In this document: one piece after another, positions 1 to 64,000 of the stretch | Position numbering within the stretch: the stretch's first letter is position 1 | Layout of the letters: each line of letters opens with the position of its first letter | Virus record (IMG/VR): IMGVR_UViG_3300032307_000369 | Coordinates: 1-64,000 of that record | Strand: one strand, 5' to 3' | Length of the DNA: 64,000 bases | The notes under the pieces: generated by a model | What the model saw: only the letters and a program-made list of their open reading frames with translations | What the model was told of the DNA's origin: nothing | Databases searched by the model: none | Translations under genes and position numbers: made by a program

Positions 1-150
1 GGTCTTATCAGTGATCGCTACCTCGCGGTAGTGAGCAGGCTTGTCTAAATGAACTATTACTAGCGGAGTTATGTAGGCATACCTCCTTTGGCTGTGTCAC
101 CACAGTTATTCTTCGTAGACAGCAAGCCGCCTACAGGATGTTAAACCACC
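1..150 (-). ncRNA. Candidate structured ncRNA, runs off the left edge
   Basis: Non-coding and GC-richer than its flanks. Minus-strand pairings: GGCUUG/CAAGCC, CUGUG-guga-CACAG, GGAG-GUAUG/CAUA-A-CUCC, CUACC-gcga-GGUAG, plus a crossing GUAGGC/GCCUAC. Downstream of promoter 296-324. Confidence 0.5.
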
Positions 151-156
151 CTTAAA

Positions 157-241
157 TTCTTATACAACTGCACATTCTGGACCACGCATAGTAGGCATCG
201 GTCATCCTCCTACAGCTATTCAATGTGCATGTGTATAAGAA
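157..241 (-). ncRNA. Candidate ~85-nt structured RNA
   Basis: Long closing stem CUUAUACACAUGCACAUU / AAUGUGCAGUUGUAUAAG enclosing a GUAGG/CCUAC inner helix. Confidence 0.45.
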
Positions 242-295
242 CTTCTTATACTTCTAATTTTTAAAGAGCATTTACTAATTGCTTAGTAAGTATCT

Positions 296-324
296 ATTGT
301 AGCATTAACTTTCGTCTTTGTCAA
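296..324 (-). promoter_or_regulatory. sigma70-type promoter
   Basis: TTGACA-N17-TACAAT on the minus strand. Confidence 0.8.
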
Positions 325-343
325 CACTTTTTTAAAAATATTT

Positions 344-361
344 TGTTGTATTTCAACAACA
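344..361. promoter_or_regulatory. Putative operator TGTTGTA-N4-TACAACA (1 mismatch)
   Basis: tgttgta tttc aacaaca, 19 nt upstream of the -35 of promoter 296-324; perfect copies at 4231 and 56453. Confidence 0.5.
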
Positions 362-375
362 TAGAAAACTTATTA

Positions 376-448
376 GGGGTGACTAACGGGGTTCGAACCC
401 GTACAAAGAGAATCACAATCTCTGATGCTACCATTACATCATAGTCAC
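376..448 (-). tRNA. tRNA-His(GTG), no encoded G-1, incomplete CCA
   Basis: Cloverleaf GTGACTA/TAGTCAC, anticodon arm AGAGA-ttGTGat-TCTCT, T arm ACGGG-TTCGAAC-CCCGT, C73 followed by CCT. Confidence 0.88.
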
Positions 449-454
449 ACCTAA

Positions 455-655
455 TAAGTCTTATGTAGGCTACGAGTTTCCAGCTCGCCCCTACTTGAGT
501 TGCTCACCCTGTCACTGCGTTTTGATGTCTTAATAGTTGCAGTTCTATCCAGCGGTTCGGGAAAACATTTATGTTAACCTACCTTTTCGGGTCACCGCCC
601 CCGACCTATGACGCCAGGCTAGCGACACCGATAACATTCGGTGCTGACGGGATTC
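455..655 (-). ncRNA. Candidate ~200-nt structured ncRNA between tRNA-Arg and tRNA-His
   Basis: Multiple helices: GCACCGA/UCGGUGU, GCGGU/ACCGC enclosing two hairpins, CUGC/GCAG, GUAGG-GGCGAG/CUCGU-AGCCUAC. No ORF with a start codon and SD. Confidence 0.5.
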
Positions 656-730
656 TGGCGCGGCGGATAGGAGTCGAACCTACATAAGACACTTTAGAAG
701 AGTGTTGCCTTTCCATTAGACTACCGCCGC
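656..730 (-). tRNA. tRNA-Arg(TCT)
   Basis: GCGGCGG acceptor strand, anticodon arm ACACT-ctTCTaa-AGTGT, TTCGACT loop, encoded CCA. Confidence 0.95.
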
Positions 731-738
731 ATTACTTT

Positions 739-746
739 TATAAATA
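739..746 (+). promoter_or_regulatory. T4-like late promoter TATAAATA
   Basis: Exact TATAAATA 20 nt upstream of ORF 767. Confidence 0.6.
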
Positions 747-766
747 TTGATTATTAAGGGGACTTC

Positions 767-1369
767 ATGATTACTTCAATTTTTCCAAACAAAGTGTTAA
801 TTAAAGACTTTGATTTGAGTGACGAGTGGAACAACAATGTTACAGCAATAGTAAAAGCCATATTTGCCAAAGAGTTGGCAGAAAGAGGCGATTATGCTGC
901 CGCCGGAAATGACAGTATTTCTGTGTTCACTGAAGAAAACATGAAAGTTTGCCCAGAACTTGTAGAACTAAGACAAATGTTTGTAGACTGCTTTTATGAG
1001 TTGGCTAGTTCATATACTACTAACAAACTCACAAAAGAAGACATTGAACAACGTGTTAGAAAAGATTTAGGTCGTTTACCCTTTATGAAAAAGAATGATT
1101 TCAAACGTGTTCATAATCATGATTCCATGGTAGATGCCTTTGCAATCTTTTATCTAACAGATTTAGATAATGAAAAAGATGGTGGAGAATTAATTCTACA
1201 TGATCCAAGTTTTTCTGGAGTGTTCAACTTCCATGAAAAAAGAACATTTGGTATTGCCACTAAAAAACATAGAATGGTCATTTGCCCAAACCATATTTGG
1301 CATGAAGTGTCAATGTACACTGGCGAAAAAGAACGTGCCACTATTGTGTTAAATCTTAACGCCATATAA
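767..1369 (+). CDS. 2OG-Fe(II) oxygenase, TIGR02466-like
   Basis: HNHD...AIFYL, GGELILHDP, P..WHEV..Y.G..ER motifs; SD AAGGGG. Confidence 0.8.
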   Translation: MITSIFPNKVLIKDFDLSDEWNNNVTAIVKAIFAKELAERGDYAAAGNDSISVFTEENMKVCPELVELRQMFVDCFYELASSYTTNKLTKEDIEQRVRKDLGRLPFMKKNDFKRVHNHDSMVDAFAIFYLTDLDNEKDGGELILHDPSFSGVFNFHEKRTFGIATKKHRMVICPNHIWHEVSMYTGEKERATIVLNLNAI

Positions 1370-1370
1370 T

Positions 1371-1455
1371 TGGTACCCCTCCTCGGATTCGAACCGAGAA
1401 ACCTACGGCACTCCTTTTGAGAGAGCTGACTTTACCAAAATTTGTCCAGAGGGGC
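1371..1455 (-). tRNA. tRNA-Leu(CAA)
   Basis: GCCCCTC/GAGGGGT, anticodon loop ctCAAaa, long variable arm, CCA. Confidence 0.92.
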
Positions 1456-1464
1456 ATATTGAAT

Positions 1465-1680
1465 TTGTTGCAGTAGTTCCACCATCGTTATTGGAACCAT
1501 TCACCTGGATTAACTAGCCCGGGCAGGACTCGGTACGTCACTTGGGATACTTAACCAGCGTAGCAACCAATCTGCGAGGATCTTCCGATCCTCTGGGAGT
1601 TGAACCCATTTGCCTTCTACTATATCAGTCCTTCGAAGAAACCTCTATAGCGTGTTGTTCTCTTGCTGACACTACAACAA
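1465..1680 (-). ncRNA. ~216-nt structured RNA containing a circularly permuted tRNA-like module (Y-RNA/YrlA-like)
   Basis: 10-bp closing stem UUGUUGUAGU/ACUGCAACAA. Internal order: T arm (UGGG-UUCAACU-CCCA), 7-bp hairpin GAGGAUC-GGAA-GAUCCUC, D-like arm GCA-GAUUGGU-UGC. Confidence 0.6.
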
Positions 1681-1684
1681 AACT

Positions 1685-1759
1685 TGGTGCCCCAGGATGG
1701 AATCGAACCACCACACCCTGCTTACAAAACAGGACCTCTACCACTAAGGATACAAGGGC
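1685..1759 (-). tRNA. tRNA-Thr(TGT)
   Basis: Anticodon arm CCTGT-ttTGTaa-GCAGG, TTCGATT loop, CCA. Confidence 0.93.
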
Positions 1760-1765
1760 TAAAAT

Positions 1766-1841
1766 TGGTCTCCCTACTAGGATTCGAACCTAGACCACAC
1801 GGCCCCAAACCGCGGATGCAACCAGGTAACACTTTAGAGAG
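1766..1841 (-). tRNA. tRNA-Pro(TGG)
   Basis: CTCTCTA/TAGGGAG, anticodon arm CGCGG-ttTGGgg-CCGTG, CCA. Confidence 0.93.
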
Positions 1842-1848
1842 ATATAAT

Positions 1849-1943
1849 TGGCGGAAAGCAGAGGAGTCGAACCCCACCCGGCTCATCACCAGGACCCAGT
1901 TTTCAAGGCTGGTCGGGGAACCAACTCCCCTGCATTACTTTCC
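1849..1943 (-). tRNA. tRNA-Ser(TGA) with atypical D arm
   Basis: GGAAAGT/GCTTTCC, G73, loop ctTGAaa, long variable arm, D arm GGGGAG-TTGG-TTCCCC, CCA. Confidence 0.85.
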
Positions 1944-1949
1944 ATAACT

Positions 1950-2023
1950 TGGCGTACCTCCAGGGACTCGAACCCCGACGAACAGTTTTGGAGACTGTCA
2001 TGCTGCCATTACATTAGAGATAC
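1950..2023 (-). tRNA. tRNA-Trp(CCA)
   Basis: Anticodon arm ACAGT-ctCCAaa-ACTGT, G73, CCA. Confidence 0.94.
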
Positions 2024-2029
2024 ATTAAT

Positions 2030-2107
2030 TGGAGTACGGGGTCGGATTTGAACCGACGGTTTTACGGATTTGCAATCCGATGCAATGGGCCGCTCTGCCA
2101 CCCGTAC
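2030..2107 (-). tRNA. tRNA-Cys(GCA)
   Basis: GTACGGG/CCCGTAC, U73, loop ttGCAaa, CCA. Confidence 0.93.
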
Positions 2108-2118
2108 ATAAATTAATT

Positions 2119-2193
2119 TGGTGGTAAAGGTGAGATTCGAACTCACACCGGGCACCGTATGAAGGTGTTGCACAACCATTATGCTACTTTACC
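2119..2193 (-). tRNA. tRNA-CAT (elongator Met or Ile2; not fMet)
   Basis: G1-C72 paired, loop ttCATac, A73, CCA; no three consecutive G-C pairs in the anticodon stem. Confidence 0.88.
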
Positions 2194-2194
2194 A

Positions 2195-2297
2195 TATAGA
2201 AACATACTCCGCAGGAATTGAACCTGCCTACCCGGGAATGTCCCGAGCTGTAATCCGCTACATCTGCTTGGCCTAAGCATTTGAATATGTTTTTATA
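2195..2297 (-). ncRNA. tRNA-like element lacking a 7-nt anticodon loop and CCA
   Basis: T arm GCAGG-UUCAAUU-CCUGC, D-like arm UGCUU-AGGCC-AAGCA, UGUAG-CGGA-UUACA arm, variable arm CGGGA/UCCCG, ~15-bp closing stem. Confidence 0.6.
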
Positions 2298-2371
2298 TGG
2301 TAGGGGCACAGAGAATCGAACTCTGATTTACGGGTTAAAAGCCCGCTACTTTACCATTAAGTTATACCCCC
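2298..2371 (-). tRNA. tRNA-Lys(TTT)
   Basis: Anticodon arm GCGGG-ctTTTaa-CCCGT, TTCGATT loop, CCA. Confidence 0.94.
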
Positions 2372-2400
2372 ATCATCTTACCACTCTTGTCACTTTCCAT
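2362..2400 (-). CDS. 12-aa mini-ORF MESDKSGKMMGV ending inside tRNA-Lys
   Basis: SD AAAGGAG 7 nt before ATG; the last codons and TAA lie in the tRNA-Lys acceptor and D region. Confidence 0.4.
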   Translation of the reverse strand: MESDKSGKMMGV

Positions 2401-2444
2401 GACAGATCTCCTTTTTAAAGTTAAATTTTATTCATAAATACAAG

Positions 2445-2681
2445 ATGACACGTTTATATGCTTATCATTGTATAAAGAAATTTGTAACATTCTTTCCTAC
2501 ACCAGTATTTTTAATACTGTCTTTGTGTAGTATTTTTTATTTTGGTCCTCCTATGTGCGGAGGATTTGCTTACGAAATGGCACTAATGTGGTTTCTTATG
2601 GCACTAGCACATGCAAGACCTTGGATTGAATACATTGAAATCAAACGCTGTCCTAACGGATGCGGTTGCCACACTGAATAA
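2445..2681 (+). CDS. Small membrane protein with Cys/His-rich tail
   Basis: Two hydrophobic stretches, MCG and CPNGCGCH motifs; ATAAATA late-type motif just upstream. Confidence 0.6.
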   Translation: MTRLYAYHCIKKFVTFFPTPVFLILSLCSIFYFGPPMCGGFAYEMALMWFLMALAHARPWIEYIEIKRCPNGCGCHTE

Positions 2682-2684
2682 ACT

Positions 2685-2758
2685 TGGCAGAGGGTACTGG
2701 GATCGAACCAGTGATGACAGAGTCAAAGTCTGTAGTGTTACCGCTACACCAACCCCCA
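2685..2758 (-). tRNA. tRNA-Gln(TTG)
   Basis: Anticodon arm ACAGA-ctTTGac-TCTGT, U1, G73, CCA. Confidence 0.92.
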
Positions 2759-2766
2759 ACAAAACC

Positions 2767-2842
2767 TGGTGCTACCTGTAGGAATCGAACCTACTTCAAC
2801 GGTGCTTCAAACCGCCGCTATGACCACATCAGCTAAAGTAGC
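2767..2842 (-). tRNA. tRNA-Phe(GAA)
   Basis: GCTACTT/AGGTAGC, anticodon arm GCGGT-ttGAAgc-ACCGT, CCA. Confidence 0.92.
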
Positions 2843-2843
2843 A

Positions 2844-2920
2844 TGGCCGGCCCTGAGAGACTCGAACTCCCAACCTCTAGTTTCGAAGACTAGCACTCTA
2901 ATCCATTGAGTTAAGGACCG
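2844..2920 (-). tRNA. tRNA-Arg(TCG)
   Basis: CGGTCCT/AGGGCCG, anticodon arm CTAGT-ctTCGaa-ACTAG, CCA. Confidence 0.93.
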
Positions 2921-2928
2921 TAAAACTT

Positions 2929-3003
2929 TGGTACCCGAAGCAAGATTTGAACTTGCGACCAACGGCTTATCAAGCCGCTGCTCTACCACTGAGCTATCCG
3001 GGT
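2929..3003 (-). tRNA. tRNA-Ile(GAT)
   Basis: Anticodon arm GCGGC-ttGATaa-GCCGT, A73, CCA. Confidence 0.94.
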
Positions 3004-3011
3004 AAATTGCT

Positions 3012-3074
3012 AAGGGACACATTCTAATGTTGTTTGAGACTGAGCTGGGGGTCTGTGTTCAGCAAGTCTCCCTT
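3012..3074 (-). ncRNA. Structured spacer (three-way junction candidate)
   Basis: AAGGGA/UCCCUU closing stem, GAGACU/AGUCUC with GCUG/CAGC, and ACAUU/AAUGU. Confidence 0.35.
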
Positions 3075-3079
3075 CTAAC

Positions 3080-3155
3080 TGGCGCCGTGGACGGGAATCG
3101 AACCCGCCTAAATCGGATAGACAATCCGGTGCTCTACCCAGAGAACTACCACGGC
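3080..3155 (-). tRNA. tRNA-Asp(GTC)
   Basis: GCCGTGG/CCACGGC, loop ttGTCta, G73, CCA. Confidence 0.92.
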
Positions 3156-3162
3156 ATATAAC

Positions 3163-3244
3163 GTAAGGCTATGCGAGCTCATCTGCATACTTAGGCTTTT
3201 TGTCTTCTCCTGCCCGGGCAGTTACGACTGTAGCGTCACCTTAT
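3163..3244 (-). ncRNA. Structured spacer RNA
   Basis: UAAGG/CCUUA closing stem, UGCCC/GGGCA palindrome, UAUGC/GCAUA hairpin. Confidence 0.35.
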
Positions 3245-3247
3245 GAT

Positions 3248-3322
3248 TGGCATCCTGCACGGGTATCGATCCCGTTCCTACACCTTGAAAGGGTGTTGAT
3301 CTAGCCAGTAATCTAGCAGGAT
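3248..3322 (-). tRNA. tRNA-Glu(TTC), A54 T-loop variant
   Basis: ATCCTGC/GCAGGAT, anticodon arm ACACC-ctTTCaa-GGTGT, T-loop ATCGATA, CCA. Confidence 0.9.
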
Positions 3323-3328
3323 ATAATT

Positions 3329-3414
3329 TGGTGGAGCCGGTTGGACTTGAACCAACAATGCACGGGGGCGGCGGATTTACAGTCCACTGGGGTTACCAAT
3401 TTTCCTACGACTCC
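3329..3414 (-). tRNA. tRNA-Tyr(GTA)
   Basis: GGAGTCG/CGGCTCC, loop ctGTAaa, long variable arm, CCA. Confidence 0.94.
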
Positions 3415-3424
3415 AAATTTGTAA

Positions 3425-3625
3425 ACACACTGTCTGCGGCATTTCAGCCCATGCCAGCTCAATGTGTGTATTAAAGCACTCTTCATGGATGAACCCACTT
3501 GCCGTACGGCCTGAGAATGCTTTAATACGTAACCATTTTTTTATCCACACAAGGATAAGCCATCCGGTACGCCGCCCGTTTGCTCCATGTTTTAAGTGCG
3601 GAGCCAGGACCTCGTTTCCTGTATG
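3425..3625 (-). ncRNA. Structured RNA region at the head of the tRNA array
   Basis: ~14-bp stem GUAUUAAAGCAUUCUC/GAGUGCUUUAAUAC with two internal hairpins; ACACAUUG/CAGUGUGU; GCUCC/GGAGC; UUAUCC/GGAUAA. Confidence 0.45.
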
Positions 3626-3641
3626 TTCACACTGTGTACTG

Positions 3642-3815
3642 TTAGTTTACACTAAACGTTGGCAATTTTGCTAACGATTCGTGATAAACTTTGGCACGGT
3701 CAAACTTATCTTGAATAAGTTTTTGAAGTTGTTCTTTAGACATTTCGCCAAGAACAGCTTCATAAGCCTGCTCAACAATACGTTCATTTAATTTTTCGTA
3801 ATCTATCTTTTTCAT
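3642..3815 (-). CDS. 57-aa hypothetical protein (MKKIDYEKLNERIVEQAYEAVLG...), first gene after the attenuator
   Basis: SD AAAGGA, ATG at 3815, TAA at 3642; below the ORF-track cutoff. Confidence 0.7.
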   Translation of the reverse strand: MKKIDYEKLNERIVEQAYEAVLGEMSKEQLQKLIQDKFDRAKVYHESLAKLPTFSVN

Positions 3816-3827
3816 TTTTTCCTTTAT

Positions 3828-3864
3828 AAAAACAAAAACCCTAGGGTTTTTAATCCTAGGGTCC
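3828..3864 (-). terminator. Intrinsic terminator (attenuator) upstream of the tRNA operon
   Basis: 8-bp stem ACCCUAGG/CCUAGGGU, 9-nt loop, then UUUUGUUUUU. Confidence 0.8.
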
Positions 3865-3895
3865 TTGAAGTTTTGAAATGTATTAAGTTTTTTAC

Positions 3896-4042
3896 TTAAC
3901 CATCCCAGCCCTCCCGGACCCTTGTAATCTCTGATGTGCGATCATATCCTAGACTCAGATTAATCACAGACCAATAGGCTGGCATAAAGCCGCCCAACTG
4001 GGGTTTGCAATTATGTTGTCTAAAATTCGATTGCGTTTTCAT
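3896..4042 (-). CDS. 48-aa leader peptide MKTQSNFRQHNCKPQLGGFMPAYWSVINLSLGYDRTSEITRVREGWDG
   Basis: Translated by hand. Lies between tandem promoters and the terminator; codons 41-43 contain AGGGUCC, complementary to the terminator 5' arm. Confidence 0.7.
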   Translation of the reverse strand: MKTQSNFRQHNCKPQLGGFMPAYWSVINLSLGYDRTSEITRVREGWDG

Positions 4043-4096
4043 TTTGATTACCGTTTTACCTTTTTTGTTCACACACTTTTGTAAGTGTATGTGTTA

Positions 4097-4125
4097 ATTG
4101 TATATTTTATTTAGTCTTTTGTCAA
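4097..4125 (-). promoter_or_regulatory. sigma70-type promoter P2 of the tRNA operon
   Basis: TTGACA-N17-TACAAT. Confidence 0.8.
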
Positions 4126-4192
4126 GCACTAATTTGTCTTTTGACAAAATATTTATGACAATTAAAACTGGATACTTTTACAACTTGTCTCT

Positions 4193-4221
4193 ATTGTATA
4201 GTACTTGCTTGGCCTTGTCAA
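4193..4221 (-). promoter_or_regulatory. sigma70-type promoter P1 of the tRNA operon
   Basis: TTGACA-N17-TACAAT. Confidence 0.8.
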
Positions 4222-4230
4222 GAACTTTTT

Positions 4231-4248
4231 TGTTGTATTTTTACAACA
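4231..4248. promoter_or_regulatory. Putative operator TGTTGTA-N4-TACAACA
   Basis: Perfect 7-4-7 inverted repeat 9 nt upstream of the -35 of P1. Confidence 0.55.
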
Positions 4249-4249
4249 A

Positions 4250-4840
4250 CTATTCTTTATCAGCAAGATTGAAGTCTACTGGGATTGCAAGCCTACACTG
4301 TCCTTGGAAAGGATTAACATAATGATACAGGAAACTAGGGAAGATTGCAAATTCTCCTGACTTTGGACTGTATACATTGGATTTAAATTTTGGCATCATC
4401 TCAAGTAGATAGCCTCTGTTTGCGTTGACTCTTGGATCTTCCAGTGTGAGTTCCCCACCCTTGCCATCTTCAACCAATAGATAAAAGACTCCAGTCATGT
4501 GGGATCCTGAGTGATTGTGATTGATCATAAAGTATCCAGGAGAATATCCTGCAACCCATCCACGTAGATAACTGTGTGGGTAATTGGACAAGTCCAAATC
4601 AAAAGATTCTTTTAAAAATGTAGCAAACGCAGGGAGTACTACTTCTGTTTTGAATCGTTCAATTATTGCTGACCCTGACTCAAATATGTTATCTTGAAGT
4701 ATATCGCTTGGCGGATTTTGTAAATCGTAAAGGGCAAACAGTTCACCAACTAGATCATTCAACAGATTCTGATCTTTGATTGAATCTTTAAGCACAGGTG
4801 TGGGCCAAAGATAGTTCATTCCATTAGTTAACAAGGTCAA
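4250..4840 (-). CDS. 2OG-Fe(II) oxygenase, TIGR02466-like
   Basis: HNHSGSHMTGVFYL, GELTLEDPR, FPSFLYHYVNPF...R motifs. Confidence 0.85.
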   Translation of the reverse strand: MTLLTNGMNYLWPTPVLKDSIKDQNLLNDLVGELFALYDLQNPPSDILQDNIFESGSAIIERFKTEVVLPAFATFLKESFDLDLSNYPHSYLRGWVAGYSPGYFMINHNHSGSHMTGVFYLLVEDGKGGELTLEDPRVNANRGYLLEMMPKFKSNVYSPKSGEFAIFPSFLYHYVNPFQGQCRLAIPVDFNLADKE

Positions 4841-5225
4841 ACTCCTTTAAAAAATACATCTTTACATCTGGTATAATACCAATCTCTTCATTAAAATCAA
4901 AACCTACTGCATTCAGTATCTTATTGTATGTATCTTTATCCTGCTCGTAGGGAACATAGTATGGATCGTTGCCATGTAGCAATTCTGGATCATTTAGTGA
5001 TTCGTAAAAATCCTCACTAAAATGCTGGTTAAGCCATCGAGCATAGCATATGGCAACTACATAACTCTTAGCAGGATATACCCAACCTAATTCTGTTGTT
5101 GTAAAATACTTAATGGCGTTTTCTACTATTTCATCTCGTACTTCAACTTTGTGCAGACTTAGATCATCATCGTGTTCAGTATTGAGTCTGTGAAATATCT
5201 CTTGACGTATCTTCCATTCTTTCAT
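4824..5225 (-). CDS. Hypothetical protein of the radical SAM cluster
   Basis: ORF with overlapping neighbours; WVYPAKSYVVAICYA core. Confidence 0.7.
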   Translation of the reverse strand: MKEWKIRQEIFHRLNTEHDDDLSLHKVEVRDEIVENAIKYFTTTELGWVYPAKSYVVAICYARWLNQHFSEDFYESLNDPELLHGNDPYYVPYEQDKDTYNKILNAVGFDFNEEIGIIPDVKMYFLKEFDLVN

Positions 5226-6126
5226 AATATTCTAATAATCCTCGATAGCCATTACAACTGTTGGTTAGATCTCTAACGTATCTGTAATGTTCTGTTAAAC
5301 AATGACCCTTAAAAGGACAACTTTGACATATTGGGCTTAGACTTTGTTTTTCTTTTTCTGCCCAAGCAATGTATTCCTCAAAACTGTCTAGTTCTAAGAA
5401 GTATTCGTTATCGTTGAGATCAAACTCTAAAACAGCAAAATTTCCTTTAGGAGTAATGTACACATGGTCATCACTAAAACTGTTATATATTTTATCTAAA
5501 CTATCTTGTATATGATATTCATTGATAAACTCAAACTTCTTCTCTACTGGACTCTCTAACCACTTGATAACAAAGTTTTCAAAATCTCTGTGTGACACAC
5601 TGTGACAGTTGGCTTGGTTGGTGCTGTATGGTTTGATCTCAACTGATGATACTGCACTGCACATATTCAATTCATGTATCATGCTATCAACATCTAGGTC
5701 AATTAATTTTTTACTGGCTAGGATAAGAACGTATAAAGGCTTTTGAGACATCAGCATATTTTGATATACAGTTTCATTTTTTTCTCTAGCTTCAAAATCG
5801 TAGCTGACACTGAGCGTAATGTCATCGTCAAAGAACCAATCATGTATCATACTGTAGTTGGTTATGATATTAATAGAACCTGTATAATATTTTTTAATGG
5901 TACGTTTTAGTTCATAAAATTCTTCACGTTTTAAAATTCCAATTTCACCACCATACAAATCAATACCTTTAATTTTTGTATGTGCTGTAATTTGTTGTAG
6001 ACGTGTTTCTAACTGCTCAGAACTAATAGTCAATCTGTCACGTAGCTGTTGAGGAGTTAGGTAACAGAAGTTGCAACTAAAATTACAATAGTACGTTGGG
6101 TTAATGGATACTGTAACTTCACGCAT
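5176..6126 (-). CDS. Radical SAM protein with C-terminal Cys cluster (SPASM/Twitch-like)
   Basis: CNFSCNFC, LYGGEI, CQSCPFKGHC. Confidence 0.9.
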   Translation of the reverse strand: MREVTVSINPTYYCNFSCNFCYLTPQQLRDRLTISSEQLETRLQQITAHTKIKGIDLYGGEIGILKREEFYELKRTIKKYYTGSINIITNYSMIHDWFFDDDITLSVSYDFEAREKNETVYQNMLMSQKPLYVLILASKKLIDLDVDSMIHELNMCSAVSSVEIKPYSTNQANCHSVSHRDFENFVIKWLESPVEKKFEFINEYHIQDSLDKIYNSFSDDHVYITPKGNFAVLEFDLNDNEYFLELDSFEEYIAWAEKEKQSLSPICQSCPFKGHCLTEHYRYVRDLTNSCNGYRGLLEYYERMEDTSRDISQTQY

Positions 6127-7189
6127 ATTCTTTTACATACTCTGTTGGTTCTAAAATGCCTGACATGTTATTAGCTTCAATGATCTTAGGCGCGAGTGCC
6201 TTCATGCGTATACAATGTGCCTCTACTAGATTGAAATCTTTTAGGTCTTTGATTGTTTTGCGACAGCCGTTACAAATTTCAAACATTGGACAAGTGTAAC
6301 ATGCTTGCTTCAAACTTTGTAGTTCAGGCTCTACTCTTAATGGGAAGATCTTTTTACCTAACATCTCTTCTTTAAAATTGATTGAGTACAGTCTGTCATC
6401 TCCAAATGATCCACAACTGTAGTAGTCCCCGCTTGGTTGTAGTGTTCTAATACCGCCATCACATTTACGATTTTGTGGACATGATGTTGCGCCACCGTTT
6501 AATCGCTTGACCATTTGTTTAGTATTAAACTCCCATTCAGTCAACCCTAGTTCCCAAATCTTAACATATATTTCGTAAATCTTTGCCAGCATGTAGGGTT
6601 TGCCCTCTTGTCCCATTACAATGTTTTTAAATTTAACAGGGGGACCACTACTAAAAGCATAGTTGAGTTTACATTCAACACCCATCTTCTTAGCAAGCTC
6701 TACATTCTTAATGGCAAGATGTTCATTCTCTTCTGTAATAACACTAATAAAGTCTGGACGATAACCCACGTGCTCTAACATAGCATCACTTACAGCCCAA
6801 AAATCTTCTTCACTAAATTCTGTAAGGTCACCCTTTAATCTTCCGCCACCGTATTGGAATGATGTAGTAATACCCATGCGTTTGTGATTAAACAACTCTT
6901 TCCACTTGCTGGGATTTTTATAAAATGGCCAAAGATTAGATGTAAAACTTAACGTGGCATTAGAACCAATAGTTTCTAAATGTTCAATAATTTTCCAGTA
7001 GTAGCTAGGATCCATCATTAAAGGATCACCACCATTAACAATGATAGTTTGTGTTTCTGGGTAGCGTTTTAAAAATGCGTAGACATACTCTAAATCTAAT
7101 TCTAAAGATTTATCTTCAGTAATGTGTGTGCTACTACAGAACGTGCATTTAAAGTTACAACGTTCTGTTGGTTTAATTATTAAATCCAT
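6119..7189 (-). CDS. Radical SAM/SPASM protein
   Basis: CNFKCTFC, NGGDPL, CPQNRKC..CGSF..CYTCPMFEICNGC. Confidence 0.92.
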   Translation of the reverse strand: MDLIIKPTERCNFKCTFCSSTHITEDKSLELDLEYVYAFLKRYPETQTIIVNGGDPLMMDPSYYWKIIEHLETIGSNATLSFTSNLWPFYKNPSKWKELFNHKRMGITTSFQYGGGRLKGDLTEFSEEDFWAVSDAMLEHVGYRPDFISVITEENEHLAIKNVELAKKMGVECKLNYAFSSGPPVKFKNIVMGQEGKPYMLAKIYEIYVKIWELGLTEWEFNTKQMVKRLNGGATSCPQNRKCDGGIRTLQPSGDYYSCGSFGDDRLYSINFKEEMLGKKIFPLRVEPELQSLKQACYTCPMFEICNGCRKTIKDLKDFNLVEAHCIRMKALAPKIIEANNMSGILEPTEYVKEYA

Positions 7190-7190
7190 T

Positions 7191-7484
7191 TTATTTTGAC
7201 AGTGGACTGCCTACTTCCAAATTGCCATCACCTCTTTCTAAACCATTCAATTGACGTATAACGTCCATGATTAAATGCTTATATTTCTGTGTAGGTCCTT
7301 CAAGTTCTTTAATCTTGGCATCCCAGTAATCTCTTTTCTCTGGAATCTCCATATCCCTAACGCAATTATTAGCGTATACCAAATACTCTTGGCAATAAAT
7401 TTCACGCTGTGCTTCGTACTTTTCTTTTAAAGAAATAAGTTCTTCTGGACTTAGGGTGTCTAAATCTACTCCATGGTCAATCAT
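7191..7484 (-). CDS. Hypothetical helical protein
   Basis: ORF translationally coupled to its neighbours. Confidence 0.6.
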   Translation of the reverse strand: MIDHGVDLDTLSPEELISLKEKYEAQREIYCQEYLVYANNCVRDMEIPEKRDYWDAKIKELEGPTQKYKHLIMDVIRQLNGLERGDGNLEVGSPLSK

Positions 7485-9112
7485 GTTATTCTCCTAAATA
7501 GCTCATTCATTATTACTAATTTGTTTTCTTCAACCCAACGAGGAATGGCTTCAGTCCTTACCACACCTTTGATAGTATTAATATTTCTAGGCGGAGTATC
7601 AGGATTTAAAATGTCTTCAATTTCATCATAGATCTCTTGATACCCATCTAAAATTTTAAAAATCTCCCAACAGTGTTTTGCAAATTCACTCACAGTAACA
7701 CTGTCTTTAAACATGTCATACATTGTTCGTATTAAATTGTTGCCTGCAAAATTCATGAAAAACATTTGCACAACATCTTCTCTTGTAAAAGAATAGCTAC
7801 TGGCAACTGTTTTATAATATGTTCTGCGATTCTTAAATAATCCGCCTTGGTTGGCAATATCCTGTTCATCAACGTTGTCAGTATATACATCAACCAGCTC
7901 AATGTTGTAAATTTCTTGATAAACAGGATCACTAATTTCGCTGTCAGGTAACGCCATTAAGTCGTAACGCCAACTTGACCATGCTCCCAAATCATAAAAC
8001 AATTCCCATTCTGCATAAAAATCATCTAAGGTACTTCCTGGCATGGCCATGATAAGTTCCATGCCAGGATGATAATCATATTTGGCACATAGATCCCGCA
8101 TGTATTTGCCAAGTTTAATTTTATCTGAGACTTTCATATCAGTGCGTTTAGCAACTTGCATTGCAACATCACTGATGCTTTGAATACTGATGTTGGGCAC
8201 AATGGCTGCTCTATCTTTTCTACCAAACGGTTGAATGATCTCAAAGAAACTATCTACTAGTCTTTTTCTTCTTTCGTAGTCTTTTGTTTTTACTTGACTG
8301 ATATCAATGAAGGTTAACCCTGCATCTTTGGCAAACTTTAAGAGTCCTAAGTCACGTTCTTCAAACACACCAAAATTAGCATCAGCACAAATAGCTTCAG
8401 TATATCCTGCTTCTACAATAGCAACACAATCCCGTTGAGCCCATTCAACTTCTTTTTTAATAATTTTTCCACCAATGCCGCCACCCCATTCACAATAGGT
8501 ACATTTAAAAGGACAACCTCTTGTGGTCTCAATGACCATCATGAGTTCCATATCGTGTTCACGACCATAGGCACTGAGTTCTTTTAGGAAACTTAGATTC
8601 TCTTCATACGGACTTGCTAGTGGAAATTCCCAACGCTGTTGTTTATTAGAACGTAACTCATAAGTGATTTGATTGACATCAATATTATCTTCAATGTATT
8701 GATCAATTACGTCAGTGACAAAGAATTCACCAGGGAACATAGGGCGTAAAATATAATCATACATCCAACGTTTTTGCCAAAGCTCTTTGTCTTTGGCTCC
8801 TATCATTGGACCACCTAGCAAATTTACTACTTTTGGATTTTGTTTTTTAACGTATTCAGCAATGTTGTCGCACAGTGTATAATTCCAAACATAACTGCTG
8901 TACATGACTATATCAGCTTCTTTAATTAGCTCATATATCTCTTCAATGTTTTGATACTTGTTATATTTGTAAGGAGGTTCTAGCCATTCAACTTGATCGG
9001 CGTATTTTCCGTTATGCTCGTAAAAACTTTTGCATAGCATCCACGTGACTGGATTGATTAAACTCCAGTCGGCATGTGGCGGATTGATAAAGGCTATTTT
9101 GATTCTTTTCAT
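7481..9112 (-). CDS. Cobalamin-binding radical SAM protein (class B methyltransferase-like)
   Basis: N-terminal B12-binding-type domain (SSYVWN...LLGGP), TTRGCPFKCTYCEW, DANFG. Confidence 0.88.
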   Translation of the reverse strand: MKRIKIAFINPPHADWSLINPVTWMLCKSFYEHNGKYADQVEWLEPPYKYNKYQNIEEIYELIKEADIVMYSSYVWNYTLCDNIAEYVKKQNPKVVNLLGGPMIGAKDKELWQKRWMYDYILRPMFPGEFFVTDVIDQYIEDNIDVNQITYELRSNKQQRWEFPLASPYEENLSFLKELSAYGREHDMELMMVIETTRGCPFKCTYCEWGGGIGGKIIKKEVEWAQRDCVAIVEAGYTEAICADANFGVFEERDLGLLKFAKDAGLTFIDISQVKTKDYERRKRLVDSFFEIIQPFGRKDRAAIVPNISIQSISDVAMQVAKRTDMKVSDKIKLGKYMRDLCAKYDYHPGMELIMAMPGSTLDDFYAEWELFYDLGAWSSWRYDLMALPDSEISDPVYQEIYNIELVDVYTDNVDEQDIANQGGLFKNRRTYYKTVASSYSFTREDVVQMFFMNFAGNNLIRTMYDMFKDSVTVSEFAKHCWEIFKILDGYQEIYDEIEDILNPDTPPRNINTIKGVVRTEAIPRWVEENKLVIMNELFRRIT

Positions 9113-9145
9113 AGATTATACTATTATACAGCATAAAGTTAACAA

Positions 9146-9661
9146 TTACAAGCCTTCTACATTATAAGTGAAACTAGCAAGTCTTCGTGTAATTTTACTT
9201 TTACTAGCTCTATGGAAAAAGCCAGGAGTTTGATTGAGCAACACTAAATCTCCTTTTTTAGGATAGTAAGTGTCAATGTTACCTTCCCCGGGCCATTTGA
9301 ATTGTATTTCCCCACCAGTTGCAGGGTTCTGGTCATCAAAGTAAAATAAGAAGAAGATATTACCTCCTTCAAATCCATCGTTGTGCCAAATACTGCTGTC
9401 AGCATCTACACCTTCAGCAATAACATAACTCATAAAATTATTCTTTGGAAACGCTTGATTAATGTATTTTTCAGTTATGTATACTTTGGCTGCTTCCATT
9501 TGCAACACTACTTCTTTAGGCAGGTTATCTTTAAAGTTATCACGCAAACGCTCTTCATGATATTGAAACTCTACGCTATCAATATCGATCATGCTGGCTA
9601 ATTCTTCTTCTCTAAAATAAGCATATCCTTTAGTAAGGAAATCATTCTTCCAATCTAACAT
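9146..9661 (-). CDS. 2OG-Fe(II) oxygenase
   Basis: WHND, GGEIQF, FHRA...RRLASF. Confidence 0.8.
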   Translation of the reverse strand: MLDWKNDFLTKGYAYFREEELASMIDIDSVEFQYHEERLRDNFKDNLPKEVVLQMEAAKVYITEKYINQAFPKNNFMSYVIAEGVDADSSIWHNDGFEGGNIFFLFYFDDQNPATGGEIQFKWPGEGNIDTYYPKKGDLVLLNQTPGFFHRASKSKITRRLASFTYNVEGL

Positions 9662-9662
9662 C

Positions 9663-10685
9663 TCATTTCTCCAGTTTCATTTGTACGTATTTAAATGACT
9701 TTTTAAAAACACACTCATCTAAGTCTTTGGTTAATTCTTTATAGTCACTGCTGATAAAACAACTGAACCCGCATTTTTGATAAAACTCACAAGTAAAGCA
9801 ATTGCGTTCATTCATAAAGTTTTGAATAATAGCTGTGCCTTCTAAATTGGATGTGACATTGTTTTTCATCAACACACTTCCTGAACACCCTTTAGGTGAA
9901 GTGTTATCGTACATAATAGTAAAACTACTACCACGTGTACAAGCCATTTTATTGTTGGGTGCAGTTCCTAAAAATGATTCTACATTCATAGTCTTAGGAT
10001 ACTTATCAATTAATGTTTTATAAAATTCATACAACTCTGACTCTTTTGGCATCATTACTTTTAATGCGTTATGACCAGGTAACAAGTGATCCCATGTCAT
10101 GGTAAAGTTATTGTACAAGTAATCGTGATACTCGTCACCCTTTAAAAGATTAGCAATATTTTGTTTAGTGATTACCAGGCTGATTAATTTAACATAAGGT
10201 TTGAACTGTTCAATATTTTGTTTAAAAATTTCAAACTGAGCAGGATTAAATCTGCCAGCTAGGTCATAACTAACACTCATAGTCAAGTCGTATTTTTGAC
10301 AAAACTGTATCACATGATCCATTCTATCGTTAACTAAATTCGTAACAAAGTTGAAGATTAACACTTTATCCTTAGGAACTTTGTTTCGAACTTGTTTTAT
10401 GAATTCGCCGTAATACTCAATAAAGCCTTGATCTATTAGTTCATCCTGAAATAGTTCGCCACCCATAATATGTAGGTGAAATTCTTTGTTTTTATTATTT
10501 TTAATCCAATTGCATACAGGGTCAACTTTTTTTAGAATTTCCTCTTGGCTCAAACCAATACGACTGTTATGATCCTGTGGACAGAATACACAACTCATAT
10601 TGCAATGTTCAAAGAAGTTGACTACGATCTCAGACCAGTCAATTACTTTTTCCTTTATTACGCCATAAAAAAATTCATCACTCAT
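9663..10685 (-). CDS. Radical SAM protein (SPASM-like C-terminus)
   Basis: CNMSCVFC, MGGELF, CFTCEFYQKCGFSC. Confidence 0.9.
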   Translation of the reverse strand: MSDEFFYGVIKEKVIDWSEIVVNFFEHCNMSCVFCPQDHNSRIGLSQEEILKKVDPVCNWIKNNKNKEFHLHIMGGELFQDELIDQGFIEYYGEFIKQVRNKVPKDKVLIFNFVTNLVNDRMDHVIQFCQKYDLTMSVSYDLAGRFNPAQFEIFKQNIEQFKPYVKLISLVITKQNIANLLKGDEYHDYLYNNFTMTWDHLLPGHNALKVMMPKESELYEFYKTLIDKYPKTMNVESFLGTAPNNKMACTRGSSFTIMYDNTSPKGCSGSVLMKNNVTSNLEGTAIIQNFMNERNCFTCEFYQKCGFSCFISSDYKELTKDLDECVFKKSFKYVQMKLEK

Positions 10686-11824
10686 GCAAACACCATTTGT
10701 TTTAATCTAGGATCGTTATTATTTTTTAACTCATACACAAGTTGTAGAATATAATTATTCCATTTTTGTACATGGGTTAGTATATCAAATACAATACTAA
10801 CGTTGTCCTTTTCAAAGTCTTTCTTTAGTATGCTGTTTATCTGTTCAGACGTCATGTTATCACGATTTTGAATCAGTGACCTTAACGTGTCAAAAACAAA
10901 ATGGGCATGATTACTTTCAAAGTAGTCTTCATCTAGTAATCTTATCTTATCATCTATTTGAATATCTTTGAACCAAAACTCTTGTAAGAATTTTCCAAGT
11001 TCTAATATTTCATCAATGTGTGCTAGAAAGTAAGCACTGTCCCTAGTTATGAACTTTAATTCGTTGTCAAACATCCAATATAACTTTGGATGAGATCTAA
11101 GTTTTTCTCTCCAACAATCATCGTCCCAAGATATATCTAAATCAAATGCTTCTTTTACATTTGCTTGCATGAAGTACTTGATAAAATAGAAGTACCACTC
11201 GCTAACTTCCATGGCTAATGCTTTTGATAACACATAGATGTATTTGTCTTTAAAAACTTCAATATGTGTTTCATCATTGAAAAAGTTTGCAAGATGCCAT
11301 TCAATACTGAATCCTTCAATGTGCTGTTTAACCCATTGTTGTCTTAGACCATTGTCACTCCATGGATTTAGATTATCAAATAATTCAATAAATTGTTTTT
11401 TGTTTAAGAACTCTATGTCAAGTATACTTGTTTTATTAAAATCCATAAAACTACTATTCAGCACTATAGCAGGGAAATGTAGTTTTGATCTTTGTACAGA
11501 TGCATTATAGCAACAAAATGCCAAGTTAGCATCCATGTTAGGAAAAATTGTTTTTATCCAGTTTACAAAGATGATATTAAAAGCATCCATGTCAACATAA
11601 AAGTTAAGTTTAGCTTCGTGCTCTAAACTGAGTAATAGTGAATGCCAATCTTTATAAGCACCATTTGCGCCCACTAGGTCTGCATACGTTGTAGCTTGAT
11701 GCTTGATTGGGTTTAGTGTAGACTTTTGTGCAACATTGGGATTTTTACTGACGATGATTCTTTTTTTAGAATTGTTGACTAGATAGTCTGGAGAGACATA
11801 TATTTTATTAAAAAGGTGTAACAT
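10682..11824 (-). CDS. Hypothetical protein, paralog of 12395-13555
   Basis: MLHLFNKIYV N-terminus, FYVDMDAF..WIKTIFP. Confidence 0.7.
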   Translation of the reverse strand: MLHLFNKIYVSPDYLVNNSKKRIIVSKNPNVAQKSTLNPIKHQATTYADLVGANGAYKDWHSLLLSLEHEAKLNFYVDMDAFNIIFVNWIKTIFPNMDANLAFCCYNASVQRSKLHFPAIVLNSSFMDFNKTSILDIEFLNKKQFIELFDNLNPWSDNGLRQQWVKQHIEGFSIEWHLANFFNDETHIEVFKDKYIYVLSKALAMEVSEWYFYFIKYFMQANVKEAFDLDISWDDDCWREKLRSHPKLYWMFDNELKFITRDSAYFLAHIDEILELGKFLQEFWFKDIQIDDKIRLLDEDYFESNHAHFVFDTLRSLIQNRDNMTSEQINSILKKDFEKDNVSIVFDILTHVQKWNNYILQLVYELKNNNDPRLKQMVFA

Positions 11825-12369
11825 TATACAATCCTTTTATATTGATCTACATAAGATTCGTACCCGTCAGTGTTAATATATAAATCAAATGGCATGCACA
11901 ATCTTGTTCCCGGTCCACGATGAGTTAGTACTTCATGTCCTAAATAACTAGGGAAGATTAATAGGTCGCCAGGTTCTGGATGAATTTCAACTGGGTTGAA
12001 CCAACTTTGATTGATGTTAATTTGTTGTGATGGAGGATGTAATACGATTTCTCCTCCAGTTGCAGTTTGAAGATAAAATATCCCAGATAACCATCCCCAA
12101 GGATGCCAATGCCAACGAGCACTGTCTCCAGGCTCAATATACAGCATATTGCCGTTTAATTTTACCTCTGCACCTTTAGGTAGCTCTTCTTTCCAAGTTT
12201 CTGAAACAGCACTCATGATTTTTTCATAAAGTTTAGCTGTGAACTCGTCAGTGTCTTTAAACCATTTATTTTCGTGCTTGCTTACAACATCACTTTGAAA
12301 CATGAGTGTTGCCAACTCTTCGTTACCATGCTCATAATGTATTTTAGTTGGCCAAATTTCTCTTTTCAT
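11824..12369 (-). CDS. 2OG-Fe(II) oxygenase, TIGR02466-like
   Basis: WHWHPWGWLSGIFYL, GDLLIFPSYLGHEV...R. Confidence 0.85.
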   Translation of the reverse strand: MKREIWPTKIHYEHGNEELATLMFQSDVVSKHENKWFKDTDEFTAKLYEKIMSAVSETWKEELPKGAEVKLNGNMLYIEPGDSARWHWHPWGWLSGIFYLQTATGGEIVLHPPSQQININQSWFNPVEIHPEPGDLLIFPSYLGHEVLTHRGPGTRLCMPFDLYINTDGYESYVDQYKRIV

Positions 12370-12394
12370 TTAAACGCCTTTATAACACATTTGG

Positions 12395-13555
12395 TTATTG
12401 GATCACAAATGCGTTTAATTTAGATATTTGATTTTCTTTGTACAGTTGTTTTATATGCGCTAAGAGATAGATGTTATATCTAATTTTATCGTCAGAACCA
12501 AAAATTAGAAATTCTGTAACATTACTAGAACCGTCTATTTCATTCATAATTAGAGTTTCTAAATCGCTGTCAGTCAATTCAGATTTTCTACACATAGTAA
12601 AAACTTCTTTATTATGATTGATCCAGTTCAAGCCATTCTCGCCTGGATCATTTAATAATCCCAATGTCCAGTAAATGGTCAAGTGAGCTTTAAATTTTTC
12701 AAACTGTGAAGCAGTAATGTTGTTAAAATAAATCAAGCTATCGCTGTGTGGAACCGCAATTGATTCAACTCCCCAAATAGAAGAAGAGAACCAAATATCA
12801 AATGCAGGGTCTTCAACGGCTTCAGCTAGATTACTAGTAGTATACGTCTTTGTTGGACTGAATAAGTTTATGACATCTGGATTTAATAAATTTTCTATAA
12901 TGAAGCTTTTGCATTCATAAAAAGATTCTTGCATACCAAACTGTCTTTTGTTCAGTGCTATTGTTTTTAATTGTTCTTTACATGACCCATTGGCTAGATA
13001 AGATGCCAATAATAGTTCTAGACTTAAATCTGATTTAACTAGATTAACAAAACCATTGTACACGCTTGAATCTACATTGATTTGATAAAATACTTGACTA
13101 AACTCTTGTTGACTAATAAAATCTGCAATTTGAGTTTCTCTATAAGATCTTGAATAATTGTAGTATGTAGATGTTCCAAACATTCTAGTTTGAAACTGGT
13201 AAGTTGATACCATAGTATATGCATCATCAACTGTAGCTGACGGCAATACTGCTTTGATCCATGTGATTACAATCTTTAAAAAGTTTTCTTTATCTACATA
13301 TACAATGAGTTTTCTATCGCTAGTAAATGTATATTGATTTAACGAATTTAAAAATAACAGAAAGTTAGAATATTTTTTATCTTCTCCAACTAAATCGTCA
13401 ATTGATCTTGCATATTCGATCAACCTTCCATGCGCTACTCCATCAAGGTCTTGGAGCATACTAACTCCATTGGTTTGAGAAATAACAAGTCTGTCGTTGT
13501 TAACATCAATAACATCGTCAGATTCTAAATAAACTTTTTTAAACAGATGGAACAC
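12395..13555 (-). CDS. Hypothetical protein, paralog of 10682-11824
   Basis: MFHLFKKVYL N-terminus, VYVDKENF..WIKAVLP. Confidence 0.7.
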   Translation of the reverse strand: MFHLFKKVYLESDDVIDVNNDRLVISQTNGVSMLQDLDGVAHGRLIEYARSIDDLVGEDKKYSNFLLFLNSLNQYTFTSDRKLIVYVDKENFLKIVITWIKAVLPSATVDDAYTMVSTYQFQTRMFGTSTYYNYSRSYRETQIADFISQQEFSQVFYQINVDSSVYNGFVNLVKSDLSLELLLASYLANGSCKEQLKTIALNKRQFGMQESFYECKSFIIENLLNPDVINLFSPTKTYTTSNLAEAVEDPAFDIWFSSSIWGVESIAVPHSDSLIYFNNITASQFEKFKAHLTIYWTLGLLNDPGENGLNWINHNKEVFTMCRKSELTDSDLETLIMNEIDGSSNVTEFLIFGSDDKIRYNIYLLAHIKQLYKENQISKLNAFVIQ

Positions 13556-14252
13556 TTTGAATCTCCTCGATATCTCTTTTCATTGCTTCAACGAAATCAT
13601 CAGGATTAAACTTGTCAACGACAATCGCCCATGTTATAATGAAAATAGAGTTGTTGGGGTTAGCCCAATAATGGTATAAATTTTTACCTTTAAAAATATA
13701 GTCGTTAAAATATACTTCATGATACTTGAAGTTTTTGCTGTCTACAGTACTGTAGAAATCATAAAAATCATCATACTTCAATAATGATACAAAATTAATT
13801 CCAATGGTTAAATTGTTATCAAATCTTGGAGCTTGCTTAATTTGCTCTTTATAATTGTCATCATTAATTGAATATGTATTAAAATATAATAGGCTATCTA
13901 GTATACTAGCCCATACATCTAGTAGCTCTTTGTTTGCTTTGATAAACTCAGTATAACCAAAGTCATTTACTCCCTTATATTGCAGTAATAAACGTATGGC
14001 TTCTTTTTCTAAGAAAGGAATATTGACTAGAAAAGGTGAATTTAAATAATCAAGTAATAGCCCGTCAGCTAACTCAGTGTGTGCTTCTAACTTGATATCT
14101 GAAGGAATATCTAAATTACTAAGATAAGTTAATAACTTTGTCCCTTTCAAATCGCTGTTTTCATAATCAATTAGATAAAATGTTTCTTTATCAGCAAAAT
14201 ATTTTTTTAATTCTTCAATTTTAATAGGCGCAGTTGTTTCAATAATTTTCAT
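13539..14252 (-). CDS. Hypothetical protein of the radical SAM cluster
   Basis: Long ORF coupled to the CHxx-motif gene. Confidence 0.7.
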   Translation of the reverse strand: MKIIETTAPIKIEELKKYFADKETFYLIDYENSDLKGTKLLTYLSNLDIPSDIKLEAHTELADGLLLDYLNSPFLVNIPFLEKEAIRLLLQYKGVNDFGYTEFIKANKELLDVWASILDSLLYFNTYSINDDNYKEQIKQAPRFDNNLTIGINFVSLLKYDDFYDFYSTVDSKNFKYHEVYFNDYIFKGKNLYHYWANPNNSIFIITWAIVVDKFNPDDFVEAMKRDIEEIQSVPSV

Positions 14253-14848
14253 CTTCTGCCTCTTGAATTATGGCAATTGCTATGACAACTAACGTGGCAA
14301 ACTTCTTTATAGTAAGTGGTACCATCGTCACCTAAGATATTTGGTCTAAGAGTTTGATATACTGTACTCATGTTAAGAATAAAGTTATTTAAATTTCCTC
14401 TAGAAATGATGTTGTTTGATTGTATGTCAAAATAGTTATTGATCACTGTAGGTTGCTCGCCCTGAGAAGTGATCGCAATCCTAGTCAAGTCAACGTTGCT
14501 AGTTGTTGCTGTGTATGGACCAGCTGGGGTATTTCCGCCGTTACCTGTGACTTTACGAACACAGCGTATATTTCTAATTCTAGTATAATATTGAATAATT
14601 AGACGTATGCCTTCAGTTACGCCGTCAGCCTCAATTACTCCAAGAGCTCCAAAATTATTATTAACTTCAACAGGATCTAATCCTCCCCAATCAGTGCGAT
14701 GGGCAAACCAACCGTCTTCTGCTTCTGGAAATGGTTTAATGTTTGTGCCCCAAACAATACCGGTTCTAGCAACACCGTTGATTTGTTCAATAGTACGTTG
14801 AACAATGGTTAATCGTCTAATTGGTCCTGGACTTTCTAATGCTGGCAT
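14249..14848 (-). CDS. Putative radical SAM target/precursor with C-terminal CHxxCHxxCHxSRGRR
   Basis: Ends YYKEVCHVSCHSNCHNSRGRR; lies directly downstream of a rSAM/SPASM gene. Confidence 0.7.
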   Translation of the reverse strand: MPALESPGPIRRLTIVQRTIEQINGVARTGIVWGTNIKPFPEAEDGWFAHRTDWGGLDPVEVNNNFGALGVIEADGVTEGIRLIIQYYTRIRNIRCVRKVTGNGGNTPAGPYTATTSNVDLTRIAITSQGEQPTVINNYFDIQSNNIISRGNLNNFILNMSTVYQTLRPNILGDDGTTYYKEVCHVSCHSNCHNSRGRR

Positions 14849-14849
14849 C

Positions 14850-15908
14850 TTAAATTTCCTTGATTATGAACACTCTGCTGTTCTTTTTAGTATTTATGTT
14901 TTCTAACTCTAGCATCAAACTCTTTGGAGCACCACAAACCTCGCCTTGCCATTCCAATTGATGACAGTCGCCGCCACATTTATGAAATACTGCACAGTTA
15001 TAGCATCTTGAGTCCATATTACGTTCGCAAGCCATATTTTCTAATCTACGCTCGCTAGTTAACAACGTAGTTAAATCATCGTCAATATGTCCAAACTGTT
15101 GCTCTGGAGCACTATTTGGACATCCAGATATAGTACCGTCAGCGTTCAGTGTGAATAACTTTTCCTCACAATCCCTACAAAAAGTTCCGCCTCGAGTAAG
15201 GTTGTGCTCAAATTTAGAATACACAGTTTCTAAAAATTCGTTATTAAACCATGATCTAGCATTGTGTTGCTCACTCAATTGATGCATGAGTAAAAACCAA
15301 GCATCTTGTTCCAAGTTGGTTGGAAATATATCAGGATACAGTCTAGCGTTTCCATTATTGGTCAAACGCTCTAAGCTCATTTCCTTAACACCCAAATCCC
15401 GTACCCATTCTAATAAATCCAAGGGATTCATTTTTACAGTTCCGCTGGTAACACTTATGAACAATTTAATTTCAACTCCCAGGTCCTGCAAAGTTTGTAA
15501 ATTCTTACGCCATAGGTCATACTGCTTGGGATTGGCAAATCTAATGTCTGGATCCCAACTAGTACCAATTCTGTTACCAAGCGGGCCTTGAATAAATGCA
15601 ATAATTTCTGGAGTGAGTTTAAACACTAGGTTAGTGGTAACTCCCCACGTCATATAGGGCCAAATCTCTTTACTTTGATCGTACACATACTGCATAGTAC
15701 TTAAATCAGCTAGGAAAGGTTCACCACCATGAAACTCACAATGAACATGTGGACTATTGGGAATCGCTTGACCCAACCTTCTCAGCCAGTCTGCTACTTT
15801 AACATGGTCCCAATATATCTTAGCACCGTTAGTTCCGCTGGTAAAACAGTGTTTGCAATTTAAATTACAAGTTTCTGTTGTTTTAAGGTAGATACTTAAT
15901 TCTTTCAT
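14850..15908 (-). CDS. Radical SAM/SPASM protein
   Basis: CNLNCKHC, FHGGEPFL, FCRDC..GCPN..CYNCAVFHKCGGDC; start placed at the ATGA overlap with the upstream gene. Confidence 0.92.
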   Translation of the reverse strand: MKELSIYLKTTETCNLNCKHCFTSGTNGAKIYWDHVKVADWLRRLGQAIPNSPHVHCEFHGGEPFLADLSTMQYVYDQSKEIWPYMTWGVTTNLVFKLTPEIIAFIQGPLGNRIGTSWDPDIRFANPKQYDLWRKNLQTLQDLGVEIKLFISVTSGTVKMNPLDLLEWVRDLGVKEMSLERLTNNGNARLYPDIFPTNLEQDAWFLLMHQLSEQHNARSWFNNEFLETVYSKFEHNLTRGGTFCRDCEEKLFTLNADGTISGCPNSAPEQQFGHIDDDLTTLLTSERRLENMACERNMDSRCYNCAVFHKCGGDCHQLEWQGEVCGAPKSLMLELENINTKKNSRVFIIKEI

Positions 15909-16363
15909 TTTAGCCCAATGCTTATTGCCCAAGTGTCTCTTTGATTGAACACTCTGTGTTTGTGCCCTTTTGGAATAGACACACTGTCGCCTGACTTTAG
16001 AATATAAGTTTTATTTTTGATTTGCACTCTTTTGCGACCCTTAATAACGTACAACATTACATTTGTGGTATCATGGTGCCAACCAAAACTATAGTCAGTT
16101 CTAGGACTATAGAATAAATGGATATCTTTAATTTTAAGTTTACCAAAACACTTTTTAATATTTTGGTTCTTTTCTAGTCCTTCAACCTTAATGGCCGAAT
16201 AGTTCCTAATACTAGCCACATACTGAGTATATGATAATTTTTGATTAGCATACCAAGACCACATGGTATGACCTGTTCTATCAATAACGACAATCTCGTT
16301 ATTGTCAAAACGCTCAAATGAAATTATCTCTTCCTTGAGCATTTTGTACAGCGTTTTTACCAC
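15905..16363 (-). CDS. JmjC/cupin-fold oxygenase
   Basis: SFGWHHD, GRKRV, IPKGHKHRV. Confidence 0.8.
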   Translation of the reverse strand: MVKTLYKMLKEEIISFERFDNNEIVVIDRTGHTMWSWYANQKLSYTQYVASIRNYSAIKVEGLEKNQNIKKCFGKLKIKDIHLFYSPRTDYSFGWHHDTTNVMLYVIKGRKRVQIKNKTYILKSGDSVSIPKGHKHRVFNQRDTWAISIGLK

Positions 16364-17271
16364 TTAATAAATCCTCGACTGTATCCTTCAGGACGATTAT
16401 ATCCATCTTCAAACGCCTGCTGCCATTCTGTATTTCTATCGTATCCCTTAGTCCAAAATTGACTAACATCTAGATCTCCACGCTCAATCCAACCTACAGC
16501 CAATTTCATACAATGATGGAATGTTTTTGCACGTGGACTTGGCATGATAATAGTAACGGCTTTCCAAAGCAAACTACTAAAATTAGTTACTAGTGCGGGT
16601 TTCTTTTCACAAGCCATGATCCAAAGAGCACCTGGAGCAAGTAAGTCTTGTTCTATTACTAGATTGTTTTCTCTAATATCTATAATCACATTATACTGTT
16701 CATGTTGTGGTTTATCAACTAGCACTCCGTTGTATTTTTGCCACATGTCTTGATTACTACTACCAAGAACTTCAATGCTGGCAAACTCCACATGAGTTAG
16801 GGATAATGTATGATAAGCGATCCAAGCAAGAAATCCACTACCAATAATCAAACAGCGACTGTCTGGACCGCTACGGTCACCAACTGCACGTAAATCTTGT
16901 TCAACCAAATTAATGCCACAAGCAACTGGCTCAATAATATATTTTGGATCTGCTTCTGGAACTCTTACCCACTCATTCATTTTTACATTATAGAAGTCTG
17001 CATAAGCAGGCTCGCCACGAGTGGCTATGAAATCACCTTCTTTGATTCCGCTAACAAGAGCACCTACTCGTGTTACCTGACCAAGACCTTCATGCCCTTG
17101 CATGTGTAAAGGTAACGGACCAAACTCCCCACGCATCATAGCAATATCGCTACGACAAACACCAGTCATTACAGCTTTGACTTCAATTTCATTTGATAAT
17201 GGTTCAGGCTTCTCCCAAATTTGTTCTTTGAAAGCGCCGTTGCTGTCTGTATAAAGTAGCCTAGTTTTCAA
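16357..17271 (-). CDS. Medium-chain (Zn-type) dehydrogenase/reductase
   Basis: GVCRSD, GHEGLG, IEPVACG, IIGSGFLA. Confidence 0.85.
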   Translation of the reverse strand: MKTRLLYTDSNGAFKEQIWEKPEPLSNEIEVKAVMTGVCRSDIAMMRGEFGPLPLHMQGHEGLGQVTRVGALVSGIKEGDFIATRGEPAYADFYNVKMNEWVRVPEADPKYIIEPVACGINLVEQDLRAVGDRSGPDSRCLIIGSGFLAWIAYHTLSLTHVEFASIEVLGSSNQDMWQKYNGVLVDKPQHEQYNVIIDIRENNLVIEQDLLAPGALWIMACEKKPALVTNFSSLLWKAVTIIMPSPRAKTFHHCMKLAVGWIERGDLDVSQFWTKGYDRNTEWQQAFEDGYNRPEGYSRGFIKW

Positions 17272-18152
17272 AACTGAATCCTCTCATGTATCCACAAGTC
17301 CTGTAAAAATTGTCTTTGCCAAAATTGCTCATTGCTTATGTTGCTGATAGCACAATCAATCATGTTTTTATACGCTTCTTCTGGACAAAGCCCTAACTCA
17401 AAACGTTTAACTGTGCCATCTTTCATTTCAAATTCTACTGCACGATTGTCTGCTACACCATCTGCCCAGTTAGCTTCCATCTTCCATGTTTTTCCATTTT
17501 GCATGTACTTGATCTTACAAAGATCGTCAACATCATACACACCGTCCCTTTTGACTGCGCCATATTCTGTATCTTCAATTTTGTCTAAAGTATGCATTTG
17601 GCGAGCTTCTTGTCCAGTCATTTGTGCGTCCATCCACTTGTCATTAAGTGCAATGTACAAACTGAGCAAGTGTGGCATAAGGTCTCTACTAACTCCACCA
17701 AATGCCAATTTCTTTGTAGTAAACCAAGTACCTGGACCTGGGATACGATTCTTGTTAATCCATTTAATTTTTATAGCCTTGGCATCTGCTACACACTCCC
17801 GCATCTCTGCAATGTTATCACGCCACATGTTATTTTTAACCAACATGAAACGTGTATTTGGGAATGTGTTTACAAGAGTTGACCACACGTCAGCATTGGA
17901 TACCCCAGGCTTTTCAATAAAGATTATTTTGGCATGTTTAGCCAATTTCATAGCCATTTCAAAATGTGTAAAGTTTGGAGTACAAATATGCACAGTATCA
18001 AAAGGACCATGAGCAAAAATAGCAGACTCAATATTGGGCAAGTCAGCACGTTTACCAATATCGTTATCTACTGTAATCACTTCAATTTTTAATTCTTCCA
18101 ACACTTTTTTGTATAGAGATCCAATCCCCATACCCACTACCAGGCTTTTCAT
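17268..18152 (-). CDS. Gfo/Idh/MocA family oxidoreductase
   Basis: VVGMGIG, ICTPNFTH, IEKP, GGVSRDLMPH. Confidence 0.85.
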   Translation of the reverse strand: MKSLVVGMGIGSLYKKVLEELKIEVITVDNDIGKRADLPNIESAIFAHGPFDTVHICTPNFTHFEMAMKLAKHAKIIFIEKPGVSNADVWSTLVNTFPNTRFMLVKNNMWRDNIAEMRECVADAKAIKIKWINKNRIPGPGTWFTTKKLAFGGVSRDLMPHLLSLYIALNDKWMDAQMTGQEARQMHTLDKIEDTEYGAVKRDGVYDVDDLCKIKYMQNGKTWKMEANWADGVADNRAVEFEMKDGTVKRFELGLCPEEAYKNMIDCAISNISNEQFWQRQFLQDLWIHERIQF

Positions 18153-18616
18153 TTTTTATTTTCCTTAGTAAGTTCACACATCAAAACAAAATTATCGTAA
18201 GACTTGCGTACTGCTGGATTACTTATTAGCTCTTTGAATTCATCCATCATGGCTCTGACACCAGCCTCAGCCGCTTCTCTGTAACTACACCATTCAAGAG
18301 CATACCGTTCTTCGCCAAACTCTTCGGCTAGTTTTTTCCATGCTTCAAGTTGTCTAGGAGTAAGTGGCTTGTGTTTTTCTGGAACCCTCAGAGCACTGGC
18401 CTCCATGATTTTTCTACTGATAGCATCTTCAGCCACACGACCTGCGGCTATCAATGCGGCATAATCAGGATCTATATTATACACCCTGCTGGACCCGCCT
18501 GGATAAACTTGCACCATGTGAGTTCCCTTGCCAAAAGAGTCTGTGAGCTCTTGGTCGTATTCAGAAACTGGTTGGTAACGTCTGCCAACTTTTTTGTAAA
18601 AAACTGTTTTTTTCAT
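18149..18616 (-). CDS. Hypothetical phage protein
   Basis: ORF coupled to its neighbours. Confidence 0.65.
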   Translation of the reverse strand: MKKTVFYKKVGRRYQPVSEYDQELTDSFGKGTHMVQVYPGGSSRVYNIDPDYAALIAAGRVAEDAISRKIMEASALRVPEKHKPLTPRQLEAWKKLAEEFGEERYALEWCSYREAAEAGVRAMMDEFKELISNPAVRKSYDNFVLMCELTKENKK

Positions 18617-18927
18617 AGCAAGCCTGCTGAATCTTCTTTTAGAATTTTTGCATTTTGATTTGGGAACCGTTGCATAAAGATTTTACTTATTTCTTCTATA
18701 GTTTCGGCCTGACCAACAAATTGATTGTCGTCTTTCCTATAACAGTATAACACCTTGCCATGCTTTTCTAAAGTCAAAAGAACTTCTTCTTTTTCTTGCT
18801 CTTGTTTGATTTGTTTGACTACCAAATGTGTAATCATTTTGAGCATAAGTTTTTGAATAGCCCAAGAAAATATTACCCAACTTAGGACTCCTATCCAAAA
18901 CCCATTCCAAAATTCGTCCATAAACAC
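18613..18927 (-). CDS. Hypothetical protein with N-terminal TM helix
   Basis: SD GGAG, hydrophobic N-terminus. Confidence 0.6.
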   Translation of the reverse strand: MFMDEFWNGFWIGVLSWVIFSWAIQKLMLKMITHLVVKQIKQEQEKEEVLLTLEKHGKVLYCYRKDDNQFVGQAETIEEISKIFMQRFPNQNAKILKEDSAGLL

Positions 18928-18948
18928 TCCAAATTGTTCAGTATCGCT

Positions 18949-18977
18949 ATTATAATATAGTAGACATTACATGTCAA
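18949..18977 (-). promoter_or_regulatory. Consensus sigma70 promoter driving the leftward cluster
   Basis: TTGACA-N17-TATAAT. Confidence 0.85.
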
Positions 18978-19019
18978 TCATATAAAAATATTTAACCAAA
19001 CTGATTTTACCAAAAGGCA

Positions 19020-19048
19020 TTGACAAATAGCTGATATTACCTTATACT
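19020..19048 (+). promoter_or_regulatory. sigma70 promoter, divergent
   Basis: TTGACA-N17-TATACT. Confidence 0.8.
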
Positions 19049-19097
19049 AGTAAAACGCTTGCAGGTGTAAGCGATTTTAAAACTTAGGAGAATAGGC

Positions 19098-19442
19098 ATG
19101 AATAAGGCAGAACACGCACTTGAACTTTTCAAAGACCACTGTGCTAAGAGCACAGGTATTGCTAATCAGTGGATTGGCAAATCAAACACATATCAGTTTG
19201 ATATTGGTCGTCCCACAGCGAATGGTACCATTAATGGTGTGATTCGTAAATTGGCTGGCACAGATGTTAGCGGTAAGCACATTTGGGCTGTTGCTGGTTC
19301 TATTAAAATTGATATCAACGGCGAATTCCATCGCGGTACAGGTATCCCACGCAGTTTGATGAAGGACATTACTTCTCAAGCTGATTTCTTGTACACACAA
19401 GAAAAAGCACAAACAACTACCAAAGCAACTGTTACAGTATAA
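19098..19442 (+). CDS. Hypothetical protein
   Basis: SD AGGAG. Confidence 0.65.
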   Translation: MNKAEHALELFKDHCAKSTGIANQWIGKSNTYQFDIGRPTANGTINGVIRKLAGTDVSGKHIWAVAGSIKIDINGEFHRGTGIPRSLMKDITSQADFLYTQEKAQTTTKATVTV

Positions 19443-19453
19443 TGATAACTGCA

Positions 19454-19475
19454 CAAGGGGGTAGATGCCCCCTTG
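19454..19475 (+). terminator. Hairpin, possible terminator
   Basis: CAAGGGGG/CCCCCTTG stem; weak U tract. Confidence 0.4.
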
Positions 19476-19497
19476 ATTCAGTGATACTGGAGTTATA

Positions 19498-19890
19498 ATG
19501 AGTATGCATTTAGAAGGCCCGTGGTTATCTACGAGCGGAAAAAAGAAGGGCAAGCAAAAATTCCGTAATGCTGAACAGGCACGGAAGGCTCGCGAGCAAA
19601 GAGAAAGCTGGCAAGATTTACTCAAACGACATGATGTCAAACCTGTTACCAAAAAACAGAAGATTGACAGCACGTTGAGTTCATGTTATAGTTTAAAGAT
19701 ACCAGAAGGTCGTAACACTACTTCTCACATTAAAAGTTTGGACAGTGGCTTAGGCAGTGCTACACTTAAAGCGCCTAAGGTGTATACGGGCACTAAGGTA
19801 AAGGGTATTGCCACTATGCACAAGTCAAACGCTGTTCCGGTGTTCAGTGATGAAGAGGCAGTGGAAATAAGTAAAATGCGAAGAGGTTAA
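19498..19890 (+). CDS. Basic hypothetical phage protein
   Basis: SD GGAG; GIATMHKSNAVPV C-terminal motif recalled from large myoviruses. Confidence 0.7.
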   Translation: MSMHLEGPWLSTSGKKKGKQKFRNAEQARKAREQRESWQDLLKRHDVKPVTKKQKIDSTLSSCYSLKIPEGRNTTSHIKSLDSGLGSATLKAPKVYTGTKVKGIATMHKSNAVPVFSDEEAVEISKMRRG

Positions 19891-19891
19891 T

Positions 19892-20848
19892 TTGAAAAAG
19901 ACATCATGCCCGTTATGTGGGTCAAATCATGTGGAAGTGTTAGACACAATAGATAAAAATCTGTTGCGTAATGTATACCTAAAAGAATACAATACTGATG
20001 TTGGTCATATGATTACCAGTGACATGCGTGTGCTTGGATGTCAATCTTGTGACCTAAAATGGTTTGATCCAATGTTTACTGGTGATCAAAACTTTTACTC
20101 AGACTTGCAAAAATTTGATTGGTACTATAAAGATGATAAATTTGAGTACGATCACGTTGCTAACTTTATCAAATCAAAAGATAAAGTATTGGAAGTTGGC
20201 TGTGGCAAAGGAGCATTTAGTTCACGCATTCCTACTAAAAAATATGTAGGTTTGGAGTTTAGCGAAACTGCAAGAGACTTAGCCATTGCTTTGGGCAGGG
20301 ACGTTCGAACGCAAAGTATTGAAGAACATGCTGTGGAAAATGCAGAAAAATATGATGTTGTCTGTAGTTTTCAAGTGCTTGAACACGTAACTGATCCTAG
20401 AAGTTTTATTGAAAATTGCATCAAAACATTGAAGCCAGGTGGTACATTGATAATAACTACTCCGTCAGAAGATAGTTTTTTACAGCATATTCAAGACTTT
20501 GCATTGAACATGCCGCCACATCATGTGACCAAATGGACTGATAAGTGTTTGAATAATTTAGAAAAGGAATTTGGTGTTAAGTGCGTACATTTGTACCATG
20601 AGCCCCTAAATTCTTTCCATATTCCATGGTTTTTCACCAGTATGGTGGTATACCAGTTAAATAAAACGTTGGGAATTGTTCACAGTCTAATAAAACAACC
20701 CAAGCACTGGTTGAGCCACATGTTGGCTGTGTTACTATATAAATTGATTGGTAACCAAATTCCAAGTGCATATCAAGGACACGGCCATACCGTAATTGCC
20801 GTGTATAAAAAATCCGCGAACGGTACACTACCCAAAACAGAGCTATGA
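19892..20848 (+). CDS. Class I SAM-dependent methyltransferase with N-terminal Zn ribbon
   Basis: CPLC..CQSC, VLEVGCGKG, FQVLEHV.DP, NMPPHH. Confidence 0.85.
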   Translation: MKKTSCPLCGSNHVEVLDTIDKNLLRNVYLKEYNTDVGHMITSDMRVLGCQSCDLKWFDPMFTGDQNFYSDLQKFDWYYKDDKFEYDHVANFIKSKDKVLEVGCGKGAFSSRIPTKKYVGLEFSETARDLAIALGRDVRTQSIEEHAVENAEKYDVVCSFQVLEHVTDPRSFIENCIKTLKPGGTLIITTPSEDSFLQHIQDFALNMPPHHVTKWTDKCLNNLEKEFGVKCVHLYHEPLNSFHIPWFFTSMVVYQLNKTLGIVHSLIKQPKHWLSHMLAVLLYKLIGNQIPSAYQGHGHTVIAVYKKSANGTLPKTEL

Positions 20849-20886
20849 CAATTCATATTGTCTAGCCTACTTTAAGGAGAAAAAGT

Positions 20887-21429
20887 ATGGATAAGATTCT
20901 TAGACCAGCAGTGTTATTTTTTGGCTTTCTAATAGCAATATTTGTAGTACAAAATGTAACCGCTAATAAGATTTACAAATTGCAAAATGGAGTAGTAGTG
21001 TCTTCTAAAGATATTATTACAATTAAAGATAGAGAACGCCAATTGGACTGTTTGGCAAAAAATATCTATCACGAAGCCGCAAGCGAGCCTTTTGAAGGCA
21101 AAGTCGCAGTGGCACAAGTAACAATGAACAGAGTTGAGAGTGGCAAATACCCATCCGACGTCTGTGGAGTTGTTTACCAAAAAAATATCTTTATGGAAAA
21201 GGTAGTTTGTCAATTCAGTTGGTATTGCCAAAATGGAGGCAAGATGCCAATTCGTTCAAACGAAATGTATCAAGAAAGCATGGCAGTGGCTAAAAAGGTT
21301 CTTTTGGAAGATTTCAGATTGGACATACTAAAGGATGCAATGTTCTATCATGCAGACTATGTCAATCCAAATTGGAAGAAAGAAAAAATTGGTAAAATTG
21401 GTCGTCACATTTTTTATAGGGGAAATTAA
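20887..21429 (+). CDS. Cell wall hydrolase, SleB family
   Basis: CLAKNIYHEAASE, AVAQVTMNRV, CQFSW, YHADYV.P.W, IGRHIFY. Confidence 0.92.
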   Translation: MDKILRPAVLFFGFLIAIFVVQNVTANKIYKLQNGVVVSSKDIITIKDRERQLDCLAKNIYHEAASEPFEGKVAVAQVTMNRVESGKYPSDVCGVVYQKNIFMEKVVCQFSWYCQNGGKMPIRSNEMYQESMAVAKKVLLEDFRLDILKDAMFYHADYVNPNWKKEKIGKIGRHIFYRGN

Positions 21430-21756
21430 ATGAATCAAGTTTCGTCAAAGGTAGCAGTATTTTTTCAACCAATTATGAAATTCATAACTGAAAAACTAGG
21501 TCATGTGTCAACAGAAGCACTAGGCTGGATGGCAGTTATCATAATTCATGCGGCTACATTGCCAACATTCCTAGCAGTAATGATGGGACTATCAGATCGA
21601 TTGCCCTCTGTGGACGTAATTTTACTTGTTTGGGCTGGTTTGGCACTTTTGTTCTTTAAAGCAGTTTTGCTCAAAGATATGTTGAATGTTGCCACAATTG
21701 GTTTTGGTTTTATGCTACAAGCCACAATGATGGCTTTGATATTCTTCAAATCATAA
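21430..21756 (+). CDS. Small integral membrane protein (3 TM)
   Basis: Three hydrophobic segments. Confidence 0.7.
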   Translation: MNQVSSKVAVFFQPIMKFITEKLGHVSTEALGWMAVIIIHAATLPTFLAVMMGLSDRLPSVDVILLVWAGLALLFFKAVLLKDMLNVATIGFGFMLQATMMALIFFKS

Positions 21757-21791
21757 ACAAAAACTAATTTTACCAAAATGAAGGAATAGTG

Positions 21792-21820
21792 TTGACAAAA
21801 CCTATTCCTTCTGTTATTAT
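21792..21820 (+). promoter_or_regulatory. sigma70 promoter with -35 inside a 9-bp inverted repeat
   Basis: TTGACA-N17-TATTAT with extended TG; flanking AAGGAATAG/CTATTCCTT. Confidence 0.7.
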
Positions 21821-21851
21821 TACTATACACATTAACACAGAAAGGTATTTT

Positions 21852-21974
21852 ATGAAAATTGCAGTGATCACATTTATGGTAATGATGCTTACAGCATGCG
21901 GAACCGTTGGTGGTGCAGTAAGTGGTGCAGGACAGGATCTGTCCAAAGCAGGTGATTGGATTAAAAATCGTTAA
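21852..21974 (+). CDS. Entericidin EcnA/B-like lipoprotein
   Basis: MKIAVITFMVMMLTAC-GTVGGAVSGAGQDLSKAG: lipobox plus the entericidin pattern; start moved to ATG 21852. Confidence 0.75.
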   Translation: MKIAVITFMVMMLTACGTVGGAVSGAGQDLSKAGDWIKNR

Positions 21975-21992
21975 TAGGCATAGGAGAGGCAA

Positions 21993-22577
21993 ATGAAAAA
22001 GGCTCTAGTATTACTTCCAGTTGTTGCGGCATTGACCGCTTGTGGTACGTTTAGTTCAAAAGATCCGTATCAAAAGCGAGCTGATGACTTTATGGAACAG
22101 CGTCAAAAACAGGTTGAGAAGGTACAGGATAAAACTCCAAGTTGGTATCATAAAACCCCAGTGGCTAACCAAGGTGCAATATACGCCGTTGGTACAGCTA
22201 GTTCAACTAATCAGTGGGTAGCTCTAGATAATGCTAAGGTGCTGGCTAAGGCTAGTATTTGTACTAGTGTCAATGGCACTGTTAGCAAAAAGAGCAAGGT
22301 CTACTTTAGAAATACTGAAAATGACACAGTAGAAGTTAGTGAACTAGCCATCGTTGAACGATGTGAAAAGACTGATGTAAGTGGTTTGGACGTATCTCGT
22401 CAAGCTACCGCAGTCATTAATGGTAGACACTACTACTGGGTAGAGGTTGCGTTTCCTTTAGGAGAAGCCAACATCATTCAAAGTCAGCGTCAACGTAATA
22501 AAGAACGTGAAGCTTCCATTGTGGGATCTAAACAATTGTTCAATGAAGTTGACTCAGCTGACCAACGTAAAAATTAA
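21993..22577 (+). CDS. LPP20-like lipoprotein
   Basis: Lipobox LTAC, P.WY, AVGTA.S...A...A..LAKA.I. Confidence 0.7.
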   Translation: MKKALVLLPVVAALTACGTFSSKDPYQKRADDFMEQRQKQVEKVQDKTPSWYHKTPVANQGAIYAVGTASSTNQWVALDNAKVLAKASICTSVNGTVSKKSKVYFRNTENDTVEVSELAIVERCEKTDVSGLDVSRQATAVINGRHYYWVEVAFPLGEANIIQSQRQRNKEREASIVGSKQLFNEVDSADQRKN

Positions 22578-22588
22578 GGAGATCTTGT

Positions 22589-22738
22589 ATGTTTGAATCA
22601 ATTGAAATTAGAAAAGCCGAAAACGGTATCATTGTAACCATCAAGACAGAAGATGAGGACAAGGATTTTGTTTTTGGCAATATCCCAAAAACCTTGAAGT
22701 TTGTTAAAGAATATTTGGAAACAAAACCCCAATCATGA
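22589..22738 (+). CDS. 49-aa hypothetical protein (MFESIEIRKAENGIIV...)
   Basis: SD AAGGAG; TGA overlaps the next ATG. Confidence 0.65.
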   Translation: MFESIEIRKAENGIIVTIKTEDEDKDFVFGNIPKTLKFVKEYLETKPQS

Positions 22739-23211
22739 AATGGCTACTGGCATTAGTATTGCTCATGCCAGCTGTAGCGTGGGCGAACTGTACTTCTGAA
22801 ACTACCGAAAGAACTGTTACAAAAACAGTACAGCCAAACGGTAGAGAATTGGTTAATACTGAAAAGACGTATGTTTGCAAAAATGGCAAACGAGAAGTAT
22901 TCTCCAATTGCAAAACATTCCAGTGGAGTACTTTTTTAGGTGAAACCAATACATCTAAATCTTGTTCAGAATGGGATGAGCGTGAGGCAACTGACACGGC
23001 ATTGACTTATGCACACGATGGTGTTATAGTTGAATGGATAGATACTCGTGGAAAGTTTAAAGGATCTATTATTGCTTGGACACTGCCAAAATCGCAAGAA
23101 GGCTGGTGCAGACAAATCGTTGTGACCAAAGACTATGGCAGTAGTTCTGACAACACTGTTAGGATAATGTGCTACGCAGAAGGAAGAGGATGGCAGTATT
23201 GGCGACGCTAA
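22735..23211 (+). CDS. Secreted protein with RT0821/17-kDa surface-antigen-like C-terminal domain
   Basis: Signal peptide; AL....G....W....G.....CR......C....W pattern. Confidence 0.6.
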   Translation: MKWLLALVLLMPAVAWANCTSETTERTVTKTVQPNGRELVNTEKTYVCKNGKREVFSNCKTFQWSTFLGETNTSKSCSEWDEREATDTALTYAHDGVIVEWIDTRGKFKGSIIAWTLPKSQEGWCRQIVVTKDYGSSSDNTVRIMCYAEGRGWQYWRR

Positions 23212-23241
23212 TAAGCAATAAATATAGATGAGGAAAATTTA

Positions 23242-24834
23242 ATGACATTAGCTTGGCTATTACTTATTACTGGTTTAACAATTTCAGCTGTGGCGATCTA
23301 CTATTCTGTAGTAGGTCTTGCCGCTATTTTTAGTGCGGCAGTTATTCCCATCATAGTTATGGGCAGTGCCTTAGAAGTAGCTAAATTGGTATGTGCCAGC
23401 TGGTTAAAGGCAAATTGGAACAGAACTCCAATATTAATGAAGACTTATATGACCATTGCAGTAATTGTGCTAATGGCCATAACATCAATGGGTATCTTTG
23501 GATTCTTATCAAAAGCCCACAGTGATCAAAGTCTAGTAAGTGGTGACGTTATGGGACGAATCGCCATTTATGATGAAAAAATTAAAACATCAAAAGAAAA
23601 TATAGATGCAAATAGAAAAGCACTTAGACAGATGGACGAAGCTGTGGATCAAAGCATGGCACGTTCTAACGATGAGAAAGGTGCTGACAAAGCCGTTGCT
23701 ATACGCAGAGGACAAGCAAAAGAACGTGCTAGACTGCAAAAAGAAATCGCTGACGAACAAGCCACAGTTGCCAAGCTCAATGAAGAATCTGCACCCATAC
23801 GAGCCGAAGTCAGAAAAGTGGAAGCAGAAGTTGGACCACTAAAGTATATTGCTAAACTAATTTACGGTGATGCTGGCGCTGACGAGAACATGCTGGAGAG
23901 AGCAGTTACTTGGGTTATTATTTTAATTGTGGTTGTATTTGACCCACTAGCAGTTATCATGCTACTTGCCGCCCAAATGTCGTTTGGATGGAAAAGACCC
24001 AATGAAGAACCAGTGGCAGTCAAGGACAGTGTTGAAAAAGAAACAACTGAAGAACCATTTGTTGGTATAATTGCCCAGGAGGTTGCAAGTGTACTTCCTG
24101 AAGCTGTAACCACAGTTCCAGATGAGTCAGTGGCTATTTTGAAAGATGCAAAAGAAAAGTTAGCACAGTTTGTTGACAAGGTTAATTTAGAAAACAAGCC
24201 AGAGCCACTTGTATTTGAAACTGTTAAAGGCTTTGCTGTTCCAAAAGTTGACAACGTACCAAATCTAGAAAACTTGACAGCATATACACCAAATGTTAAA
24301 GAATTAAACATACAGCCAATTCAACCAGAAGAAACTGAAGATGCTGGACTTGAAGCATGGAATAAAATGCTTGAAGAAGCCGAACAAGCAGTACGAGAAG
24401 AAAAATTAGCCAATAATAAGTTTCCATCAGATCCATTTACAGGACAACAGTTCAAATTAGTAACTGATGAAAAAGAACAATACTATGTATACAATGGAAC
24501 CAATTGGGTCAAGGCTCCGTTAAACGGCGAGGCACATGCTCCTGCTGATGATGATAATAAAAAATATAAAATATTTCCAGAACTAATCAATACCAATTAT
24601 GTTCAAAATGAAGAACAAGTGGAAAGTGGACTTTGGCAGGAAACTACTCAGTCACTAAGTCAAAACGATTATCAACAAAAAGTACTTGAGGCTAACATTC
24701 GTTCACTTGTAGAATCAATTAATGATGGTTCAATTTCAATTGAACAATTAACTGAAGACGAAGCCTTAGCAGTTGAAGAATATTTGAAAAAGGAAAGCAA
24801 TGGCAGGGAAGATAACGATAGTAAGTCCACCTGA
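23242..24834 (+). CDS. Membrane-anchored coiled-coil protein with acidic C-terminal region
   Basis: Three N-terminal TM helices, coiled coil, fourth TM (IVVVFDPLAV). Confidence 0.7.
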   Translation: MTLAWLLLITGLTISAVAIYYSVVGLAAIFSAAVIPIIVMGSALEVAKLVCASWLKANWNRTPILMKTYMTIAVIVLMAITSMGIFGFLSKAHSDQSLVSGDVMGRIAIYDEKIKTSKENIDANRKALRQMDEAVDQSMARSNDEKGADKAVAIRRGQAKERARLQKEIADEQATVAKLNEESAPIRAEVRKVEAEVGPLKYIAKLIYGDAGADENMLERAVTWVIILIVVVFDPLAVIMLLAAQMSFGWKRPNEEPVAVKDSVEKETTEEPFVGIIAQEVASVLPEAVTTVPDESVAILKDAKEKLAQFVDKVNLENKPEPLVFETVKGFAVPKVDNVPNLENLTAYTPNVKELNIQPIQPEETEDAGLEAWNKMLEEAEQAVREEKLANNKFPSDPFTGQQFKLVTDEKEQYYVYNGTNWVKAPLNGEAHAPADDDNKKYKIFPELINTNYVQNEEQVESGLWQETTQSLSQNDYQQKVLEANIRSLVESINDGSISIEQLTEDEALAVEEYLKKESNGREDNDSKST

Positions 24835-25213
24835 TATCTATGTTAATCGAACAACCAGTATTATTCTTGTTAATACTACTGAAAAAGAACAAGAGCAGAT
24901 TAGCGATTGGTTCAACCAAAATCAACTAGCCCAAGAGCTTTCAATTTATTTTTACAATAACGAACGAAACCTTCAATGGCTAGTAATGTCATTTGCTGTG
25001 GCTCAATTTCGATATATCAATCTAGATAACACTCAGGATCAAAGTGGCTTGCTTGCAGGGCACTTTTTAAGTTCTGACAACTGTTATTATACTCTAACCG
25101 ATACTAATTTATATGAAGCATACAGATTAGTAAATACTTCAAAGTTAGAAACAATAACTGAATTTTTAGATAAGGTAATATCAATTGAGCACACTGAAAC
25201 ACCAGAACTGTGA
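24800..25213 (+). CDS. Hypothetical protein
   Basis: ORF overlapping both neighbours. Confidence 0.6.
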
Positions 25214-26405
25214 TTTTTGCGGCAAGGGTAAAGAAGACGTTGAAAAACTCGTCGTTGGTTCTAACGGATCAATCTGTAATGAGTGTGTGACTCTTTGTGA
25301 TAGAATTTTAAAAGATCAAAAAGGTAAAGTCAAAAACGATCACCTTAATCAATTTAATCCTGTTAGGATAAAAGAATATCTAGATGAATTTATTATAGGT
25401 CAGGATGAGGCTAAAATATCCGTTTGTGTTGGAGTAAGTCAACACTATAAAAGAATTAGCAGTTACACCAGTTATGTTGACTTGGACAAAAGTAATGTAA
25501 TGCTAATGGGTCCAACTGGTTGTGGCAAGACTCTCATGGTAAAGAAAATTGCAGAGTTTATTGATGTACCATTTGCACACTGTGATGCAAATACATTGAC
25601 TGAAGCTGGCTATGTTGGTGACGATGTAGAAACTGTAATACAACAATTATTACTTAGAGCTGATGGTGATGTTGAAGCAGCCTGCCGTGGAATAATTTAT
25701 ATTGATGAAATAGATAAAATAAGTAGAAAGGGCGAATCTAATACTGCTACCAAAGATGTGGGCGGTGAAGGGGTACAACAAAGTCTACTCAAAATGATTG
25801 AAGGTACAGTACTTAAAATTCAGGTGGGCAAAAAACGTGAAGAAGTAGAAATAGACACTAAGAATATTTTGTTTATTGTTGGCGGCAGTTTTGTTGGACT
25901 TGAAAAGATTATCAATGATAGATTAAACAATACTGGAATTGGATTTAATAGTGCATTAAAAAAGACTTCACAAACTAATCTATTTTCTAAAGTAGATCAA
26001 AAGGATTTGATCACTTATGGGTTAATTCCAGAGTTTGTGGGCAGATTTAGTATATTGACCACAGTTGATGATTTGACCAAAGAAGACCTGATTAAGATAT
26101 TAACAGTGCCACGTAATAATTTAATTAATCAGTATAAGTATTTGTTTGATATGGATGGTTTAGAATTAGATTTTGAACCAGAAGCTCTAGAAGCAATTGC
26201 AGATAAAAGTATAGAATCTAAAACGAACGCCCGCGGTCTAAGAAGTACTTTAGAAAAACTATTAATACCTTACCAATTTGAAGCTCAAGAATTGGTCAAG
26301 AAGGGTTTAAAGAAAATACTAATAAGTAAGAACACTGTGATTAAAGGAGAATTACCAATTTTTATGTTTAACCAGAGAAAGAAAGAAAATGCCAAAACAA
26401 TATAA
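25185..26405 (+). CDS. clpX: ATP-dependent Clp protease ATP-binding subunit ClpX
   Basis: C4 Zn domain [46 protein letters not shown] loop. Confidence 0.93.
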
Positions 26406-26637
26406 TTCATCTTCTCGAAATGGTATCAGAGGTAACTCTGTTACAGTTGACGGGGATTTCAATAAAGCACTGAGAAAATTCAAAAAACGTGTAGAAGAAA
26501 GTGGTATCTTAGAAGCCGTAAAGGCAAAGATGTTTTACGAAAAACCAACCACTGAACGCAAACGTGCTAAAGGAGCCGCAAGGGCTCGCTGGCTTAAAAA
26601 AGTCAGAAACGAACAACTTCCTAAAAAACTCTATTGA
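26389..26637 (+). CDS. rpsU: 30S ribosomal protein bS21
   Basis: [16 protein letters not shown]......[11 protein letters not shown]. Confidence 0.92.
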
Positions 26638-26662
26638 CATAACACCATAGTTTTGTTATAAT
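26634..26662 (+). promoter_or_regulatory. sigma70 promoter, predicted leaderless transcript
   Basis: TTGACA-N17-TATAAT with extended TG; ATG 8 nt after the -10. Confidence 0.75.
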
Positions 26663-26669
26663 ATGTATT

Positions 26670-27209
26670 ATGGCAAAACATTTAATGGTAGATTTGGAAA
26701 CAATGGCGACTGGGCCTGACTCAGTTATTTTAACAATCGGTGCTGTTAAGTTTGACCCTTGGGGTCCAAACGTAGATCGTAGCACACACAATATTTTTTA
26801 TCGAAGAGTTGACACACAAACTTGTGAAGACTTGGGCATGAAAATTGATCCTGGAACTTTAGACTGGTGGAGTAAGCAGGCACCAGAAATTATTGACGAA
26901 GCTTTCAGTCCAGACAACCGTATTCATATTGAACAAGTAATAGAAGAGTTTCATAAGTTTGCTTGGGGCTGTGATTGCTTTTGGAGTCACGGCGCAATTT
27001 TTGACATTGTGATTTTAGAAGAATATTATCGCAAGCTCAAACGAGCACTTCCATGGAACTTTTGGCAAATACGTGACACACGCACAATCTTTGATTTAGG
27101 ATATGACCCTGAGATGCCCAAGGACGCAAAACACAATGCGTTAGAAGATGCATACCGACAAGCAGTAGGTGTGCAAAATATGTACAAGAAAGTGGCTAGG
27201 CAAAAATGA
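26670..27209 (+). CDS. 3'-5' exonuclease (DEDDh, Rv2179c/DUF5051-like)
   Basis: MVDLETM, IGAVKF, WSHGAIFD, RDTRT, HNALEDA. Confidence 0.85.
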   Translation: MAKHLMVDLETMATGPDSVILTIGAVKFDPWGPNVDRSTHNIFYRRVDTQTCEDLGMKIDPGTLDWWSKQAPEIIDEAFSPDNRIHIEQVIEEFHKFAWGCDCFWSHGAIFDIVILEEYYRKLKRALPWNFWQIRDTRTIFDLGYDPEMPKDAKHNALEDAYRQAVGVQNMYKKVARQK

Positions 27210-27397
27210 ACGAACGAATTAAAGAACTTTGGGATGAAGCAGCCAAACTTGAATCTGATCCTTCTTGGCAAGGGCAGACTAAGTTTATGGAAAAGTTCGC
27301 CGAGTTGATTATTAGAGAATGTGCCAACGTTGCCGCCGAGCATAGTGCATTGGACATTTATGAAGAAATTAGAGAACATTTTGGAGTTGAAGAATGA
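27206..27397 (+). CDS. Hypothetical phage protein
   Basis: EKFAELIIRECA motif; coupled starts. Confidence 0.6.
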   Translation: MNERIKELWDEAAKLESDPSWQGQTKFMEKFAELIIRECANVAAEHSALDIYEEIREHFGVEE

Positions 27398-27576
27398 GTG
27401 AAGAATTTGATAAAGCAATGGCAGAATTTTTAGCCAATGGCGGAGTTATACAAAAAGGCGAGTATCGAGAAAGCGGTCGTGTTGAGGGAGCCGAACGATC
27501 AAACTCTTGGGGTACTAAAAAAGCTGGCAGACCTCCTGCCACAGCAGTTGTTGAAATTGATGAGGAAGAAGAATGA
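27394..27576 (+). CDS. Hypothetical phage protein
   Basis: [10 protein letters not shown] motif; coupled starts. Confidence 0.6.
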
Positions 27577-28595
27577 GAATTGAAGACGAAGTCAAACTTG
27601 ATTTTAAAGATGTTTTAATTCGTCCTAAACGAAGTACTCTAAGTAGCCGTAAAGAAGTTGATTTAAAAAGAACATATACTTTTAAACACAGTAAGGCAAC
27701 TTGGTCAGGCATTCCAATTATGGCAAGTAATATGGATGGCGTTGGCACATTTGAAATGGCAACAGCATTACAAAAAGATCTTTTGTTCACATGTCTTGTA
27801 AAAAGTTATAATAGTGATATTGAAAAATGGAAGGATGCACTTGCATTAGATCCAGAAAATATTGCAGTAAGTACTGGTGTTGGTGAAAAGGATTTTGAAA
27901 GATTGAAATATATACTAACAGCAGTCAATAGCATTAAATTTATTTGTATTGACGTAGCAAATGGGTATGGTGAATATTTTGGCGATTATGTTTCTAAAGT
28001 AAGAGCCGAATTTCCTAATCATACAATTATCGCCGGTAATGTGGTTACCGCAGACATGACACAGGAGTTAATTTTACGTGGCGCAGACATTGTTAAAGTG
28101 GGCATTGGCCCTGGTAGCGTTTGTACTACTCGCGTCCAAACTGGTGTGGGCTACCCTCAGCTTAGTGCAATTATTGAATGTGCCGATGCCGCTCACGGTC
28201 TTGGTGCTCATATTATTGCTGATGGTGGATGTGTTTGTCCTGGTGATGTTGCTAAGGCTTTCGGCGCTGGTGCGGACTTTGTGATGCTAGGCGGCATGCT
28301 GGCAGGACACGACGAAGGCGGCGGCGAAGTCAAAGATGGCAAAGTCACTTTCTACGGAATGAGTTCAGATACGGCTATGAATAAGCATAGTGGTGGTGTT
28401 GCTAGTTATCGAAGTTCAGAAGGACGTACTGTAACAGTGCCGCATCGAGGTTCTGTTGAAAATACAGTATTGGATTTGCTTGGTGGACTTAGAAGTACAT
28501 GTACTTACGTTGGAGCACCATCGCTAAAACAGTTGTCAAAGTGTACTACGTTTATCAAAGTGTCTAGACAAATAAATGATGTTTTTGTAAAATAG
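27573..28595 (+). CDS. guaC: GMP reductase
   Basis: [52 protein letters not shown]. Confidence 0.95.
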
Positions 28596-28620
28596 CATAT
28601 AATCAACTAAGGAACATATT

Positions 28621-29136
28621 GTGATTACTCTTAAAGAATTTATGGAAATTTGTAACTACCGCATTACTGAAGGTAGTGACTATCAATGGGAATGTTATGG
28701 ACCAAATGCATACACACTAGATAGCTGGAATGGTGATCAAGATGGTCACAGTTTCAGCATTTACTTTGATACCAAAACACAAGAAGTTTATGAAGTACAA
28801 ATTCACGACTATCGTAATCAACGTGCTTATCGTATGATCAATCCTGAGTTTGTTAAAAAGCATAAAAAAGAAGCTAAACGTCGTGCAGTAGAATACAAAG
28901 AAGCATGGGATAATGTTGACTATGTGGATTTGGAAGTTGATGACGATTGGATTCAAAAAGCTCTAGCAGTTGAAGCAGGAGAAGTTTATGACACCCGTGT
29001 GTCAGTACCACTAGTACTAGATCGTGACCAAATGTATGATCTAATGACCATGGCTCATGAACGAGATATAACATTGAATGAACTAGTTGAATTTGTATTA
29101 AGAGAAGAAATCAAAAGGATTGAAAATGGACTATAA
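28621..29136 (+). CDS. Hypothetical phage protein
   Basis: GTG start with SD AAGGA. Confidence 0.7.
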   Translation: MITLKEFMEICNYRITEGSDYQWECYGPNAYTLDSWNGDQDGHSFSIYFDTKTQEVYEVQIHDYRNQRAYRMINPEFVKKHKKEAKRRAVEYKEAWDNVDYVDLEVDDDWIQKALAVEAGEVYDTRVSVPLVLDRDQMYDLMTMAHERDITLNELVEFVLREEIKRIENGL

Positions 29137-29416
29137 ACCAGGTGTTGGGAAAGTTTTAGTAAGACTAGTGGATGCAGAAAAAACAACCGCTGGCGGACTT
29201 ATTATTGCACAGACTGCCGTCGAACAAACAAATCAAGCAACGGTAATCGCTGTAGGTAAAGGCAAAACGTCAGATGCAGGAGTAGTTTTTGACATTCCTG
29301 TTAATGTAAATGACCTAGTAATGTTCAGTAAGGGTGCTGGTGTTGTGATTGCAATTGACGGTGAAGAAATGCTAGTTCTCAGAGAAGAAGATATCTTTGC
29401 CGTTTTGGAGGAATAA
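29120..29416 (+). CDS. groES: Co-chaperonin GroES
   Basis: KTTAGGLII, VIAVGKG, V.V.D.V.F.K.AG, LVLRE.DI.AV. Confidence 0.9.
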   Translation: MKMDYKPGVGKVLVRLVDAEKTTAGGLIIAQTAVEQTNQATVIAVGKGKTSDAGVVFDIPVNVNDLVMFSKGAGVVIAIDGEEMLVLREEDIFAVLEE

Positions 29417-29418
29417 TT

Positions 29419-29679
29419 GTGGCATATAATTTTAATTTTGATGTCAGCGCACAAATTTCTGCCAAGACTGTAGAAGACATGATTAAAAAAGTCGTTGAAG
29501 AACAGACTGGAAAAAAGGCTGCACGAGTTGAACTTAAGATGCGTAGCGTGACAAAAGGTATGGGTCCTTCAGAACATACAGAAACTGTATTTGATGGTGC
29601 AACAGTATATTTTGAAAATGAAAAAATTGAAACTATTTTTAACGGAAACAAATCATTTAAAAAGGACACATACGAATAA
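29419..29679 (+). CDS. Hypothetical protein
   Basis: SD GGAGG, GTG start. Confidence 0.6.
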   Translation: MAYNFNFDVSAQISAKTVEDMIKKVVEEQTGKKAARVELKMRSVTKGMGPSEHTETVFDGATVYFENEKIETIFNGNKSFKKDTYE

Positions 29680-30632
29680 TGGCTACCTTAGAACAAAAAC
29701 AAGAGTTAATCGATACACTTAAATTTACTCCACGCACGGTTAACATTCAAATTTATGCTTATGGCGGCGAATGTTATATGGGCAAAGTAGATAGAAAAAT
29801 CTATGACTACTTTAAAGAACATAAAATTGACATGGACCAATATGCTAGTGATTGGGACAGCACTTTTGATTTTGTTCCCGAGGAGTTGCGTCCCTTCCCT
29901 CCAGGCAGTCCGTACGAATGCGATAGTCTTTGTCATGCCAGTGGTCCAGAAGTAAGCGACAATAACTATATTGAAATTACAGACGAAAACGGTGATAAAA
30001 TTTGGCAGAGCTCATTTGGACTCAATGAACTAGAAGATGCCGGTGTTGAAGTTGACGAATGGGAAACTGCTATCATTGACGACTTAGATGATGGTACCGT
30101 TGTGTTTTGGGGTGGACAAGGTGAAAAAGGCACTTGCTTTGGTAGTAGTTTTGAACTCCGTGCGCCATTTGATCCTAAGAAGCTAAGGATCAGTTATAGC
30201 AACTGTGATGGCTGGTGGATATGTAACGGCGTTAGTTACGATGACGAAGACCTTGATAATGACGACCTAAGCACCACTGGCAAGTGGGGTGAGAACAAAT
30301 GGGTCATTGTTGGAGGCGAAGAAGTTTATGAAGGCGTTGAACGTGATGAGGATGGAGAACTCCCCTCAATTCAAGAACTAGAAGAAGATAGTGAAGAATG
30401 GGATCCTGCCGCAGAACTTGACAAGATCACAGAAGACATGATGACCGAGTGGTATGATAAAGATACTAAGCCTGCACACAAAGGCAATTACGAAGTTATG
30501 ATTGATGCTCCTTGGCCTAATGGTGGTTTAGGTCGAGCAGAGTGGTCTGGTCGTGGTTGGAAGCAAGATGGAAAGAAAGTGGCCATACATCAATGGCGCG
30601 GTTTAAAATTTAATCCTAACGAGATAGTCTAA
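29679..30632 (+). CDS. Acidic hypothetical phage protein
   Basis: Long ORF. Confidence 0.7.
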   Translation: MATLEQKQELIDTLKFTPRTVNIQIYAYGGECYMGKVDRKIYDYFKEHKIDMDQYASDWDSTFDFVPEELRPFPPGSPYECDSLCHASGPEVSDNNYIEITDENGDKIWQSSFGLNELEDAGVEVDEWETAIIDDLDDGTVVFWGGQGEKGTCFGSSFELRAPFDPKKLRISYSNCDGWWICNGVSYDDEDLDNDDLSTTGKWGENKWVIVGGEEVYEGVERDEDGELPSIQELEEDSEEWDPAAELDKITEDMMTEWYDKDTKPAHKGNYEVMIDAPWPNGGLGRAEWSGRGWKQDGKKVAIHQWRGLKFNPNEIV

Positions 30633-30796
30633 TGTTAAACTTACGTCAAATGATGATTGAATATATTTGTTTTGCTTTTGAAGAACAAGAGCTTATGACA
30701 AAATTTCATGTGAGTGAATCTGAGCTGTCAAACTTATGTGATATTGACTTGTTAGAAATTTATGATCAAACCCTACTCACACCAATTCAAGACTAA
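30632..30796 (+). CDS. 54-aa hypothetical protein (MLNLRQMMIEYICFAFEE...)
   Basis: TAATG-coupled start; translated by hand. Confidence 0.55.
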   Translation: MLNLRQMMIEYICFAFEEQELMTKFHVSESELSNLCDIDLLEIYDQTLLTPIQD

Positions 30797-31016
30797 GGAA
30801 GAAGCTGAAGCTTTTATTAGAAAAATCATGGGGCCACCAAAAAGGCAGCTTGAGGGTAAAGAGCACGATCAAGTTTGGCTAATGCTACAACTGGCTGAAC
30901 CAGTTCAAGAAACTAACAATCAACATAGTTGGTGTGCTGAATATAACATAGGTGGAAAGAAATATGATGTACATTTCTTTCCAAATGAAGATCCGTTTAT
31001 AGAAGAGTATCTATAA
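30762..31016 (+). CDS. Hypothetical protein
   Basis: ORF; start uncertain. Confidence 0.55.
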   Translation: MIKPYSHQFKTKEEAEAFIRKIMGPPKRQLEGKEHDQVWLMLQLAEPVQETNNQHSWCAEYNIGGKKYDVHFFPNEDPFIEEYL

Positions 31017-31019
31017 ATA
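31012..31019 (+). promoter_or_regulatory. T4-like late promoter TATAAATA
   Basis: Exact match, followed by a 5' hairpin. Confidence 0.6.
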
Positions 31020-31094
31020 AAATTGTGGATGGTCCACAACTAACACTCTTTAAATGATAGGTACTTAGAGTGTGTACCGTAAAAAGGAAGAAAA

Positions 31095-31931
31095 ATGATG
31101 TATAATCAAAAACTCGTTGCGAGTATAAAAGCTAACGGAAAAGTCCTACGTGAATTCAAGGACACGGTCTATATTCCATTTGGCAGCGAATATAGCTTCT
31201 TAATCAAAAATCTCAATACAACTCGTGCTGTGGTAAATGTGTTTATCGACGGAGAGAATGTCGTTCCTGGCGGATTGGTCATAGACCCGGGTCGGACTGT
31301 CGACTTAGAGCGTTGGATTAAAAACGGCAATCTCTCCGAAGGTAACAAGTTCAAGTTTATTGAACGCACCACTGCCATTGAAGATGGTCCGCGTGGTATC
31401 AAACTAGAAGACGGTTTAGTGCGTATTGAATATCAGTTTGAAATTCCAAGACCTGTTATTAACACCAGCTGGCTTAGTGCTAGCGGGTCATCAGGTTTTC
31501 CAAACTCAGCAACTTACAGTTCAACAAGTTACAATGTTAACGGTGTGATGCGTAGTGTGGACTTTAGCAAAGGTGAAAATATGAAAGCCTCTGCTACCAG
31601 TGCTATGAACTCTACATTACAAAGTATGGGCATCAGTGCTAGTGCTAGTGAATTACATGACGGTATGGCCACTATGGATTGGAATGATGTAGGAATTACT
31701 GTCCCAGGTAGCAAGAGTGAACAAAAGTTTCAAACTACTACTGTTGGTGTACTAGATCCTACAATACACAACATTGTATTGAAATTGGTTGGCGACTTGG
31801 GCAACAATAAGCCGGTCACTAAACCAGTCACAGTTGCTCACAAACCAAAGTGTGTGACATGCGGAAAACAAAATCGAGCTCATGCTAAATTTTGCGTAGA
31901 GTGTGGAACAGCATTGGAAATTTTCGCATAA
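31095..31931 (+). CDS. Hypothetical protein with C-terminal double zinc ribbon
   Basis: CVTCG...FCVECG. Confidence 0.75.
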   Translation: MMYNQKLVASIKANGKVLREFKDTVYIPFGSEYSFLIKNLNTTRAVVNVFIDGENVVPGGLVIDPGRTVDLERWIKNGNLSEGNKFKFIERTTAIEDGPRGIKLEDGLVRIEYQFEIPRPVINTSWLSASGSSGFPNSATYSSTSYNVNGVMRSVDFSKGENMKASATSAMNSTLQSMGISASASELHDGMATMDWNDVGITVPGSKSEQKFQTTTVGVLDPTIHNIVLKLVGDLGNNKPVTKPVTVAHKPKCVTCGKQNRAHAKFCVECGTALEIFA

Positions 31932-31940
31932 GGTAGTAAC

Positions 31941-32180
31941 ATGGCAAGTCTAGCTGAATATTTTGCAAACAAAGATCATTATAAGCCTAAGTGGGAATAC
32001 GGTACCCGTGTGTTTGGTTATTGGAATAAAATTCCGTTTGTAGGCATGATCGTTGCTGACAGAGAAAAGGATCACATCCTAGTTCATGCAGACTTGCCAA
32101 TTAAATTTGATGACAAGTTACACAATGTCATAGTGGTTAAACATAGAGACATCAAATCTAAATTGCAGTCTCTTTTGTAA
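31941..32180 (+). CDS. Hypothetical protein (SH3/Tudor-like beta fold possible)
   Basis: SD AAGG; G.RVFG.W..IPFVG pattern. Confidence 0.6.
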   Translation: MASLAEYFANKDHYKPKWEYGTRVFGYWNKIPFVGMIVADREKDHILVHADLPIKFDDKLHNVIVVKHRDIKSKLQSLL

Positions 32181-32227
32181 CCATAAATAGATTGTTGGAT
32201 TTCTTCCAACATTTTTAAGGAGAAGCA

Positions 32228-33265
32228 ATGGACTTTGTATTAAACGTTCTTTTAAAGAACATATCATACCTATGGATGATATTCTTCATTATGATCTCAG
32301 CTGGACTAGCAAAAGAGTATCAACTCTTCGCCCCGGCTTTTGCCTATGTAAGAAATGTATTCCGTAGCAACAGGTTCGTTCTAGTTATCCTTAGTGCGAT
32401 TGGGGGTATTCTCCCCATAGAGGGCCGGGTCACAGTGTCAGCAGGCTTGCTTGACACTGTTGCTCCAAAAGATGGTCCAGGTCGTGAAAAGATGGGTATT
32501 ATTGATTATATGGCAACGCACCACTATTATATGTGGTCGCCGTTGGAAAAATCAGTAGTCATTCCTATTGCGGCTTTTGGTCTGTCTTATGCGGCATGGA
32601 TCGGCATGATAGCTCCAGTTTTAATTGCTAGTATTTTATTCATTGGTTGGTACATTTGGTACAAGACCAAAGAAGACGATCTAGTAATTGTTCCTGGAAA
32701 TTTTAAACTAAGTCAAGTAATGCGCAGTAGCGTTCCTATGTTTGTGGCCATTGGCGCTTACATATGGAGTGACAACTTCATTGCCTGTTTTGGTTTATTA
32801 TCGCTCTACTATGTTATCATAACTCAACAATGGAATCTAAAGAAACTTTTAGGTTATGTTAATTGGGAAGTGATTGCTACAGTAGCAGTGGTCATCGTAC
32901 TAGGAAACTATTTTAAATCCGAAGAAGCATATTTTACTGAACTGATTAAGGGAACAGCTATTGATCCTGCAACATTAATTGGTATGGTAATTATTAGTGC
33001 TCTAGGATTTTTTGGCAGTTTTGCTATGGGCAGTAGCAGTAAGTTTATAGCGTTGGCTGTATTGATGGCTCAAATCTTTGGAGTTGAGTACTTCTTATGG
33101 TTCTTCGTGGTTGACTATGCTGGTTACTTGTTAAGCCCAACTCATAAATGTGTAATGATTGGTAACCGATATTTTGGTACACCGTTAAAAACATATTATG
33201 CCGCATTAGGGGCATGGGTTGGTATCATGGCCGTAACAGCTGGGACGATCGTGTTTATTATCTAA
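32228..33265 (+). CDS. Polytopic membrane transporter, DUF401-like (ion transporter superfamily)
   Basis: About 10 TM segments; GGILPIEG, THHYYMWSPL and GYLLSPTHKC recall DUF401 motifs. Confidence 0.65.
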   Translation: MDFVLNVLLKNISYLWMIFFIMISAGLAKEYQLFAPAFAYVRNVFRSNRFVLVILSAIGGILPIEGRVTVSAGLLDTVAPKDGPGREKMGIIDYMATHHYYMWSPLEKSVVIPIAAFGLSYAAWIGMIAPVLIASILFIGWYIWYKTKEDDLVIVPGNFKLSQVMRSSVPMFVAIGAYIWSDNFIACFGLLSLYYVIITQQWNLKKLLGYVNWEVIATVAVVIVLGNYFKSEEAYFTELIKGTAIDPATLIGMVIISALGFFGSFAMGSSSKFIALAVLMAQIFGVEYFLWFFVVDYAGYLLSPTHKCVMIGNRYFGTPLKTYYAALGAWVGIMAVTAGTIVFII

Positions 33266-33269
33266 ACAC

Positions 33270-33297
33270 AAGAGGGGCAGTAAGCCCCTCTTCTTAA
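33270..33297 (+). terminator. Intrinsic terminator
   Basis: AAGAGGGGC-agtaa-GCCCCTCTT then CTTAATT. Confidence 0.65.
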
Positions 33298-33307
33298 TTA
33301 AAAATAT

Positions 33308-33352
33308 CGACTAGTATAACTAGTCGCTTGAGAATCGGAAGACGGCTCTCAA
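33308..33352 (+). promoter_or_regulatory. 8-3-8 palindrome plus 5' UTR hairpin upstream of the barrel gene
   Basis: CGACTAGT-ata-ACTAGTCG, then TTGAGA..TCG-gaaga-CGG..TCTCAA. Confidence 0.45.
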
Positions 33353-33374
33353 CTTAAATCCAAAAGGTGATTAT

Positions 33375-34268
33375 ATGAAACAAATAGCAATATTAGCTAT
33401 ACTATTGGCATCTACATCAATAGCTATGGCGCAGAGTAGAATTGGCACTATTGCCGATGAAGTAGTAAAAGAAACATCAACAAAGCAAAATCTTCCAGAT
33501 CTTTCTGGAGAGTCACAAACACTGCCACCAGTAGTAGTCACAGCAGAAAAAATAAATCAGTTTGATCGAGTTGGTCCATACAATCAGCCAGTATGGACTA
33601 CTACTAGAATGTTCCCTAGTACTAGAACTTATGTTATGACTCCGCCAGGTACAGTTATGTACGAAAAATGGTTTGACTTTAGAAATAGACGTAATGGTCC
33701 AACTCAGATTCGTATGCGTGATGAATTGGCTTTTGGTCTAGGAAATAGATTAGAACTAGACCTATACGCACACACAGTTTATGATGGACCGTCAGAACAG
33801 AAAGAATTCAACTGGCGTGGCTTTAGTTGGGAGATACGATATGCTCTAGCTGATTGGGGCAAAATACCTGGTAACCCTACGCTGTACTTTGAACATAAGT
33901 TAATTAACGGTCGTCAAGGAATTGAACCTAAACTTTTACTAGGGGACAGAATTGGTGAAACGGATTATATTTGGAGTGCCAACTTTATATATGAAGCTAA
34001 CCTTGCCAAAGCCAATGCTGACAAAGAACGAGAGTACGCCGCTACATTTAGTTTAGGCAAGATTATTGATAATGATCTTATGCTTGGATTCTCGTCTATG
34101 TATCGCTATCATAACTATGATCAAAACATTGAAGAGCTTTATGCTGGTCCGGTAGTAAATTGGCGGATCAGTAAACAGGCTAGACTTAGTTTTGAACACA
34201 TGCCTAGAATTAGAAGTGATGGATACAACGACAGCAGAAGTTTGTTTATTTTTGGATGGACTCTTTAA
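33375..34268 (+). CDS. Outer-membrane beta-barrel protein with TonB-box-like segment
   Basis: Signal peptide, TLPPVVVTAE, alternating amphipathic strands, C-terminal FIFGWTL. Confidence 0.6.
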   Translation: MKQIAILAILLASTSIAMAQSRIGTIADEVVKETSTKQNLPDLSGESQTLPPVVVTAEKINQFDRVGPYNQPVWTTTRMFPSTRTYVMTPPGTVMYEKWFDFRNRRNGPTQIRMRDELAFGLGNRLELDLYAHTVYDGPSEQKEFNWRGFSWEIRYALADWGKIPGNPTLYFEHKLINGRQGIEPKLLLGDRIGETDYIWSANFIYEANLAKANADKEREYAATFSLGKIIDNDLMLGFSSMYRYHNYDQNIEELYAGPVVNWRISKQARLSFEHMPRIRSDGYNDSRSLFIFGWTL

Positions 34269-34290
34269 TATCAAAAAATCCTATTTGCTA

Positions 34291-34319
34291 TTGACTTAGG
34301 AAATAAATAGTATTATACT
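34291..34319 (+). promoter_or_regulatory. sigma70 promoter with -35 as the loop of an inverted repeat
   Basis: TTGACT-N17-TATACT; TATTTGCTA/TAGGAAATA flanks. Confidence 0.65.
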
Positions 34320-34368
34320 ATACTATTATAACAGTATCAGAGCATAGCTCTTATTATATTATTAAAGC

Positions 34369-34395
34369 AGTGGGGGAGAAATCCCCCACTTTACA
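34369..34395 (+). terminator. GC-rich GAAA hairpin, possible terminator
   Basis: AGTGGGGGA-GAAA-TCCCCCACT-TTAC. Confidence 0.5.
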
Positions 34396-34404
34396 AATAT
34401 AGAT

Positions 34405-34412
34405 TATAAATA
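34405..34412 (+). promoter_or_regulatory. T4-like late promoter TATAAATA upstream of dnaK
   Basis: Exact match. Confidence 0.6.
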
Positions 34413-34489
34413 ATTGCGTTACTGATGCACCTAATGGGCACAGTAAAAAGGGCAAAGCCCAAACAGATCTTACTTTAAAAGGAGATAAA

Positions 34490-36379
34490 ATGTCAAAGAT
34501 CATCGGTATCGACCTCGGTACAACAAATTCATGCGTAGCCGTTATAGAGAACGGAATCCCCAAAGTTATTGAAAACAGCGAAGGTGCTAGAACAACACCA
34601 TCAATTGTTGCCTATGCCAATAACGAAATCTTAGTAGGTGCTAGCGCCAAACGTCAAGCAGTTACTAATCCTAAAAATACAATCTATGCTAGTAAGCGTC
34701 TAATTGGACGCAAGTTTGAAGAGCAGGCTGTACAAAAAGACATTGACCTAATGCCTTACAAAATTGTTCGTGCAGACAACGGTGATGCTTGGATTGAAGC
34801 TAACAACGACAAACTTGCACCCCCACAAATCTCCGCTGAAGTTCTTCGCAAAATGAAGAAAACTGCTGAAGATTACTTGGGCGAAACAGTTACTCAAGCA
34901 GTTATCACAGTACCAGCATACTTCAACGATAGTCAACGTCAAGCTACTAAGGATGCAGGTAAGATTGCAGGTTTAGAAGTATCGCGTATTATTAACGAAC
35001 CAACTGCGGCTGCTCTTAGCTACGGTGTTGATAAGACTGACAAAGCTGATAGAAAAATTGCTGTTTATGACCTTGGTGGTGGAACATTTGATGTCAGCAT
35101 TATTGACATTGCTGATGTTGATGGTGACAAACAAATTGAAGTACTGAGCACTAACGGAGACACGTTCTTGGGTGGTGAAGACTTTGACCAACGCATCATG
35201 GACTACTTAGTTGATGAGTTTAAGAAAGAACAAGGTGTTGACCTTAAGAAAGACATGTTGGCACTACAACGCTTAAAAGAAGCCAGTGAAAAAGCCAAGA
35301 TTGAACTATCAAGCAGTGCGCAAACAGATGTAAACTTGCCTTACATTACAGCAGATGCAAGCGGACCTAGACACATGGCAATTAAATTGACTCGTGCTAA
35401 ATTTGAGTCAATGGTTGAAGATTTGATTCAGCGCAGTTTAGATCCATGCCGTCAAGCTATGAAAGATGCAGGCGTGACAGCTAGCGACATTGACGAAGTT
35501 ATTTTGGTTGGTGGTCAAACCCGTATGCCTAAGGTGCAAGAAGAAGTTGAAAAACTTTTTGGTAAGGCTCCACGTCGTGATGTAAATCCTGACGAAGCTG
35601 TTGCAGTTGGTGCGGCAATTCAAGGCGCTGTTCTAGGTGGTGATCGTAAAGACGTATTGCTATTAGACGTAACTCCTTTGAGTCTTGGTATTGAGACACT
35701 GGGTGGTGTGATGACCAAGATCATTCAAAAGAACACAACTATCCCAACTAAAGGACAACAAACTTTCTCTACAGCAGAAGATAATCAACCAGCTGTGACA
35801 ATCAAGGTGTTCCAAGGCGAACGTGAACTTTGTCAGCATAATAAAATGTTAGGTGAATTTAATCTTGAAGGTATTGCTCCAGCACGTCGTGGTCAGCCAC
35901 AGATTGAAGTTACTTTTGACATTGATGCTAACGGCATTATGAACATTAGTGCTAAAGACAAATCAACTGGCAAAGAAAACAAGATCACTATTAAATCTGA
36001 TAGCGGCTTGAGCAAAGAAGAAATTGAAAAAATGATTCAAGATGCTGAAGCAAATGCTGAGGCTGATAAGAAAGCACGTGAACTAATTGATTCTCGCAAC
36101 AATGCAGAATCGCAAGTACACTCTGTTAAGAAAGACTTAACAGAATATGGTAGTAAAATTACTGAAGCTGATAAGTCTAACATAGAAACTGCTATTACAC
36201 ATGTAGAAGATTCTATCAAAGGCAATGATGCTGAAGTGATTACTAAATCAGTAAGTGCATTGTTTGAAGCAATGACACCACTGATTCAAGCAAAGACTAG
36301 TACTGCTTCAGAAAGCAACAACAATAATCAAGACGATGTTGTTGATGCTCAATACACTGAAACACCTAAGTCTGAATAA
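34490..36379 (+). CDS. dnaK: Chaperone DnaK (Hsp70)
   Basis: [50 protein letters not shown]. Confidence 0.98.
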
Positions 36380-36427
36380 GGTACCTTTAAGGGCCTAATT
36401 TGATTCTTACTTTAAAAGGAGATTATC

Positions 36428-36862
36428 ATGAATCAACTAAGAACTATAGATGCAGATACATTAACAAAAGCTCTAATTGGATTTGACACAATGTTTGATC
36501 AATTCGAACGTAGATTTTCTAATTCAATTAGCAACACTTACCCTCCTCATAATGTTATCAAAATTGATGACAACAATTATGAGATCCAAGTGGCTGTGAC
36601 TGGTTTTGGAAAAGACGAAGTCACTGTTGAACTTGATCAAAATGTATTAATTGTGACTGCTGGTAGAGATGTTGCAGAAGATGAAAAGACATATCTACAC
36701 CGAGGACTTGCACAACGCAATTTTGTTCGCAACTTCCCGCTTGCTGAACATATTGAGGTTAAAGGTGCAGAACAAAAGAATGGCATCTTGTCAATTAGAC
36801 TAGAACGCCTTGTTCCAGAAGCACTCAAGCCACGTCGAATTAATATCACGTATTCAGAGTAA
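36428..36862 (+). CDS. Small heat shock protein Hsp20 (IbpA-like)
   Basis: YPPHNV, IQVAVTGF, YLHRGLAQRNF.R.F.LA, A...NGIL.I.L.R.VPE. Confidence 0.93.
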   Translation: MNQLRTIDADTLTKALIGFDTMFDQFERRFSNSISNTYPPHNVIKIDDNNYEIQVAVTGFGKDEVTVELDQNVLIVTAGRDVAEDEKTYLHRGLAQRNFVRNFPLAEHIEVKGAEQKNGILSIRLERLVPEALKPRRINITYSE

Positions 36863-36866
36863 TTGG

Positions 36867-36897
36867 CAAAGGGGCCACTTGTGCCCCTTTGTTATTT
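36867..36897 (+). terminator. Intrinsic terminator
   Basis: CAAAGGGGC/GCCCCTTTG stem then TTATTT. Confidence 0.7.
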
Positions 36898-36934
36898 GTA
36901 GTATAATAAGTAAAAATAATATTTAGGAAATTAA

Positions 36935-37237
36935 ATGGGTGAAATTGCTACCAAACAAAAAAGTCTAGTAACTACAGATCTAATTGAACCTAGAAAGTTC
37001 AAAGTGATCTTCTTCAATGATGACAAAACTCCAATGGACTTTGTTATAGATTTGCTAATCAACTTGTTTAACCATGATCAAACTAGTAGCAGTAAATTAA
37101 CAATGGAAATTCATCATGAAGGCTCAGCAGTGGTTGGTGTTTATCCTTATGAAATAGCCGAGCAAAAAGGAATTGAATCCACACACATTGCACGACAAGC
37201 AGGATACCCATTACTAATTAAAGTTGAATCGGAGTAA
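36935..37237 (+). CDS. clpS: Clp adaptor ClpS
   Basis: VIFFNDDKTPMDFVI, M.IH.EG.AVVG.Y..EIAE.K, GYPL. Confidence 0.93.
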   Translation: MGEIATKQKSLVTTDLIEPRKFKVIFFNDDKTPMDFVIDLLINLFNHDQTSSSKLTMEIHHEGSAVVGVYPYEIAEQKGIESTHIARQAGYPLLIKVESE

Positions 37238-37239
37238 AG

Positions 37240-37785
37240 ATGAGTTTACGGGAAATTACTAAAGATCTACATCACGAAGCAGAAACAACAAAGTTTGCTA
37301 AGATGCTACTAAGTGGTAAAATTGGCAAGGAAGATTACAGAAACTATCTGTATAACTTACTAGCAATTTACGATCCAATTGAGTGGTACTGTAAACGTCA
37401 GGGCTTTCTTACTAACATGCCAGACCTGCCAAGACTCAAGTCTATCTATGCAGATTTTACAGAATTAGATGAGTGCGGATATTACTACCTAACTCCTGCT
37501 ACATTAGAATATCAAACATACTTACATAAACTAGGCAATGATCCAGAACGTAAACATCTTGTTAAGGCGCATTTATATTGCCGCCATATGGGCGACCTAT
37601 TCGGTGGCCAAATCATTAAGAAGCAAGTAGCACATATTTCAAGTGGTAAGTTTTACGACTTTGAAAATGCTGATGCTATGAAGATGGCTATTCGTGAAAC
37701 ACTTACAGATGACTTGGGTGACGAAGCTCGGGTGGCATTTGAATTTGCTATTAAAATGATGCGTGATCTCTATGCCGGAGAGTAA
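37240..37785 (+). CDS. Heme oxygenase (HemO/Ho1-like)
   Basis: L.E.TKDLHH.AE, AHLYCRHMGDLFGGQII, F.FE..D. Confidence 0.92.
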   Translation: MSLREITKDLHHEAETTKFAKMLLSGKIGKEDYRNYLYNLLAIYDPIEWYCKRQGFLTNMPDLPRLKSIYADFTELDECGYYYLTPATLEYQTYLHKLGNDPERKHLVKAHLYCRHMGDLFGGQIIKKQVAHISSGKFYDFENADAMKMAIRETLTDDLGDEARVAFEFAIKMMRDLYAGE

Positions 37786-38458
37786 AGTATGGGACACCCT
37801 AATTGAAATCCAAGCTCTACTTGAGACGTCCTTTGAAAAAACAGGAGTCGAAGTCTTCGAGCCTGGCATGGATCGTTTTAATCAACCTGGTTGGGTTAAT
37901 CGTGTATGGACTAGCGATAAGTATCGTAGGGCCCACGTTGATGTCGTCGATGCTAGGCTAACCAAAGGTCTTTGGATGATGCACTGTTGCATCTTCCCGC
38001 ATACACATAATCCAGCTCCAATTTACGGCTTTGATGTTATTGCTGGTAAGAATAAAATTACTGGCTGTTTCCACGACTATTCAAAAGCAGGTGATCCTAA
38101 TCATCCCATGATGCAGTGGTTTCATGATGAAGTCAGTAAGTTAGAATGGCGCAGAGAGCGAACTTTACCTGAATGGGCCACTAACATTTTTAGTGGTAGC
38201 ATGGTTGCCGCAGGCAATGTACAAGATGAACAAGAACTAGAGCAAATTACTAATCTTGCTAAAACCACTATAGAACACTATCTAAGCACAGTTGCTGATA
38301 CTAACAATACCGTTCCTGATACTACATGGGATCAAAACTACTACGCACAGAATCAAAAATGTAACCCGCATACACCCAGAGTTATGGTTAGTTTAGGGCT
38401 TTCAGAAGATGATGTCAAGCATTTTATACAGGAATGTCTGTTTCCAGAGATTCGATAA
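37772..38458 (+). CDS. Ferredoxin-dependent bilin reductase, PcyX/PcyA family
   Basis: RRAHVDVVD, WMMHCCIFP, PIYGFDVIAG, W...IFS, QKCNPHT; start set to ATG 37772. Confidence 0.88.
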   Translation: MPESKVWDTLIEIQALLETSFEKTGVEVFEPGMDRFNQPGWVNRVWTSDKYRRAHVDVVDARLTKGLWMMHCCIFPHTHNPAPIYGFDVIAGKNKITGCFHDYSKAGDPNHPMMQWFHDEVSKLEWRRERTLPEWATNIFSGSMVAAGNVQDEQELEQITNLAKTTIEHYLSTVADTNNTVPDTTWDQNYYAQNQKCNPHTPRVMVSLGLSEDDVKHFIQECLFPEIR

Positions 38459-38468
38459 ATAATACATT

Positions 38469-40280
38469 ATGCGTTTAGATGAATTTCAATTAGCGGGACA
38501 AGTCCCTTCAACTGTACAAAGAGCTGTTCCAGCAACGGCTCAACCCACTGCACAACCAGCAATGTCCACAACGGGCACTGGAGCAACTGAACAAGATGCA
38601 AAAAATGCTCTTATATCTCTTGTAGATAATAGTAAAGATTTGCCACCAGATTCGCCAGTTCATGAATTTGTAAACAAGTTCTTAAATACAATCTTAACTC
38701 ACATACAAGATATACCAGTTCAAGAAGCATCAAAAATGCTTCAGAATATACAAGATGCTAACTCTGAACTTCTTCAAACAATACTGTTAAATCTACAACA
38801 ACTGACCCCAGAAGAATTAGCTATCGTAACTTCAGAAACCTCAGACATTAATGCAAAAGTTGAAGCAGTTAAGAAAATTGCAGATAGACTGTTAAAAACA
38901 AAGCCAGTACAAAAGGCGTTCAATAAACAAGTGGCCACTATTGAATTAGACGTTAAAGGTAATATTGGTAAACTTGACAGCGCAATTGAAAAACGAGCAC
39001 AAAAATTTGCTAGAGATTTTGGACTACCATTGAAGTGGGCTAGAAACTTGATTGGTATGTTTGATGTAAACATTACTAGAGAACAACGTGATGAATTTTT
39101 AGCCGCATGTGAAGCAGGAACTGCTCTAGATGTTGGTCAAATGATACAAGATGGTGAAGGCAAAGTTGAAGATTACGTACTACTAACACAGCCTAAAATT
39201 AAAGAAGTATTTGACAGTGTAAAAGATACTCTATTAGACATTTCATTAAGTACAGGTCAACGTGGTGCCACAGGACCTTTTGAGGCCATGATGGCTATCA
39301 TGGGAGGTTGTAAAAAGCCTGCACCAAATGAGGGCGGAGACCTTAAAACTAAAGATGGCTTAAAACTTGAAGTTAAAGCCACTTCTATTAGTCCAAGTAC
39401 AGAATCTCCAACTTCTGGAGGTAATACTAATGCATGGTTAGATTCTACTGCTGGAAAAGAAATTTCTGGATCTGCATTGAGAAAAGTGGCCAACGAATGG
39501 CTAAGAGATGTTGCTCCTGAAGCGTTAACTGATAAAAAATTCCAAACTGTTTGGAAAAAGGCTGATTTTAGATCAGGTGGGTTATCAAGTCTAAAAGAAG
39601 CACTAATAATGTTGAGAGATTTAGCTTACAAACCAGCTCCTGGCAAAAAGCTAATAACTGCCATGATGGCTGAAATGTATCCGAACATCACAAATCTTCA
39701 AAGTGAAGGTTACGATTTTGATGCCGCTTGTATGAGAATACTGAGTGCTATTGGAAAAAGCACAGGGGACATCAAAGCAGACAAACCATTTAAAGATGCA
39801 ATTGCTAAAGAGCAAGGAGTCATGGGCTTGTTAGAGTATATTAAAGGAAAAGGTAATGACGGATTTGTTTTCTTTAATAGTTCAACACAAAAATTTAAAA
39901 TTGTAATTGGTGTTAAAGGTGTAATTGCAGAGTTAGGTGCTAAAGATTCTAACTTGCACTTTGATGCTCCAATGACCATGGGCGGTTCTGCTAAGGCTAG
40001 TGCAGGCGTATATTATGGTGCAAAACCAGGAAGTCCAGAAGGCCAAGAATACTTGCAAAAATTCAACTCAAGTCCAGAAAGAGTTGAACTATATAGACAA
40101 GTACAACTGGCAAAACAAGCGGCAGCTCAAAACAAATCATTAGCCATGATTGAAGCCGCAAAAGAAGGCTTAACAGAATTTGAGTTTGAAGGTAAAAAAT
40201 ATTCTGTATCTAAAGCCGCTTTAAAGAAATATTTTGAGCCTGACATCCCAATGTCTAGAACCAAAAAGAAAACCCGTTAA
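38469..40280 (+). CDS. Large late protein with PD-(D/E)xK-like motif; possible head-packaged protein
   Basis: ATAAATA 8 nt upstream; MRLDEF N-terminus; GPFE..M....GGDL......LEVK. Confidence 0.6.
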   Translation: MRLDEFQLAGQVPSTVQRAVPATAQPTAQPAMSTTGTGATEQDAKNALISLVDNSKDLPPDSPVHEFVNKFLNTILTHIQDIPVQEASKMLQNIQDANSELLQTILLNLQQLTPEELAIVTSETSDINAKVEAVKKIADRLLKTKPVQKAFNKQVATIELDVKGNIGKLDSAIEKRAQKFARDFGLPLKWARNLIGMFDVNITREQRDEFLAACEAGTALDVGQMIQDGEGKVEDYVLLTQPKIKEVFDSVKDTLLDISLSTGQRGATGPFEAMMAIMGGCKKPAPNEGGDLKTKDGLKLEVKATSISPSTESPTSGGNTNAWLDSTAGKEISGSALRKVANEWLRDVAPEALTDKKFQTVWKKADFRSGGLSSLKEALIMLRDLAYKPAPGKKLITAMMAEMYPNITNLQSEGYDFDAACMRILSAIGKSTGDIKADKPFKDAIAKEQGVMGLLEYIKGKGNDGFVFFNSSTQKFKIVIGVKGVIAELGAKDSNLHFDAPMTMGGSAKASAGVYYGAKPGSPEGQEYLQKFNSSPERVELYRQVQLAKQAAAQNKSLAMIEAAKEGLTEFEFEGKKYSVSKAALKKYFEPDIPMSRTKKKTR

Positions 40281-40331
40281 ACACTAATTCACTAAGCATT
40301 TAATTTGTTGCCAGTTCTCCGTTAAATAATA

Positions 40332-40865
40332 ATGACGGAATTCGGAGAGCGAGCAATGAAAAAACAAATGTATGCCTGTCTTCTATTGGCTTGGGCAAGT
40401 GCTACTCATTCGGCACCATTAGGCGACTTTCAATTTAAAAGTCCAGCATTTAATGGTACTGGGTATAGTTCACATGTACTAACCATAGAAAATCAAGAAC
40501 GTACACGTCAAAAAGAACGTGAAGATAAGGTTCAAGCGGCTTTAGATAAAGCTGCCTCTGAAGCTAAAAACACTAACTTATCAAAATTTCTAAGCAATTT
40601 AGAAAGTAGAATCTACGCACAAATTAGCCAAAACGTAGCAACCGCTATGTTTGCAAATAACGGATGTAGTGTTAGTAGTTCTTCATCATGTCAAGGTTCT
40701 GTAAATTTCCAAGGTAATCAAATATCATGGCAAAGAGTCGCTGATGCATTTAACTGCACAGGCTCATCTAACGGAACTTGTATTCAACTAACAGTTGCAG
40801 ATCCAACAGGCACAACTACTAACATCTATGTGCCGTTAGAATCATTCCAAATGCCAGGGAATTAA
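40332..40865 (+). CDS. csgF: Curli assembly protein CsgF-like
   Basis: Signal peptide, F.SPAFNG, SKFL.NLESRIYAQIS; start may be ATG 40356. Confidence 0.8.
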   Translation: MTEFGERAMKKQMYACLLLAWASATHSAPLGDFQFKSPAFNGTGYSSHVLTIENQERTRQKEREDKVQAALDKAASEAKNTNLSKFLSNLESRIYAQISQNVATAMFANNGCSVSSSSSCQGSVNFQGNQISWQRVADAFNCTGSSNGTCIQLTVADPTGTTTNIYVPLESFQMPGN

Positions 40866-40868
40866 TAT

Positions 40869-42107
40869 ATGAAAAAGACTCTATTATCCCTAGCAATTTT
40901 AAGTATGCTTAGTGGCTGTGCAATATTGCAGTCTACTGGAGAATTTGATAAAACTCCAGAAGTAACAGGTCAAATGAAAGATGTAAAAAAAGAATTTGAC
41001 ACTATTCCTGGACCATCAGCTGGTAGACCACTAAGTGTTGCTGTTTATAGTTTCCAAGATAAAACAGGACAACGTAGACCACAGGCTAATATTGCTAGTT
41101 TATCAACAGCAGTTACACAGGGCGGTGAAACATTCTTAATACAAGCACTACAAAATGTAGGTCGTGGAGAATGGTTTGACGTAGTTGAACGTGTGGGTGT
41201 TGATAATCTAACAAAAGAAAGATTAATAATTCGTCAAATGCGAGAAGCATACGAAGGAAAAGATGCTAAACCATTACTACCAATGCAATTTGCAGGTGTA
41301 ATATTTGAAGGTGGAATCGTGGGCTATGACTCTAGTACAACCAGTGGTGGAGTAGGACAGCGTATTTTTGGTATTGGCAAACAAACTCAATGGTCTACTG
41401 ACAGAGTTACAGTAAGTTTAAGAGCAGTGTCAGTAAACACTGGTAAAGTACTAGCCAGTGTAACTGTACAAAAGACCATTATGAGTTCAGCAGACAGTGT
41501 ATCTGCATTGAAGTTTTTTGATGCTGGAACACAGGCTTTTGAAGCTGAAGCAGGTTTGACTATAAACGAGCCAGGCACTTATGCTGTAAAAGCAACTGTT
41601 GAAATGGCAGTGGTTGAGTTAATTAAAGAAGGTCAACGCAAGGGTGTATGGGATTTTAAGCAAGAGGCTAAACAACCTCCAGCCATGTCTTTCATACCTC
41701 CTACACAGACAGCCCCAGTAATTAGCAGTGAAGTAAAACAAGAAGTTAAAGTTGAGGAGAAAAAAGATGTCGTGGTTCAATCACAAACCCAATCCGAAAC
41801 CAAAACCAAGGCCGTACCCAGTACCGCCACAGAAGTAAAGAATGAAGAACCTAATGCTAATTTACAAGTAACAGCAATGCAAACTGGTGTAAAGCCAACA
41901 GTAGATTTATTTGGAGTTAGATATTTAAAAGAAGATTCATTTGTATATAAAGAAGCAAATGAAAAAAGTCAGCGCACCTGGCTATTGAAGAAAGGTGCTG
42001 AATTATACATTATTACTCCGGGGCCTGAGGGTTGGCACCAAGTAAGAGACGCAAGTAAGCGTAAAGGATTTGTCAAAGATTCAGTGCTCGGAACTGACAA
42101 ACCATAA
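40869..42107 (+). CDS. csgG: CsgG curli secretion channel lipoprotein fused to a C-terminal SH3b-like domain
   Basis: Lipobox LSGC, VAVYSFQDKTGQ, STAVTQG, F.VVER.G.DNLTKER.IIR; C-terminal L.KG......GW..V....KGFV. Confidence 0.92.
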   Translation: MKKTLLSLAILSMLSGCAILQSTGEFDKTPEVTGQMKDVKKEFDTIPGPSAGRPLSVAVYSFQDKTGQRRPQANIASLSTAVTQGGETFLIQALQNVGRGEWFDVVERVGVDNLTKERLIIRQMREAYEGKDAKPLLPMQFAGVIFEGGIVGYDSSTTSGGVGQRIFGIGKQTQWSTDRVTVSLRAVSVNTGKVLASVTVQKTIMSSADSVSALKFFDAGTQAFEAEAGLTINEPGTYAVKATVEMAVVELIKEGQRKGVWDFKQEAKQPPAMSFIPPTQTAPVISSEVKQEVKVEEKKDVVVQSQTQSETKTKAVPSTATEVKNEEPNANLQVTAMQTGVKPTVDLFGVRYLKEDSFVYKEANEKSQRTWLLKKGAELYIITPGPEGWHQVRDASKRKGFVKDSVLGTDKP

Positions 42108-42204
42108 AGATAGCGAGTACGGAGGAATGTCGAAGTAAACTTAATTAACGGCTAATGGCCAAGGAGCGTGATTGGAGAACATATAATCCAATCGTGTATA
42201 GAAG

Positions 42205-43179
42205 ATGGAAAAAAGAAGAACAGGCGGTGGTGGGTTGTCGAGTAAATTACTCACTAGTTTAGTGTTGTCCGCAATGACTACATTGGGCTACGCGGCTGAC
42301 AATAGTATCTATATTGATCAAGCAGGTGATAACAGCACAATTACTATAACACAAGATGGTGCTGGAAATAGAGTAAAAGGTATATTACTTAACGGCACAG
42401 CTGGAGGCACAACTGATCCAGCAAAACTAACAGGCAATGCACAGACAATTAACATTGAACAGACTGGTGCAACCAACGTTTTGGCTGTTGGTGTTAACTC
42501 AACACAAGGTGGTTCAGTTTCTGGATACGCTAACGTGGGTGTGAATTTGAATTACCAAGTGAGTGGTGGTGGTAATACTGGTTATATTAATATTAATAAT
42601 AATGGTCAAGGCACTGCAATTGGTAATGTTGTTAGTGTTGTTCAAAGTGGTGGCGGTGCAACTACTACACTTAACATGACTGGCACAAGTAATCAATTAA
42701 CAGTTGGGCAAAGTGGTGGAGCTAATAACTCATTTACTGGCACAATTAATGCTGACGACACTGTAGCAACTGTGAGTAATACTTTAGGTGGCGGTAACAG
42801 TACAACATTAGACATGACTGGCAATAAAGGTCAAGTTAGTGTTACAACAACTGGTGCTACAAACACAACCAGCGTAACACAAAGTGCATTTGGAACAACT
42901 GGTGCGCAAGTATTAGTTAACATTAACGGTTCTGGCAATGACACAACAATTACACAAAGTGGACTATATGACCATTTTGCTAGTCTAACTGTAGTTGGAA
43001 ACAGTAATGACTTCACTATTGCACAGTCTGGTGGTTCTGCAACTGGACACTCTGCTACAATGACTGTTAATGGAAGTTCAAACGTTGTTGGTGTTACGCA
43101 ACAGGGCTCAGTTTCCAATCTAGTTAACATGGCAGTAAGTGGTGGTAATAATACATACACAATATTACAAAAAAATTAA
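42205..43179 (+). CDS. Curlin-repeat (CsgA/B-like) protein
   Basis: Signal peptide; repeated xNxxxIxQxGxxN strands (NSIYIDQAGDNSTITITQDG ... NNTYTILQKN). Confidence 0.8.
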   Translation: MEKRRTGGGGLSSKLLTSLVLSAMTTLGYAADNSIYIDQAGDNSTITITQDGAGNRVKGILLNGTAGGTTDPAKLTGNAQTINIEQTGATNVLAVGVNSTQGGSVSGYANVGVNLNYQVSGGGNTGYININNNGQGTAIGNVVSVVQSGGGATTTLNMTGTSNQLTVGQSGGANNSFTGTINADDTVATVSNTLGGGNSTTLDMTGNKGQVSVTTTGATNTTSVTQSAFGTTGAQVLVNINGSGNDTTITQSGLYDHFASLTVVGNSNDFTIAQSGGSATGHSATMTVNGSSNVVGVTQQGSVSNLVNMAVSGGNNTYTILQKN

Positions 43180-43188
43180 GAGGTTGGA

Positions 43189-44295
43189 ATGAACGTATGG
43201 AAAGCAATATTACTTGTTTCGTTACTAAACCTGCCAAATGCTCATGCGGCAATTGGTAAAGTAACGGAGCAAGTAAACATACCGCCTACAATTCAACGAG
43301 ACAAATCAACTTTGACTGGTAGTAAAGGCACTGGCGTTGAAATGAATGACGCTATTCAAACCAAAGCAGGCAAAGTAGGAATTACATTTCAAGACGATAC
43401 TAGAGTACAAGTAAACGAAAATTCAAAATTAGTCATAGACGACTTCGTCTATGATGCAAAAAGCAAAAGTGGTAAACTTGGTGCTAAAATTGCACTGGGC
43501 ACAGTTCGTTACGCTAGCGGACAAATTGCTAAAAATAGTCCACAGAACGTAAACCTAAATACACCCAGTGCCACAGTGGCAGTACGTGGCACTGACTTTA
43601 CAGCCACAGTAGATGAATTAGGTGAATCAACTATTATTTTGCTACCTAGTTGTCCTAATGATAGACCAATGCGTACAGTGAGAGATATTGAAGCGGGTTG
43701 TAAAACAGGTGTGATTGAAGTTAGTAATGACGTAGGTACTGTAGTATTGAATCAGCCATTCCAAGTGACTAAGGTACAAAGCAGAACACAACCGCCTACT
43801 CCTCCAAAAACATTAGAGTTATCAGAAATGGCCATTAGTAACTTGTTAATTATAAGTCCTCCAAAGGAAGTTAAACAAGCACAAGAAGAACAACGCAAAA
43901 TGTTTAATCCATTAGACATAGATTTCTTAAAAGAAAAAGGATTAGAAAATTGGCTTGACATGCAGGCTGGTATTATTTACGAAGACAAGTTAAAGAAAAA
44001 CTTTTTAGACAATGATTTTTTAGCAAGTTTGTTTGAGATTATTGGTAATGAATTAGATCAAAAATTCTTAGATCCTGTGGATCCTGTATTACCTGATTAC
44101 AAAAGAGCAAGCGGTATAGTTGCCTATAAAGATGATACCAGTGTTGAATTGTGTAGAGATAACGGAGCTGATATACAGTGTGTTAGAACTCCACTTACAC
44201 AAAATTCAACTATCTATCAACACCAAGGTAGTTTAGAATTTAAGAATAGAATTAATCAGGGCGGCAACACTACCATTACGCTGATACAACGATGA
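43189..44295 (+). CDS. FecR-domain secreted protein
   Basis: D.IQT......ITF.D.T.V.V.ENS.LVID.F, G.VRYASG, TPSATVAVRGTDF. Confidence 0.85.
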   Translation: MNVWKAILLVSLLNLPNAHAAIGKVTEQVNIPPTIQRDKSTLTGSKGTGVEMNDAIQTKAGKVGITFQDDTRVQVNENSKLVIDDFVYDAKSKSGKLGAKIALGTVRYASGQIAKNSPQNVNLNTPSATVAVRGTDFTATVDELGESTIILLPSCPNDRPMRTVRDIEAGCKTGVIEVSNDVGTVVLNQPFQVTKVQSRTQPPTPPKTLELSEMAISNLLIISPPKEVKQAQEEQRKMFNPLDIDFLKEKGLENWLDMQAGIIYEDKLKKNFLDNDFLASLFEIIGNELDQKFLDPVDPVLPDYKRASGIVAYKDDTSVELCRDNGADIQCVRTPLTQNSTIYQHQGSLEFKNRINQGGNTTITLIQR

Positions 44296-46019
44296 AAAAA
44301 TTTCTAATATTTCTATTTTTTGTTTGTTCAAATTCTTTTGCGGCTATCACTGACGGCAAGTTTGGTATCAATCAAATATTTGATGTGCAATACTGGTGGA
44401 ATGGTACAACCCTAAACGCCAGTAATTTCATTGCTCCTTATGACAAAAACTTTCAAACTGTAACTGCTACTACGGGACAATACTTCCAATTTTTTAATAG
44501 TACAACTAATCCTGGCAAACACGGATTAAAACTAATGAATAGTAATGGCACACAGGCAAGAATTATACACGACTACGGCGACATAACTGCCTTAGGTAAC
44601 GGTGCTATTTTCTATATTGGTAGTGGATTTTTTGGTAATGTTATTTCTACAGCACAGGGTTATAACTACGGTGCTAGTGCATCATTCACTAACATGGACA
44701 CAAGTGTTACTAGTACTGATTTAAACAACTATACGTTTGCAAGTACAACTCCGTTGGCTGCTGGACAAACTGCGGCACCCGCTGGTCCTGCTCCTACTGC
44801 TATCTATATGAACAATGCTACTGTAAAAATTACACGAGCAATACCAACCACAAGCAATAGTCCACCAGGTGAAGGTCCTAACAATGCGTTTGATAATAAC
44901 TCTGGCACAAAGTACCTAAACTTTGATAAAAAAAATGCAGGCGTTACTGTGCAGTTAAACACAGGTCGAGTAGTAACTGGGTTCACAGTTACAACAGCCA
45001 ACGACTTTAGTGGACGTGATCCTACTAGTTATAAATTGTATGGTAGTAATGATGGATCAACTTGGGTGTTAATCAAACAAGACACTATCACATTAAGTGA
45101 CAATAGATTTACAACTAGTTCAGTTATTAATGTAGGCAATACTACAGCTTATGCATATTACTTTATGTTGTTTCCAACAACCAAAGCAGGTGATGGTTGT
45201 GGCTTAAATTGTGATAGTATGCAAATAGCTGAACTAACATATTACTATGATTCTAATAGTACAGTAACTAGTACAGCCACAAGCTCTACCATTGTTGACC
45301 CTGTAAATGGTGCTAGTCCTTCAGTACAAGGCGGTACCATAACACAATCAAATGCTCCTACTAACCAAATTATAGGAAGTGGTGGCGGCAGTGTTAATAT
45401 TACTGCTGGTCAACAAAGTCGTGTGAATAATTGGAACAAAGGTTTAAATCAAATCCCAAATAATTATTTGTATATTGATCAAGTAAGCGGCAACTTTAAT
45501 AATGTAACCATTACACAAACCACTACTACAGGCAAAAATAGAATAGAAGCAACACTGAGTGGCACTGGTAGTAACACTGTCAACGCCACACAATCTGGCA
45601 CCAACTACTTCAATTTGAATATTGGTGGTGCTAACAATAATATGACTAGCCAGCAGTCCAACAATAGTTCAACTAGTAACTATAAAGAAACTACAATTAC
45701 TGGTAATAATAATATTATCAATACTAACCAAAAAGACAATGCTAATCATTTGATGTTCACTACAGTAACAGGGAACAGTAACAATGTGAACGCAGTACAA
45801 GAAGGTACAGGCGGACATTATTTAGAAAATAAACTTACAGGAAATGGGCATACAGTTCTTGTAAATCAAAATGGAAACACTGCCAACAATGCTAGGATTG
45901 ATTTAACCAATAGCGGAGGTGCTGGCAGTGTGGATTTACAACAGTCTGGTGGGAAATCTTTTACTATTATTCAAAGCTGTACTAACCCAGCTGGGTGTAG
46001 CACAGTTGTAAGACAATAA
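44292..46019 (+). CDS. Curlin-repeat protein with internal discoidin (F5/8 type C)-like domain
   Basis: Signal peptide; NAFDNN..TKYL, TANDF..RDP..Y.LYGSNDG..W; C-terminal N/Q-rich curlin-like strands. Confidence 0.75.
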   Translation: MKKFLIFLFFVCSNSFAAITDGKFGINQIFDVQYWWNGTTLNASNFIAPYDKNFQTVTATTGQYFQFFNSTTNPGKHGLKLMNSNGTQARIIHDYGDITALGNGAIFYIGSGFFGNVISTAQGYNYGASASFTNMDTSVTSTDLNNYTFASTTPLAAGQTAAPAGPAPTAIYMNNATVKITRAIPTTSNSPPGEGPNNAFDNNSGTKYLNFDKKNAGVTVQLNTGRVVTGFTVTTANDFSGRDPTSYKLYGSNDGSTWVLIKQDTITLSDNRFTTSSVINVGNTTAYAYYFMLFPTTKAGDGCGLNCDSMQIAELTYYYDSNSTVTSTATSSTIVDPVNGASPSVQGGTITQSNAPTNQIIGSGGGSVNITAGQQSRVNNWNKGLNQIPNNYLYIDQVSGNFNNVTITQTTTTGKNRIEATLSGTGSNTVNATQSGTNYFNLNIGGANNNMTSQQSNNSSTSNYKETTITGNNNIINTNQKDNANHLMFTTVTGNSNNVNAVQEGTGGHYLENKLTGNGHTVLVNQNGNTANNARIDLTNSGGAGSVDLQQSGGKSFTIIQSCTNPAGCSTVVRQ

Positions 46020-46709
46020 TTAAGACTTAAACAAATATCGTTTATGTAAATGTAATCGAGCCTTGTTATACTGTACAAATGTTATAACAAGAGCAACTGC
46101 CCAAGGCACAATAGCCGCGGCCCATGGAACAAGTCCTGCCCACCATGCAGCCATCAATGGTTCTTTCATTAGCATTAACATAGCAACAGCAAACAGTACA
46201 AACGAGCCTACAAATACTGTGTCAGGCCAACGCTGTAAAATCTTGCTGACCATAGTAGCACCAAACAAAATAATTGGCACTGAGATTAATAGTCCAGCAA
46301 TAATAAGAACAAAGTTTCCGTTAGCGGCTGCGGCAATACCTAGTGCATTGTCTATACCCATAACAGCGTCAGCAACTACAATAGTTGAAATTGCACCCCA
46401 GAATGTGTCCTTGGCTTCAATGTTGTGTTCACCGTGGTCAAACACTAGTTTCCAACCAATCCATATCAATGCGGCAGCACCTATAGCACGTAAGCCTGGA
46501 ATCATCAGTAGGTACGTTAATGCCGCAACACTTACAAAACGTATAGCGATAGCACCAAAGGTACCCCAAAAGATTGCCTTCTTGCGTAAGTGATCTGGTA
46601 ATTTATTAGCCGCCATTCCAATAACAAGAGCGTTATCACCAGCTAATACAATATCTATCAAAATGATAGCTAAAAAAGCCCAAAGGGCTTGAAGCGTAAA
46701 GAGTTCCAT
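46020..46709 (-). CDS. TerC/YjbE family membrane protein
   Basis: IDIVLAGDNALVIGMAA, AI..IVVADAVMGIDNALGIA. Confidence 0.92.
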   Translation of the reverse strand: MELFTLQALWAFLAIILIDIVLAGDNALVIGMAANKLPDHLRKKAIFWGTFGAIAIRFVSVAALTYLLMIPGLRAIGAAALIWIGWKLVFDHGEHNIEAKDTFWGAISTIVVADAVMGIDNALGIAAAANGNFVLIIAGLLISVPIILFGATMVSKILQRWPDTVFVGSFVLFAVAMLMLMKEPLMAAWWAGLVPWAAAIVPWAVALVITFVQYNKARLHLHKRYLFKS

Positions 46710-46835
46710 ACTTTTCCTTGAAATTTATGGTCTCACTTCTTTGTCTATATACCGGGCTTTCTAGCCGTGTTGACGATATATAAAGCCAACCCATGTCGGC
46801 TAGTTACTCCCCAAAAATATTTAGTTAAATACATG

Positions 46836-47372
46836 ATGCGAGCAAAAGAATTTATACTAGAAGCAGAAGCCAGTGATACTGAGTTAAAACAACGTTGGGG
46901 TGACTTTTCTCCAGAAGACAAGCCTATGCTTCCACAAACACGAGTTGGAGGTGCTCCTGCACCCACACTATGGACAGCATACAGTGTTATCCAAAACATT
47001 TTAGGTCGAAATCGAGTAACTGATGACGATGACGAACTAGAGCCTGGAATGTACTATGTTTATCAAAGTAATGAATCTCCAATGTTTAAGGATACCGGAG
47101 ACGGAGTTGGTAGTATAAATTTACCTAATTTAGATAGCACTGCGGCACGTGACGTTGCCACGGCAGCACACGAAGCTTACCATGCTTATGTACACAATAA
47201 GAGTCAGGGTGGCTTTGCTCATGCTAACGAAAAAATTATTAACAACCTAGCAGAAAAATGGTTAAGAAATCATTTATCTGGACCAGCTTTACATGTCGCA
47301 CTTGAAACAATAGTGGGCAGTAAAATTAGTTATGGTCCAAACCATATGCCTAAACCAGGAACTAAAAAATGA
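46836..47372 (+). CDS. Late protein with HExxH motif; possible head-packaged protein
   Basis: TTAAATA immediately upstream; MRAKEFILE N-terminus; AAHEAYH; start reset from 46767. Confidence 0.6.
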   Translation: MRAKEFILEAEASDTELKQRWGDFSPEDKPMLPQTRVGGAPAPTLWTAYSVIQNILGRNRVTDDDDELEPGMYYVYQSNESPMFKDTGDGVGSINLPNLDSTAARDVATAAHEAYHAYVHNKSQGGFAHANEKIINNLAEKWLRNHLSGPALHVALETIVGSKISYGPNHMPKPGTKK

Positions 47373-49414
47373 ATATTAAAAAAATATTATTAAGCCCTTG
47401 GACTGCCTTACTAACTCTAGCATTAGTAGTAGGTATACGTATAGCAGATCCTACATTTGTTGAAAGTGTAAGACTACGCTACTTTGACACGTTAATTACT
47501 GCCAAAGAACCAACTTTTAACAACATCGTAACTGTAAATATTGATGAAGCGAGTTTAGACAAATATGGACAATGGCCGTTGCCTCGTGCTGAGTATTCCC
47601 GACTTGTACGAGATTTATATCAGAGGGGAGCAGGGCTTGTTGTACTTAATGTGCTCATGCCAGAACCAGACCGTACAGGTGGCGACAATTCGCTGGGTCA
47701 AACTTTAAAAGAATTTCCTGTAGTACTAGGGTCAGTACCTAGTAATAAAACAAAAAATACACCAAGAGTTCCAGGCAGTGCAGTGCTAGGGCCAGAACAT
47801 TTAGATCAAATTATTCAATATCCTGGACTTATAGCCAACGTTCCGCAGTTAGAAAACTCAGCGGCTGGTGTAGGAATAGTATCAACACTACCTGAAGTAG
47901 ACGGTGTTAATCGTAGACTACCTCTTATCGTTACTGTTGACGGTAAACTTTATCCAAGCATAGCTATGGAAACACTCCGCGTTGCGGCTGGCGATAGCAC
48001 TTTTCAAGTAAAACTATTTGAAGGTGGTGTTGAAAAAATGCGTATACCTACATTTGGTCCTGTTACTACAGACAACTTAGGTCGTATATGGATTGATTGG
48101 AGCCAACAAAATCGTAGCTTCAGTTTAACCACATTACCAAAAGATTTAGAGGGAGCCATTGTTATTGTTGGTCCAACGGCTGCTGGCATTGGTAATCCAG
48201 TACCAACAAGTAAGGGCGCAGTATGGCCACATGAAGTACAAGCCGCAGTTATAGGCACTATGGTAAACGGTGTTGTTATTCAACGTCCTGATTATGCAGA
48301 CGGTGCTGAAATTATAGCGTTGTTGGCTTTTGGTTTACTATTAATTTTATTGTCAAGGTGGACTTATGTTGGAATTATTTCTACTGTGGTTATTATTGGT
48401 GCCGTCGTTCCTGGTACTTTCTACGCTTTCAATAATTGGCTCATCTTGGGAGACGCGACTGCGATCTCGTTTGGCCTTATTATCATTGCTCTTCATACTT
48501 ACGGCGTTAAGTTTGTAAGTGAGTTCTTACAGAAACAGGCAATTAAGAAACAGTTTGAAGGATATGCAAGTCCTACAGTAGTTAAACTGTTACAGGAAAA
48601 TCCAGACATCATCAAGAACGGAACAAAGCGTGAAGTTTCTATTGTATTTTCAGACTTACGTGGCTTCACACCCTTAGGTGAAAGTTTTGGTGATGATGTT
48701 AAAGGTCTAACAGAAGTTATGAATGGCTACATGGATGCTATCACACAACCTGTACTAGATGCAGATGGCATGATTATCAAGTATATTGGTGATGCAAGTA
48801 TGCACATACACAATGCTCCTATTGATGATCCGCATCATGCTAAAACAGCCGTGGCTACAGGACTTAAGATGTTAAAGGCTGTTAAACAGTTTAGTATTGA
48901 GTTGGAAGCTAAAGGTCGTCCAGGTGTTAAGATGGGTGCTGGCATCAATACTGGACTAGGCTATATTGGCGAAATGGGTTCAACCAAGCGTCATTCATAT
49001 GATGTCTTAGGTGATGCAGTGTCAACTGCCGCACGTATTGAAAGCAAATGTAAAGAGTACGGCTGTGTATTACTGGTTGGGGGTGCTACTGTAGAACAAT
49101 GCGGTGATGATTTCTTCTTCTTAAAAGTAGACGACCTAGCTGTTAAGGGTAAGAGTGTTGGGGTTGCTATCTATACAGTGTTAGATGATGTCACTGCTGA
49201 ATATCATGTGGCTAAAAAGATACATGATGCCATGCATAGTGCGTATAGATCACAAAAATTTAGCACAGCTATCAATATGTGCAAACAACTTAGAGATCAA
49301 TTTGACGGAAGATTGAGCGGCTACTACGATATGTGGATAGAACGCTGTGAGTTTCAGTTAACACAAACGTTACCAAAAGATTGGAACGGCGTGTTTATAG
49401 CAACTTCAAAATAA
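47369..49414 (+). CDS. CHASE2-domain class III adenylate cyclase
   Basis: IDE.SL..YGQWP.PR, CHASE2 plus 3 TM; VFSDLRGFT, KYIGDA, YDVLGDAVSTAARIE. Confidence 0.93.
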   Translation: MNIKKILLSPWTALLTLALVVGIRIADPTFVESVRLRYFDTLITAKEPTFNNIVTVNIDEASLDKYGQWPLPRAEYSRLVRDLYQRGAGLVVLNVLMPEPDRTGGDNSLGQTLKEFPVVLGSVPSNKTKNTPRVPGSAVLGPEHLDQIIQYPGLIANVPQLENSAAGVGIVSTLPEVDGVNRRLPLIVTVDGKLYPSIAMETLRVAAGDSTFQVKLFEGGVEKMRIPTFGPVTTDNLGRIWIDWSQQNRSFSLTTLPKDLEGAIVIVGPTAAGIGNPVPTSKGAVWPHEVQAAVIGTMVNGVVIQRPDYADGAEIIALLAFGLLLILLSRWTYVGIISTVVIIGAVVPGTFYAFNNWLILGDATAISFGLIIIALHTYGVKFVSEFLQKQAIKKQFEGYASPTVVKLLQENPDIIKNGTKREVSIVFSDLRGFTPLGESFGDDVKGLTEVMNGYMDAITQPVLDADGMIIKYIGDASMHIHNAPIDDPHHAKTAVATGLKMLKAVKQFSIELEAKGRPGVKMGAGINTGLGYIGEMGSTKRHSYDVLGDAVSTAARIESKCKEYGCVLLVGGATVEQCGDDFFFLKVDDLAVKGKSVGVAIYTVLDDVTAEYHVAKKIHDAMHSAYRSQKFSTAINMCKQLRDQFDGRLSGYYDMWIERCEFQLTQTLPKDWNGVFIATSK

Positions 49415-49816
49415 TTAACCTTCTCCTGCTGCCGCAGTTTTTACGTCATCAGGATCAATATCATCTCTACGTTTGATTGTTTTAGGTTGCTCTTTCTTAT
49501 CAGCATGTGTTACGGCTTCGTTAAACTTTTCAGCGGCTTCACGCTCAACTTTAACACCTTCCATAACACGTTCTGATTCGATCATCTTACCGCGTAAGTG
49601 CAACACAGTATTGACCTTTTGATTCAAACGAATCAAGTCGTTATCCAACATACGAATACGGTCTATAAGAGCAATAAGAACTGTGTTGGCTTCTGAGATA
49701 ACTGGCTTGACTTCTTTTGTTGACCATTCCCATACATACTTAATAATGTAGCCCATTCCAACTGCCATGACAATTGGAAAGCCATATTTGTTTACTAATT
49801 CTACTATCTCAGTCAT
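49415..49816 (-). CDS. YvrJ/BhlA-like TM coiled-coil protein
   Basis: LVNKYGFPIV..GY; paralog of 50178-50459. Confidence 0.65.
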   Translation of the reverse strand: MTEIVELVNKYGFPIVMAVGMGYIIKYVWEWSTKEVKPVISEANTVLIALIDRIRMLDNDLIRLNQKVNTVLHLRGKMIESERVMEGVKVEREAAEKFNEAVTHADKKEQPKTIKRRDDIDPDDVKTAAAGEG

Positions 49817-49830
49817 TTATTTCTCCTTGT

Positions 49831-49989
49831 TCAAACAGCAAGACCAATTAAAAATCCTATTAATGCGCCAAACAATCCTGCTCTCCACATGTCACTATCG
49901 TACCAAATAGCCTTTGGCTGATCAATCCAACGCTGTATATGCTCTGGTTGAGCTTCGTACCACACGTCCCATTTATTCTTTTTGAACAT
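49831..49989 (-). CDS. 52-aa membrane peptide (MFKKNKWDVWYEAQPEH...)
   Basis: Translated by hand; C-terminal TM helix. Confidence 0.55.
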   Translation of the reverse strand: MFKKNKWDVWYEAQPEHIQRWIDQPKAIWYDSDMWRAGLFGALIGFLIGLAV

Positions 49990-50170
49990 TTGGTTTATAT
50001 CCTCTAGTAAATGCTTCTATTGGTTCTATTTTTTGTAATATCTGTCTACCATTAATATTAACAAATCTAAACAGATCCCCATTTTTCCAACCTAACCTAT
50101 CACTATTAAATTCTTCATCAAGGATTATTCCATTTGAAGAACAATCCCAATTATAATCAATGTACAACAT
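49973..50170 (-). CDS. Hypothetical phage protein
   Basis: ORF track; IILDEE.....LGWK.GD.F pattern. Confidence 0.6.
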   Translation of the reverse strand: MLYIDYNWDCSSNGIILDEEFNSDRLGWKNGDLFRFVNINGRQILQKIEPIEAFTRGYKPNVQKE

Positions 50171-50177
50171 TTACTGC

Positions 50178-50459
50178 TTAATCCCTTCTAGCATCATTCT
50201 TACCGTCTGCTCGACTAATACGCTCCACATCTGGTTTCAAACCCAATGCATTACTTACCACAGTGTCAATACGGATAACGTCATGGTTCATGGTTTTAAC
50301 ACGATTGTCCAAAGCTACAATAATTCCAGCCATACCTTTGATACTGCCCAAAACACCCTGCAATAGTAGTTTGATTGTCAAGTACACAAAGTATCCGCCT
50401 GCAAAAGCAACTGCAATTGGGAACCCTAGATCACCAATTATTTTAAAAATTTCGTTCAT
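50178..50459 (-). CDS. YvrJ/BhlA-like TM coiled-coil protein
   Basis: IIGDLGFPIA..GYF; paralog of 49415-49816. Confidence 0.65.
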   Translation of the reverse strand: MNEIFKIIGDLGFPIAVAFAGGYFVYLTIKLLLQGVLGSIKGMAGIIVALDNRVKTMNHDVIRIDTVVSNALGLKPDVERISRADGKNDARRD

Positions 50460-50496
50460 AAAAGCTCCATTTTTTACTATATCCGTATTTATGGTG

Positions 50497-50525
50497 TTGA
50501 CAAATATATCATTAGAGCTTATAAT
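50497..50525 (+). promoter_or_regulatory. Consensus sigma70 promoter, predicted leaderless transcript
   Basis: TTGACA-N17-TATAAT; ATG 7 nt after the -10. Confidence 0.75.
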
Positions 50526-50531
50526 ACATAC

Positions 50532-50771
50532 ATGAACACTATTGATAAAGCACTAATTGAGCTGAAATGTCAAATTTTGGACATTTTGTTTGTTAAACGA
50601 CTCCAGGGTAAAACTGAGATTCCTGTACAAGAACTTCTTGAAGAATTAGGAATGGATGAAGATACCAATCTAACCGGGCTTGATCCGCAAGATACTATCG
50701 AACTAAACAGTAAGACACTTGATGATGTGGAACAGGCAAAGCGTAAAATTCGCTCGTCTATGTTCCATTAA
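50532..50771 (+). CDS. Hypothetical protein
   Basis: ORF starting at the predicted TSS. Confidence 0.6.
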   Translation: MNTIDKALIELKCQILDILFVKRLQGKTEIPVQELLEELGMDEDTNLTGLDPQDTIELNSKTLDDVEQAKRKIRSSMFH

Positions 50772-50780
50772 ATAGTATAC

Positions 50781-50855
50781 CTGGCGATAGTTCAACGGAT
50801 AGAACAGTAGCCTTCTAAGCTATTAATCCAGGTTCGATTCCTGGTCGCCGGACCA
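50781..50855 (+). tRNA. tRNA-Arg(TCT), second copy
   Basis: CTGGCGA/TCGCCGG, anticodon arm GTAGC-ctTCTaa-GCTAT, CCA. Confidence 0.94.
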
Positions 50856-50872
50856 CTTTTAGAAAGTTTGCT

Positions 50873-51706
50873 ATGAAAATTAACCTAGTCAGTGACATGC
50901 ACATCAACTTTCAAGATATTAACTTGCCAGGTGGTGATGTGCTCATTATGGCTGGTGATATCATGGAAGCTGGGCATCTACGTCTTGCTGACAATGCTAA
51001 AAAGAATACTTTTATTGCAGACCGGTACCGTAGATTCATCAATGAAGAATTAATCAAATACCGTCATGTGATCTACGTTGCGGGTAATCACGAACATTAT
51101 AGTAACAGCTATGACGATACTCACGATAGACTAAAACGTGAATTGCCTGACAACGTGCATTTTTTAGAAGCAGAATCAATCAAGATTGATGATGTATGGT
51201 TCTTTGGTGGCACGTTTTGGACTGACATGAACAAGGGTGATCCTATTACTGCCAGTGTGTTAAAACAAAACATGGCTGACTTCAGTGGGTCTATCAAATT
51301 TGGTAATAGTATTCGTGTTGATACCATGTACGGTGATAGTTTTTACACCAGTAAATTCACTCCAGCGTATGCCAAGGGCGTGTTTCACGAAACAATGGAA
51401 AAATTGAAAACTTTTTTAGAAGCTCACCCTGATGAAAAAGTTGTTGTAGTAAGTCATCATGCACCAACAGAGTTGAGTGTTAATGAATACTACAAAAATG
51501 AATTCCATATGAATGGTGGATACCATAGTCGATTGGGTGATTTTATTTTAGATCATCCTAATATCAAAGTATGGTGCCATGGTCACATGCACGATCCGGT
51601 TGATTACACTATAGGCACAACTCGTGTGCTGAGTAACCCACGTGGTTATAAAGGATATGAGCAACAAGCTGAAGTGTTTGATCCTAATTTTAGTTTTGAC
51701 GTATAA
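50873..51706 (+). CDS. Calcineurin-like metallophosphoesterase
   Basis: SDMH, AGD, GNHE, SHHAP, HGHMH. Confidence 0.9.
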   Translation: MKINLVSDMHINFQDINLPGGDVLIMAGDIMEAGHLRLADNAKKNTFIADRYRRFINEELIKYRHVIYVAGNHEHYSNSYDDTHDRLKRELPDNVHFLEAESIKIDDVWFFGGTFWTDMNKGDPITASVLKQNMADFSGSIKFGNSIRVDTMYGDSFYTSKFTPAYAKGVFHETMEKLKTFLEAHPDEKVVVVSHHAPTELSVNEYYKNEFHMNGGYHSRLGDFILDHPNIKVWCHGHMHDPVDYTIGTTRVLSNPRGYKGYEQQAEVFDPNFSFDV

Positions 51707-51717
51707 GGACAACAGAC

Positions 51718-52347
51718 ATGGGATTTGTTTGTGATGGAGATTTATCTAAGATATTTGGACGCATTGACAAAAAACTGTCTGTTGTGCATGATAAAGACAA
51801 GTCGTTAGTTAAACTACTTGATCTTGACATTGAACAAGGACCGTGGCTTGCTGGCGGAGCCGTACTCACATGGCTCAGTGGACATCCTGTTGGAGACAGT
51901 GACTTTGATATCTTTTTCAAAGACTTGCGACAGTTTGATGAAATGTTTGGCAGGCTCATGCGCAATCATGCTAGTATTATCTATACCAGTGAAAACGCAT
52001 TAACTCTACATCTTACCATTGATGATGAACTCAAACGCATACAATTAATTCGAAAGAGTTATTTTGATTCTGCAAAAGATGTAATTGATCATTTTGATTT
52101 TACAATTTGTCAATTGGTCACTGATGGATACCAAGTAATTGGTGCTGATCATACCTTTGAACATTTAAAAGAAAAAAGAATTGTCAGTGTAGGTCCAGCA
52201 AAGCGGTCTGTGGTAAAACGAATTGTCAAATACGTTAGTTATGGGTATACCGTTGATCAAAATTTGATGCAGTCTATTCTTGACAACCCAGATGATTATG
52301 ACTGGTCGTTTAATAACATAGATGAAAATTATGAAAACGCATTCTAA
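51718..52347 (+). CDS. Nucleotidyltransferase, CCA/poly(A)-polymerase head-like
   Basis: LAGGAV.......DSDFDIFF, FDFTIC. Confidence 0.65.
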   Translation: MGFVCDGDLSKIFGRIDKKLSVVHDKDKSLVKLLDLDIEQGPWLAGGAVLTWLSGHPVGDSDFDIFFKDLRQFDEMFGRLMRNHASIIYTSENALTLHLTIDDELKRIQLIRKSYFDSAKDVIDHFDFTICQLVTDGYQVIGADHTFEHLKEKRIVSVGPAKRSVVKRIVKYVSYGYTVDQNLMQSILDNPDDYDWSFNNIDENYENAF

Positions 52348-52714
52348 GTATCATGGTTGGAGTTTACTAGACCCACGTCCAGTATTTTACCTAGACGAAA
52401 CAACTCACACTGAATTGTGTGTATGGAACGGTATATACATGACCAAAAAACAAGCTATGTTGATTGCGTGTGAAAAATACTTGTCAATTTGGCCTACCCC
52501 AACTATGAAAAATCGTAGCTATCAAGAGTTCATTACTGCATATTTTAGTAATGCGTTTGGTCACAGAGAGTGGGATGGCATTATTTCTAGATTGAACAAC
52601 GGACAAGATCACTACAATTTGCTAGTTAAGATGCTAAAACCGCATACTCAAAAGATGCCGGCATATTCCGGACCAGAAGTTTTGTCTTGGTTTAACCTAC
52701 ACAAACAAAAATAG
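52322..52714 (+). CDS. Hypothetical protein
   Basis: ORF; start may be ATG 52331. Confidence 0.6.
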   Translation: MKIMKTHSKYHGWSLLDPRPVFYLDETTHTELCVWNGIYMTKKQAMLIACEKYLSIWPTPTMKNRSYQEFITAYFSNAFGHREWDGIISRLNNGQDHYNLLVKMLKPHTQKMPAYSGPEVLSWFNLHKQK

Positions 52715-52722
52715 GCTATATT

Positions 52723-52941
52723 ATGACTCGTTATACAGCAGAAGTTAAATACGACAAAGACACAGACGAACATTATTTGCAGTTTGATCCAGAAGTTCTA
52801 TCTCAAATGGGATGGGATTTTGGTGATACTATAATTTGGAAGGATAATAACGATGGGTCATTCACGCTTACGAAAAAAGTGGATAACCAACCCAGTGACC
52901 AGACTTCAAATGTTCCAGTTAATGGAGCCGCTGAAGAGTAA
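52723..52941 (+). CDS. AbrB/MazE-like swapped-hairpin small protein
   Basis: L.F..E.L.QMGW..GD.I.W......F.L pattern. Confidence 0.6.
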   Translation: MTRYTAEVKYDKDTDEHYLQFDPEVLSQMGWDFGDTIIWKDNNDGSFTLTKKVDNQPSDQTSNVPVNGAAEE

Positions 52942-53536
52942 ACTACTAGGTTTCCCTTTATACAAAGAAGAAATCAGTGCCGTAATTGGTGAATTACTTA
53001 GTACTAAATTTAGAGCTGATATCATACAAGCTGAAGCAAGCCAAGTAGATATAGGTGATGTAAACGTGAGTGCCTGTTATGATCCAGAATTGGACAGTAT
53101 GGATCGACCTTGTATTGAAATAGTATTAGTTTATAATCCTTACGATACATTTTTAATTTTTGATCAAGAATTATTTTCCACATTGACCAAAAGACTCTGT
53201 GATGCACTATCACATGAACAAATTCATCAACAACAGCACAGATCTAGATTTTGGGAAGATGTGGATTATGATGACCCTGATGACGATGAAGCATATTTGG
53301 CTAACAAAGATGAAATTGATGCATACAGTCATAACATTGCCAATGAACTTTTGGACTTCGCAGACCTAAATCAGGTCTTGACATTAATACAATATCCAAG
53401 TAAAATAAAGATTGAACACAGCGTAAACCTTTGGGTTTACATGCAAACATTTAACAACGATACAAATCATCCAGTAATCAAAAGATTACTAAAAAAAGTT
53501 ACTAAAATTCTACCTAAGGTAGTTTTACAAAGATAA
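52910..53536 (+). CDS. Hypothetical protein with HExxH motif
   Basis: ALSHEQIH, YL...DEIDAY; start reset to ATG 52910. Confidence 0.6.
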   Translation: MFQLMEPLKSKLLGFPLYKEEISAVIGELLSTKFRADIIQAEASQVDIGDVNVSACYDPELDSMDRPCIEIVLVYNPYDTFLIFDQELFSTLTKRLCDALSHEQIHQQQHRSRFWEDVDYDDPDDDEAYLANKDEIDAYSHNIANELLDFADLNQVLTLIQYPSKIKIEHSVNLWVYMQTFNNDTNHPVIKRLLKKVTKILPKVVLQR

Positions 53537-53653
53537 ATAAAATACTATGAAGACAACAGCATATCAATTTGCATCCAATAAGAAGATTCCTTCTTCCGTT
53601 GTCTACTTGTCTTTAATCCCACGAATACGATTACAACACTCTTAAAAAGTTAA

Positions 53654-53754
53654 GGGAGTGTTGCTAATATTGGCCTAAGGGCAGAGCTTATACCTCTGTA
53701 AGCACCGTCTAGATAAGGCGGCGAATGTGGGTTCGATTCCCGCCACTCCTACCA
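53654..53754 (+). tRNA. tRNA with TAT anticodon (nominally Ile) and a 28-nt variable region
   Basis: GGGAGTG/CACTCCT, A73, CCA; anticodon arm CAGAG-ctTATac-CTCTG; V-arm CCGTCT-agata-AGGCGG; T arm GTGGG-TTCGATT-CCCGC. Confidence 0.8.
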
Positions 53755-53760
53755 AACATT

Positions 53761-53845
53761 GCCTGCATGGTGAAATAGGTAAACACAGCAGACTTAAAAT
53801 CTGCCGGAGAAATCCTTCCCAGTTCGATTCTGGGTGCAGGCACCA
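53761..53845 (+). tRNA. tRNA-Leu(TAA)
   Basis: GCCTGCA/TGCAGGC, anticodon arm GCAGA-ctTAAaa-TCTGC, CCA. Confidence 0.94.
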
Positions 53846-53852
53846 AATACAG

Positions 53853-53881
53853 TTGACAAAGATAACAAAAACATATATAAT
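53853..53881 (+). promoter_or_regulatory. Consensus sigma70 promoter
   Basis: TTGACA-N17-TATAAT. Confidence 0.8.
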
Positions 53882-53904
53882 AAGGAACACTTTAAAAGGA
53901 AAAT

Positions 53905-53988
53905 GCGACTGTGGTGGAATGGTATACACAGCAGACTTAAAATCTGCCGCCGCAAGGATTGAGGGTTCGAGTCTCTCCAGTCGTACCA
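53905..53988 (+). tRNA. tRNA-Leu(TAA), second copy
   Basis: GCGACTG/CAGTCGT, same anticodon arm as 53761-53845, CCA. Confidence 0.94.
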
Positions 53989-53994
53989 AACATT

Positions 53995-54825
53995 ATGAGA
54001 AATCACTATTGGTCATGCAGTAAATTTGCCGACTGGCTTAGGGGCACTGCTAAACTAAAAATGGGCACTGCCGAGCAATGGGACGAGTGGACTACCACTG
54101 CCCAAATGAAACACAACTTCCGTTATTGGTTGGCAGAAGAAGGTTTGGATTATTTGCAAAAGATTGTTTATTGGCCTACAGATACTCTTTATGATTTTAA
54201 GTACTATATTAATAACCGTTGGGTTACTCGCACTCATAGTCTTACCGCTCACCCTCGTGACATCAAGCCCGGTAGCTGGTGCGACGTGGGCAACCGGTTC
54301 CTCCCTTGCTTATTCAACGAACTTGTTGACTATGTCGAAATTGAACTAGCTTGGTGGCATGTCGCTTGGGATGAAGAAGCACGTAAAAAATTTAAGAGCC
54401 CTTGGTATGCTACAGGTTGGTTCCGCTGGCGTACATGGCGTAATCCAGAATGCGGAATTGCCAATTTAGAGTGGCAACGTAAACTTATTCACGATGACGA
54501 ATACTGTAAAGACGAAAAGTATTACATGAAGCCAACTCCCCAAGCTGTCAAAGCACAGGAGATTTTGGATCTTTATATTTGGTGGACACAAATTTATCGC
54601 AATCGCCCAGACCCGTATGAAGCTAGTGGTTGGACAGCGGCTTGCGAAGCGCAACGTGAGGCTAACGGTGGTAAGTTAAGTTGGAATACTCCAAAAGATC
54701 CTGCACTTAAAAAGCAAAGCGACAAAGCACACAAGCTACTTCAAAAGATTGAAGCAGACTATGAGAAAGAAGACGAACAAATGATGATTCGTTTAATCAA
54801 AGTTCGACATGGCTTGTGGACATAA
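53995..54825 (+). CDS. Trp-rich hypothetical phage protein
   Basis: Start reset to ATG 53995 (MRNHYWSC...). Confidence 0.7.
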   Translation: MRNHYWSCSKFADWLRGTAKLKMGTAEQWDEWTTTAQMKHNFRYWLAEEGLDYLQKIVYWPTDTLYDFKYYINNRWVTRTHSLTAHPRDIKPGSWCDVGNRFLPCLFNELVDYVEIELAWWHVAWDEEARKKFKSPWYATGWFRWRTWRNPECGIANLEWQRKLIHDDEYCKDEKYYMKPTPQAVKAQEILDLYIWWTQIYRNRPDPYEASGWTAACEAQREANGGKLSWNTPKDPALKKQSDKAHKLLQKIEADYEKEDEQMMIRLIKVRHGLWT

Positions 54826-54859
54826 TTGTATAAACTTCATTTAAACTAGGAGAACTAAA

Positions 54860-55039
54860 ATGGCAGGTGTAGCGAAAAGTAATTATCTCACAGTAACCGA
54901 AGTGATAGACGGAAAACATGTTACAGTTTTTAACAAGATGTTTTTTAACGCTGGGGATATGAACAAGTACATTAAAGAAGAAAAGTTTTTAGAAAAATAT
55001 CCAAAACCACAATACACCATTTATAAGGAATGCTATTAA
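54860..55039 (+). CDS. 59-aa hypothetical protein (MAGVAKSNYLTV...)
   Basis: SD AGGAG; translated by hand. Confidence 0.65.
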   Translation: MAGVAKSNYLTVTEVIDGKHVTVFNKMFFNAGDMNKYIKEEKFLEKYPKPQYTIYKECY

Positions 55040-55242
55040 TGAGTGATCCGTTAGACGAAGCAGAAAGATTTACCAATTTATTCCTCCAAGAAGGTCTTGC
55101 CCGTAGAGCGCCAGTTCCTGAAAAAACTGGAGTATGTCTAGTAGTAGATTGTGGCGAACCTACTGAAGGATCATTTTGTTCAAAAGAATGTCGTGAAGAT
55201 TACGAAAAGATTGAACGTCTCCGTAAGATTCGTGGTAATTGA
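55039..55242 (+). CDS. TraR/DksA-like C4 zinc-finger protein
   Basis: MSDPLDEA, C..DCGE....FCSKECR. Confidence 0.6.
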   Translation: MSDPLDEAERFTNLFLQEGLARRAPVPEKTGVCLVVDCGEPTEGSFCSKECREDYEKIERLRKIRGN

Positions 55243-55287
55243 ATATCAAGTTTGAACAAACTCCCCTAAATAATTTGTAACAAAGCA

Positions 55288-55316
55288 TAGACATTAGTGT
55301 TTGTCCTTGTTATAAT
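55288..55316 (+). promoter_or_regulatory. sigma70 promoter
   Basis: TAGACA-N17-TATAAT with extended TG. Confidence 0.65.
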
Positions 55317-55358
55317 TAAAGCTAACGCACTTAAACAAAGACACACTTAAGGATTTAC

Positions 55359-56447
55359 ATGTCTTATTTTCTCAAATCTGGTAATACATTCCGCGTCAGT
55401 TCTAAAGAAGCCATGGACTTGCATGACAAGTTGCCAGCAGGTAACTATGTGGTTAAAGAGATGCCCATGGATGGCCCACTTTACCTAGAGCATATTGACT
55501 CTTTTGAAGTCAAAGGCAAACGTTACGGTGACTTGGACAAGAATACTGATCGTATTCTTAATACCTTTATGAGCCGTACAGCATCTACAGGTGTTATGCT
55601 TGCAGGTGAAAAAGGTTCTGGCAAGTCATTGCTGGCTAAGAATTTGGCCATTGTTGCGGCTCGTGACATGAACATTCCATGCATTGTTATCAATGCTCCT
55701 TGGGTTGGTGATAAGTTTAACAGTTTCATTCAAAGCATTGAACAACCATGCATGGTCTTGTTTGATGAGTTTGAAAAAGTTTACGATAGCGATGACCAAG
55801 AAAAGGCATTGACCTTGCTGGATGGTGTATTCCCTAGCAAGAAGCTGTTTGTCCTAACTTGTAACGACAAGTGGCGTATTGACCAGCACATGCGTAACCG
55901 TCCAGGTCGCCTGTACTACATGTTGGACTACAAAGGTCTTGATGCGGCATTTATTACTGAGTACTGCATGGATAACTTGAAGCCAGCACTGCAAAAGCAC
56001 ACTGAAAAGTTGTGCCAAATTGCCAGCTTGTTTAGCCAGTTTAACTTTGACATGTTGAAAGCAACAGTTGAAGAAATGAACCGTTACGATGAAGAACCAC
56101 AAGATGCTCTGCGTATGCTGAACGTCAAGCCAGAGTTTGATTCAGGCAACAAGTTCACAGTCAAGCTACAACTTAACGGTGATGAGCTGAAAGACACTGA
56201 TTTGGAAAGCCAAGAGTGGAGTGGTAACCCATTGCAAAGCCAAGTTCGAATCCACTACAAGAATTTTGCTGAACAGCAAGATGACGAAGGAGATTTGGAC
56301 TGGGATTGGGAACGTTTGCATTTTGAAGCTATTGACTTGAAGAAGATTGATAGCCAAACTGGTAAGTTCGTATTTGTTAAGGATGGCGCTGTGCTTACCC
56401 TTAACAAGGTTAAAGAAAAATCTTATAACTACTACGATGCTTTTTGA
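55359..56447 (+). CDS. AAA+ ATPase
   Basis: GEKGSGKS, LFDEFEK, LTLLDG, RPGR. Confidence 0.88.
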   Translation: MSYFLKSGNTFRVSSKEAMDLHDKLPAGNYVVKEMPMDGPLYLEHIDSFEVKGKRYGDLDKNTDRILNTFMSRTASTGVMLAGEKGSGKSLLAKNLAIVAARDMNIPCIVINAPWVGDKFNSFIQSIEQPCMVLFDEFEKVYDSDDQEKALTLLDGVFPSKKLFVLTCNDKWRIDQHMRNRPGRLYYMLDYKGLDAAFITEYCMDNLKPALQKHTEKLCQIASLFSQFNFDMLKATVEEMNRYDEEPQDALRMLNVKPEFDSGNKFTVKLQLNGDELKDTDLESQEWSGNPLQSQVRIHYKNFAEQQDDEGDLDWDWERLHFEAIDLKKIDSQTGKFVFVKDGAVLTLNKVKEKSYNYYDAF

Positions 56448-56452
56448 TAAAC

Positions 56453-56470
56453 TGTTGTAAACATACAACA
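56453..56470. promoter_or_regulatory. Putative operator TGTTGTA-N4-TACAACA
   Basis: Perfect 7-4-7 inverted repeat 18 nt upstream of the -35 at 56489. Confidence 0.55.
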
Positions 56471-56477
56471 TTTAAGG

Positions 56478-56517
56478 AACAGGACTAGTTGACAAAACCA
56501 GCTAGTCCTGTTATAAT
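56478..56517 (+). promoter_or_regulatory. sigma70 promoter with -35 inside an 11-bp perfect inverted repeat; predicted leaderless
   Basis: AACAGGACTAG-TTGACA...-CTAGTCCTGTT-ATAAT; ATG 7 nt after the -10. Confidence 0.75.
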
Positions 56518-56523
56518 TTACGC

Positions 56524-57072
56524 ATGACAAATACATATATTACATCAGATTTGCACTTTGGTCACAGAAACATTATGAATTTCTGTCCAGTTAGTCGCGC
56601 ACGATATAACGGTGACGTAGACTACATGAATGAACAAATGATAGTTGAATGGAACGCTATTGTTCAACCAGAAGACACTGTTTACATTTTGGGTGACGTT
56701 GCGTTCTTGCCCACAGCCAAAGCTGTGAGTATCATGCGCCGTTTGAACGGTACAAAGATTTTGATTGAAGGTAATCATGACCGTAAGGCATTGCATGATC
56801 CTGTATTCCGCAGTTGTTTTTCTGAAGTACACAAGTATCTTTGGATTGATTACAAGGGCACACAGGTAATCATGTTTCATTATCCTATTGCAGAATGGGA
56901 TCAAATGCACAGGGGCAGTGTACACTTTCATGGACACTTGCATGGCAATGTCAGCGGAATGGAAAAATATCGCTGCCGTGACATGGGCATGGATGCAACT
57001 GGTAACATTGTGACCAAAATGGAAGATGCTATCAAGGACGCTCTTACGGGCGAAATCAAAAGTCATCATTAA
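56524..57072 (+). CDS. Calcineurin-like phosphoesterase
   Basis: TSDLHFGH, LGD, GNHD, HYP, HGHLH. Confidence 0.92.
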   Translation: MTNTYITSDLHFGHRNIMNFCPVSRARYNGDVDYMNEQMIVEWNAIVQPEDTVYILGDVAFLPTAKAVSIMRRLNGTKILIEGNHDRKALHDPVFRSCFSEVHKYLWIDYKGTQVIMFHYPIAEWDQMHRGSVHFHGHLHGNVSGMEKYRCRDMGMDATGNIVTKMEDAIKDALTGEIKSHH

Positions 57073-57081
57073 GGAATCAGT

Positions 57082-57546
57082 ATGGCTAAGTGTTATCAAC
57101 TTGTTGGAGTTCCAGGCAGTGGAAAAAGCACATGGATCAAAAATCAAGATTGGGCAGTGGACTGTGTGGTAGTTTCCACAGACGAATTTGTTGAAGATTA
57201 TGCTCGCGAGTGTGGTTCAACTTATAATGAAGTGTTTGACGACTACATGCCCACTGCTGTTAATCTAATGGCTGACCAAGTTGTTCGTGCTCGTGAAGCA
57301 GGCAAAGATATTATTTGGGATCAAACTAGTACTACTCAAAAAAGTCGTGCTCGTAAATTCCGTATGTTGCCTGAGTACGATCATATTGCTGTAGTTTTTA
57401 CTACACCTGAACAAGACGAGTTGGCTAAAAGATTGGCTAGCCGTCCAGGAAAAAATATTCCTGCTCACGTTATGCGTAGTATGATTAACCATTTTGAAAT
57501 GCCTGATGAAGAAGAAGGATTTAAAGAAATTTGGAGAGTATCATGA
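57082..57546 (+). CDS. P-loop kinase, polynucleotide-kinase-like (AAA_33)
   Basis: GVPGSGKST, WDQT....R. Confidence 0.85.
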   Translation: MAKCYQLVGVPGSGKSTWIKNQDWAVDCVVVSTDEFVEDYARECGSTYNEVFDDYMPTAVNLMADQVVRAREAGKDIIWDQTSTTQKSRARKFRMLPEYDHIAVVFTTPEQDELAKRLASRPGKNIPAHVMRSMINHFEMPDEEEGFKEIWRVS

Positions 57547-57989
57547 AACAAGAGTTGGACGAACAACTATGTACCAAGTACCCTAAGATATTTGTAAACC
57601 GTCATGAAGACATGACTACTACTGCTATGTGTTGGGGCTTTGGTTGTGGCGATGGATGGTATCAAATACTTGACAGTCTTTGCAGTCAAATTCAACACCA
57701 CATTGATTGGAACAACAGTAACTTTGATAAAGGTTATACTCAATACAAACAAGTTCCGCAAGTGGTTGTTGATCAAGTCAAAGAAAAATTTGGTGGGTTA
57801 CGTTTTTATTACCAAGGTGGTGATGACTACATTCACGGACTAGTTAGCATGGCAGAATCTTGGGCAGTTAACACTTGTGAAGAGTGTGGATCGTCTGGAA
57901 AGATTCGACATGGCGGATGGATCAAAACTCTTTGTGATAAGCACGAAGAAGAGCGGCAACAACGATATAAAGAACGATTCGATGTTTAA
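57543..57989 (+). CDS. Hypothetical phage protein
   Basis: CG.GW, QVKEKFGGLRFY, CE.CG...C motifs. Confidence 0.75.
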   Translation: MKQELDEQLCTKYPKIFVNRHEDMTTTAMCWGFGCGDGWYQILDSLCSQIQHHIDWNNSNFDKGYTQYKQVPQVVVDQVKEKFGGLRFYYQGGDDYIHGLVSMAESWAVNTCEECGSSGKIRHGGWIKTLCDKHEEERQQRYKERFDV

Positions 57990-58863
57990 AGAAGACTTAA
58001 AGAAGTATGTAGAAACTTCTAACCTAGTTAACATGAAAGAGTGTGGTGACGGTATCTACGTGCTAAAGTACAAGAAGAAAGTGTTCTACGATAACTTGTG
58101 GAACGAATACATTGCTGAATGTCGTGGCTCTATTGTGGACAAGGATTTCAACTTGGTTGCTTATCCATTCACAAAGATCTACAACTATGGTATTGAAAAG
58201 GAAGCACCAGTGCTTGCTCCAGATACTAAGGTAACTGCTTTCCGCAAGGTTAACGGTTTTATGGTTGCTTGTACATTGCATAACGGCAAACTGTTAGTGA
58301 GTACTACTGGTAGCACAGACAGCGACTATGTAAACATGGCACGTGAACTGATTGACGAAGCAAAGTACTTAGACTTGTGCTCACGTTGGGCAGGTTATAC
58401 ATTTATGTTTGAGTGCGTTCATCGTAACGACCCACACATTGTTCCTGAAAAGGAAGGTATGTATGTCCTAGGCTATCGTGAAAATAAATGGCACACTCCT
58501 GTAGAACATGATCCGTTCATGTTAATGGAAATGAGTCGTGTGTTAGATTGTTTTGTGCCAGAAAGCATAATGACCAATATGGCACGTTTACAACAGTTGG
58601 CTAAGGAATGTAAGCATGAAGGTTATGTATTCTATACTGACGATGGTGTAAGTGCCAAAATCAAGAGCCCTTACTATTTGACTTCAAAGTGGGTTGCCCG
58701 AAATCCGCGCACAGACAAATTGGTGAACTTGCAAAATGACATCAAGCACAATCTTGACGAAGAATACTATCCACTCGTGGATGCTATCCGTGCTAACATT
58801 GTTGAATACACTGCTATGGACGAGCAAGCTCGACTAGCCTGGGTAAGGGAACAATTGGCATGA
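57982..58863 (+). CDS. RNA ligase, T4 Rnl1-like
   Basis: ECRG, PF.KIYNY, KVNG (motif I), FEC, EGYV, KIKSPYY; start reset to ATG 57982. Confidence 0.85.
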   Translation: MFKEDLKKYVETSNLVNMKECGDGIYVLKYKKKVFYDNLWNEYIAECRGSIVDKDFNLVAYPFTKIYNYGIEKEAPVLAPDTKVTAFRKVNGFMVACTLHNGKLLVSTTGSTDSDYVNMARELIDEAKYLDLCSRWAGYTFMFECVHRNDPHIVPEKEGMYVLGYRENKWHTPVEHDPFMLMEMSRVLDCFVPESIMTNMARLQQLAKECKHEGYVFYTDDGVSAKIKSPYYLTSKWVARNPRTDKLVNLQNDIKHNLDEEYYPLVDAIRANIVEYTAMDEQARLAWVREQLA

Positions 58864-59018
58864 GTAACTTGTGGTTTAATATTAGATTTGGAACGAGGCA
58901 TTTTCAATTTTCTAGAGATTGGGAAATAACATTTCGTGTTAATCCTTATTGGATTGAAAATCCTCCTTCCAAATGGTTTGAAATTTATTGCTTATTTGGA
59001 ATGGAGTTTGGACTATGA
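58860..59018 (+). CDS. 52-aa hypothetical protein (MSNLWFNIRFG...)
   Basis: ATGA-coupled at both ends; translated by hand. Confidence 0.6.
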   Translation: MSNLWFNIRFGTRHFQFSRDWEITFRVNPYWIENPPSKWFEIYCLFGMEFGL

Positions 59019-59194
59019 AAGATGAAAGTAATTTGCCCGTTGCGGAACAGAGCCTGGTGTTCCGTTTACGCAAGCGAGCAGAAATACGTAGGCAAATCAA
59101 AGATCGCAAAAGTGTTCAAGAAGGCGCTCCAGATCGAATTGCAGATCTGTTAGAAGAAGCGGCCAACGAAATCGAACGTCTCCAAAACCAATAA
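59015..59194 (+). CDS. Hypothetical phage protein
   Basis: RLRKRAEIRR...DRIADLLEEAA.EI; start reset to ATG 59015. Confidence 0.65.
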   Translation: MKDESNLPVAEQSLVFRLRKRAEIRRQIKDRKSVQEGAPDRIADLLEEAANEIERLQNQ

Positions 59195-59207
59195 AATACT
59201 GCATTTT

Positions 59208-59250
59208 GGTAAAATCAGATATTGACTTTATCTGGTTTTACCTGTATAAT
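59208..59250 (+). promoter_or_regulatory. sigma70 promoter with -35 as the loop of a 14-bp inverted repeat
   Basis: GGTAAAATCAGATA-TTGACTT-TATCTGGTTTTACC-TG-TATAAT. Confidence 0.75.
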
Positions 59251-59280
59251 TTACACATACACTAACAGAAAGGGCTAGTC

Positions 59281-61449
59281 ATGTTACTTAATCTTGCGCC
59301 AAACAACGAAGCTATTTTGAGCAATGTTGGACAAATTGGTGAATTCCGTATTCGCAACAGTGCTAAGGCATTTAGTATTTTGAGCTCTGGCTTGTATGCT
59401 AATAAGATCCGTGCTATCGTTCGTGAACTTTCATGTAACGCAGTGGACAGCCATGTGGCGGCAGGACGTAGCGATACTCCGTTTGATGTGCATCTTCCAA
59501 ACGCTTTGGAACCTTGGTTTGCTATTCGCGACTACGGAACAGGACTGAGCCATGAACAAGTTACTAATATCTATACTACCTATTTTGAATCTACTAAGAC
59601 CAATAGCAACGACTTTATTGGTGCGTTGGGTCTTGGTTCTAAGTCTCCTTTTTCTTACACTGATAACTTTACAGTAACCGCAATCAAAGACGGTCGTAAA
59701 GGTATCTACACTGCATTTATCAACGAAACTGGTGTGCCTAGTATTGCTAAGATGGGCGAAGAAGAAACTGACGAGCCAGCAGGTGTTGAGGTTAAGTTCT
59801 CAGTCAATGACCGTTGGGACTTTGACAAATTCCGTAGCGAAGCACGTACTGTATATCAGTATTTTAAATTGCAACCTGTGATCAGTGGCAATGCTGATTT
59901 TACTATTCCAGTGATTGAATATGACCGTAAGGATATTATTCCTGGTGTACACAGCTATAAAGACACACGACAAAGTAAAGCAATCATGGGTAACATTGCT
60001 TACCCAATTGACATTCCACAAGCAGAACGCAATGATAAAGATATCTTTGCCATGCTTAACTGTGGTTTGGAATTGCATTTTACTATTGGCGAATTGGATT
60101 TCCAGGCGTCACGTGAAGGCTTGAGCTACATTCCACAAACTGTCAACGCTATCAAGGCCAAACTGGAAGCTGTTAATTTGGCATTGGCTGAAGTATTGTC
60201 TGGTGAAGCAAGTGCTATTACTAATGATTGGGAAAAGACTTTCTTCCTTTTGAAGAAGAAAGAAAACAATCTTTGGACTGAAGCTGTTAAAAAGTATGTT
60301 GCAGATACGAACTTTGATTTGATTGATGCAGGTACTAGCAGTTACTACATCCGTGCTAAAAATTGGACTATGCCAGTTAAAGAATTGGCGGAACTCTATA
60401 ACATTGACATTATGGCATTTGACAAACAGTCTGGTAAAAAGGCTGTGAGCAACTTGAAAGCTGAAAATGTTCATGTGGCTAATGCTCCAGTTTATCAAGC
60501 ATGGACTATTATTTTGCGTGAAGGTGTTACCTTTATTAAAAATGATACCAAAGTTGGTGCAAGTGCTCGTGCTAAGTTTCATTGGAACAATGCTACATTT
60601 GATAAGACTACCCCGCATTATCAAACTGTGTATGTTTTGAACAAGGCAAACAAGGACAAGCCTGCTAAGTTTGATGAGTTCCTTAAGGCAGTTCGCAATC
60701 CGCCTAGCGTGATGTTTGCCAGTGAATTGATGGAAAAGGAACGTGCTCAAAGTAGTGCAGGTGGCCGTAACGTCACTATCATGCGTTTGGAAGAACGTGG
60801 TCGTGGTGGATACTATAGCCAGAAAGAAATGGTATGGCGTGACGCTGGCAAGGCTGATAGTTTTGATTCCACTAAAACTTACTACTACTTGCCACTTAGT
60901 GGATTCAATGTACAAAGTTCGTTTAGCACATATTCTTTTGACGTCAAAGAATTTCAAAAGGATCTTAGCCAATGTGGTATCAGTGGACTAACTGAAACTG
61001 ATATTTACGGTGTTCGTAAAAGTGATATCGAATGGATTAAGACTCAAAAAAATTGGGTTAACATTGAACAACATCTTAGCAATGTTTTGGCAAAAGTTGA
61101 TAAAAAACTTTTGATGAGTTTGGTGTTAAATGCTATTGACAGTTTCCATCTTATCAGTTACAATGAAAGCATAGTGACCGATGTGGTAACTAAAAATAGT
61201 CCATACTTGAAATTGGTAACACAATTTAAAGATTATGAAAAGATCCGTTACAGTGAAGTCAGTTTGAAGCGTTTGTGTGATCGTTACGCCAAAGGTGTAG
61301 CTTTTAACCCAACTGCTTTTGTGCAGAAGTTTGTTGATGAATGCTCTGTTATCAGCAAACGTTACCCGTTGTTGCAATACCTACGTAGTGCTCCTAACAA
61401 AGAAATCGCAGAGTATGTTAATTTAATCGACGCACAGAAAGGTGTTTAA
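59281..61449 (+). CDS. rIIA: rIIA-like protein (GHKL ATPase N-terminus)
   Basis: LSSGLY.NKIRA.VRELSCNA.D, RDYGTG, GALGLGSKSPF.YTD.F, L.F..SREGL; adjacent to rIIB. Confidence 0.85.
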   Translation: MLLNLAPNNEAILSNVGQIGEFRIRNSAKAFSILSSGLYANKIRAIVRELSCNAVDSHVAAGRSDTPFDVHLPNALEPWFAIRDYGTGLSHEQVTNIYTTYFESTKTNSNDFIGALGLGSKSPFSYTDNFTVTAIKDGRKGIYTAFINETGVPSIAKMGEEETDEPAGVEVKFSVNDRWDFDKFRSEARTVYQYFKLQPVISGNADFTIPVIEYDRKDIIPGVHSYKDTRQSKAIMGNIAYPIDIPQAERNDKDIFAMLNCGLELHFTIGELDFQASREGLSYIPQTVNAIKAKLEAVNLALAEVLSGEASAITNDWEKTFFLLKKKENNLWTEAVKKYVADTNFDLIDAGTSSYYIRAKNWTMPVKELAELYNIDIMAFDKQSGKKAVSNLKAENVHVANAPVYQAWTIILREGVTFIKNDTKVGASARAKFHWNNATFDKTTPHYQTVYVLNKANKDKPAKFDEFLKAVRNPPSVMFASELMEKERAQSSAGGRNVTIMRLEERGRGGYYSQKEMVWRDAGKADSFDSTKTYYYLPLSGFNVQSSFSTYSFDVKEFQKDLSQCGISGLTETDIYGVRKSDIEWIKTQKNWVNIEQHLSNVLAKVDKKLLMSLVLNAIDSFHLISYNESIVTDVVTKNSPYLKLVTQFKDYEKIRYSEVSLKRLCDRYAKGVAFNPTAFVQKFVDECSVISKRYPLLQYLRSAPNKEIAEYVNLIDAQKGV

Positions 61450-61450
61450 A

Positions 61451-62251
61451 ATGAGCTATCCGTATTTGATTCAAGGCAATAATGTTGTTGTGGTAATTGA
61501 CAACAAGCCGCACACTATCAGCAAGACACATATCACTTACCAAAAGGTAGTTGATGCAATTAAAGCTAATGACTGGGAAACAGTTAAAGACACAATTGAA
61601 CCTAAAAAGGTTGTACTAGAGTACGGCAAAGGTAACGTTGAAGTCCAAGGAGAACAGTTGTTTTGGAAAGGCAAAGCGTTTCATAATGCTTTGGCAACTC
61701 GTATGATCCAAATGTTGCAAGATGGTTTCCCAGTGGAACCTCTAGTCAACTTTATGGAAAATTTGATGAAGAACCCTAGTTACCGTTCAGTAAATGAACT
61801 GTATGGTTTCTTGGAAAAGAACAACTTGCCAATTACCAGCGATGGTCACTTCCTTGCTTATAAGAAAGTTCGTAAGGATTATAAAGACTGTCATACTGGT
61901 ACAATGGATAACAGTATTGGTCAAGTGGTTGAAATGGAACGTCATAGTGTTGACGACAATGCCAACAATACTTGCAGTTCTGGTTTGCACTTCTGTTCCA
62001 AAGAGTACTTGAATAGTTTTGGTGGCGACCGCACTGTGATTGTTAAAATCAATCCTGCAGATGTTGTTAGTATTCCCACTGACTATGACTTTAGCAAGGG
62101 TCGTGCTTGCCGATACGAAGTTATTGGTGAGTTGGGTGTACATCCAGACGATGCTTTCAAAGCACCTGTTCAAGATGAAGCCTACACACAAGAGCAACTG
62201 GATGCCGCAGTTAAGGCCGCAGTTGAAGCCGCTCTTAAGGTAACACAATGA
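61451..62251 (+). CDS. rIIB: rIIB-like protein
   Basis: NPS..SV.ELY.FL....LPIT.DG.FLAYK.V, CSSGLH, V.INP.DVVSIP.D....K.R.C.Y.V. Confidence 0.88.
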   Translation: MSYPYLIQGNNVVVVIDNKPHTISKTHITYQKVVDAIKANDWETVKDTIEPKKVVLEYGKGNVEVQGEQLFWKGKAFHNALATRMIQMLQDGFPVEPLVNFMENLMKNPSYRSVNELYGFLEKNNLPITSDGHFLAYKKVRKDYKDCHTGTMDNSIGQVVEMERHSVDDNANNTCSSGLHFCSKEYLNSFGGDRTVIVKINPADVVSIPTDYDFSKGRACRYEVIGELGVHPDDAFKAPVQDEAYTQEQLDAAVKAAVEAALKVTQ

Positions 62252-62424
62252 TTAGACTTTGGTTAGCCTTTGCTATCCTTGCCGTCCTGATCCATTTGGG
62301 TATCACTACCTGGAGGAATTTGGAAGGCAAGGAACGTTGGACCTTGACAAAGTCTGTATCGTATAGTATAATTGTCGCATTGCTAGCCGTGCTAGCAATG
62401 ACTGTAATCGTAATTCTTTTTTAA
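62248..62424 (+). CDS. 58-aa two-TM membrane peptide (MIRLWLAFAIL...)
   Basis: ATGA overlap with the rIIB stop; two hydrophobic helices. Confidence 0.6.
   Translation: MIRLWLAFAILAVLIHLGITTWRNLEGKERWTLTKSVSYSIIVALLAVLAMTVIVILF
62344..62372 (+). promoter_or_regulatory. Consensus sigma70 promoter inside the small ORF
   Basis: TTGACA-N17-TATAAT. Confidence 0.6.
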
Positions 62425-62432
62425 GGATTTAT

Positions 62433-62519
62433 ATGATTGATGATCGTTGGTTGCGCCCACTGTATTTTGCTTTGGGGTTTGCTGTTTGCTTCTTTCTTTT
62501 TTCACAAGGTATTATTTAA
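62433..62519 (+). CDS. 28-aa membrane peptide MIDDRWLRPLYFALGFAVCFFLFSQGII
   Basis: SD AAGGA; stop 1 nt before the SPFH start. Confidence 0.5.
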   Translation: MIDDRWLRPLYFALGFAVCFFLFSQGII

Positions 62520-62520
62520 A

Positions 62521-63315
62521 ATGAAACGTATTTTTACTCTCTCTATTCTTGCCGCCGCAGTTTTGGCAACGGGTTGTACTCGTATTGAAACTGGTGAGGT
62601 TGGTGTTCGTGTTGGCTTTGACAAACAAGTCCAAAGTGGCGAACTATTGCCAGGTTCTTTCAATCAGGTCTTGATTGGTGACGTGCTCACATTCCCAATC
62701 AAAGATGTTAATGTCAAATTGGAAGACATGACTCCTGTGGCTAAAGATAACAGCACAATGAAAGACTTTGATGCTGTGGTTATCTATAACATTAACCAGG
62801 CGCAGGTTGCTGAACTTTACAGCACAAAGAGTCAGGCATTCCATGCCCGCCACAATGGCGACATCTACTTGATGTATAACTACATTGTTCAAACTACTCG
62901 CAATGCTATCTACAAAGAAGCACGTAAGTACGAAGCATTGGACATGGCAGACAATCGTCAACAAATGGAACAGGCTATTAAAGAGCAGATCCAAAAGTCA
63001 CTCGCTGATGAAAAGCTAGATGGCAGTTTGGTCGTTGGTCAAGTCTTGATCCGTAACATTGTGCCAGCTGACTCAGTTGTTGAAAGTGCTAACGCATTGG
63101 TTCGTGCTAAAAACGAATTGAAACAGAAAGAAGTTGAAGTTCGTACTGCCAAGATGGAAGCAGAACGTATGCAGGCATTGAGCAATCAAGGTGCTCAGAG
63201 TATTGCCTACATGCAAGCACAGGCTATGATGAACATCTCTGAAGGTATTAAGAACGGTAAAGTTCAGACTATTGTTGTGCCAAGCAACATGACTGGCTTG
63301 ATGATTAACAAGTAA
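62521..63315 (+). CDS. SPFH/Band-7 domain lipoprotein
   Basis: MKRIF..LATGC lipobox, I.TGEVGV.V.F, AE.ME, coiled coil; start reset to ATG 62521. Confidence 0.85.
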   Translation: MKRIFTLSILAAAVLATGCTRIETGEVGVRVGFDKQVQSGELLPGSFNQVLIGDVLTFPIKDVNVKLEDMTPVAKDNSTMKDFDAVVIYNINQAQVAELYSTKSQAFHARHNGDIYLMYNYIVQTTRNAIYKEARKYEALDMADNRQQMEQAIKEQIQKSLADEKLDGSLVVGQVLIRNIVPADSVVESANALVRAKNELKQKEVEVRTAKMEAERMQALSNQGAQSIAYMQAQAMMNISEGIKNGKVQTIVVPSNMTGLMINK

Positions 63316-63316
63316 T

Positions 63317-63763
63317 ATGAAACTGTTCGGACGTAGTAGCGGATACTATCTATTCTGGACAGGCTTTGTATATTTCTGGATTGGCATGTATCTTGCTTTT
63401 ACGCAAGTTGCCCGTCCAGAAATTGCCACACTAGGATTTGTACTAGCTCTTAGTGTACCACTTTGGTGCCCGCCAGTTGCTCGTTATTTTAACATGGAGC
63501 CTTTAATGTTTGATTGGTTTAAAAAGAAAGAGTATTCTAACGTGGTTAAGTTTCCAGAACCTAAGGCAGTGCCTGATATCCCTTATGTTGCGCCTCCTGA
63601 GCCAGAAAAGCCTGCTAAAATTTTCTATCGTATTGGTGTGACAGACAATAACCGAGTTGCGTTTAGTATGGGCATGTCTGAAATTATCATGACCAAAGTA
63701 GGTTGTCAACAAATGATTGATCAACTTGAAGTATTCATGAATCAACTGCCTGACGAAGAATGA
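63317..63763 (+). CDS. Hypothetical protein with two N-terminal TM helices
   Basis: ORF track; a second internal start at MFDWF is possible. Confidence 0.6.
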   Translation: MKLFGRSSGYYLFWTGFVYFWIGMYLAFTQVARPEIATLGFVLALSVPLWCPPVARYFNMEPLMFDWFKKKEYSNVVKFPEPKAVPDIPYVAPPEPEKPAKIFYRIGVTDNNRVAFSMGMSEIIMTKVGCQQMIDQLEVFMNQLPDEE

Positions 63764-64000
63764 TTAATTTTAATTTTTCTATTTCAAATCCTTGGAGTCA
63801 TCGTTGGAAAACTCTTTGGTGTAAGCACAGTCTGTTGTCAATCTACAAGGCAGTAGAATTTAATGGATATAAGACAAATACTATAATTACTGTTGACTTT
63901 AATTTAACTTCCCAAACTGACCATGCTGGACTACGATTGATGTTAGGGTTGTTTGGTTACGAAATAGAAGTTCATTTTTACGACACACGACACTGGGATA
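63760..64000 (+). CDS. Hypothetical protein, truncated by the window edge
   Basis: ATGA overlap; open to 64000. Confidence 0.55.
   Translation, partial: MINFNFSISNPWSHRWKTLWCKHSLLSIYKAVEFNGYKTNTIITVDFNLTSQTDHAGLRLMLGLFGYEIEVHFYDTRHWD

What the first reader, a model, noticed from the sequence alone, without database searches (positions are those of the whole stretch)
1465..1680. 216-nt RNA with a circularly permuted tRNA module (Y-RNA/YrlA-like) inside the tRNA array
Seen (minus strand, 1620-1560): GUAG stem, A-rich linker, T arm UGGG-UUCAACU-CCCA, a 7-bp hairpin closed by GGAA where an acceptor stem would be, a D-like arm with GG (GCA-GAUUGGU-UGC), then CUAC. The whole RNA is closed by a 10-bp terminal stem. 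Established: bacterial YrlA Y RNAs have this T-acceptor-D permuted order and bind Ro60/Rsr, in operons linked to RNA repair. Inference: a phage Y-RNA-like or tRNA-mimic RNA, larger than typical YrlA. No Ro60 gene is in the window, so it may target a host protein.
Basis: partly seen in the sequence, partly recalled or inferred. Interest (0 to 1): 0.7.

Follow-up and report, generated by a model that had tools for sequence, protein, structure and literature searches.

The report
Phage tRNA-array RNA with kissing loops
The roughly 221-base non-coding RNA that this freshwater giant phage carries between two tRNA genes is real, very abundant and elaborately folded, with a tRNA look-alike arm and two self-complementary loops that suggest copies stick to each other, but it is not a Y RNA and matches no catalogued RNA family.

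Summary
The gap between tRNA-Thr and tRNA-Leu (window 1456-1684, minus strand) encodes a structured RNA with a terminal stem, a T arm, a 7-bp GGAA-capped hairpin and a D-like arm with GG. I found about 170 homologues in uncultured jumbo-phage contigs. All sit in tRNA arrays, and nearly all directly abut a tRNA or lie within a few hundred bases of one. Covariation supports ten helices and an H-type pseudoknot. A short GGN/NCU helix closes the cloverleaf instead.

It is not a YrlA. There is no Rfam hit, no Ro60/TROVE gene in 13 carrier genomes, and no Ro60-binding motif.

Three findings are new:
- Two hairpin loops are perfect palindromes in 117 of 119 variants and stay palindromic as they mutate. 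This is the published signature of symmetric intermolecular kissing loops.
- Five freshwater metatranscriptomes show very high depth confined to the RNA. Two of them hold head-to-tail joints that are absent from DNA.
- 11 of 21 carrier records also hold GOLLD in the same array.

Best reading: a new self-assembling phage RNA that displays a tRNA-like elbow. Its function is unknown.

The parts
1462..1682 (-). Likely mature RNA (nt 3-223 of the 229-nt gap; RNA nt = 1685 minus window coordinate)
   Evidence: Depth block in 5 RNA libraries and head-to-tail joints 1682->1462 and 1680->1462. The covariance model matches 1452-1685 at 232.7 bits.
1671..1681 (-). P1 terminal stem, 5' strand (nt 4-14); pairs with 1464-1474
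   Evidence: 97-99% canonical; pairs 8-217 and 11-214 have 4-6 pair types; 2-bp insertions occur on both strands together.
1464..1474 (-). P1 terminal stem, 3' strand (nt 211-221)
1667..1670 (-). P10 5' strand (nt 15-18, GUCA), stacked on P1; pairs with 1537-1540
   Evidence: Predicted by RNAalifold. 97-100% canonical, with one-sided G-U changes only. Retained in the subgroup that has a different P1.
1657..1666 (-). Conserved single-stranded loop GCAAGAGAAN (nt 19-28)
   Evidence: Nearly invariant in 93 representatives. Partner unknown.
1654..1656 (-). P8 5' strand (nt 29-31); pairs with 1553-1555
   Evidence: 96-100% canonical. Pair types: GC/GU/AU at one pair and UA/AU at the next.
1619..1651 (-). 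P2 long hairpin (nt 34-66)
   Evidence: Covariation in the lower and upper stems.
1631..1638 (-). P2 tip palindrome CUUCGAAG (nt 47-54): candidate symmetric kissing loop 1
   Evidence: A perfect palindrome of 8-12 nt in 118 of 119 variants. The core hexamer is UUCGAA, UGGCCA or UGCGCA.
1609..1614 (-). Closing helix of the tRNA-like cloverleaf, 5' strand (nt 71-76); pairs with 1557-1562
   Evidence: It is 5-6 bp with clear compensation in divergent members.
1594..1608 (-). T arm (nt 77-91), loop UUCAACU
   Evidence: 97-100% canonical; the outer pair has 6 pair types. The loop is UUCRANN in most members.
1576..1593 (-). P4 acceptor-like 7-bp hairpin with GGAA loop (nt 92-109)
   Evidence: Many compensatory variants. 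Loops are mostly GNRA (GGAA in 61). Absent or short in a minority of members.
1563..1575 (-). D-like arm (nt 110-122), loop GAUUGGU
   Evidence: The stem covaries (GCA/UGC, GUA/UAC, GUC/GAC, UAC/GUA). GG is kept wherever the T loop has UC.
1541..1552 (-). Conserved junction AAGUAUCCCAAG (nt 133-144)
   Evidence: Highly conserved. nt 136 covaries with nt 24, but this may be a clade signature.
1530..1533 (-). Pseudoknot 5' strand (nt 152-155); pairs with the P7 loop at 1482-1485
   Evidence: Pairs 152-203, 153-202 and 154-201 are 100/100/93% canonical with CG->UA and GU->UG/AU/UA/GC changes. The helix extends to 4-6 bp in several clades.
1504..1527 (-). P6 hairpin (nt 158-181)
   Evidence: Stem 95-100% canonical, up to 5 pair types.
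1517..1524 (-). P6 tip palindrome GCCCGGGC (nt 161-168): candidate symmetric kissing loop 2
   Evidence: 12 distinct hexamers, all palindromic, in 117 of 119 variants. The two innermost pairs, including the two adjacent central bases, are 100% Watson-Crick while changing (CG/GC/UA/AU). At least 46 state changes on the tree.
1476..1497 (-). P7 hairpin (nt 188-209) with conserved loop AUAACGAUGG
   Evidence: Five of six stem pairs are 100% canonical, and three of those have 4 pair types.
1685..1759 (-). Upstream tRNA-Thr(UGU), whose encoded CCA end abuts the RNA
   Evidence: In homologues an upstream tRNA of varying identity directly abuts the RNA in most loci.
1371..1455 (-). Downstream tRNA-Leu(CAA); its RNase P site would set the 3' boundary of the precursor

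Best explanation
This is a member of an uncatalogued family of structured non-coding RNAs of about 220 nt. Uncultured freshwater jumbo phages carry it as a cassette inside their tRNA arrays.

Shown:
- It lies on the tRNA strand, and in most loci a tRNA directly abuts each side.
- It accumulates as a discrete, very abundant RNA.
- It folds into a P1/P10 stack, a junction that carries a long hairpin (P2) and a permuted tRNA-like cloverleaf (short closing helix, T arm, GNRA-capped acceptor-like hairpin, D arm), and an H-type pseudoknot domain (P6, P7, PK).

Inferred:
- It is co-transcribed with the tRNAs. RNase P cutting at the downstream tRNA, followed by 3' trimming, would set its 3' end. An endonuclease cut after the upstream CCA-AG would set its 5' end.
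- The two self-complementary hexamer loops (P2 tip and P6 tip) pair with the same loops of other copies. The RNA would then work as a homo-oligomeric RNA particle that displays tRNA-like elbows. That makes it a small analogue, and frequent neighbour, of GOLLD, rather than a Ro60-tethering Y RNA.

What the particle does is not known. A multivalent tRNA mimic that engages tRNA-recognising host or phage factors is my leading guess.
For: Family and structure:
- 173 loci match at more than 60 bits; 161 copies are full length and 119 are unique.
- All helices are 93-99% canonical apart from the lower part of P2 (83%), against 5-70% in slid controls, and 20 of 36 RNAalifold pairs show double changes.
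- The pseudoknot is compensated in several clades.
- The frequent G-U pairs (34-66, 45-55, 154-201) would be C-A on the other strand, which fixes the minus strand as the functional one.

Context:
- The upstream and downstream tRNAs mostly abut the RNA directly, and their identities vary widely.

Expression:
- Depth over 1460-1690 reaches about 80,000 (X2), 10,000 (X13) and 430 (X6). Flanking tRNAs reach 34 at most in four of the runs (a relative's tRNA reaches about 300 in X6), and the neighbouring ORF reaches 0.
- Three DNA runs are flat across the same stretch.

Oligomerisation:
- Both tips are perfect palindromes in 117-118 of 119 variants.
- The P6 tip uses 12 different palindromic hexamers and shows covariation of adjacent central bases.
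- Kretsch et al. use this same criterion for intermolecular kissing loops in OLE and GOLLD (PMC12286853).
- As an internal control, the P4 loops are ordinary non-palindromic GNRA loops.

Kinship of context:
- GOLLD (RF02032, 196-214 bits) is present in 11 of 21 carrier records, on the same strand and usually 0.1-2 kb away. It is present in 0 of 47 unrelated viral records.
Against: - No physical evidence of oligomers.
- The P2 tip is almost invariant (3 changes), so its palindromy rests on few events.
- Palindromic loops could instead be sites for a dimeric protein.
- The tree used to count changes rests on short sequences that may recombine.
- The window's own record (70% complete) and several complete relatives lack GOLLD, so any partnership with GOLLD is not obligatory.
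- P4 is missing in some members, and the T/D elbow motifs are missing in a few clades, so the tRNA mimicry is not universal.
- Contig depths sum over relatives and are a poor measure of abundance.
- The trans function is entirely inferred.
Confidence: 0.55

Rival explanations
1. Monomeric tRNA mimic or decoy. The cloverleaf imitates the tRNA elbow to occupy a tRNA-recognising factor, such as a host anticodon nuclease or other tRNA-targeting defence, a modification enzyme, or RNase P. The palindromic tips would be only stable hairpin ends or protein sites.
For: The cloverleaf has a canonical T loop and D-loop GG, and the two co-vary in presence. It sits in a tRNA array. It is very abundant.
Against: It does not explain why the central four loop bases, which cannot pair within one hairpin, stay self-complementary through 12 sequence variants. 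P4 and the elbow motifs are lost in some members, while the pseudoknot core and the palindromes persist.
Confidence: 0.2
2. YrlA/Y-RNA-like RNA that binds a host Ro60/Rsr and tethers it to an effector.
For: Same T / acceptor-like / D module order as YrlA. YrlA genes do occur in some phages (PMC4201824).
Against: No RF02553 hit on the RNA. No TROVE gene in 13 carrier genomes. The GNCGAAN0-1G motif is absent. The RNA is twice the size and has an unrelated pseudoknot domain. The host is unknown, so a host Ro60 cannot be excluded.
Confidence: 0.06
3. Cis-acting or by-product element of the array. It would be a structured spacer that guides or insulates tRNA precursor processing, or marks a mobile cassette boundary. 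It would accumulate only because it is nuclease-resistant, like T4 species 1 and 2 RNAs whose function is still unknown.
For: The termini AGUUUUG...ACAAAUU resemble ordinary inter-tRNA spacers of the same array. Unrelated embedded elements share them. The flanking tRNAs differ between phages. T4 has stable non-tRNA RNAs at the same kind of site.
Against: About 220 nt with an invariant junction sequence, a compensated pseudoknot and maintained palindromes is far more constraint than a spacer needs.
Confidence: 0.1
4. Ribozyme or enzymatically circularised RNA. The head-to-tail joints would reflect a covalently closed circle, made by self-ligation or by a host or phage RNA ligase acting on ends held together by P1. 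Circularity would be essential to the function.
For: Joints 1682->1462 (X2) and 1680->1462 (X3) occur in two independent RNA libraries and are the only contigs covering the 3' end there. They are absent from three DNA runs. No genomic tandem arrangement was found in viral or metagenome contigs, where at least 46 normal copies were recovered. The window encodes an Rnl1-type ligase.
Against: Reverse transcriptase jumping from the 5' end of one abundant molecule to the 3' end of another gives the same joint. Only 2 of 5 RNA runs show it. Contigs need only a few reads to cross a joint. The Rnl1-like gene is absent from 12 other carrier genomes, and RtcB and Rnl2 are absent from the window's own record. 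No known ribozyme family matches.
Confidence: 0.08

Closest known systems
GOLLD and ROOL RNAs (phage and prophage RNAs near tRNA islands that form RNA-only homo-oligomeric cages)
   Same: Phage-encoded, embedded in or beside tRNA arrays, highly structured with pseudoknots, and abundant. Symmetric loops keep palindromy while covarying, which is the criterion used for GOLLD L21a and OLE L9.3. GOLLD itself lies in the same arrays in 11 of 21 carrier records.
   Different: About 220 nt against roughly 580-800 nt or more. No match to RF02032 or any other Rfam model. It contains a permuted tRNA-like cloverleaf. Oligomerisation here is inferred from sequence only.
YrlA (bacterial and phage Y RNA with a tRNA-like domain; Rfam RF02553)
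   Same: T arm, then an acceptor-like stem-loop, then a D arm, closed by a helix that leads into the rest of the RNA. Conserved T-loop and D-loop GG.
   Different: No Ro60 gene nearby, no Ro60-binding motif, and no covariance-model match. It has an extra long hairpin and a pseudoknot domain. It has palindromic loops. It sits in a tRNA array rather than next to rsr.
Phage T4 species 1 and 2 stable RNAs (rnaC, rnaD)
   Same: Non-tRNA stable RNAs encoded on the tRNA strand directly beside tRNA genes of a large phage that carries rIIA.
   Different: The family model matches only T-arm-sized pieces of the T4 cluster, at 8 bits or less. Sizes are 139 and 119 nt. No palindromic loops are known for them (own knowledge).
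phi29 prohead RNA (pRNA) and HIV-1 DIS-type kissing loops
   Same: Viral RNAs that multimerise through loop-loop base pairing. DIS uses a 6-nt self-complementary loop, as proposed here (own knowledge; pRNA assemblies are mentioned in PMC12990946).
   Different: pRNA loops are hetero-complementary and the ring docks on the packaging motor. No sequence or structural similarity to either.
Permuted tRNA genes expressed through a circular RNA intermediate (Cyanidioschyzon merolae)
   Same: Permuted order of tRNA arms, plus head-to-tail joints in RNA (own knowledge of Soma et al. 2007; joints).
   Different: There is no anticodon arm. The acceptor-like stem is capped by a tetraloop without CCA. About 160 nt of unrelated structure replaces the anticodon arm. 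Circularity is unproven.

Membership tests
YrlA / bacterial Y RNA (RF02553) | Match to the Rfam covariance model at the gathering score (69 bits) | tested here: not met
   No hit on 1456-1684 at E<=10, and none on the homologous RNA in 10 loci at E<=5. The only hits (19-25 bits) lie on adjacent tRNAs or span tRNA pairs, a known false-positive type.
YrlA / bacterial Y RNA (RF02553) | Encoded next to a Ro60/Rsr (TROVE domain) gene | tested here: not met
   PF05731 is absent from the 245-kb record and from 12 other carrier records, six of them at least 94% complete. The positive controls were detected.
YrlA / bacterial Y RNA (RF02553) | tRNA-like domain in the order T arm, acceptor-like stem-loop, D arm | tested here: met
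   The window's nt 69-129 fold by energy alone into exactly this cloverleaf. 66 of 105 distinct variants give three hairpins. Covariation is shown, and the T-loop/D-loop link.
YrlA / bacterial Y RNA (RF02553) | Ro60-binding stem with the conserved GNCGAAN0-1G motif | tested here: not met
   The motif is absent from 117 of 119 variants. The two incidental matches lie elsewhere in the RNA. The motif definition comes from PMC4201824.
YrlA / bacterial Y RNA (RF02553) | Binds Ro60; T and D loops modified by TruB and DusA | not testable with these tools
   Needs immunoprecipitation and modification mapping.
GOLLD (RF02032) | Match to the Rfam model at the gathering score (150 bits) | tested here: not met
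   The RNA gives no GOLLD hit. Separate GOLLD genes of 196-214 bits lie 0.1-16 kb away in 11 of 21 carrier records.
GOLLD / ROOL kind (self-assembling phage tRNA-island RNAs) | Phage-encoded, in or beside tRNA islands | tested here: met
GOLLD / ROOL kind (self-assembling phage tRNA-island RNAs) | Symmetric loops whose palindromy is kept through covariation of adjacent bases | tested here: met
   The criterion is taken from PMC12286853.
GOLLD / ROOL kind (self-assembling phage tRNA-island RNAs) | Forms an RNA-only homo-oligomer | not testable with these tools
   Complex prediction refuses RNA-only jobs. Needs native gel, SEC-MALS or cryo-EM.
tRNA (RF00005) / tmRNA | Detected by ARAGORN or the Rfam tRNA/tmRNA models; free acceptor end and, for tRNA, an anticodon arm | tested here: not met
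   No call on 1456-1684. The acceptor-like stem is closed by GGAA, and no anticodon arm is present.
T4 rnaC / rnaD stable RNAs | Sequence and structure similarity to the T4 genes | tested here: not met
   Model R1, run without filters over the T4 tRNA cluster, gives only local hits of 8 bits or less (the best ones on T-arm-like pieces) and spurious full-model alignments. The whole T4 genome gives none.

The most novel reading that the evidence does not exclude
The RNA is end-joined into a circle of about 220 nt. Through its two different self-complementary loops it assembles into closed rings or cages of even subunit number. These would present many tRNA-like elbows at once. It would be a miniature relative in kind of GOLLD, possibly cooperating with GOLLD, and it would act as a multivalent trap or scaffold for tRNA-recognising host defence or processing factors during jumbo-phage infection.
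Probability: 0.2. Interest if true: 0.9.

Novelty: new variant of a known kind. Interest (0 to 1): 0.78.

Why it matters
Natural RNA-only assemblies have only just been recognised: GOLLD, ROOL and OLE in 2025, and short RNAs such as manA in a 2026 preprint. Their functions are unknown.

This family adds a compact candidate of about 220 nt that is easy to synthesise. It has two independent palindromic interfaces and a built-in tRNA-like module. It shows very high depth in lake and river metatranscriptomes, and it shares tRNA arrays with GOLLD. This makes three questions directly testable:
- Why do phage tRNA islands collect ornate RNAs?
- Do such RNAs act on the tRNA machinery or on anti-tRNA defences?
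- How small can a self-assembling natural RNA be?

It also shows that tRNA arrays of jumbo phages hold several conserved non-tRNA RNAs that routine annotation misses.

Tried and rejected
- Rfam at gathering and at permissive thresholds on the window and on 10 homologous loci gave nothing on this RNA.
- blastn of three family members against 50,697 phage records found no cultured phage with it. Megablast of the first 8 kb also found nothing.
- The pattern GGTGAATGGTNNNNNATAA was too unspecific. All 120 hits were chance.
- The 17-mer scan of prokaryote genomes gave only two real hits, both on short, probably mis-binned MAG contigs, so it gives no host clue.
- My own idea of a helix 17-19/127-129 is rejected. 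It would cross P8, it conflicts with the covarying closing helix, and it has no covariation.
- A 155-182 pair and a 24-136 pair show mutual information, but each may be a single clade event and is left open.
- A phage Rnl1 ligase as a conserved circularising partner is rejected. It is present in the window but in 0 of 12 other carriers. RtcB and Rnl2 are absent from the window's own record.
- Homology to T4 rnaC/rnaD or to anything in PA5oct is rejected.
- Genomic tandem copies as the source of the head-to-tail joints were not found. The three viral-contig hits have unrelated upstream cassettes. No metagenome contig holds the joint, while at least 46 hold the normal context.
- I did not hand a typed dot-bracket string to build_rna_model or the count of structure pairs. 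The pair counts were made in scripts instead.

Full report
**Setting**

The window is the first 64 kb of a 245,550-bp uncultured virus record, estimated 70% complete. Sixteen tRNA genes lie on the minus strand between 376 and 3414. The finding occupies the whole 229-nt gap between tRNA-Thr(UGU) at 1685-1759 and tRNA-Leu(CAA) at 1371-1455. I number the RNA so that nt 1 is window 1684 and nt 229 is window 1456.

The phage carries rIIA. Its nearest cultured relatives, the PA5oct-like jumbo Pseudomonas phages, are only 31% identical in that protein. Complete relatives that carry the same RNA are 345-367 kb.

**Checking the observation**

Folded alone, nt 69-129 give a perfect cloverleaf. The whole gap folds at -67 kcal/mol, with z = -2.0 against shuffles.

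No Rfam family matches the gap, even at E<=10.

**Homologues**

- A neighbouring 2OG-Fe(II) oxygenase ORF led to related contigs with a 74-83% identical RNA at the same kind of site.
- A conserved 17-mer and a second, independent pattern then recovered about 200 viral contigs.
- A profile search finds the RNA in 173 loci. 161 copies are full length and 119 are unique, with a median length of about 225 nt.
- There is one copy in the window's genome. A few contigs have two copies.
- No cultured phage has it by blastn.
- In most loci an upstream tRNA ends directly at the RNA's first base and a downstream tRNA starts directly after its last. The tRNA identities vary widely: Asp, Thr, Asn, Phe and Tyr are the commonest upstream, and Gln, Met, Ile and Ser the commonest downstream. 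The RNA therefore behaves as a cassette within tRNA arrays.

**Structure**

On 93 representatives below 93% identity (alignment A2), RNAalifold predicts 36 pairs, and 20 of them have double compensatory changes. My pair counts on all 119 variants are. The slid controls for the same helices give 5-70% canonical.

| Helix | Positions (nt) | Canonical |
|---|---|---|
| P1 | 4-14 / 211-221 | 98% |
| P10 | 15-18 / 145-148 | 99% (one-sided changes only) |
| P8 | 29-31 / 130-132 | 98% |
| P2 | upper and lower parts | 93% and 83% |
| T arm | 77-80 / 88-91 | 99% |
| P6 | 158-161 / 178-181 | 98% |
| P7 | 188-193 / 204-209 | 97% |

Mutual information exposed a pseudoknot between nt 152-155 and the 3' part of the P7 loop, nt 200-203. 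Different clades replace C-G by U-A, replace G-U by U-G, A-U, U-A or G-C, and lengthen the helix to 4-6 bp.

The frequent G-U pairs would be C-A on the opposite strand, so the minus strand is the functional one.

**The tRNA-like module**

The acceptor-like hairpin P4 and the D arm align poorly in MAFFT. They form in most variants when folded individually, and they show many compensatory stems.

G65 and U66 belong to P2, where C35-G65 covaries to U-A, and the 3' partner is not conserved. The closing helix is G71-G72-N73 with N126-C127-U128. These pairs are 91%, 94% and 69% canonical, and the third has four pair types plus G-A. The helix grows to 5-6 compensated pairs in divergent members.

T-loop UC and D-loop GG are present together in 109 variants, absent together in 7, and discordant in 3. 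This fits a tRNA-type elbow, but the 7 belong to only a few clades. A minority of members lack P4.

One variant (L250/L251) keeps the 5' half but has a different 3' domain, and that domain again has a palindromic loop. A subgroup has a different, longer terminal stem but keeps the P10 partners.

**Palindromic loops**

The tips of P2 and P6 are perfect palindromes of 6-12 nt in 118 and 117 of 119 variants. Shuffles typically give 4 nt.

- The P6 tip uses 12 different hexamers, all palindromic.
- Its two innermost pairs, including the two adjacent central bases, are 100% Watson-Crick while switching among CG, GC, UA and AU.
- At least 46 state changes map on a tree built without those columns.
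- The P2 tip is mostly UUCGAA, with UGGCCA and UGCGCA variants.

Adjacent or near-adjacent bases cannot pair within one hairpin. Kretsch et al. used exactly this pattern to support symmetric intermolecular kissing loops in OLE and GOLLD (PMC12286853). As an internal control, the P4 loops are ordinary GNRA tetraloops.

Two different self-complementary interfaces per molecule would allow dimers, closed rings of even number, or chains.

**Expression**

Twenty-two runs, nearly all labelled RNA and mostly freshwater or riverine, hold words of the stretch.

In five RNA runs laid on 1200-1950, depth is confined to about 1460-1690. Peaks are near 80,000 (X2), 10,000 (X13), 430 (X6), 160 (X3) and 4 (X4). 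One 60-nt contig identical to the window has depth 25,000 in a 62-million-letter run. The flanking tRNAs reach at most 34 in four of the runs (in X6 a relative's tRNA piece reaches about 300), and the neighbouring ORF reaches 0 in all five.

Three DNA runs are flat across the ORF, the tRNAs and the RNA, and their contigs bridge the tRNA-RNA borders. Contig depths sum over relatives and are crude, and tRNAs are poorly captured, but a discrete and abundant RNA is clear.

**Head-to-tail joints**

In X2 and X3 the only contigs that cover the RNA's 3' end continue directly into its 5' end (1682->1462 and 1680->1462, that is nt 223 joined to nt 3 or nt 5).

- The joint is absent from the three DNA runs. 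In contrast, a synteny joint that exists in DNA does appear in both kinds of run.
- Viral contigs show no tandem copies. Three pattern hits have unrelated upstream cassettes.
- No metagenome contig holds the joint, although at least 46 hold the ordinary 3' context.

So the joint arises at the RNA level. It is either a circular RNA or end-to-end template switching on an abundant small RNA. Either way it marks the ends at about nt 3 and nt 223, just outside P1.

A T4 Rnl1-type ligase gene lies at window 57877-58863. It is absent from 12 other carriers, and RtcB and Rnl2 are absent from the window's own record. No conserved phage ligase partner emerges.

**Comparison with known families**

- **YrlA:** it shares the T / acceptor-like / D order (PMC4201824). 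Every other defining feature that I could test fails: no model match, no TROVE gene in 13 genomes, and no GNCGAAN0-1G motif.
- **T4 rnaC/rnaD:** these occupy an analogous position but do not match the family model.
- **GOLLD:** an unexpected link appeared. A scan of homologous loci hit GOLLD at 201 bits right beside the RNA. 11 of 21 carrier records hold a GOLLD gene on the same strand, mostly 0.1-2 kb away and on either side of the RNA. None of 47 unrelated viral records do. That control is not matched for lineage, so the association may partly reflect shared ancestry. The window's own record has no GOLLD.

**Verdict**

The feature is a real, expressed and strongly constrained RNA, and it belongs to a new family. 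The Y-RNA assignment is not.

The best-supported mechanism is self-association through two symmetric kissing loops, giving an RNA particle that displays tRNA-like elbows. This places it beside GOLLD and ROOL in kind but not in family. Its biological role and its possible circularity remain open.

Noticed in passing
L080:227-691; also G001 234282-234746, G004 164359-164824 and eight other records: Bona fide GOLLD RNA genes (196-214 bits), sometimes with an embedded tRNA, lie in the same tRNA arrays as the RNA in 11 of 21 carrier records. In three cases the GOLLD gene ends only about 100 nt upstream of the RNA.
   Followed up: partly
window 3415-3641 (minus strand): A 227-nt non-coding gap upstream of tRNA-Tyr is conserved in 33 related loci. 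It also ends in ACAAAUUU after a terminal stem. No Rfam match. It may be another array-embedded RNA.
   Followed up: partly
window 1842-1949 (minus strand; Rfam hit at 1853-1943): A conserved 107-nt element, found in 37 loci, scores 38 bits on the tRNA-Sec model (threshold 47) and is not called by ARAGORN. It may be an unusual long-arm tRNA or a tRNA-like RNA.
   Followed up: no
window 1-375, 449-655, 2194-2297, 3004-3079, 3156-3247: Further non-tRNA gaps in the array are conserved in 3-33 related loci. The gap at 2194-2297 contains a T-arm-like hairpin.
   Followed up: no
L251:4452-4530 and L329:3487-3670 (minus strand): Unrelated small elements in other arrays start with AGUUUUGU and end with ACAAAUU, the same termini as this RNA and similar to ordinary inter-tRNA spacers. 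This may be a shared processing signal or a cassette boundary.
   Followed up: partly
L250:9666-9824 and L251:4531-4689: A family variant keeps the 5' half (P2 plus cloverleaf) but has a different 3' domain. That domain again carries a palindromic loop (CGGCCG).
   Followed up: no
L025, L026, L020, L054, L061, L080, L115 and others: A subgroup of about 14 loci has a longer, different terminal stem (UUUUAUACG..UGACA pairing with UGUCA..CGUAUAAAA). Some of these copies are not directly flanked by tRNAs. L370 carries one copy of each subtype, 530 nt apart.
   Followed up: partly
window 57877-58863 (+): A T4 Rnl1-type RNA ligase ORF (PF09511, 49 bits) lies just upstream of rIIA (59281-61449). It is absent from 12 related jumbo-phage records.
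   Followed up: partly
window 767-1369 (+) and 4250-10685 (-): A 2OG-Fe(II) oxygenase ORF sits on the opposite strand inside the tRNA array. A second oxygenase lies just beyond the array, followed by two clear radical-SAM ORFs, a weaker 4Fe-4S/radical-SAM-like ORF and a weak B12-binding-domain ORF.
   Followed up: no
window 50781-53988 (+): A second small tRNA cluster on the plus strand. Rfam finds an extra 98-nt tRNA-like match at 53654-53751 (38.7 bits) that ARAGORN does not call.
   Followed up: no

Follow-up and report, generated by a model that had tools for sequence, protein, structure and literature searches.

A short leader ORF encoding all 20 amino acids and a putative attenuator precede the tRNA array of uncultured giant freshwater phages

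Organisation of the locus

The window analysed here is a 64,000-nucleotide stretch (positions 1 to 64,000) of the IMG/VR record IMGVR_UViG_3300032307_000369, forming the end of a 245.5-kb contig which carries RIIA and other phage families. DNA and protein searches of GenBank phages found no close relative, with DNA hits limited to tRNA-Tyr, hits to a 2OG oxygenase of about 26% identity, and nothing for a 543-aa ORF. On the minus strand, two sigma-70-type promoters of the form TTGACA-N17-TACAAT lie at 4221–4193 (P1, distal) and 4125–4097 (P2, proximal), the latter driving the leader transcript. Each matches 11 of 12 consensus positions, and only one other site in the first 8 kb matches as well, at 324–296 after the last tRNA. 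A stem-loop of 9 base pairs is predicted at the 5' end of the transcript (4091–4070) in the minimum-energy fold, and other main-clade leaders have a hairpin of different sequence at the same place, as judged by eye. Its likely role as a 5'-end stabiliser is inferred.

The leader ORF runs from an ATG at 4042 to a TAA at 3898–3896 and consists of 48 codons, with 20 different amino acids by codon 38. Within the ORF, a hairpin at 3974–3931 pairs UUGG with UCAG (CCAG in most relatives) and encloses GUGAUU:GAUCGC. This may be an RNA polymerase pause hairpin, although the pause function is inferred only. Strand A (AGGGUCC, 3922–3916, codons 41–43) is complementary to strand B (GGACCCU, 3864–3858), and the two pair in the minimum-energy fold of the leader RNA 4096–3816, which has an energy of -88.5 kcal/mol (z = -7.2 against dinucleotide shuffles). 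The A:B helix encloses an inner helix (GAGG:CUUC) and a variable hairpin at 3913–3867, the stop codon lying in the 5' arm, and the whole antiterminator has an energy of -30 kcal/mol. Strand B overlaps the 5' arm of an intrinsic terminator at 3862–3828, which is composed of ACCCUAGG (3862–3855), a 9-nt loop, CCUAGGGU (3845–3838), and U5-G-U5 to 3828.

The first gene after the terminator (3815–3642) encodes a 57-aa protein and has a strong Shine-Dalgarno sequence (AAGGA, 3824–3820). The protein has a mean column identity of 78%, is predicted to form a helical hairpin (pLDDT 82), and matches no Pfam or PHROG family. The model was judged too generic for a fold search and none was run. Between this gene and the first tRNA lies a conserved structured non-coding RNA (3640–3440; fold z = -3.2), which is 74–89% identical at nucleotide level in most of the 46 viral-contig loci described below, including most of the divergent lineages. 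RNAalifold gives 30 pairs for this RNA, 22 with compensatory changes, and it has no Rfam match. The tRNA array spans 3414–376, with 16 tRNAs called by ARAGORN and a 17th tRNA-like sequence at 1943–1853 that scores below the Rfam threshold. No consensus promoter or intrinsic terminator lies on this strand between 3828 and 450. However, a plus-strand gene (767–1369) interrupts the array before its last two tRNAs.

A preliminary description of this locus, made from the sequence alone, had listed the tandem promoters, the 48-codon ORF with all 20 amino acids, the AGGGUCC/GGACCCU complementarity, the terminator, the 57-aa gene, and a 17-tRNA array. These observations are confirmed at the positions it gave, the 17th tRNA being the sub-threshold sequence above. 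It proposed that a ribosome finishing the leader masks the antiterminator and stops tRNA synthesis, whereas stalling at any codon, from starvation or from host anticodon nucleases, switches on the array. Comparison with relatives strongly supports this interpretation, which has no experimental test.

Conservation and content of the leader ORF

Relatives were collected using the 57-aa protein as an anchor, which retrieved 46 viral-contig loci and 80 metagenome loci. No relative of the protein was found in 185,579 GTDB species genomes, giving no clue to the host. All 123 loci with enough upstream DNA (46 viral-contig and 77 metagenome) keep an ATG ORF with a stop codon 44–54 nt before the U-tract, so that conservation of the ORF, which the preliminary description had set as a condition, holds. 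The ORF has 35–51 codons with in-frame indels; the longest-ORF rule lengthened a few metagenome calls to 61–73 codons by picking an upstream in-frame ATG. A consensus promoter, TTGAC(A)-N17-TAnnnT, precedes nearly every one of the 38 distinct leaders, being doubtful only in L045 (L numbers denote individual loci and their leaders), and a second consensus promoter 75–103 nt upstream of the proximal one is present in about 29 of 38. Every leader has a short ORF, a G-rich strand near the ORF end, a variable hairpin, and the terminator directly before the 57-aa gene. A covariance model of the 3' half finds exactly one copy in the window and one in each of 37 loci. Arrays of 15–29 tRNA genes follow in every locus long enough to show them, beginning mostly 150–350 nt (up to about 900 nt) after the 57-aa gene. 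Several cover 18–20 amino acids within 6 kb, and several loci also carry a tmRNA gene.

Amino-acid diversity, the second property singled out beforehand for testing in relatives, is also retained. Of 77 distinct leader peptides, 68 contain all 20 amino acids and the remaining 9 contain 18 or 19. In the window's own proteins, complete sets occur in 0.08% (35 aa) to 2.6% (51 aa) of windows of the same lengths, and in 1.9% of 48-residue windows. Among 662 other ATG ORFs of 35–51 codons in the same loci, only 5 (0.76%) are complete. Inheritance from one lucky ancestor does not explain this, as divergent lineages are only 15–30% identical to the window peptide and are still complete, while random replacement of 50, 70, or 85% of residues keeps completeness in only 12, 6.6, or 4% of trials. 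Two of the incomplete leaders, L029 and L034, have 18 amino acids and also the weakest A:B pairing, which may indicate decay.

Rare residues appear to be relocated rather than lost. Cys has a mean of 1.03 copies and is never absent, yet occupies 13 different alignment columns, and His likewise sits in 13 columns. A tree of downstream DNA, built to count Cys relocations, was poorly supported and disagreed with the leader groups; hence only the tree-free bound of at least 12 relocations, from the 13 column states, is reported. When Ser, Arg, and Leu are each split into their two codon boxes, 29 of 38 leaders, including that of the window, cover all 23 groups, against a background of 0.00026. Leaders use 35.0 distinct codons in 46.7, compared with 27.7 ± 2.7 in background, and many of these codons are rare in phage genes. 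The codons are not enriched for those cognate to the phage's own tRNAs (333 observed against 381 expected).

The peptide sequence shows no ordinary protein-level selection. Codon-position entropies are 0.84, 0.69, and 0.83, such that third positions are not relaxed, and the N-terminal third is hypervariable. By contrast, the adjacent 57-aa protein stays 75–93% identical in most of the same loci (52–61% in the two most distant), and is 81% identical in L006 and L007, whose leader peptides are only 15–16% identical to that of the window. One apparent motif, W..AIN..SLSYDR(T/L)PE, is shared by the main clade and could suggest a functional micro-protein, a modified-peptide precursor, or a nascent peptide that stalls in response to a ligand, as in TnaC or SecM. 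ORFs with CxxxCxxC motifs, as in radical SAM enzymes, lie upstream in the window, although these were not compared with a family library. However, the motif coincides with the hairpin within the ORF (UUGG:CCAG around GCGAUU:GAUCGY), in which RNAalifold on 28 main-clade leaders shows nearly invariant nucleotides and little covariation, and all three codon positions are conserved there. It is absent from the divergent lineages L007, L029, L033, and L045, which keep the ORF, the switch and, except for L029/L034, completeness. The leader peptide matches no Pfam or PHROG family, and the upstream genes differ between loci, being tRNAs or tmRNA in some. A peptide product is thus considered very unlikely to be the function of this ORF.

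A further possibility is that the promoter-to-terminator unit is a stand-alone structured small RNA of about 260 nt, with the ORF untranslated or irrelevant and the terminator simply ending the sRNA gene. The very stable fold and the nucleotide-level conservation are in favour of this, and attenuator RNAs can act in trans, as rnTrpL does (PMC6614838). Nonetheless, RNA-level selection does not explain the intact ORF in 123 of 123 loci, the constrained stop position, or the amino-acid and codon-box completeness. Nor does it explain the 7 divergent leaders in which the ATG lies 6–10 nt after the -10 hexamer, giving a leaderless mRNA, an arrangement that is meaningful only if the ATG is used. An SD-like GAGAAA/GGAAAG lies at -7 to -12. 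This evidence for translation is indirect, there being no expression, Term-seq, or ribosome-profiling data. In 27 of 35 loci the downstream genes have no promoter of their own, whereas 8 of 35 relatives, but not the window, have an extra promoter just before the first tRNA. The sRNA reading is therefore regarded as very unlikely.

The terminator and antiterminator helices

Per-sequence analysis finds a strand A in the last part of the ORF that pairs with strand B in every leader. Strand B comprises the nucleotides just before the terminator stem plus the first 5–8 nt of that stem in nearly all leaders (13 in L006). The strands change in concert, from AGGGUCC with GGACCCU in the window and main clade to GGGGUCC with GGACCCC in one clade, GGGUUCC with GGAACCC in L014, GGGGUUCUUAGAA with UUUAGGAACCC in L015 and L043, GGGGUUUCAU with AUGAAACCCC in L045, GGGGUUCUG with CAGAGCCCC in L006, and GGGGUUCCG with CGGGACCCC in L046. 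Among 14 B types, each A pairs better with its own B than with permuted ones (p = 5e-5). On the model-based alignment A2, 87% of cells in the antiterminator helix are paired and 7 of 8 pairs changed on both sides, with 0 of 500 shuffles as good and no slid control coming close. Covariation of this pairing, which had been named in advance as a test, is thus found. The terminator, an 8-bp G+C-rich stem followed by a U-tract, has 99.3% of cells paired and 5 of 8 pairs changed on both sides across 38 leaders. MAFFT and covariance-model alignments of the 3' part both misplace the most divergent leaders; hence these pair counts are conservative and are supplemented by the per-sequence duplexes. One terminator base (U or C, column 94 of A2) covaries with both its partner in A and its partner in the terminator 3' arm, which is the signature of a two-state switch.

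The two states are nearly isoenergetic. With A free, the minimum-energy fold lacks an intact terminator in 35 of 38 leaders, whereas with the RNA masked to 10 nt past the stop codon, as by a terminating ribosome, the full terminator forms in 38 of 38. The stop codon always lies inside the antiterminator hairpin or at its edge, and all 20 amino acids lie upstream of A in 31 of 38 leaders. Geometry and folding therefore agree with a ribosome at the ORF end blocking the antiterminator and one stalled upstream leaving it free, but they do not by themselves settle whether this occurs, as it has not been tested in vivo. No anti-antiterminator was found, with no pairing of the ORF body to strand A in the minimum-energy folds and only a weak consensus structure for the ORF body (-6.8 kcal/mol, 2 compensatory pairs) that does not involve A. 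Untranslated transcripts should therefore read through, and regulation needs efficient ribosome loading on a weak Shine-Dalgarno site.

Proposed mechanism and relation to known systems

The unit is best explained, with fairly good confidence, as a ribosome-mediated transcription attenuator whose leader ORF has been selected to contain a codon for every amino acid, and usually both codon boxes for Ser, Arg, and Leu. In this view, the strong promoters start a transcript that is translated at once, from a weak Shine-Dalgarno site or, in some lineages, from a 5'-terminal AUG. A ribosome that keeps pace would run over strand A and sit on the stop codon inside the antiterminator hairpin, allowing strand B to pair with the downstream arm, so that the terminator forms, transcription stops at 3838–3828, and a leader RNA of about 260 nt is released. 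If the ribosome is delayed at any codon upstream of A, for want of any charged tRNA or from general translation stress, A and the enclosed hairpin would fold first and capture B as soon as it is made, because B is made before the terminator's 3' arm. Polymerase would then read on into the 57-aa gene, the structured RNA, and the tRNA array. As the window has no other consensus promoter or terminator on this strand between the attenuator and tRNA-His, the array would depend on read-through, resulting in a supply-on-demand loop for a near-complete phage tRNA set. The sequence comparisons establish the anatomy of the unit, its conservation, amino-acid completeness under selection, covariation of both helices, and the folding energetics, whereas translation, the response to stalling, sufficient stalling at single hungry codons, the polarity in vivo, and the natural trigger are inferred. 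Each amino acid is mostly represented by a single codon, which may respond only to severe depletion, and stalling within about 5 codons of A, such as at Glu38 in the window, would mask A.

It may be that the same translation-coupled attenuator reads overall translation capacity, such as ribosome availability, elongation rate, or the timing of host take-over, rather than individual tRNAs. The complete codon set would then only make the ORF a representative sample of coding sequence, and its role would be temporal control of tRNA expression during infection rather than a response to loss of particular tRNAs. This is supported by the expected read-through without a ribosome, the lack of matching between codon choice and the phage's tRNAs, and the weak amino-acid-specific signals of single codons, and the E. 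coli uORF toiL shows that one uORF can report many kinds of translation stress (PMC12121999). However, a pure rate sensor would not need every amino acid, yet the single Cys, His, Trp, and Tyr codons are retained through at least 12 relocations and both boxes of Ser, Arg, and Leu are kept. This alternative is considered unlikely. The broadest reading, judged slightly more probable than not, is that large uncultured freshwater phages carry a universal sensor of charged-tRNA supply, wired to a near-complete tRNA set, a conserved 57-aa protein, and a new structured RNA. The phage would then switch on its replacement translation kit only when the host's tRNA pool fails, for example after attack by anticodon nucleases or during starvation.

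Attenuators have been textbook examples of sensing one amino acid or one family of amino acids. A leader selected for completeness would show that the same device can be generalised to monitor the whole aminoacyl-tRNA pool. It would also give the first cis-regulatory logic for phage tRNA arrays, the function and regulation of which are still debated between codon compensation and escape from tRNA-targeting defences (PMC10264068), and would make the hypothesis that phage tRNAs are made on demand directly testable. No description of a complete-amino-acid leader or of attenuation of a phage tRNA array was found in the full-text literature searched, although such absence is not proof of novelty. 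The element is compact, at about 270 nt, and uses consensus bacterial signals, so it could also serve as a portable reporter of tRNA or translation stress, while the completeness signature is a simple new search criterion for sensory uORFs.

The trp, his, leu, thr, ilvGMEDA, and pheA leaders of enterobacteria have a short translated leader ORF, an intrinsic terminator, an antiterminator sharing a strand with the terminator, and ribosome position deciding the fold, and their codon content mirrors what the operon supplies. The element described here has the conserved ORF, the terminator, and the alternative helix, with its translation and ribosome dependence inferred. In place of runs of one regulatory codon, it has one to a few codons of every amino acid, and strand A lies inside the ORF upstream of the stop codon. 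With no 1:2-type pause/anti-antiterminator pairing found, absence of translation should give read-through rather than super-attenuation. The regulated genes are tRNAs in a phage rather than biosynthetic enzymes. Compared with the arrest leaders TnaC, SecM, and Erm, no arrest motif selected at the amino-acid level is found.

The multi-input logic resembles toiL, the uORF of E. coli topAI-yjhQ, which responds to ribosome stalling at many different positions and so reports many kinds of translation stress (Baniulyte and Wade 2025, PMC12121999). toiL senses antibiotics and works by unmasking a ribosome-binding site and relieving Rho-dependent termination; it has no sequence similarity to this leader, is not reported to contain all amino acids, and is not associated with tRNA genes. 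The leaderless variants in 7 divergent lineages resemble the polycysteine short ORFs of mycobacteria, which are sensory and translated from a 5'-terminal AUG (Canestrari et al., bioRxiv 10.1101/834739). These are specific to cysteine through runs of Cys codons and control translation of the next gene through RBS sequestration, not transcription termination, and there is no sequence relationship. T-box riboswitches are also leader RNAs that switch between terminator and antiterminator and report tRNA charging. A search of 3400–4130 against Rfam 15 returned no T-box hit, and no other hit near its gathering score even at E ≤ 10, only chance-level hits appearing at permissive thresholds. T-boxes bind one uncharged tRNA directly and are not translated, whereas the signal here, amino-acid completeness of an ORF, only makes sense through translation.

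Promoters and sequence signals around the leader and the array

A small hairpin, GUUGUA-(3–5 nt)-UACAAC followed by A-rich sequence, recurs next to the leader promoters. In the window it lies at 4225–4250 on the minus strand. Among the related loci (designated by L numbers), it is found between the two promoters in L003, L010, L011, L016, L023, L036, L039, and L040, and upstream of the single promoter in L007, L029, and L034. A conserved AAATAG-N-GG motif abuts the -35 hexamer. Both could be a protein-binding site or a terminator for the opposite strand.

In 8 of 35 related loci (L016 6376, L024 6379, L031 6379, L038 6387, L040 6365, L046 6384, L047 6342, and L026 6992) a consensus promoter ends about 8 nt before the first tRNA (tRNA-Tyr), so transcription would start at the mature 5' end. 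In those phages the array is not controlled by the attenuator alone. In the window, a third perfect-class promoter, TTGACA-N17-TACAAT with an extended TG, is located at 296–324 (minus strand), directly after the last tRNA (tRNA-His) at the contig end.

The regions at 767–1369 (plus strand), 4250–4840 (minus strand), and 5176–9112 (minus strand) of the window contain two diverged 2OG-Fe(II) oxygenase genes, which flank or interrupt the tRNA array, with one of them on the opposite strand inside it. They also contain three ORFs with CxxxCxxC motifs, as radical SAM enzymes have; these ORFs, which were not compared with a family library, lie just upstream of the leader promoters.

Divergence of leaders between loci

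The leaders of L029 (4411–4597), L034 (3147–3340), and L058 have only 18 amino acids. L029 and L034 also have the weakest antiterminator pairing, at 4–5 bp. It may be that these are decaying copies or sequencing variants.

Across L002–L047, a tree built from the DNA just downstream of the attenuator (the 57-aa gene plus spacer) does not group loci the way their leader peptides do; for example, L006 groups with L017 and L014 with L024. This could indicate modular exchange of leaders between phages, or simply a weak tree.

Conserved RNAs and translation genes associated with the array

The spacer between the 57-aa gene and the first tRNA, at 3440–3640 on the minus strand of the window, is a conserved structured RNA. 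Equivalents are present in most of L003–L047, about 25–230 nt after the 57-aa gene, and are 74–89% identical at nucleotide level even in loci whose leaders are unrecognisably diverged. RNAalifold gives 30 pairs, 22 of them compensatory, and invariant motifs include GGAAACGAGGUCC, AAACGGGCGGC, and CGUAUUAAAGCAU...GUGCUUUAAUACACAC. The RNA has no Rfam match and is a candidate new RNA family co-transcribed with the tRNAs.

A tRNA-like sequence with a long variable arm is located at 1853–1943 (minus strand) of the window. It is not called by ARAGORN, and the Rfam tRNA-Sec model scores it at 38 bits, below the gathering score of 47. It is probably the 17th tRNA counted in the preliminary description, perhaps a tRNA-Ser.

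Many of these phages also encode a tmRNA with proteobacterial-type tags ending in ALAA or AIAA close to the tRNA array, found upstream of the leader in L010, L016, L031, L033, L040, and L047 and at 9915–10320 in L006. Together with tRNAs for 18–20 amino acids, this suggests an extensive phage-borne translation kit.

Follow-up and report, generated by a model that had tools for sequence, protein, structure and literature searches.

A phage gene cassette predicted to mature a protein with a conserved Cys-His-x-Ser tail

Introduction

Four or five radical SAM (rSAM) enzymes and several oxygenases surround a novel protein with a Cys- and His-rich C-terminus in a gene cassette carried by a jumbo phage, which raises the question of what this cassette acts on. 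A preliminary description of the locus, made from the sequence alone, proposed that the 199-aa protein encoded there is the substrate of the enzymes, that its N-terminal region is beta-rich and could belong to a virion or fibre component, and that its C-terminus is converted into a metal-binding or cross-linked module. We therefore analysed the first 64,000 nt of the IMG/VR record IMGVR_UViG_3300032307_000369 (referred to as the window) and compared the cassette with its relatives in phages, metagenomic viral contigs and bacteria. The cassette turned out to be widespread but previously uncharacterised, and it is shared with other phages and with predatory bacteria.

Results

Gene content of the cassette

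ORF listing and translation identified 19 co-oriented genes on the minus strand between positions 18927 and 4250, 17 of which lie within the range 4250-18152 described initially. Most junctions overlap by 1-17 nt or are separated by 1 nt. The motif CxxxCxxC is present in exactly five of the proteins (g3, g4, g6, g8 and g14), of which four match Pfam Radical_SAM and/or Fer4_12 as well as PHROG 1802. The fifth, g6, has neither a Pfam Radical_SAM nor a PHROG hit and was assigned on the basis of its CxxxCxxC motif and its B12-type matches. A full SPASM core (CxxCx5Cx3C) was found in three of these proteins, and a partial one in g3. In addition, the genes encode three 2OG-Fe(II) oxygenase-like proteins, a JmjC-like cupin, two dehydrogenases and the 199-aa protein, which ends in CHVSCHSNCHNSRGRR. 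The back-translated motif occurs once in the window and in 0 of 100 shuffles. The features are summarized in Table 1. The observation made in the preliminary description was thus confirmed, except that the body of the 199-aa protein is not beta-rich: AlphaFold2 predicted a mixed alpha/beta fold with three long helices.

Table 1. Features of the operon, listed from its promoter to its last gene. Locus counts refer to the 125 IMG/VR and phage loci that were compared; L numbers denote individual loci of the comparison.
Position	Strand	Feature	Supporting data
18949..18977	-	Perfect sigma-70 consensus promoter (TTGACA-17-TATAAT) upstream of the first gene of the operon	12 of 12 matches; only perfect site in 3400-19600; consensus match only
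18613..18927	-	g19, 104-aa unknown protein; lineage-specific, not part of the conserved cassette	No Pfam hit; homologues only in L004 and L005
18149..18616	-	g18, 155-aa unknown protein; lineage-specific	
17268..18152	-	g17, GFO/IDH/MocA-type NAD-binding oxidoreductase; lineage-specific add-on	GFO_IDH_MocA, PF01408, 6e-8; 2 loci only
16357..17271	-	g16, Zn-dependent (MDR-type) alcohol-dehydrogenase-like protein; lineage-specific add-on	ADH_N, 7.6e-10; 3 loci only
15905..16363	-	g15, cupin / JmjC-like putative protein hydroxylase; first gene of the conserved cassette	Cupin_2, 2.3e-11; JmjC_2, 1e-7, 31.9 bits against cut-off 22; homologues in 65 of 125 loci, directly upstream of the g14 homologue
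14850..15932	-	g14, radical SAM/SPASM enzyme immediately upstream of the tail protein; candidate primary maturase	CxxxCxxC at residue 22; CxxCx5Cx3C at residue 310; SPASM TIGR04085, 30.6 bits against cut-off 27; PHROG 1802, 2e-66; 42-50% identical homologues in Atu_ph07, RSL2 and DT01; 93 of 125 loci
14249..14848	-	g13, 199-aa alpha/beta protein of predicted novel fold ending in the conserved tail; predicted substrate	See text
14249..14299	-	Coding sequence of the C-terminal motif CHVSCHSNCHNSRGRR plus the stop codon	See text
13539..14252	-	g12, 237-aa conserved partner; confidently predicted novel fold; candidate scaffold or chaperone	PHROG 20767; no invariant catalytic-type residues; 91 of 125 loci
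12395..13555	-	g11, 386-aa unknown protein; conserved cassette member and paralogue of g9	
11824..12369	-	g10, 2OG-Fe(II) oxygenase	2OG-FeII_Oxy_5, 6.6e-16
10682..11824	-	g9, 380-aa unknown protein; distant paralogue of g11	18% identity to g11
9663..10685	-	g8, radical SAM/SPASM enzyme	CxxxCxxC; CxxCx5Cx3C; 67 of 125 loci
9146..9661	-	g7, 2OG-Fe(II) oxygenase-like protein	2OG-FeII_Oxy_3, PF13640, 22.4 bits against 27 (below the gathering score); the homologue in L146 passes at 31.8 bits
7481..9112	-	g6, B12-binding radical SAM enzyme (class B methyltransferase-like); optional cassette member	CxxxCxxC at residue 200; Pfam B12-binding, 26.4 bits, below the cut-off of 32.1; NCBIfam KedN5-type B12 rSAM methyltransferase, E 2e-24, far below the family cut-off; 14 of 125 loci
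7191..7484	-	g5, 97-aa unknown protein, specific to this phage	Found in its own contig only
6119..7189	-	g4, radical SAM/SPASM enzyme	CxxxCxxC; CxxCx5Cx3C; best hit is the DynA model at 47 bits, far below cut-off
5176..6126	-	g3, radical SAM enzyme with a partial (twitch-like) C-terminal Cys motif	CxxxCxxC
4824..5225	-	g2, 133-aa unknown protein; conserved cassette member	PHROG 20737, 7e-52; 21 of 125 loci; 28 homologous ORFs over all loci
4250..4840	-	g1, 2OG-Fe(II) oxygenase; last gene of the cassette	2OG-FeII_Oxy_5, 3.6e-13

The tail motif is conserved in a large and divergent family

If the 199-aa protein g13 is a substrate, its C-terminal motif should be conserved and linked to rSAM genes, and a failure of either had been named beforehand as grounds for rejecting the idea. 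Neither failure was observed. The tail, (Cys-His-x-Ser)x3-Arg-Gly-Arg-Arg followed by the stop codon, is conserved in homologues from Atu_ph07 (gp170), RSL2/RSF1 (gp068 in RSL2) and pPa_SNUABM_DT01 (DT01; gp065), although the body identity to Atu_ph07 gp170, RSL2 gp068 and DT01 gp065 is only about 27%, and it was also found in more than 118 IMG/VR contigs and in about 38 bacterial contigs, mostly from Bdellovibrionota. A DNA-pattern scan of IMG/VR returned at least 120 loci, whereas we estimate about 0.02 chance matches.

In an alignment of 84 members with a mean column identity of 12%, the only invariant columns are the three Cys, the three His and three Arg. Because these columns were required by the search pattern itself, we also considered representatives found with a profile, which is a less circular check: 137 of the top 149 end in exactly this motif, and most of the remainder are near-variants. 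Ser occupies the fourth position of the three units in 88, 78 and 85% of members, respectively. In total, the family has 912 representatives at 50% identity (E<=1e-3).

The body of g13 is conserved along its length among close relatives and was predicted with a pLDDT of 81 and a pTM of 0.77. Both this body and the partner protein g12 are confidently predicted folds without a match in the PDB. Together with the absence of any detected protease or exporter gene from the cluster in the window, these data are consistent with a protein rather than a small peptide as the product.

These results also bear on the possibility that g13 is a large-leader RiPP or cofactor precursor. In this view, the folded body would act as a leader or recognition domain, as in proteusin or Nif11-type precursors, and the tail of roughly 16 residues would be modified, cut off by a host or unrecognised protease and released at lysis as a free peptide or redox/metal cofactor, which the neighbouring dehydrogenases g16 and g17 might use in this phage. 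The position of the motif at the extreme C-terminus, as in RiPP cores, the many tailoring enzymes, the dehydrogenases adjoining the cassette in this lineage and a promoter suggestive of early expression (see below) speak for this possibility, and a lytic phage needs no exporter. However, no protease was found by Pfam in any of the loci examined, and there is no conserved cleavage motif before the tail, where positions -24 to -17 vary and resemble a beta-strand pattern. Moreover, the body ranges from 124 to 364 aa, is a confidently predicted globular fold and is fused to other domains in some members, the dehydrogenases occur in only 2-3 loci, and the cassette is tightly linked to fibre genes (see below). 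We consider this explanation unlikely.

Gene order and linkage to radical SAM genes

The gene order g15-g14-M-g12-g11/g9-g8-(g6)-g7-g4-g3-g2-g1, in which M is the tail protein gene, is fixed in about 80 loci and was also found in Bdellovibrionota. The tail protein gene directly follows an rSAM/SPASM gene in the large majority of loci, and 104 of 118 IMG/VR loci contain at least one rSAM-type ORF, with a mean of 2.0-2.7 per roughly 9 kb. In contrast, the two dehydrogenases and the two genes beyond them are not part of the conserved cassette and occur only in loci L004, L005 and L117.

Because the Cys and His residues could simply bind metal, we considered whether the tail is an unmodified metal-binding or trimerisation motif, comparable to the His-coordinated Fe and Zn sites of phage fibres and spikes, while the rSAM enzymes and oxygenases act on something else, such as a small molecule, nucleotide, lipid or sugar, or on the fibre protein itself. 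The i, i+4, i+8 spacing would place Cys and His on one face of the helix predicted at residues 186-192, metal sites on the three-fold axes of fibres are established, and no enzyme can be assigned to a peptide-modifying family above cut-off. Conversely, the motif gene is near-universally adjacent to an rSAM/SPASM gene across very divergent phages and bacteria, the best matches of the enzymes, though weak, are all to peptide or protein maturases over the full length (PapB, DynA, anSME), and no small-molecule pathway genes are conserved in the cassette. This explanation appears the least likely of those considered.

Comparison with known maturation systems

None of the enzymes reaches the curated cut-off of any named RiPP family, including ranthipeptide, CXXX-repeat and His-Xaa-Ser, so that the chemistry cannot be read from homology. 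The HXS antiphage system (HxsA-D; His-Xaa-Ser system, TIGR03976-03979; PMC13128918) resembles the cassette in that two or more rSAM enzymes mature a folded protein rather than a short peptide, that the functional element is a short array of His-x-Ser units rich in basic residues, and that a small accessory protein is involved. Here, however, each unit is Cys-His-x-Ser, there are exactly three units, and they are located at the extreme C-terminus followed by RGRR. There is no peptidoglycan-binding domain and no N-terminal processing signal, the cassette contains 4-5 rSAMs plus a cupin, 2OG oxygenases and three novel proteins, and it is encoded by phages and Bdellovibrionota, not Enterobacteria.

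The HXS protein, which is matured by rSAM enzymes and blocks DNA entry (PMC13128918), suggests a further possibility, namely that the tail protein is an intracellular or envelope-directed effector rather than a virion part, for example a superinfection-exclusion or counter-defence protein that works like, or interferes with, HxsA as a basic, rSAM-matured HxS array binding DNA or cell-envelope components. The three H-x-S units with the basic RGRR end, the weak best hits of g8 and g4 (which include HxsC) and of g14 (which include HxsB), the early-type promoter in this phage and the presence of the cassette in predatory bacteria are compatible with this view. However, the Hxs models score 17-28 bits against cut-offs of 268-370, no signal peptide or peptidoglycan-binding domain was found on any member, and placement directly after fibre genes in most loci is not expected for an exclusion gene, which makes this reading doubtful.

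Three-residue cyclophane (triceptide) maturases such as XyeB, GrrM/OscB, FxsB, HaaB and HtkB are SPASM-type rSAM enzymes that act on repeated aromatic-x-x motifs, His is an accepted ring donor (HtkB: His C2 to Lys C-beta; PMC11499958), and H-x-S fits the motif form. These family models score 17-28 bits against cut-offs of 310-445, the substrate here is a folded protein of 125-360 aa, an invariant Cys precedes each His, and the cassette has additional oxygenases. Among thioether-forming SPASM enzymes acting on Cys-rich targets (PapB/ranthipeptides, SCIFF, the CXXX-repeat system, and QhpD acting on the QhpC protein subunit), the four-residue period of the Cys residues matches the CXXX-repeat logic, the best full-length match of g14 is the PapB model, and QhpD is a precedent for cross-linking a protein subunit. 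Again, scores are far below the cut-offs (PapB, 53 against 340; CXXX-repeat maturase, 32 against 350), and the tail has no acidic acceptor residues. In proteusin-type pathways (polytheonamide), rSAM enzymes, B12-rSAM C-methyltransferases and a 2OG hydroxylase, the same mixture of enzyme classes, act on one ribosomal product with a large N-terminal domain; here there is no nitrile-hydratase-like leader and no protease, the rSAMs carry SPASM domains, and the context is that of phage fibres.

Linkage to tail fibre genes in related loci

In 59 of 71 related metagenomic loci, the gene directly upstream of the cassette encodes a tail-fibre or spike protein with a Peptidase_G2-type self-cleaving chaperone domain. 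The upstream gene is co-oriented in 72 of 80 loci, is positive for tail-fibre PHROGs in 48-58 of 71, and ends in a Peptidase_G2 / phi29 gp12-like chaperone domain. In locus L059, the tandem tail-protein genes start at the stop codon of a collagen-like fibre gene, and in Bdellovibrionota S74 fibre-like genes lie beside the cassette. Tail fibre or spike proteins with C-terminal intramolecular chaperone domains include phi29 gp12 (Peptidase_G2), the S74 proteins of K1F and T5, and the Bdellovibrio MAT fibres (PMC10769870); they are neighbours, not homologues, of the cassette proteins, and none lies in the window. In the literature, the virion proteins of Atu_ph07 cluster from CDS 170 onward (PMC6102473), so that a virion location of gp170 would be inferred from gene position alone, and eight rSAM genes sit inside the structural-gene cluster of Aeromonas phage 332-Vera (PMC12390700).

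This linkage gives only indirect support for the phage studied here. No fibre gene adjoins the cassette in the window. RSL2 and DT01 likewise showed no Peptidase_G2-type domain in the regions examined. Furthermore, the operon is preceded by the perfect sigma-70 consensus, no T4-type late promoter motif was found nearby, and the operon lies next to a tRNA array, which in a T4-like phage suggests early expression, atypical for virion genes.

Discussion

The interpretation in the preliminary description was partly supported. The 199-aa protein is very probably the target, no protease or exporter was detected in the cluster of the window, and the fibre idea gained indirect support from related loci, but the body is predicted to be alpha/beta, the dehydrogenases do not belong to the conserved cassette, and no enzyme reached the cut-off of any named RiPP family. 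Positions 4250-16363 represent one copy of a conserved 10-13-gene cassette, and the explanation we favour, with moderate confidence, is that its product is a new rSAM-matured protein, probably fibre-associated, rather than a small secreted peptide. Our analysis established the gene content, the motif invariance, the synteny, the breadth of distribution, the novelty of the predicted folds and the fibre linkage in related loci, whereas it is by inference that we propose that modification occurs at all, which residues it affects, and that the protein has a virion location, a metal-binding capacity and the function outlined below.

In this model, g13 folds into a compact alpha/beta body presenting the C-terminal tail. 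The adjacent rSAM/SPASM enzyme g14 and its paralogues g8, g4 and g3 would abstract hydrogen atoms from tail residues and install cross-links, of which His-to-Ser C-beta cyclophane links on the three H-x-S units and/or Cys thioether links are chemically the most plausible. The JmjC-like cupin g15 and the 2OG oxygenases g10, g7 and g1 would hydroxylate tail residues, with Arg or His as the precedented targets, and the B12-rSAM g6 would add C-methyl groups in the lineages that have it. The proteins g12, g11/g9 and g2 look non-catalytic and may be substrate-presenting or assembly factors. The combination of oxygen-sensitive rSAM enzymes and oxygen-requiring 2OG oxygenases in one pathway is unusual, though precedented in RiPP pathways, and on present evidence the modification is predicted from sequence alone. 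The finished protein would carry a rigid, basic, possibly metal-binding C-terminal knob, and may act together with a trimeric tail fibre or spike in most phages and with S74-type fibres in Bdellovibrionota, that is, at the surface of the prey cell.

Composition of the gene cluster

Because the preliminary description had reported a run of co-oriented genes with five radical SAM (rSAM) proteins, three 2OG-Fe(II) oxygenases, a JmjC cupin, two dehydrogenases and a 199-aa protein with a Cys/His-rich C-terminus, we first re-examined the gene content of the window, and this observation was confirmed. The junctions between the ORFs mostly overlap by 1-17 nt or are 1 nt apart. Four of the five proteins with the N-terminal CxxxCxxC motif matched Pfam Radical_SAM and/or Fer4_12, and all four belong to PHROG 1802. 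The SPASM model TIGR04085 scored 30.6 bits for g14 (cut-off 27) and 25.3 bits, just below the cut-off, for g4. The fifth protein, g6, gave only weak matches to class B (cobalamin) rSAM methyltransferases, with 26.4 bits on the B12-binding domain (cut-off 32.1) and 85.7 bits on the KedN5 family (cut-off 700).

Among the remaining genes, g1 and g10 are 2OG-FeII_Oxy_5 proteins, g7 is a weaker 2OG-FeII_Oxy_3 match, g16 is a Zn-ADH-like protein and g17 is a GFO/IDH/MocA oxidoreductase. The cupin g15 carries a JmjC_2 hit above the Pfam cut-off (31.9 bits against 22), but only over residues 80-119, and Cupin_2 is its stronger hit; its assignment as a JmjC-like hydroxylase is a prediction. Searches of Pfam, NCBIfam and PHROG gave no functional name for g13 (the 199-aa tail protein), g12, g11, g9, g2 or g5.

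The window is the first 64 kb of a 245,550-bp IMG/VR contig, and the phage is T4-like, with an rIIA-like gene and a tRNA array just downstream of the cluster.

Features of the cluster and its surroundings, with positions in the window
Feature	Position	Strand	Properties
Gene cluster	18927-4250	minus	19 co-oriented ORFs, of which 17 fill 4250-18152
g3, rSAM	5176-6126	minus	CxxxCxxC at residue 14; partial SPASM core
g4, rSAM/SPASM	6119-7189	minus	CxxxCxxC at residue 11; CxxCx5Cx3C core with flanking Cys
g6, B12-type rSAM (sub-threshold matches)	7481-9112	minus	CxxxCxxC at residue 200; no Pfam Radical_SAM hit, no PHROG hit
g8, rSAM/SPASM	9663-10685	minus	CxxxCxxC at residue 28; CxxCx5Cx3C core with flanking Cys
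g9, unknown protein	10682-11824	minus	Distant paralogue of g11 (18% identity)
g11, unknown protein	12395-13555	minus	Distant paralogue of g9 (18% identity)
g13, tail protein	14249-14848	minus	199 aa; ends CHVSCHSNCHNSRGRR
g14, rSAM/SPASM	14850-15932	minus	CxxxCxxC at residue 22; CxxCx5Cx3C core with flanking Cys
Sigma-70-type promoter match upstream of g19	18977-18949	minus	Perfect TTGACA-17-TATAAT, 12 of 12
Sigma-70-type promoter match, divergent	19020-19048	plus	11 of 12
Sigma-70-type promoter matches between cassette and tRNA array	4221-4193 and 4125-4097	minus	11 of 12 each
tRNA array	376-3414	minus	16 tRNA genes, directly downstream of the cassette
Further tRNAs	50781-53988	plus	Three, including two tRNA-Leu(taa) copies 60 nt apart
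rIIA-like gene	59281-61449
PHROG 9582 dehydrogenase and large proteins of PHROGs 22485 and 35576	27573-28595, 34490-36379, 47369-49414		Large proteins of unknown function

Conservation of the C-terminal motif and its linkage to rSAM genes

Because a lack of conservation of the motif, or of its linkage to rSAM genes, had been named beforehand as grounds for rejecting the proposed target, we searched for homologs of the cluster. A megablast of the whole cluster against 50,697 phage records gave no match at the DNA level. At the protein level, however, g13, g12 and g14 found the same 15 records, comprising Agrobacterium phage Atu_ph07, Sinorhizobium phage Phosso, Ralstonia phages RSL2 and RSF1 and their relatives, Burkholderia phages FLC6, FLC8 and SURPRISE13, and Pseudomonas phage pPa_SNUABM_DT01. 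In each of these, the order is cupin, rSAM, small hypothetical protein, g12 homolog, followed by further rSAMs and 2OG oxygenases, and the small protein ends in a variant of the same tail (...CHSSCHASCHNSRSRR in Atu_ph07, ...CHSSCHTSCHGSRGRR in RSL2 and ...CHTSCHTSCHSARGRR in DT01). A tblastn search of cultured phages with class-2 (140 aa) and 257-aa family members gave no match.

A back-translated DNA pattern for CHxxCHxxCHxxRxRR-stop occurs once in the window and in no shuffled sequence, and was found at no fewer than 120 loci in IMG/VR, where we estimate about 0.02 chance matches. The ORFs ending in the motif are 124-364 aa long, and all 189 collected form one homology component. In an 84-member alignment with 12% mean column identity, the only invariant columns are the three Cys, three His and three Arg, which is partly by construction because the members were collected with the pattern. 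A less circular profile search of 1.84 billion representatives returned 912 proteins at E<=1e-3 and 725 at E<=1e-10; of the top 149, 137 end in exactly the motif, and most of the remainder are near-variants or truncated. The fourth residue of each unit is Ser in 88, 78 and 85% of members, and the residue between the arginines is Gly in 88%, resulting in the consensus (C-H-x-S)3-R-G-R-R-COOH. One family member, a metagenomic representative of 453 aa (P0057), carries an N-terminal Pfam Gly_rich_2 domain fused to the tail-protein domain, and other members of 250-364 aa have N-terminal extensions with no known domain.

Two cases were not accepted as members. Ralstonia phage RP31 (79172-86742 of AP017925) has a superficially similar arrangement of two fibre-like (YomR) genes, then a 125-aa ORF, then rSAM genes, but the 125-aa protein, which ends in a His/Tyr-rich tail (...SHTHYSPDGSY), lacks the motif and shows no homology to the family; it may be a different rSAM target next to fibres. 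The Campylobacter phages CP220 and CPt10, with 11-12 rSAM genes, were not hit by g14 at E<=1e-5.

Gene order of the conserved cassette

To define the cassette, we compared the 19 window proteins with all ORFs of the fetched loci by phmmer. About 80 viral loci share the fixed order g15-g14-[tail protein]-g12-g11/g9-g8-(g6)-g7-g4-g3-g2-g1. Homologs of g16 to g19 were found only in L004 (the contig of the window itself), in the related locus L005 and, for g16, in locus L117, so that the two dehydrogenases are lineage-specific additions rather than core components. The small protein g5 is unique to this phage, and L005 has an extra g11 copy.

A second architecture, found in phage contigs of 20-150 kb (L006, L031, L040, L059, L082, L083 and about 20 other IMG/VR loci), has two tandem tail-protein genes of about 127 aa that lie directly after collagen-like tail-fibre genes and are followed by very divergent rSAM genes of PHROG 31457. 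The enzymes of these loci were too divergent for phmmer; even so, 24 of 29 such loci contain rSAM-type ORFs, as do 104 of 118 loci overall.

Predicted structures of the uncharacterized proteins

With the 84-member alignment, g13 is predicted at pLDDT 81.4 and pTM 0.77 as an alpha/beta fold with three long helices, and its tail is of lower confidence. The long beta-rich N-terminal region proposed in the preliminary description, which could have been a fibre-like domain, was therefore not supported. Foldseek found no relative of the g13 model in the PDB (best E 0.98) and only uncharacterized phage proteins in BFVD, including Atu_ph07 gp170. The conserved partner g12 is predicted at pLDDT 88.5 and likewise has no PDB neighbour, the best E values for the two models being about 0.9-1. 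The invariant residues of g12 (Pro, Tyr, Asn, Gly, Phe, Ser, Leu) do not look catalytic. Sequence profiles of the g13, g12 and g11/g9 families returned only chance-level hits in the PDB, and hhalign found no relationship between the three families.

These results bear on the possibility that the tail is released as a free RiPP or cofactor. The precursor-like protein has a confidently predicted globular fold and is not a short peptide with a removable leader, and no protease or transporter domain was found in the cluster, in line with the preliminary description.

Genomic context in phages

The gene immediately upstream of the cassette is co-oriented in 72 of 80 viral loci and is often very large, up to 2,824 aa. 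Of 71 such genes scanned, 58 hit PHROG 22593, 48 hit PHROG 19602 ('tail fiber protein'), and several are collagen-like fibres. Fifty-nine of the 71 share a C-terminal domain of about 130 aa that matches Pfam Peptidase_G2, the IMC autoproteolytic domain, in 32 of 45 members, as well as the PDB chains of the phi29 pre-neck appendage and the Dpo31 tailspike chaperone domain. Atu_ph07 gp176 has this domain, whereas it was not found in the window or in the fetched parts of RSL2 and DT01. In locus L059, the first tail-protein gene starts at the stop codon of a collagen-like fibre gene. Published notes agree with a structural neighbourhood, although the presence of the tail protein itself in virions is an inference: Atu_ph07 virion proteins identified by ESI-MS/MS cluster in CDS 170-215, where gp170 is the tail protein in RefSeq numbering, and Aeromonas phage 332-Vera has eight rSAM genes inside its structural-gene cluster.

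In this particular phage, several points speak against the fibre reading. The perfect sigma-70 consensus upstream of g19 is of the early type and sits back to back with the plus-strand promoter match in a 170-nt divergent intergenic region, whereas the T4 late-promoter motif TATAAATA is absent near the cluster and not enriched in the window. The cluster lies between the tRNA array and non-structural genes, and neither the rIIA-like gene, the dehydrogenase nor the large PHROG proteins is a recognizable structural gene. Because early expression would fit an effector or cofactor role better, we keep three alternatives open, namely a released RiPP or cofactor, an HxsA-like effector and an unmodified metal site.

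Occurrence in bacteria

The same pattern gave 47 hits in bacterial contigs representing one genome per species, of which 38 have a genuine motif ORF of at least 60 aa. Eight have none: seven are chance matches in other lineages, mostly high-GC, and the eighth, L168, is a Bdellovibrionota locus that still carries cassette genes. One further hit, L157 on an Actinokineospora chromosome, is a low-complexity Cys/His/Arg repeat (...CRCRCHCHCHCHCHCHRHRR) unrelated to the family. Most of the real hits are in Bdellovibrionota MAGs, some on Mb-size contigs, and carry the same rSAM, g12 and 2OG genes, in copies that may be prophage-borne or native. Exact-sequence look-ups of four Bdellovibrionota proteins found nothing on record, while one look-up returned a record. 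In a 176-kb Bacteriovoracaceae contig, the cassette is flanked by cellular-type genes and by a divergent 375-aa Peptidase_S74 protein, and S74-like proteins lie near the cassette in at least five more such loci. The whole cassette occurs in these predatory bacteria, often beside small Peptidase_S74-ended fibre-like genes. S74-ended 'MAT' fibres are the prey-recognition adhesins of Bdellovibrio (PMC10769870).

Comparison with known rSAM maturation systems

We compared the cassette with each known system in turn. In the HXS defence system, HxsB and HxsC mature the protein HxsA at an SHRSS unit of its HxS array (PMC13128918). The tail of the g13 family also has tandem H-x-S units, three of them, but, unlike in HxsA, each unit is preceded by an invariant Cys. 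Against HxsB (TIGR03978), g14 scored 26.5 bits (cut-off 370), and against HxsC (TIGR03977), g4, g8 and g3 scored 27.7, 21.7 and 17.0 bits (cut-off 267.9), with matches covering only the N-terminal rSAM core. No Pfam domain was found on 84 members of the tail-protein family, and their N-termini show no signal-peptide-like hydrophobic stretch by eye.

As in targets of the CXXX-repeat system, the tail has a Cys at every fourth residue (-16, -12 and -8) in all members collected, although these were selected by a pattern that required it; 137 of the 149 profile-found members agree. The CXXX-repeat maturase (TIGR04115), however, scored 32 bits for g14 (cut-off 350), over residues 13-75 only. Among the thioether-forming SPASM enzymes, PapB (NF047865) scored 53.3 bits (cut-off 340) and the SCIFF maturase (TIGR03974) 23.9 bits (cut-off 425). 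Radical SAM cyclophane synthases can use His as ring donor (PMC11499958), and the H-x-S motif of the tail is present as a candidate aromatic-x-x motif for the aromatic-to-C-beta cross-link of triceptide (three-residue cyclophane) systems, but the 3-CyFE maturase models GrrM/OscB, FxsB, YhhB and AmcB scored 17-28 bits (cut-offs 310-445). The DynA model scored 47 bits (cut-off 450). None of the curated models for these families was reached; the cassette would therefore work like these systems but is not a member of any of them.

Discussion

Our analysis partly supports the interpretation offered in the preliminary description: its central inference, that the 199-aa protein is the target, withstood the computational test of motif conservation and rSAM linkage, whereas neither the beta-rich body nor the dehydrogenases as core components held. 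What the data show directly is a conserved C-terminal peptide on a protein with a confidently predicted fold, its neighbourhood with SPASM-type rSAM enzymes, a JmjC-like cupin and 2OG oxygenases, and the absence of a protease or exporter from the cluster. That the rSAM enzymes cross-link the tail, that the oxygenases hydroxylate it, and that g6, where present, methylates it are inferences by analogy, as are the activity and substrate of the cupin, the chemistry and the biological role.

Radical SAM maturation is known for peptides and for a few cellular proteins, but no rSAM-modified phage protein has been described in the papers that we could search. Published jumbo-phage papers only remark that so many rSAM genes are 'highly unusual' (PMC2853527, PMC12390700) or suggest a role in DNA repair or metabolism (PMC8541153). 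The cassette defined here explains those gene clusters in Atu_ph07, RSL2/RSF1, the FLC phages, DT01 and hundreds of uncultured phages, and extends one odd cluster to a large, uncharacterized family shared by phages and predatory bacteria. It provides a precise candidate substrate in the form of a 16-residue invariant tail, and adds at least three protein families for which we found no structural relatives in the PDB.

A more far-reaching reading is not excluded but remains unlikely on present evidence. In this view, the cassette would represent a new class of virus-encoded, rSAM-cross-linked structural protein, in which a small novel-fold subunit has its (Cys-His-x-Ser)3-RGRR tail converted by four dedicated SPASM enzymes and oxygenases into a rigid, metal-binding or covalently locked module that caps or arms receptor-binding fibres. 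Tailed phages and predatory Bdellovibrionota would then share this machinery as a common tool for attacking Gram-negative cell surfaces.

The cassette links phages and predatory bacteria through a shared, fibre-adjacent module. It could also be a source of new cross-linking enzymes that accept a folded protein and, if the product sits on receptor-binding fibres, it would be a new principle in virion chemistry.
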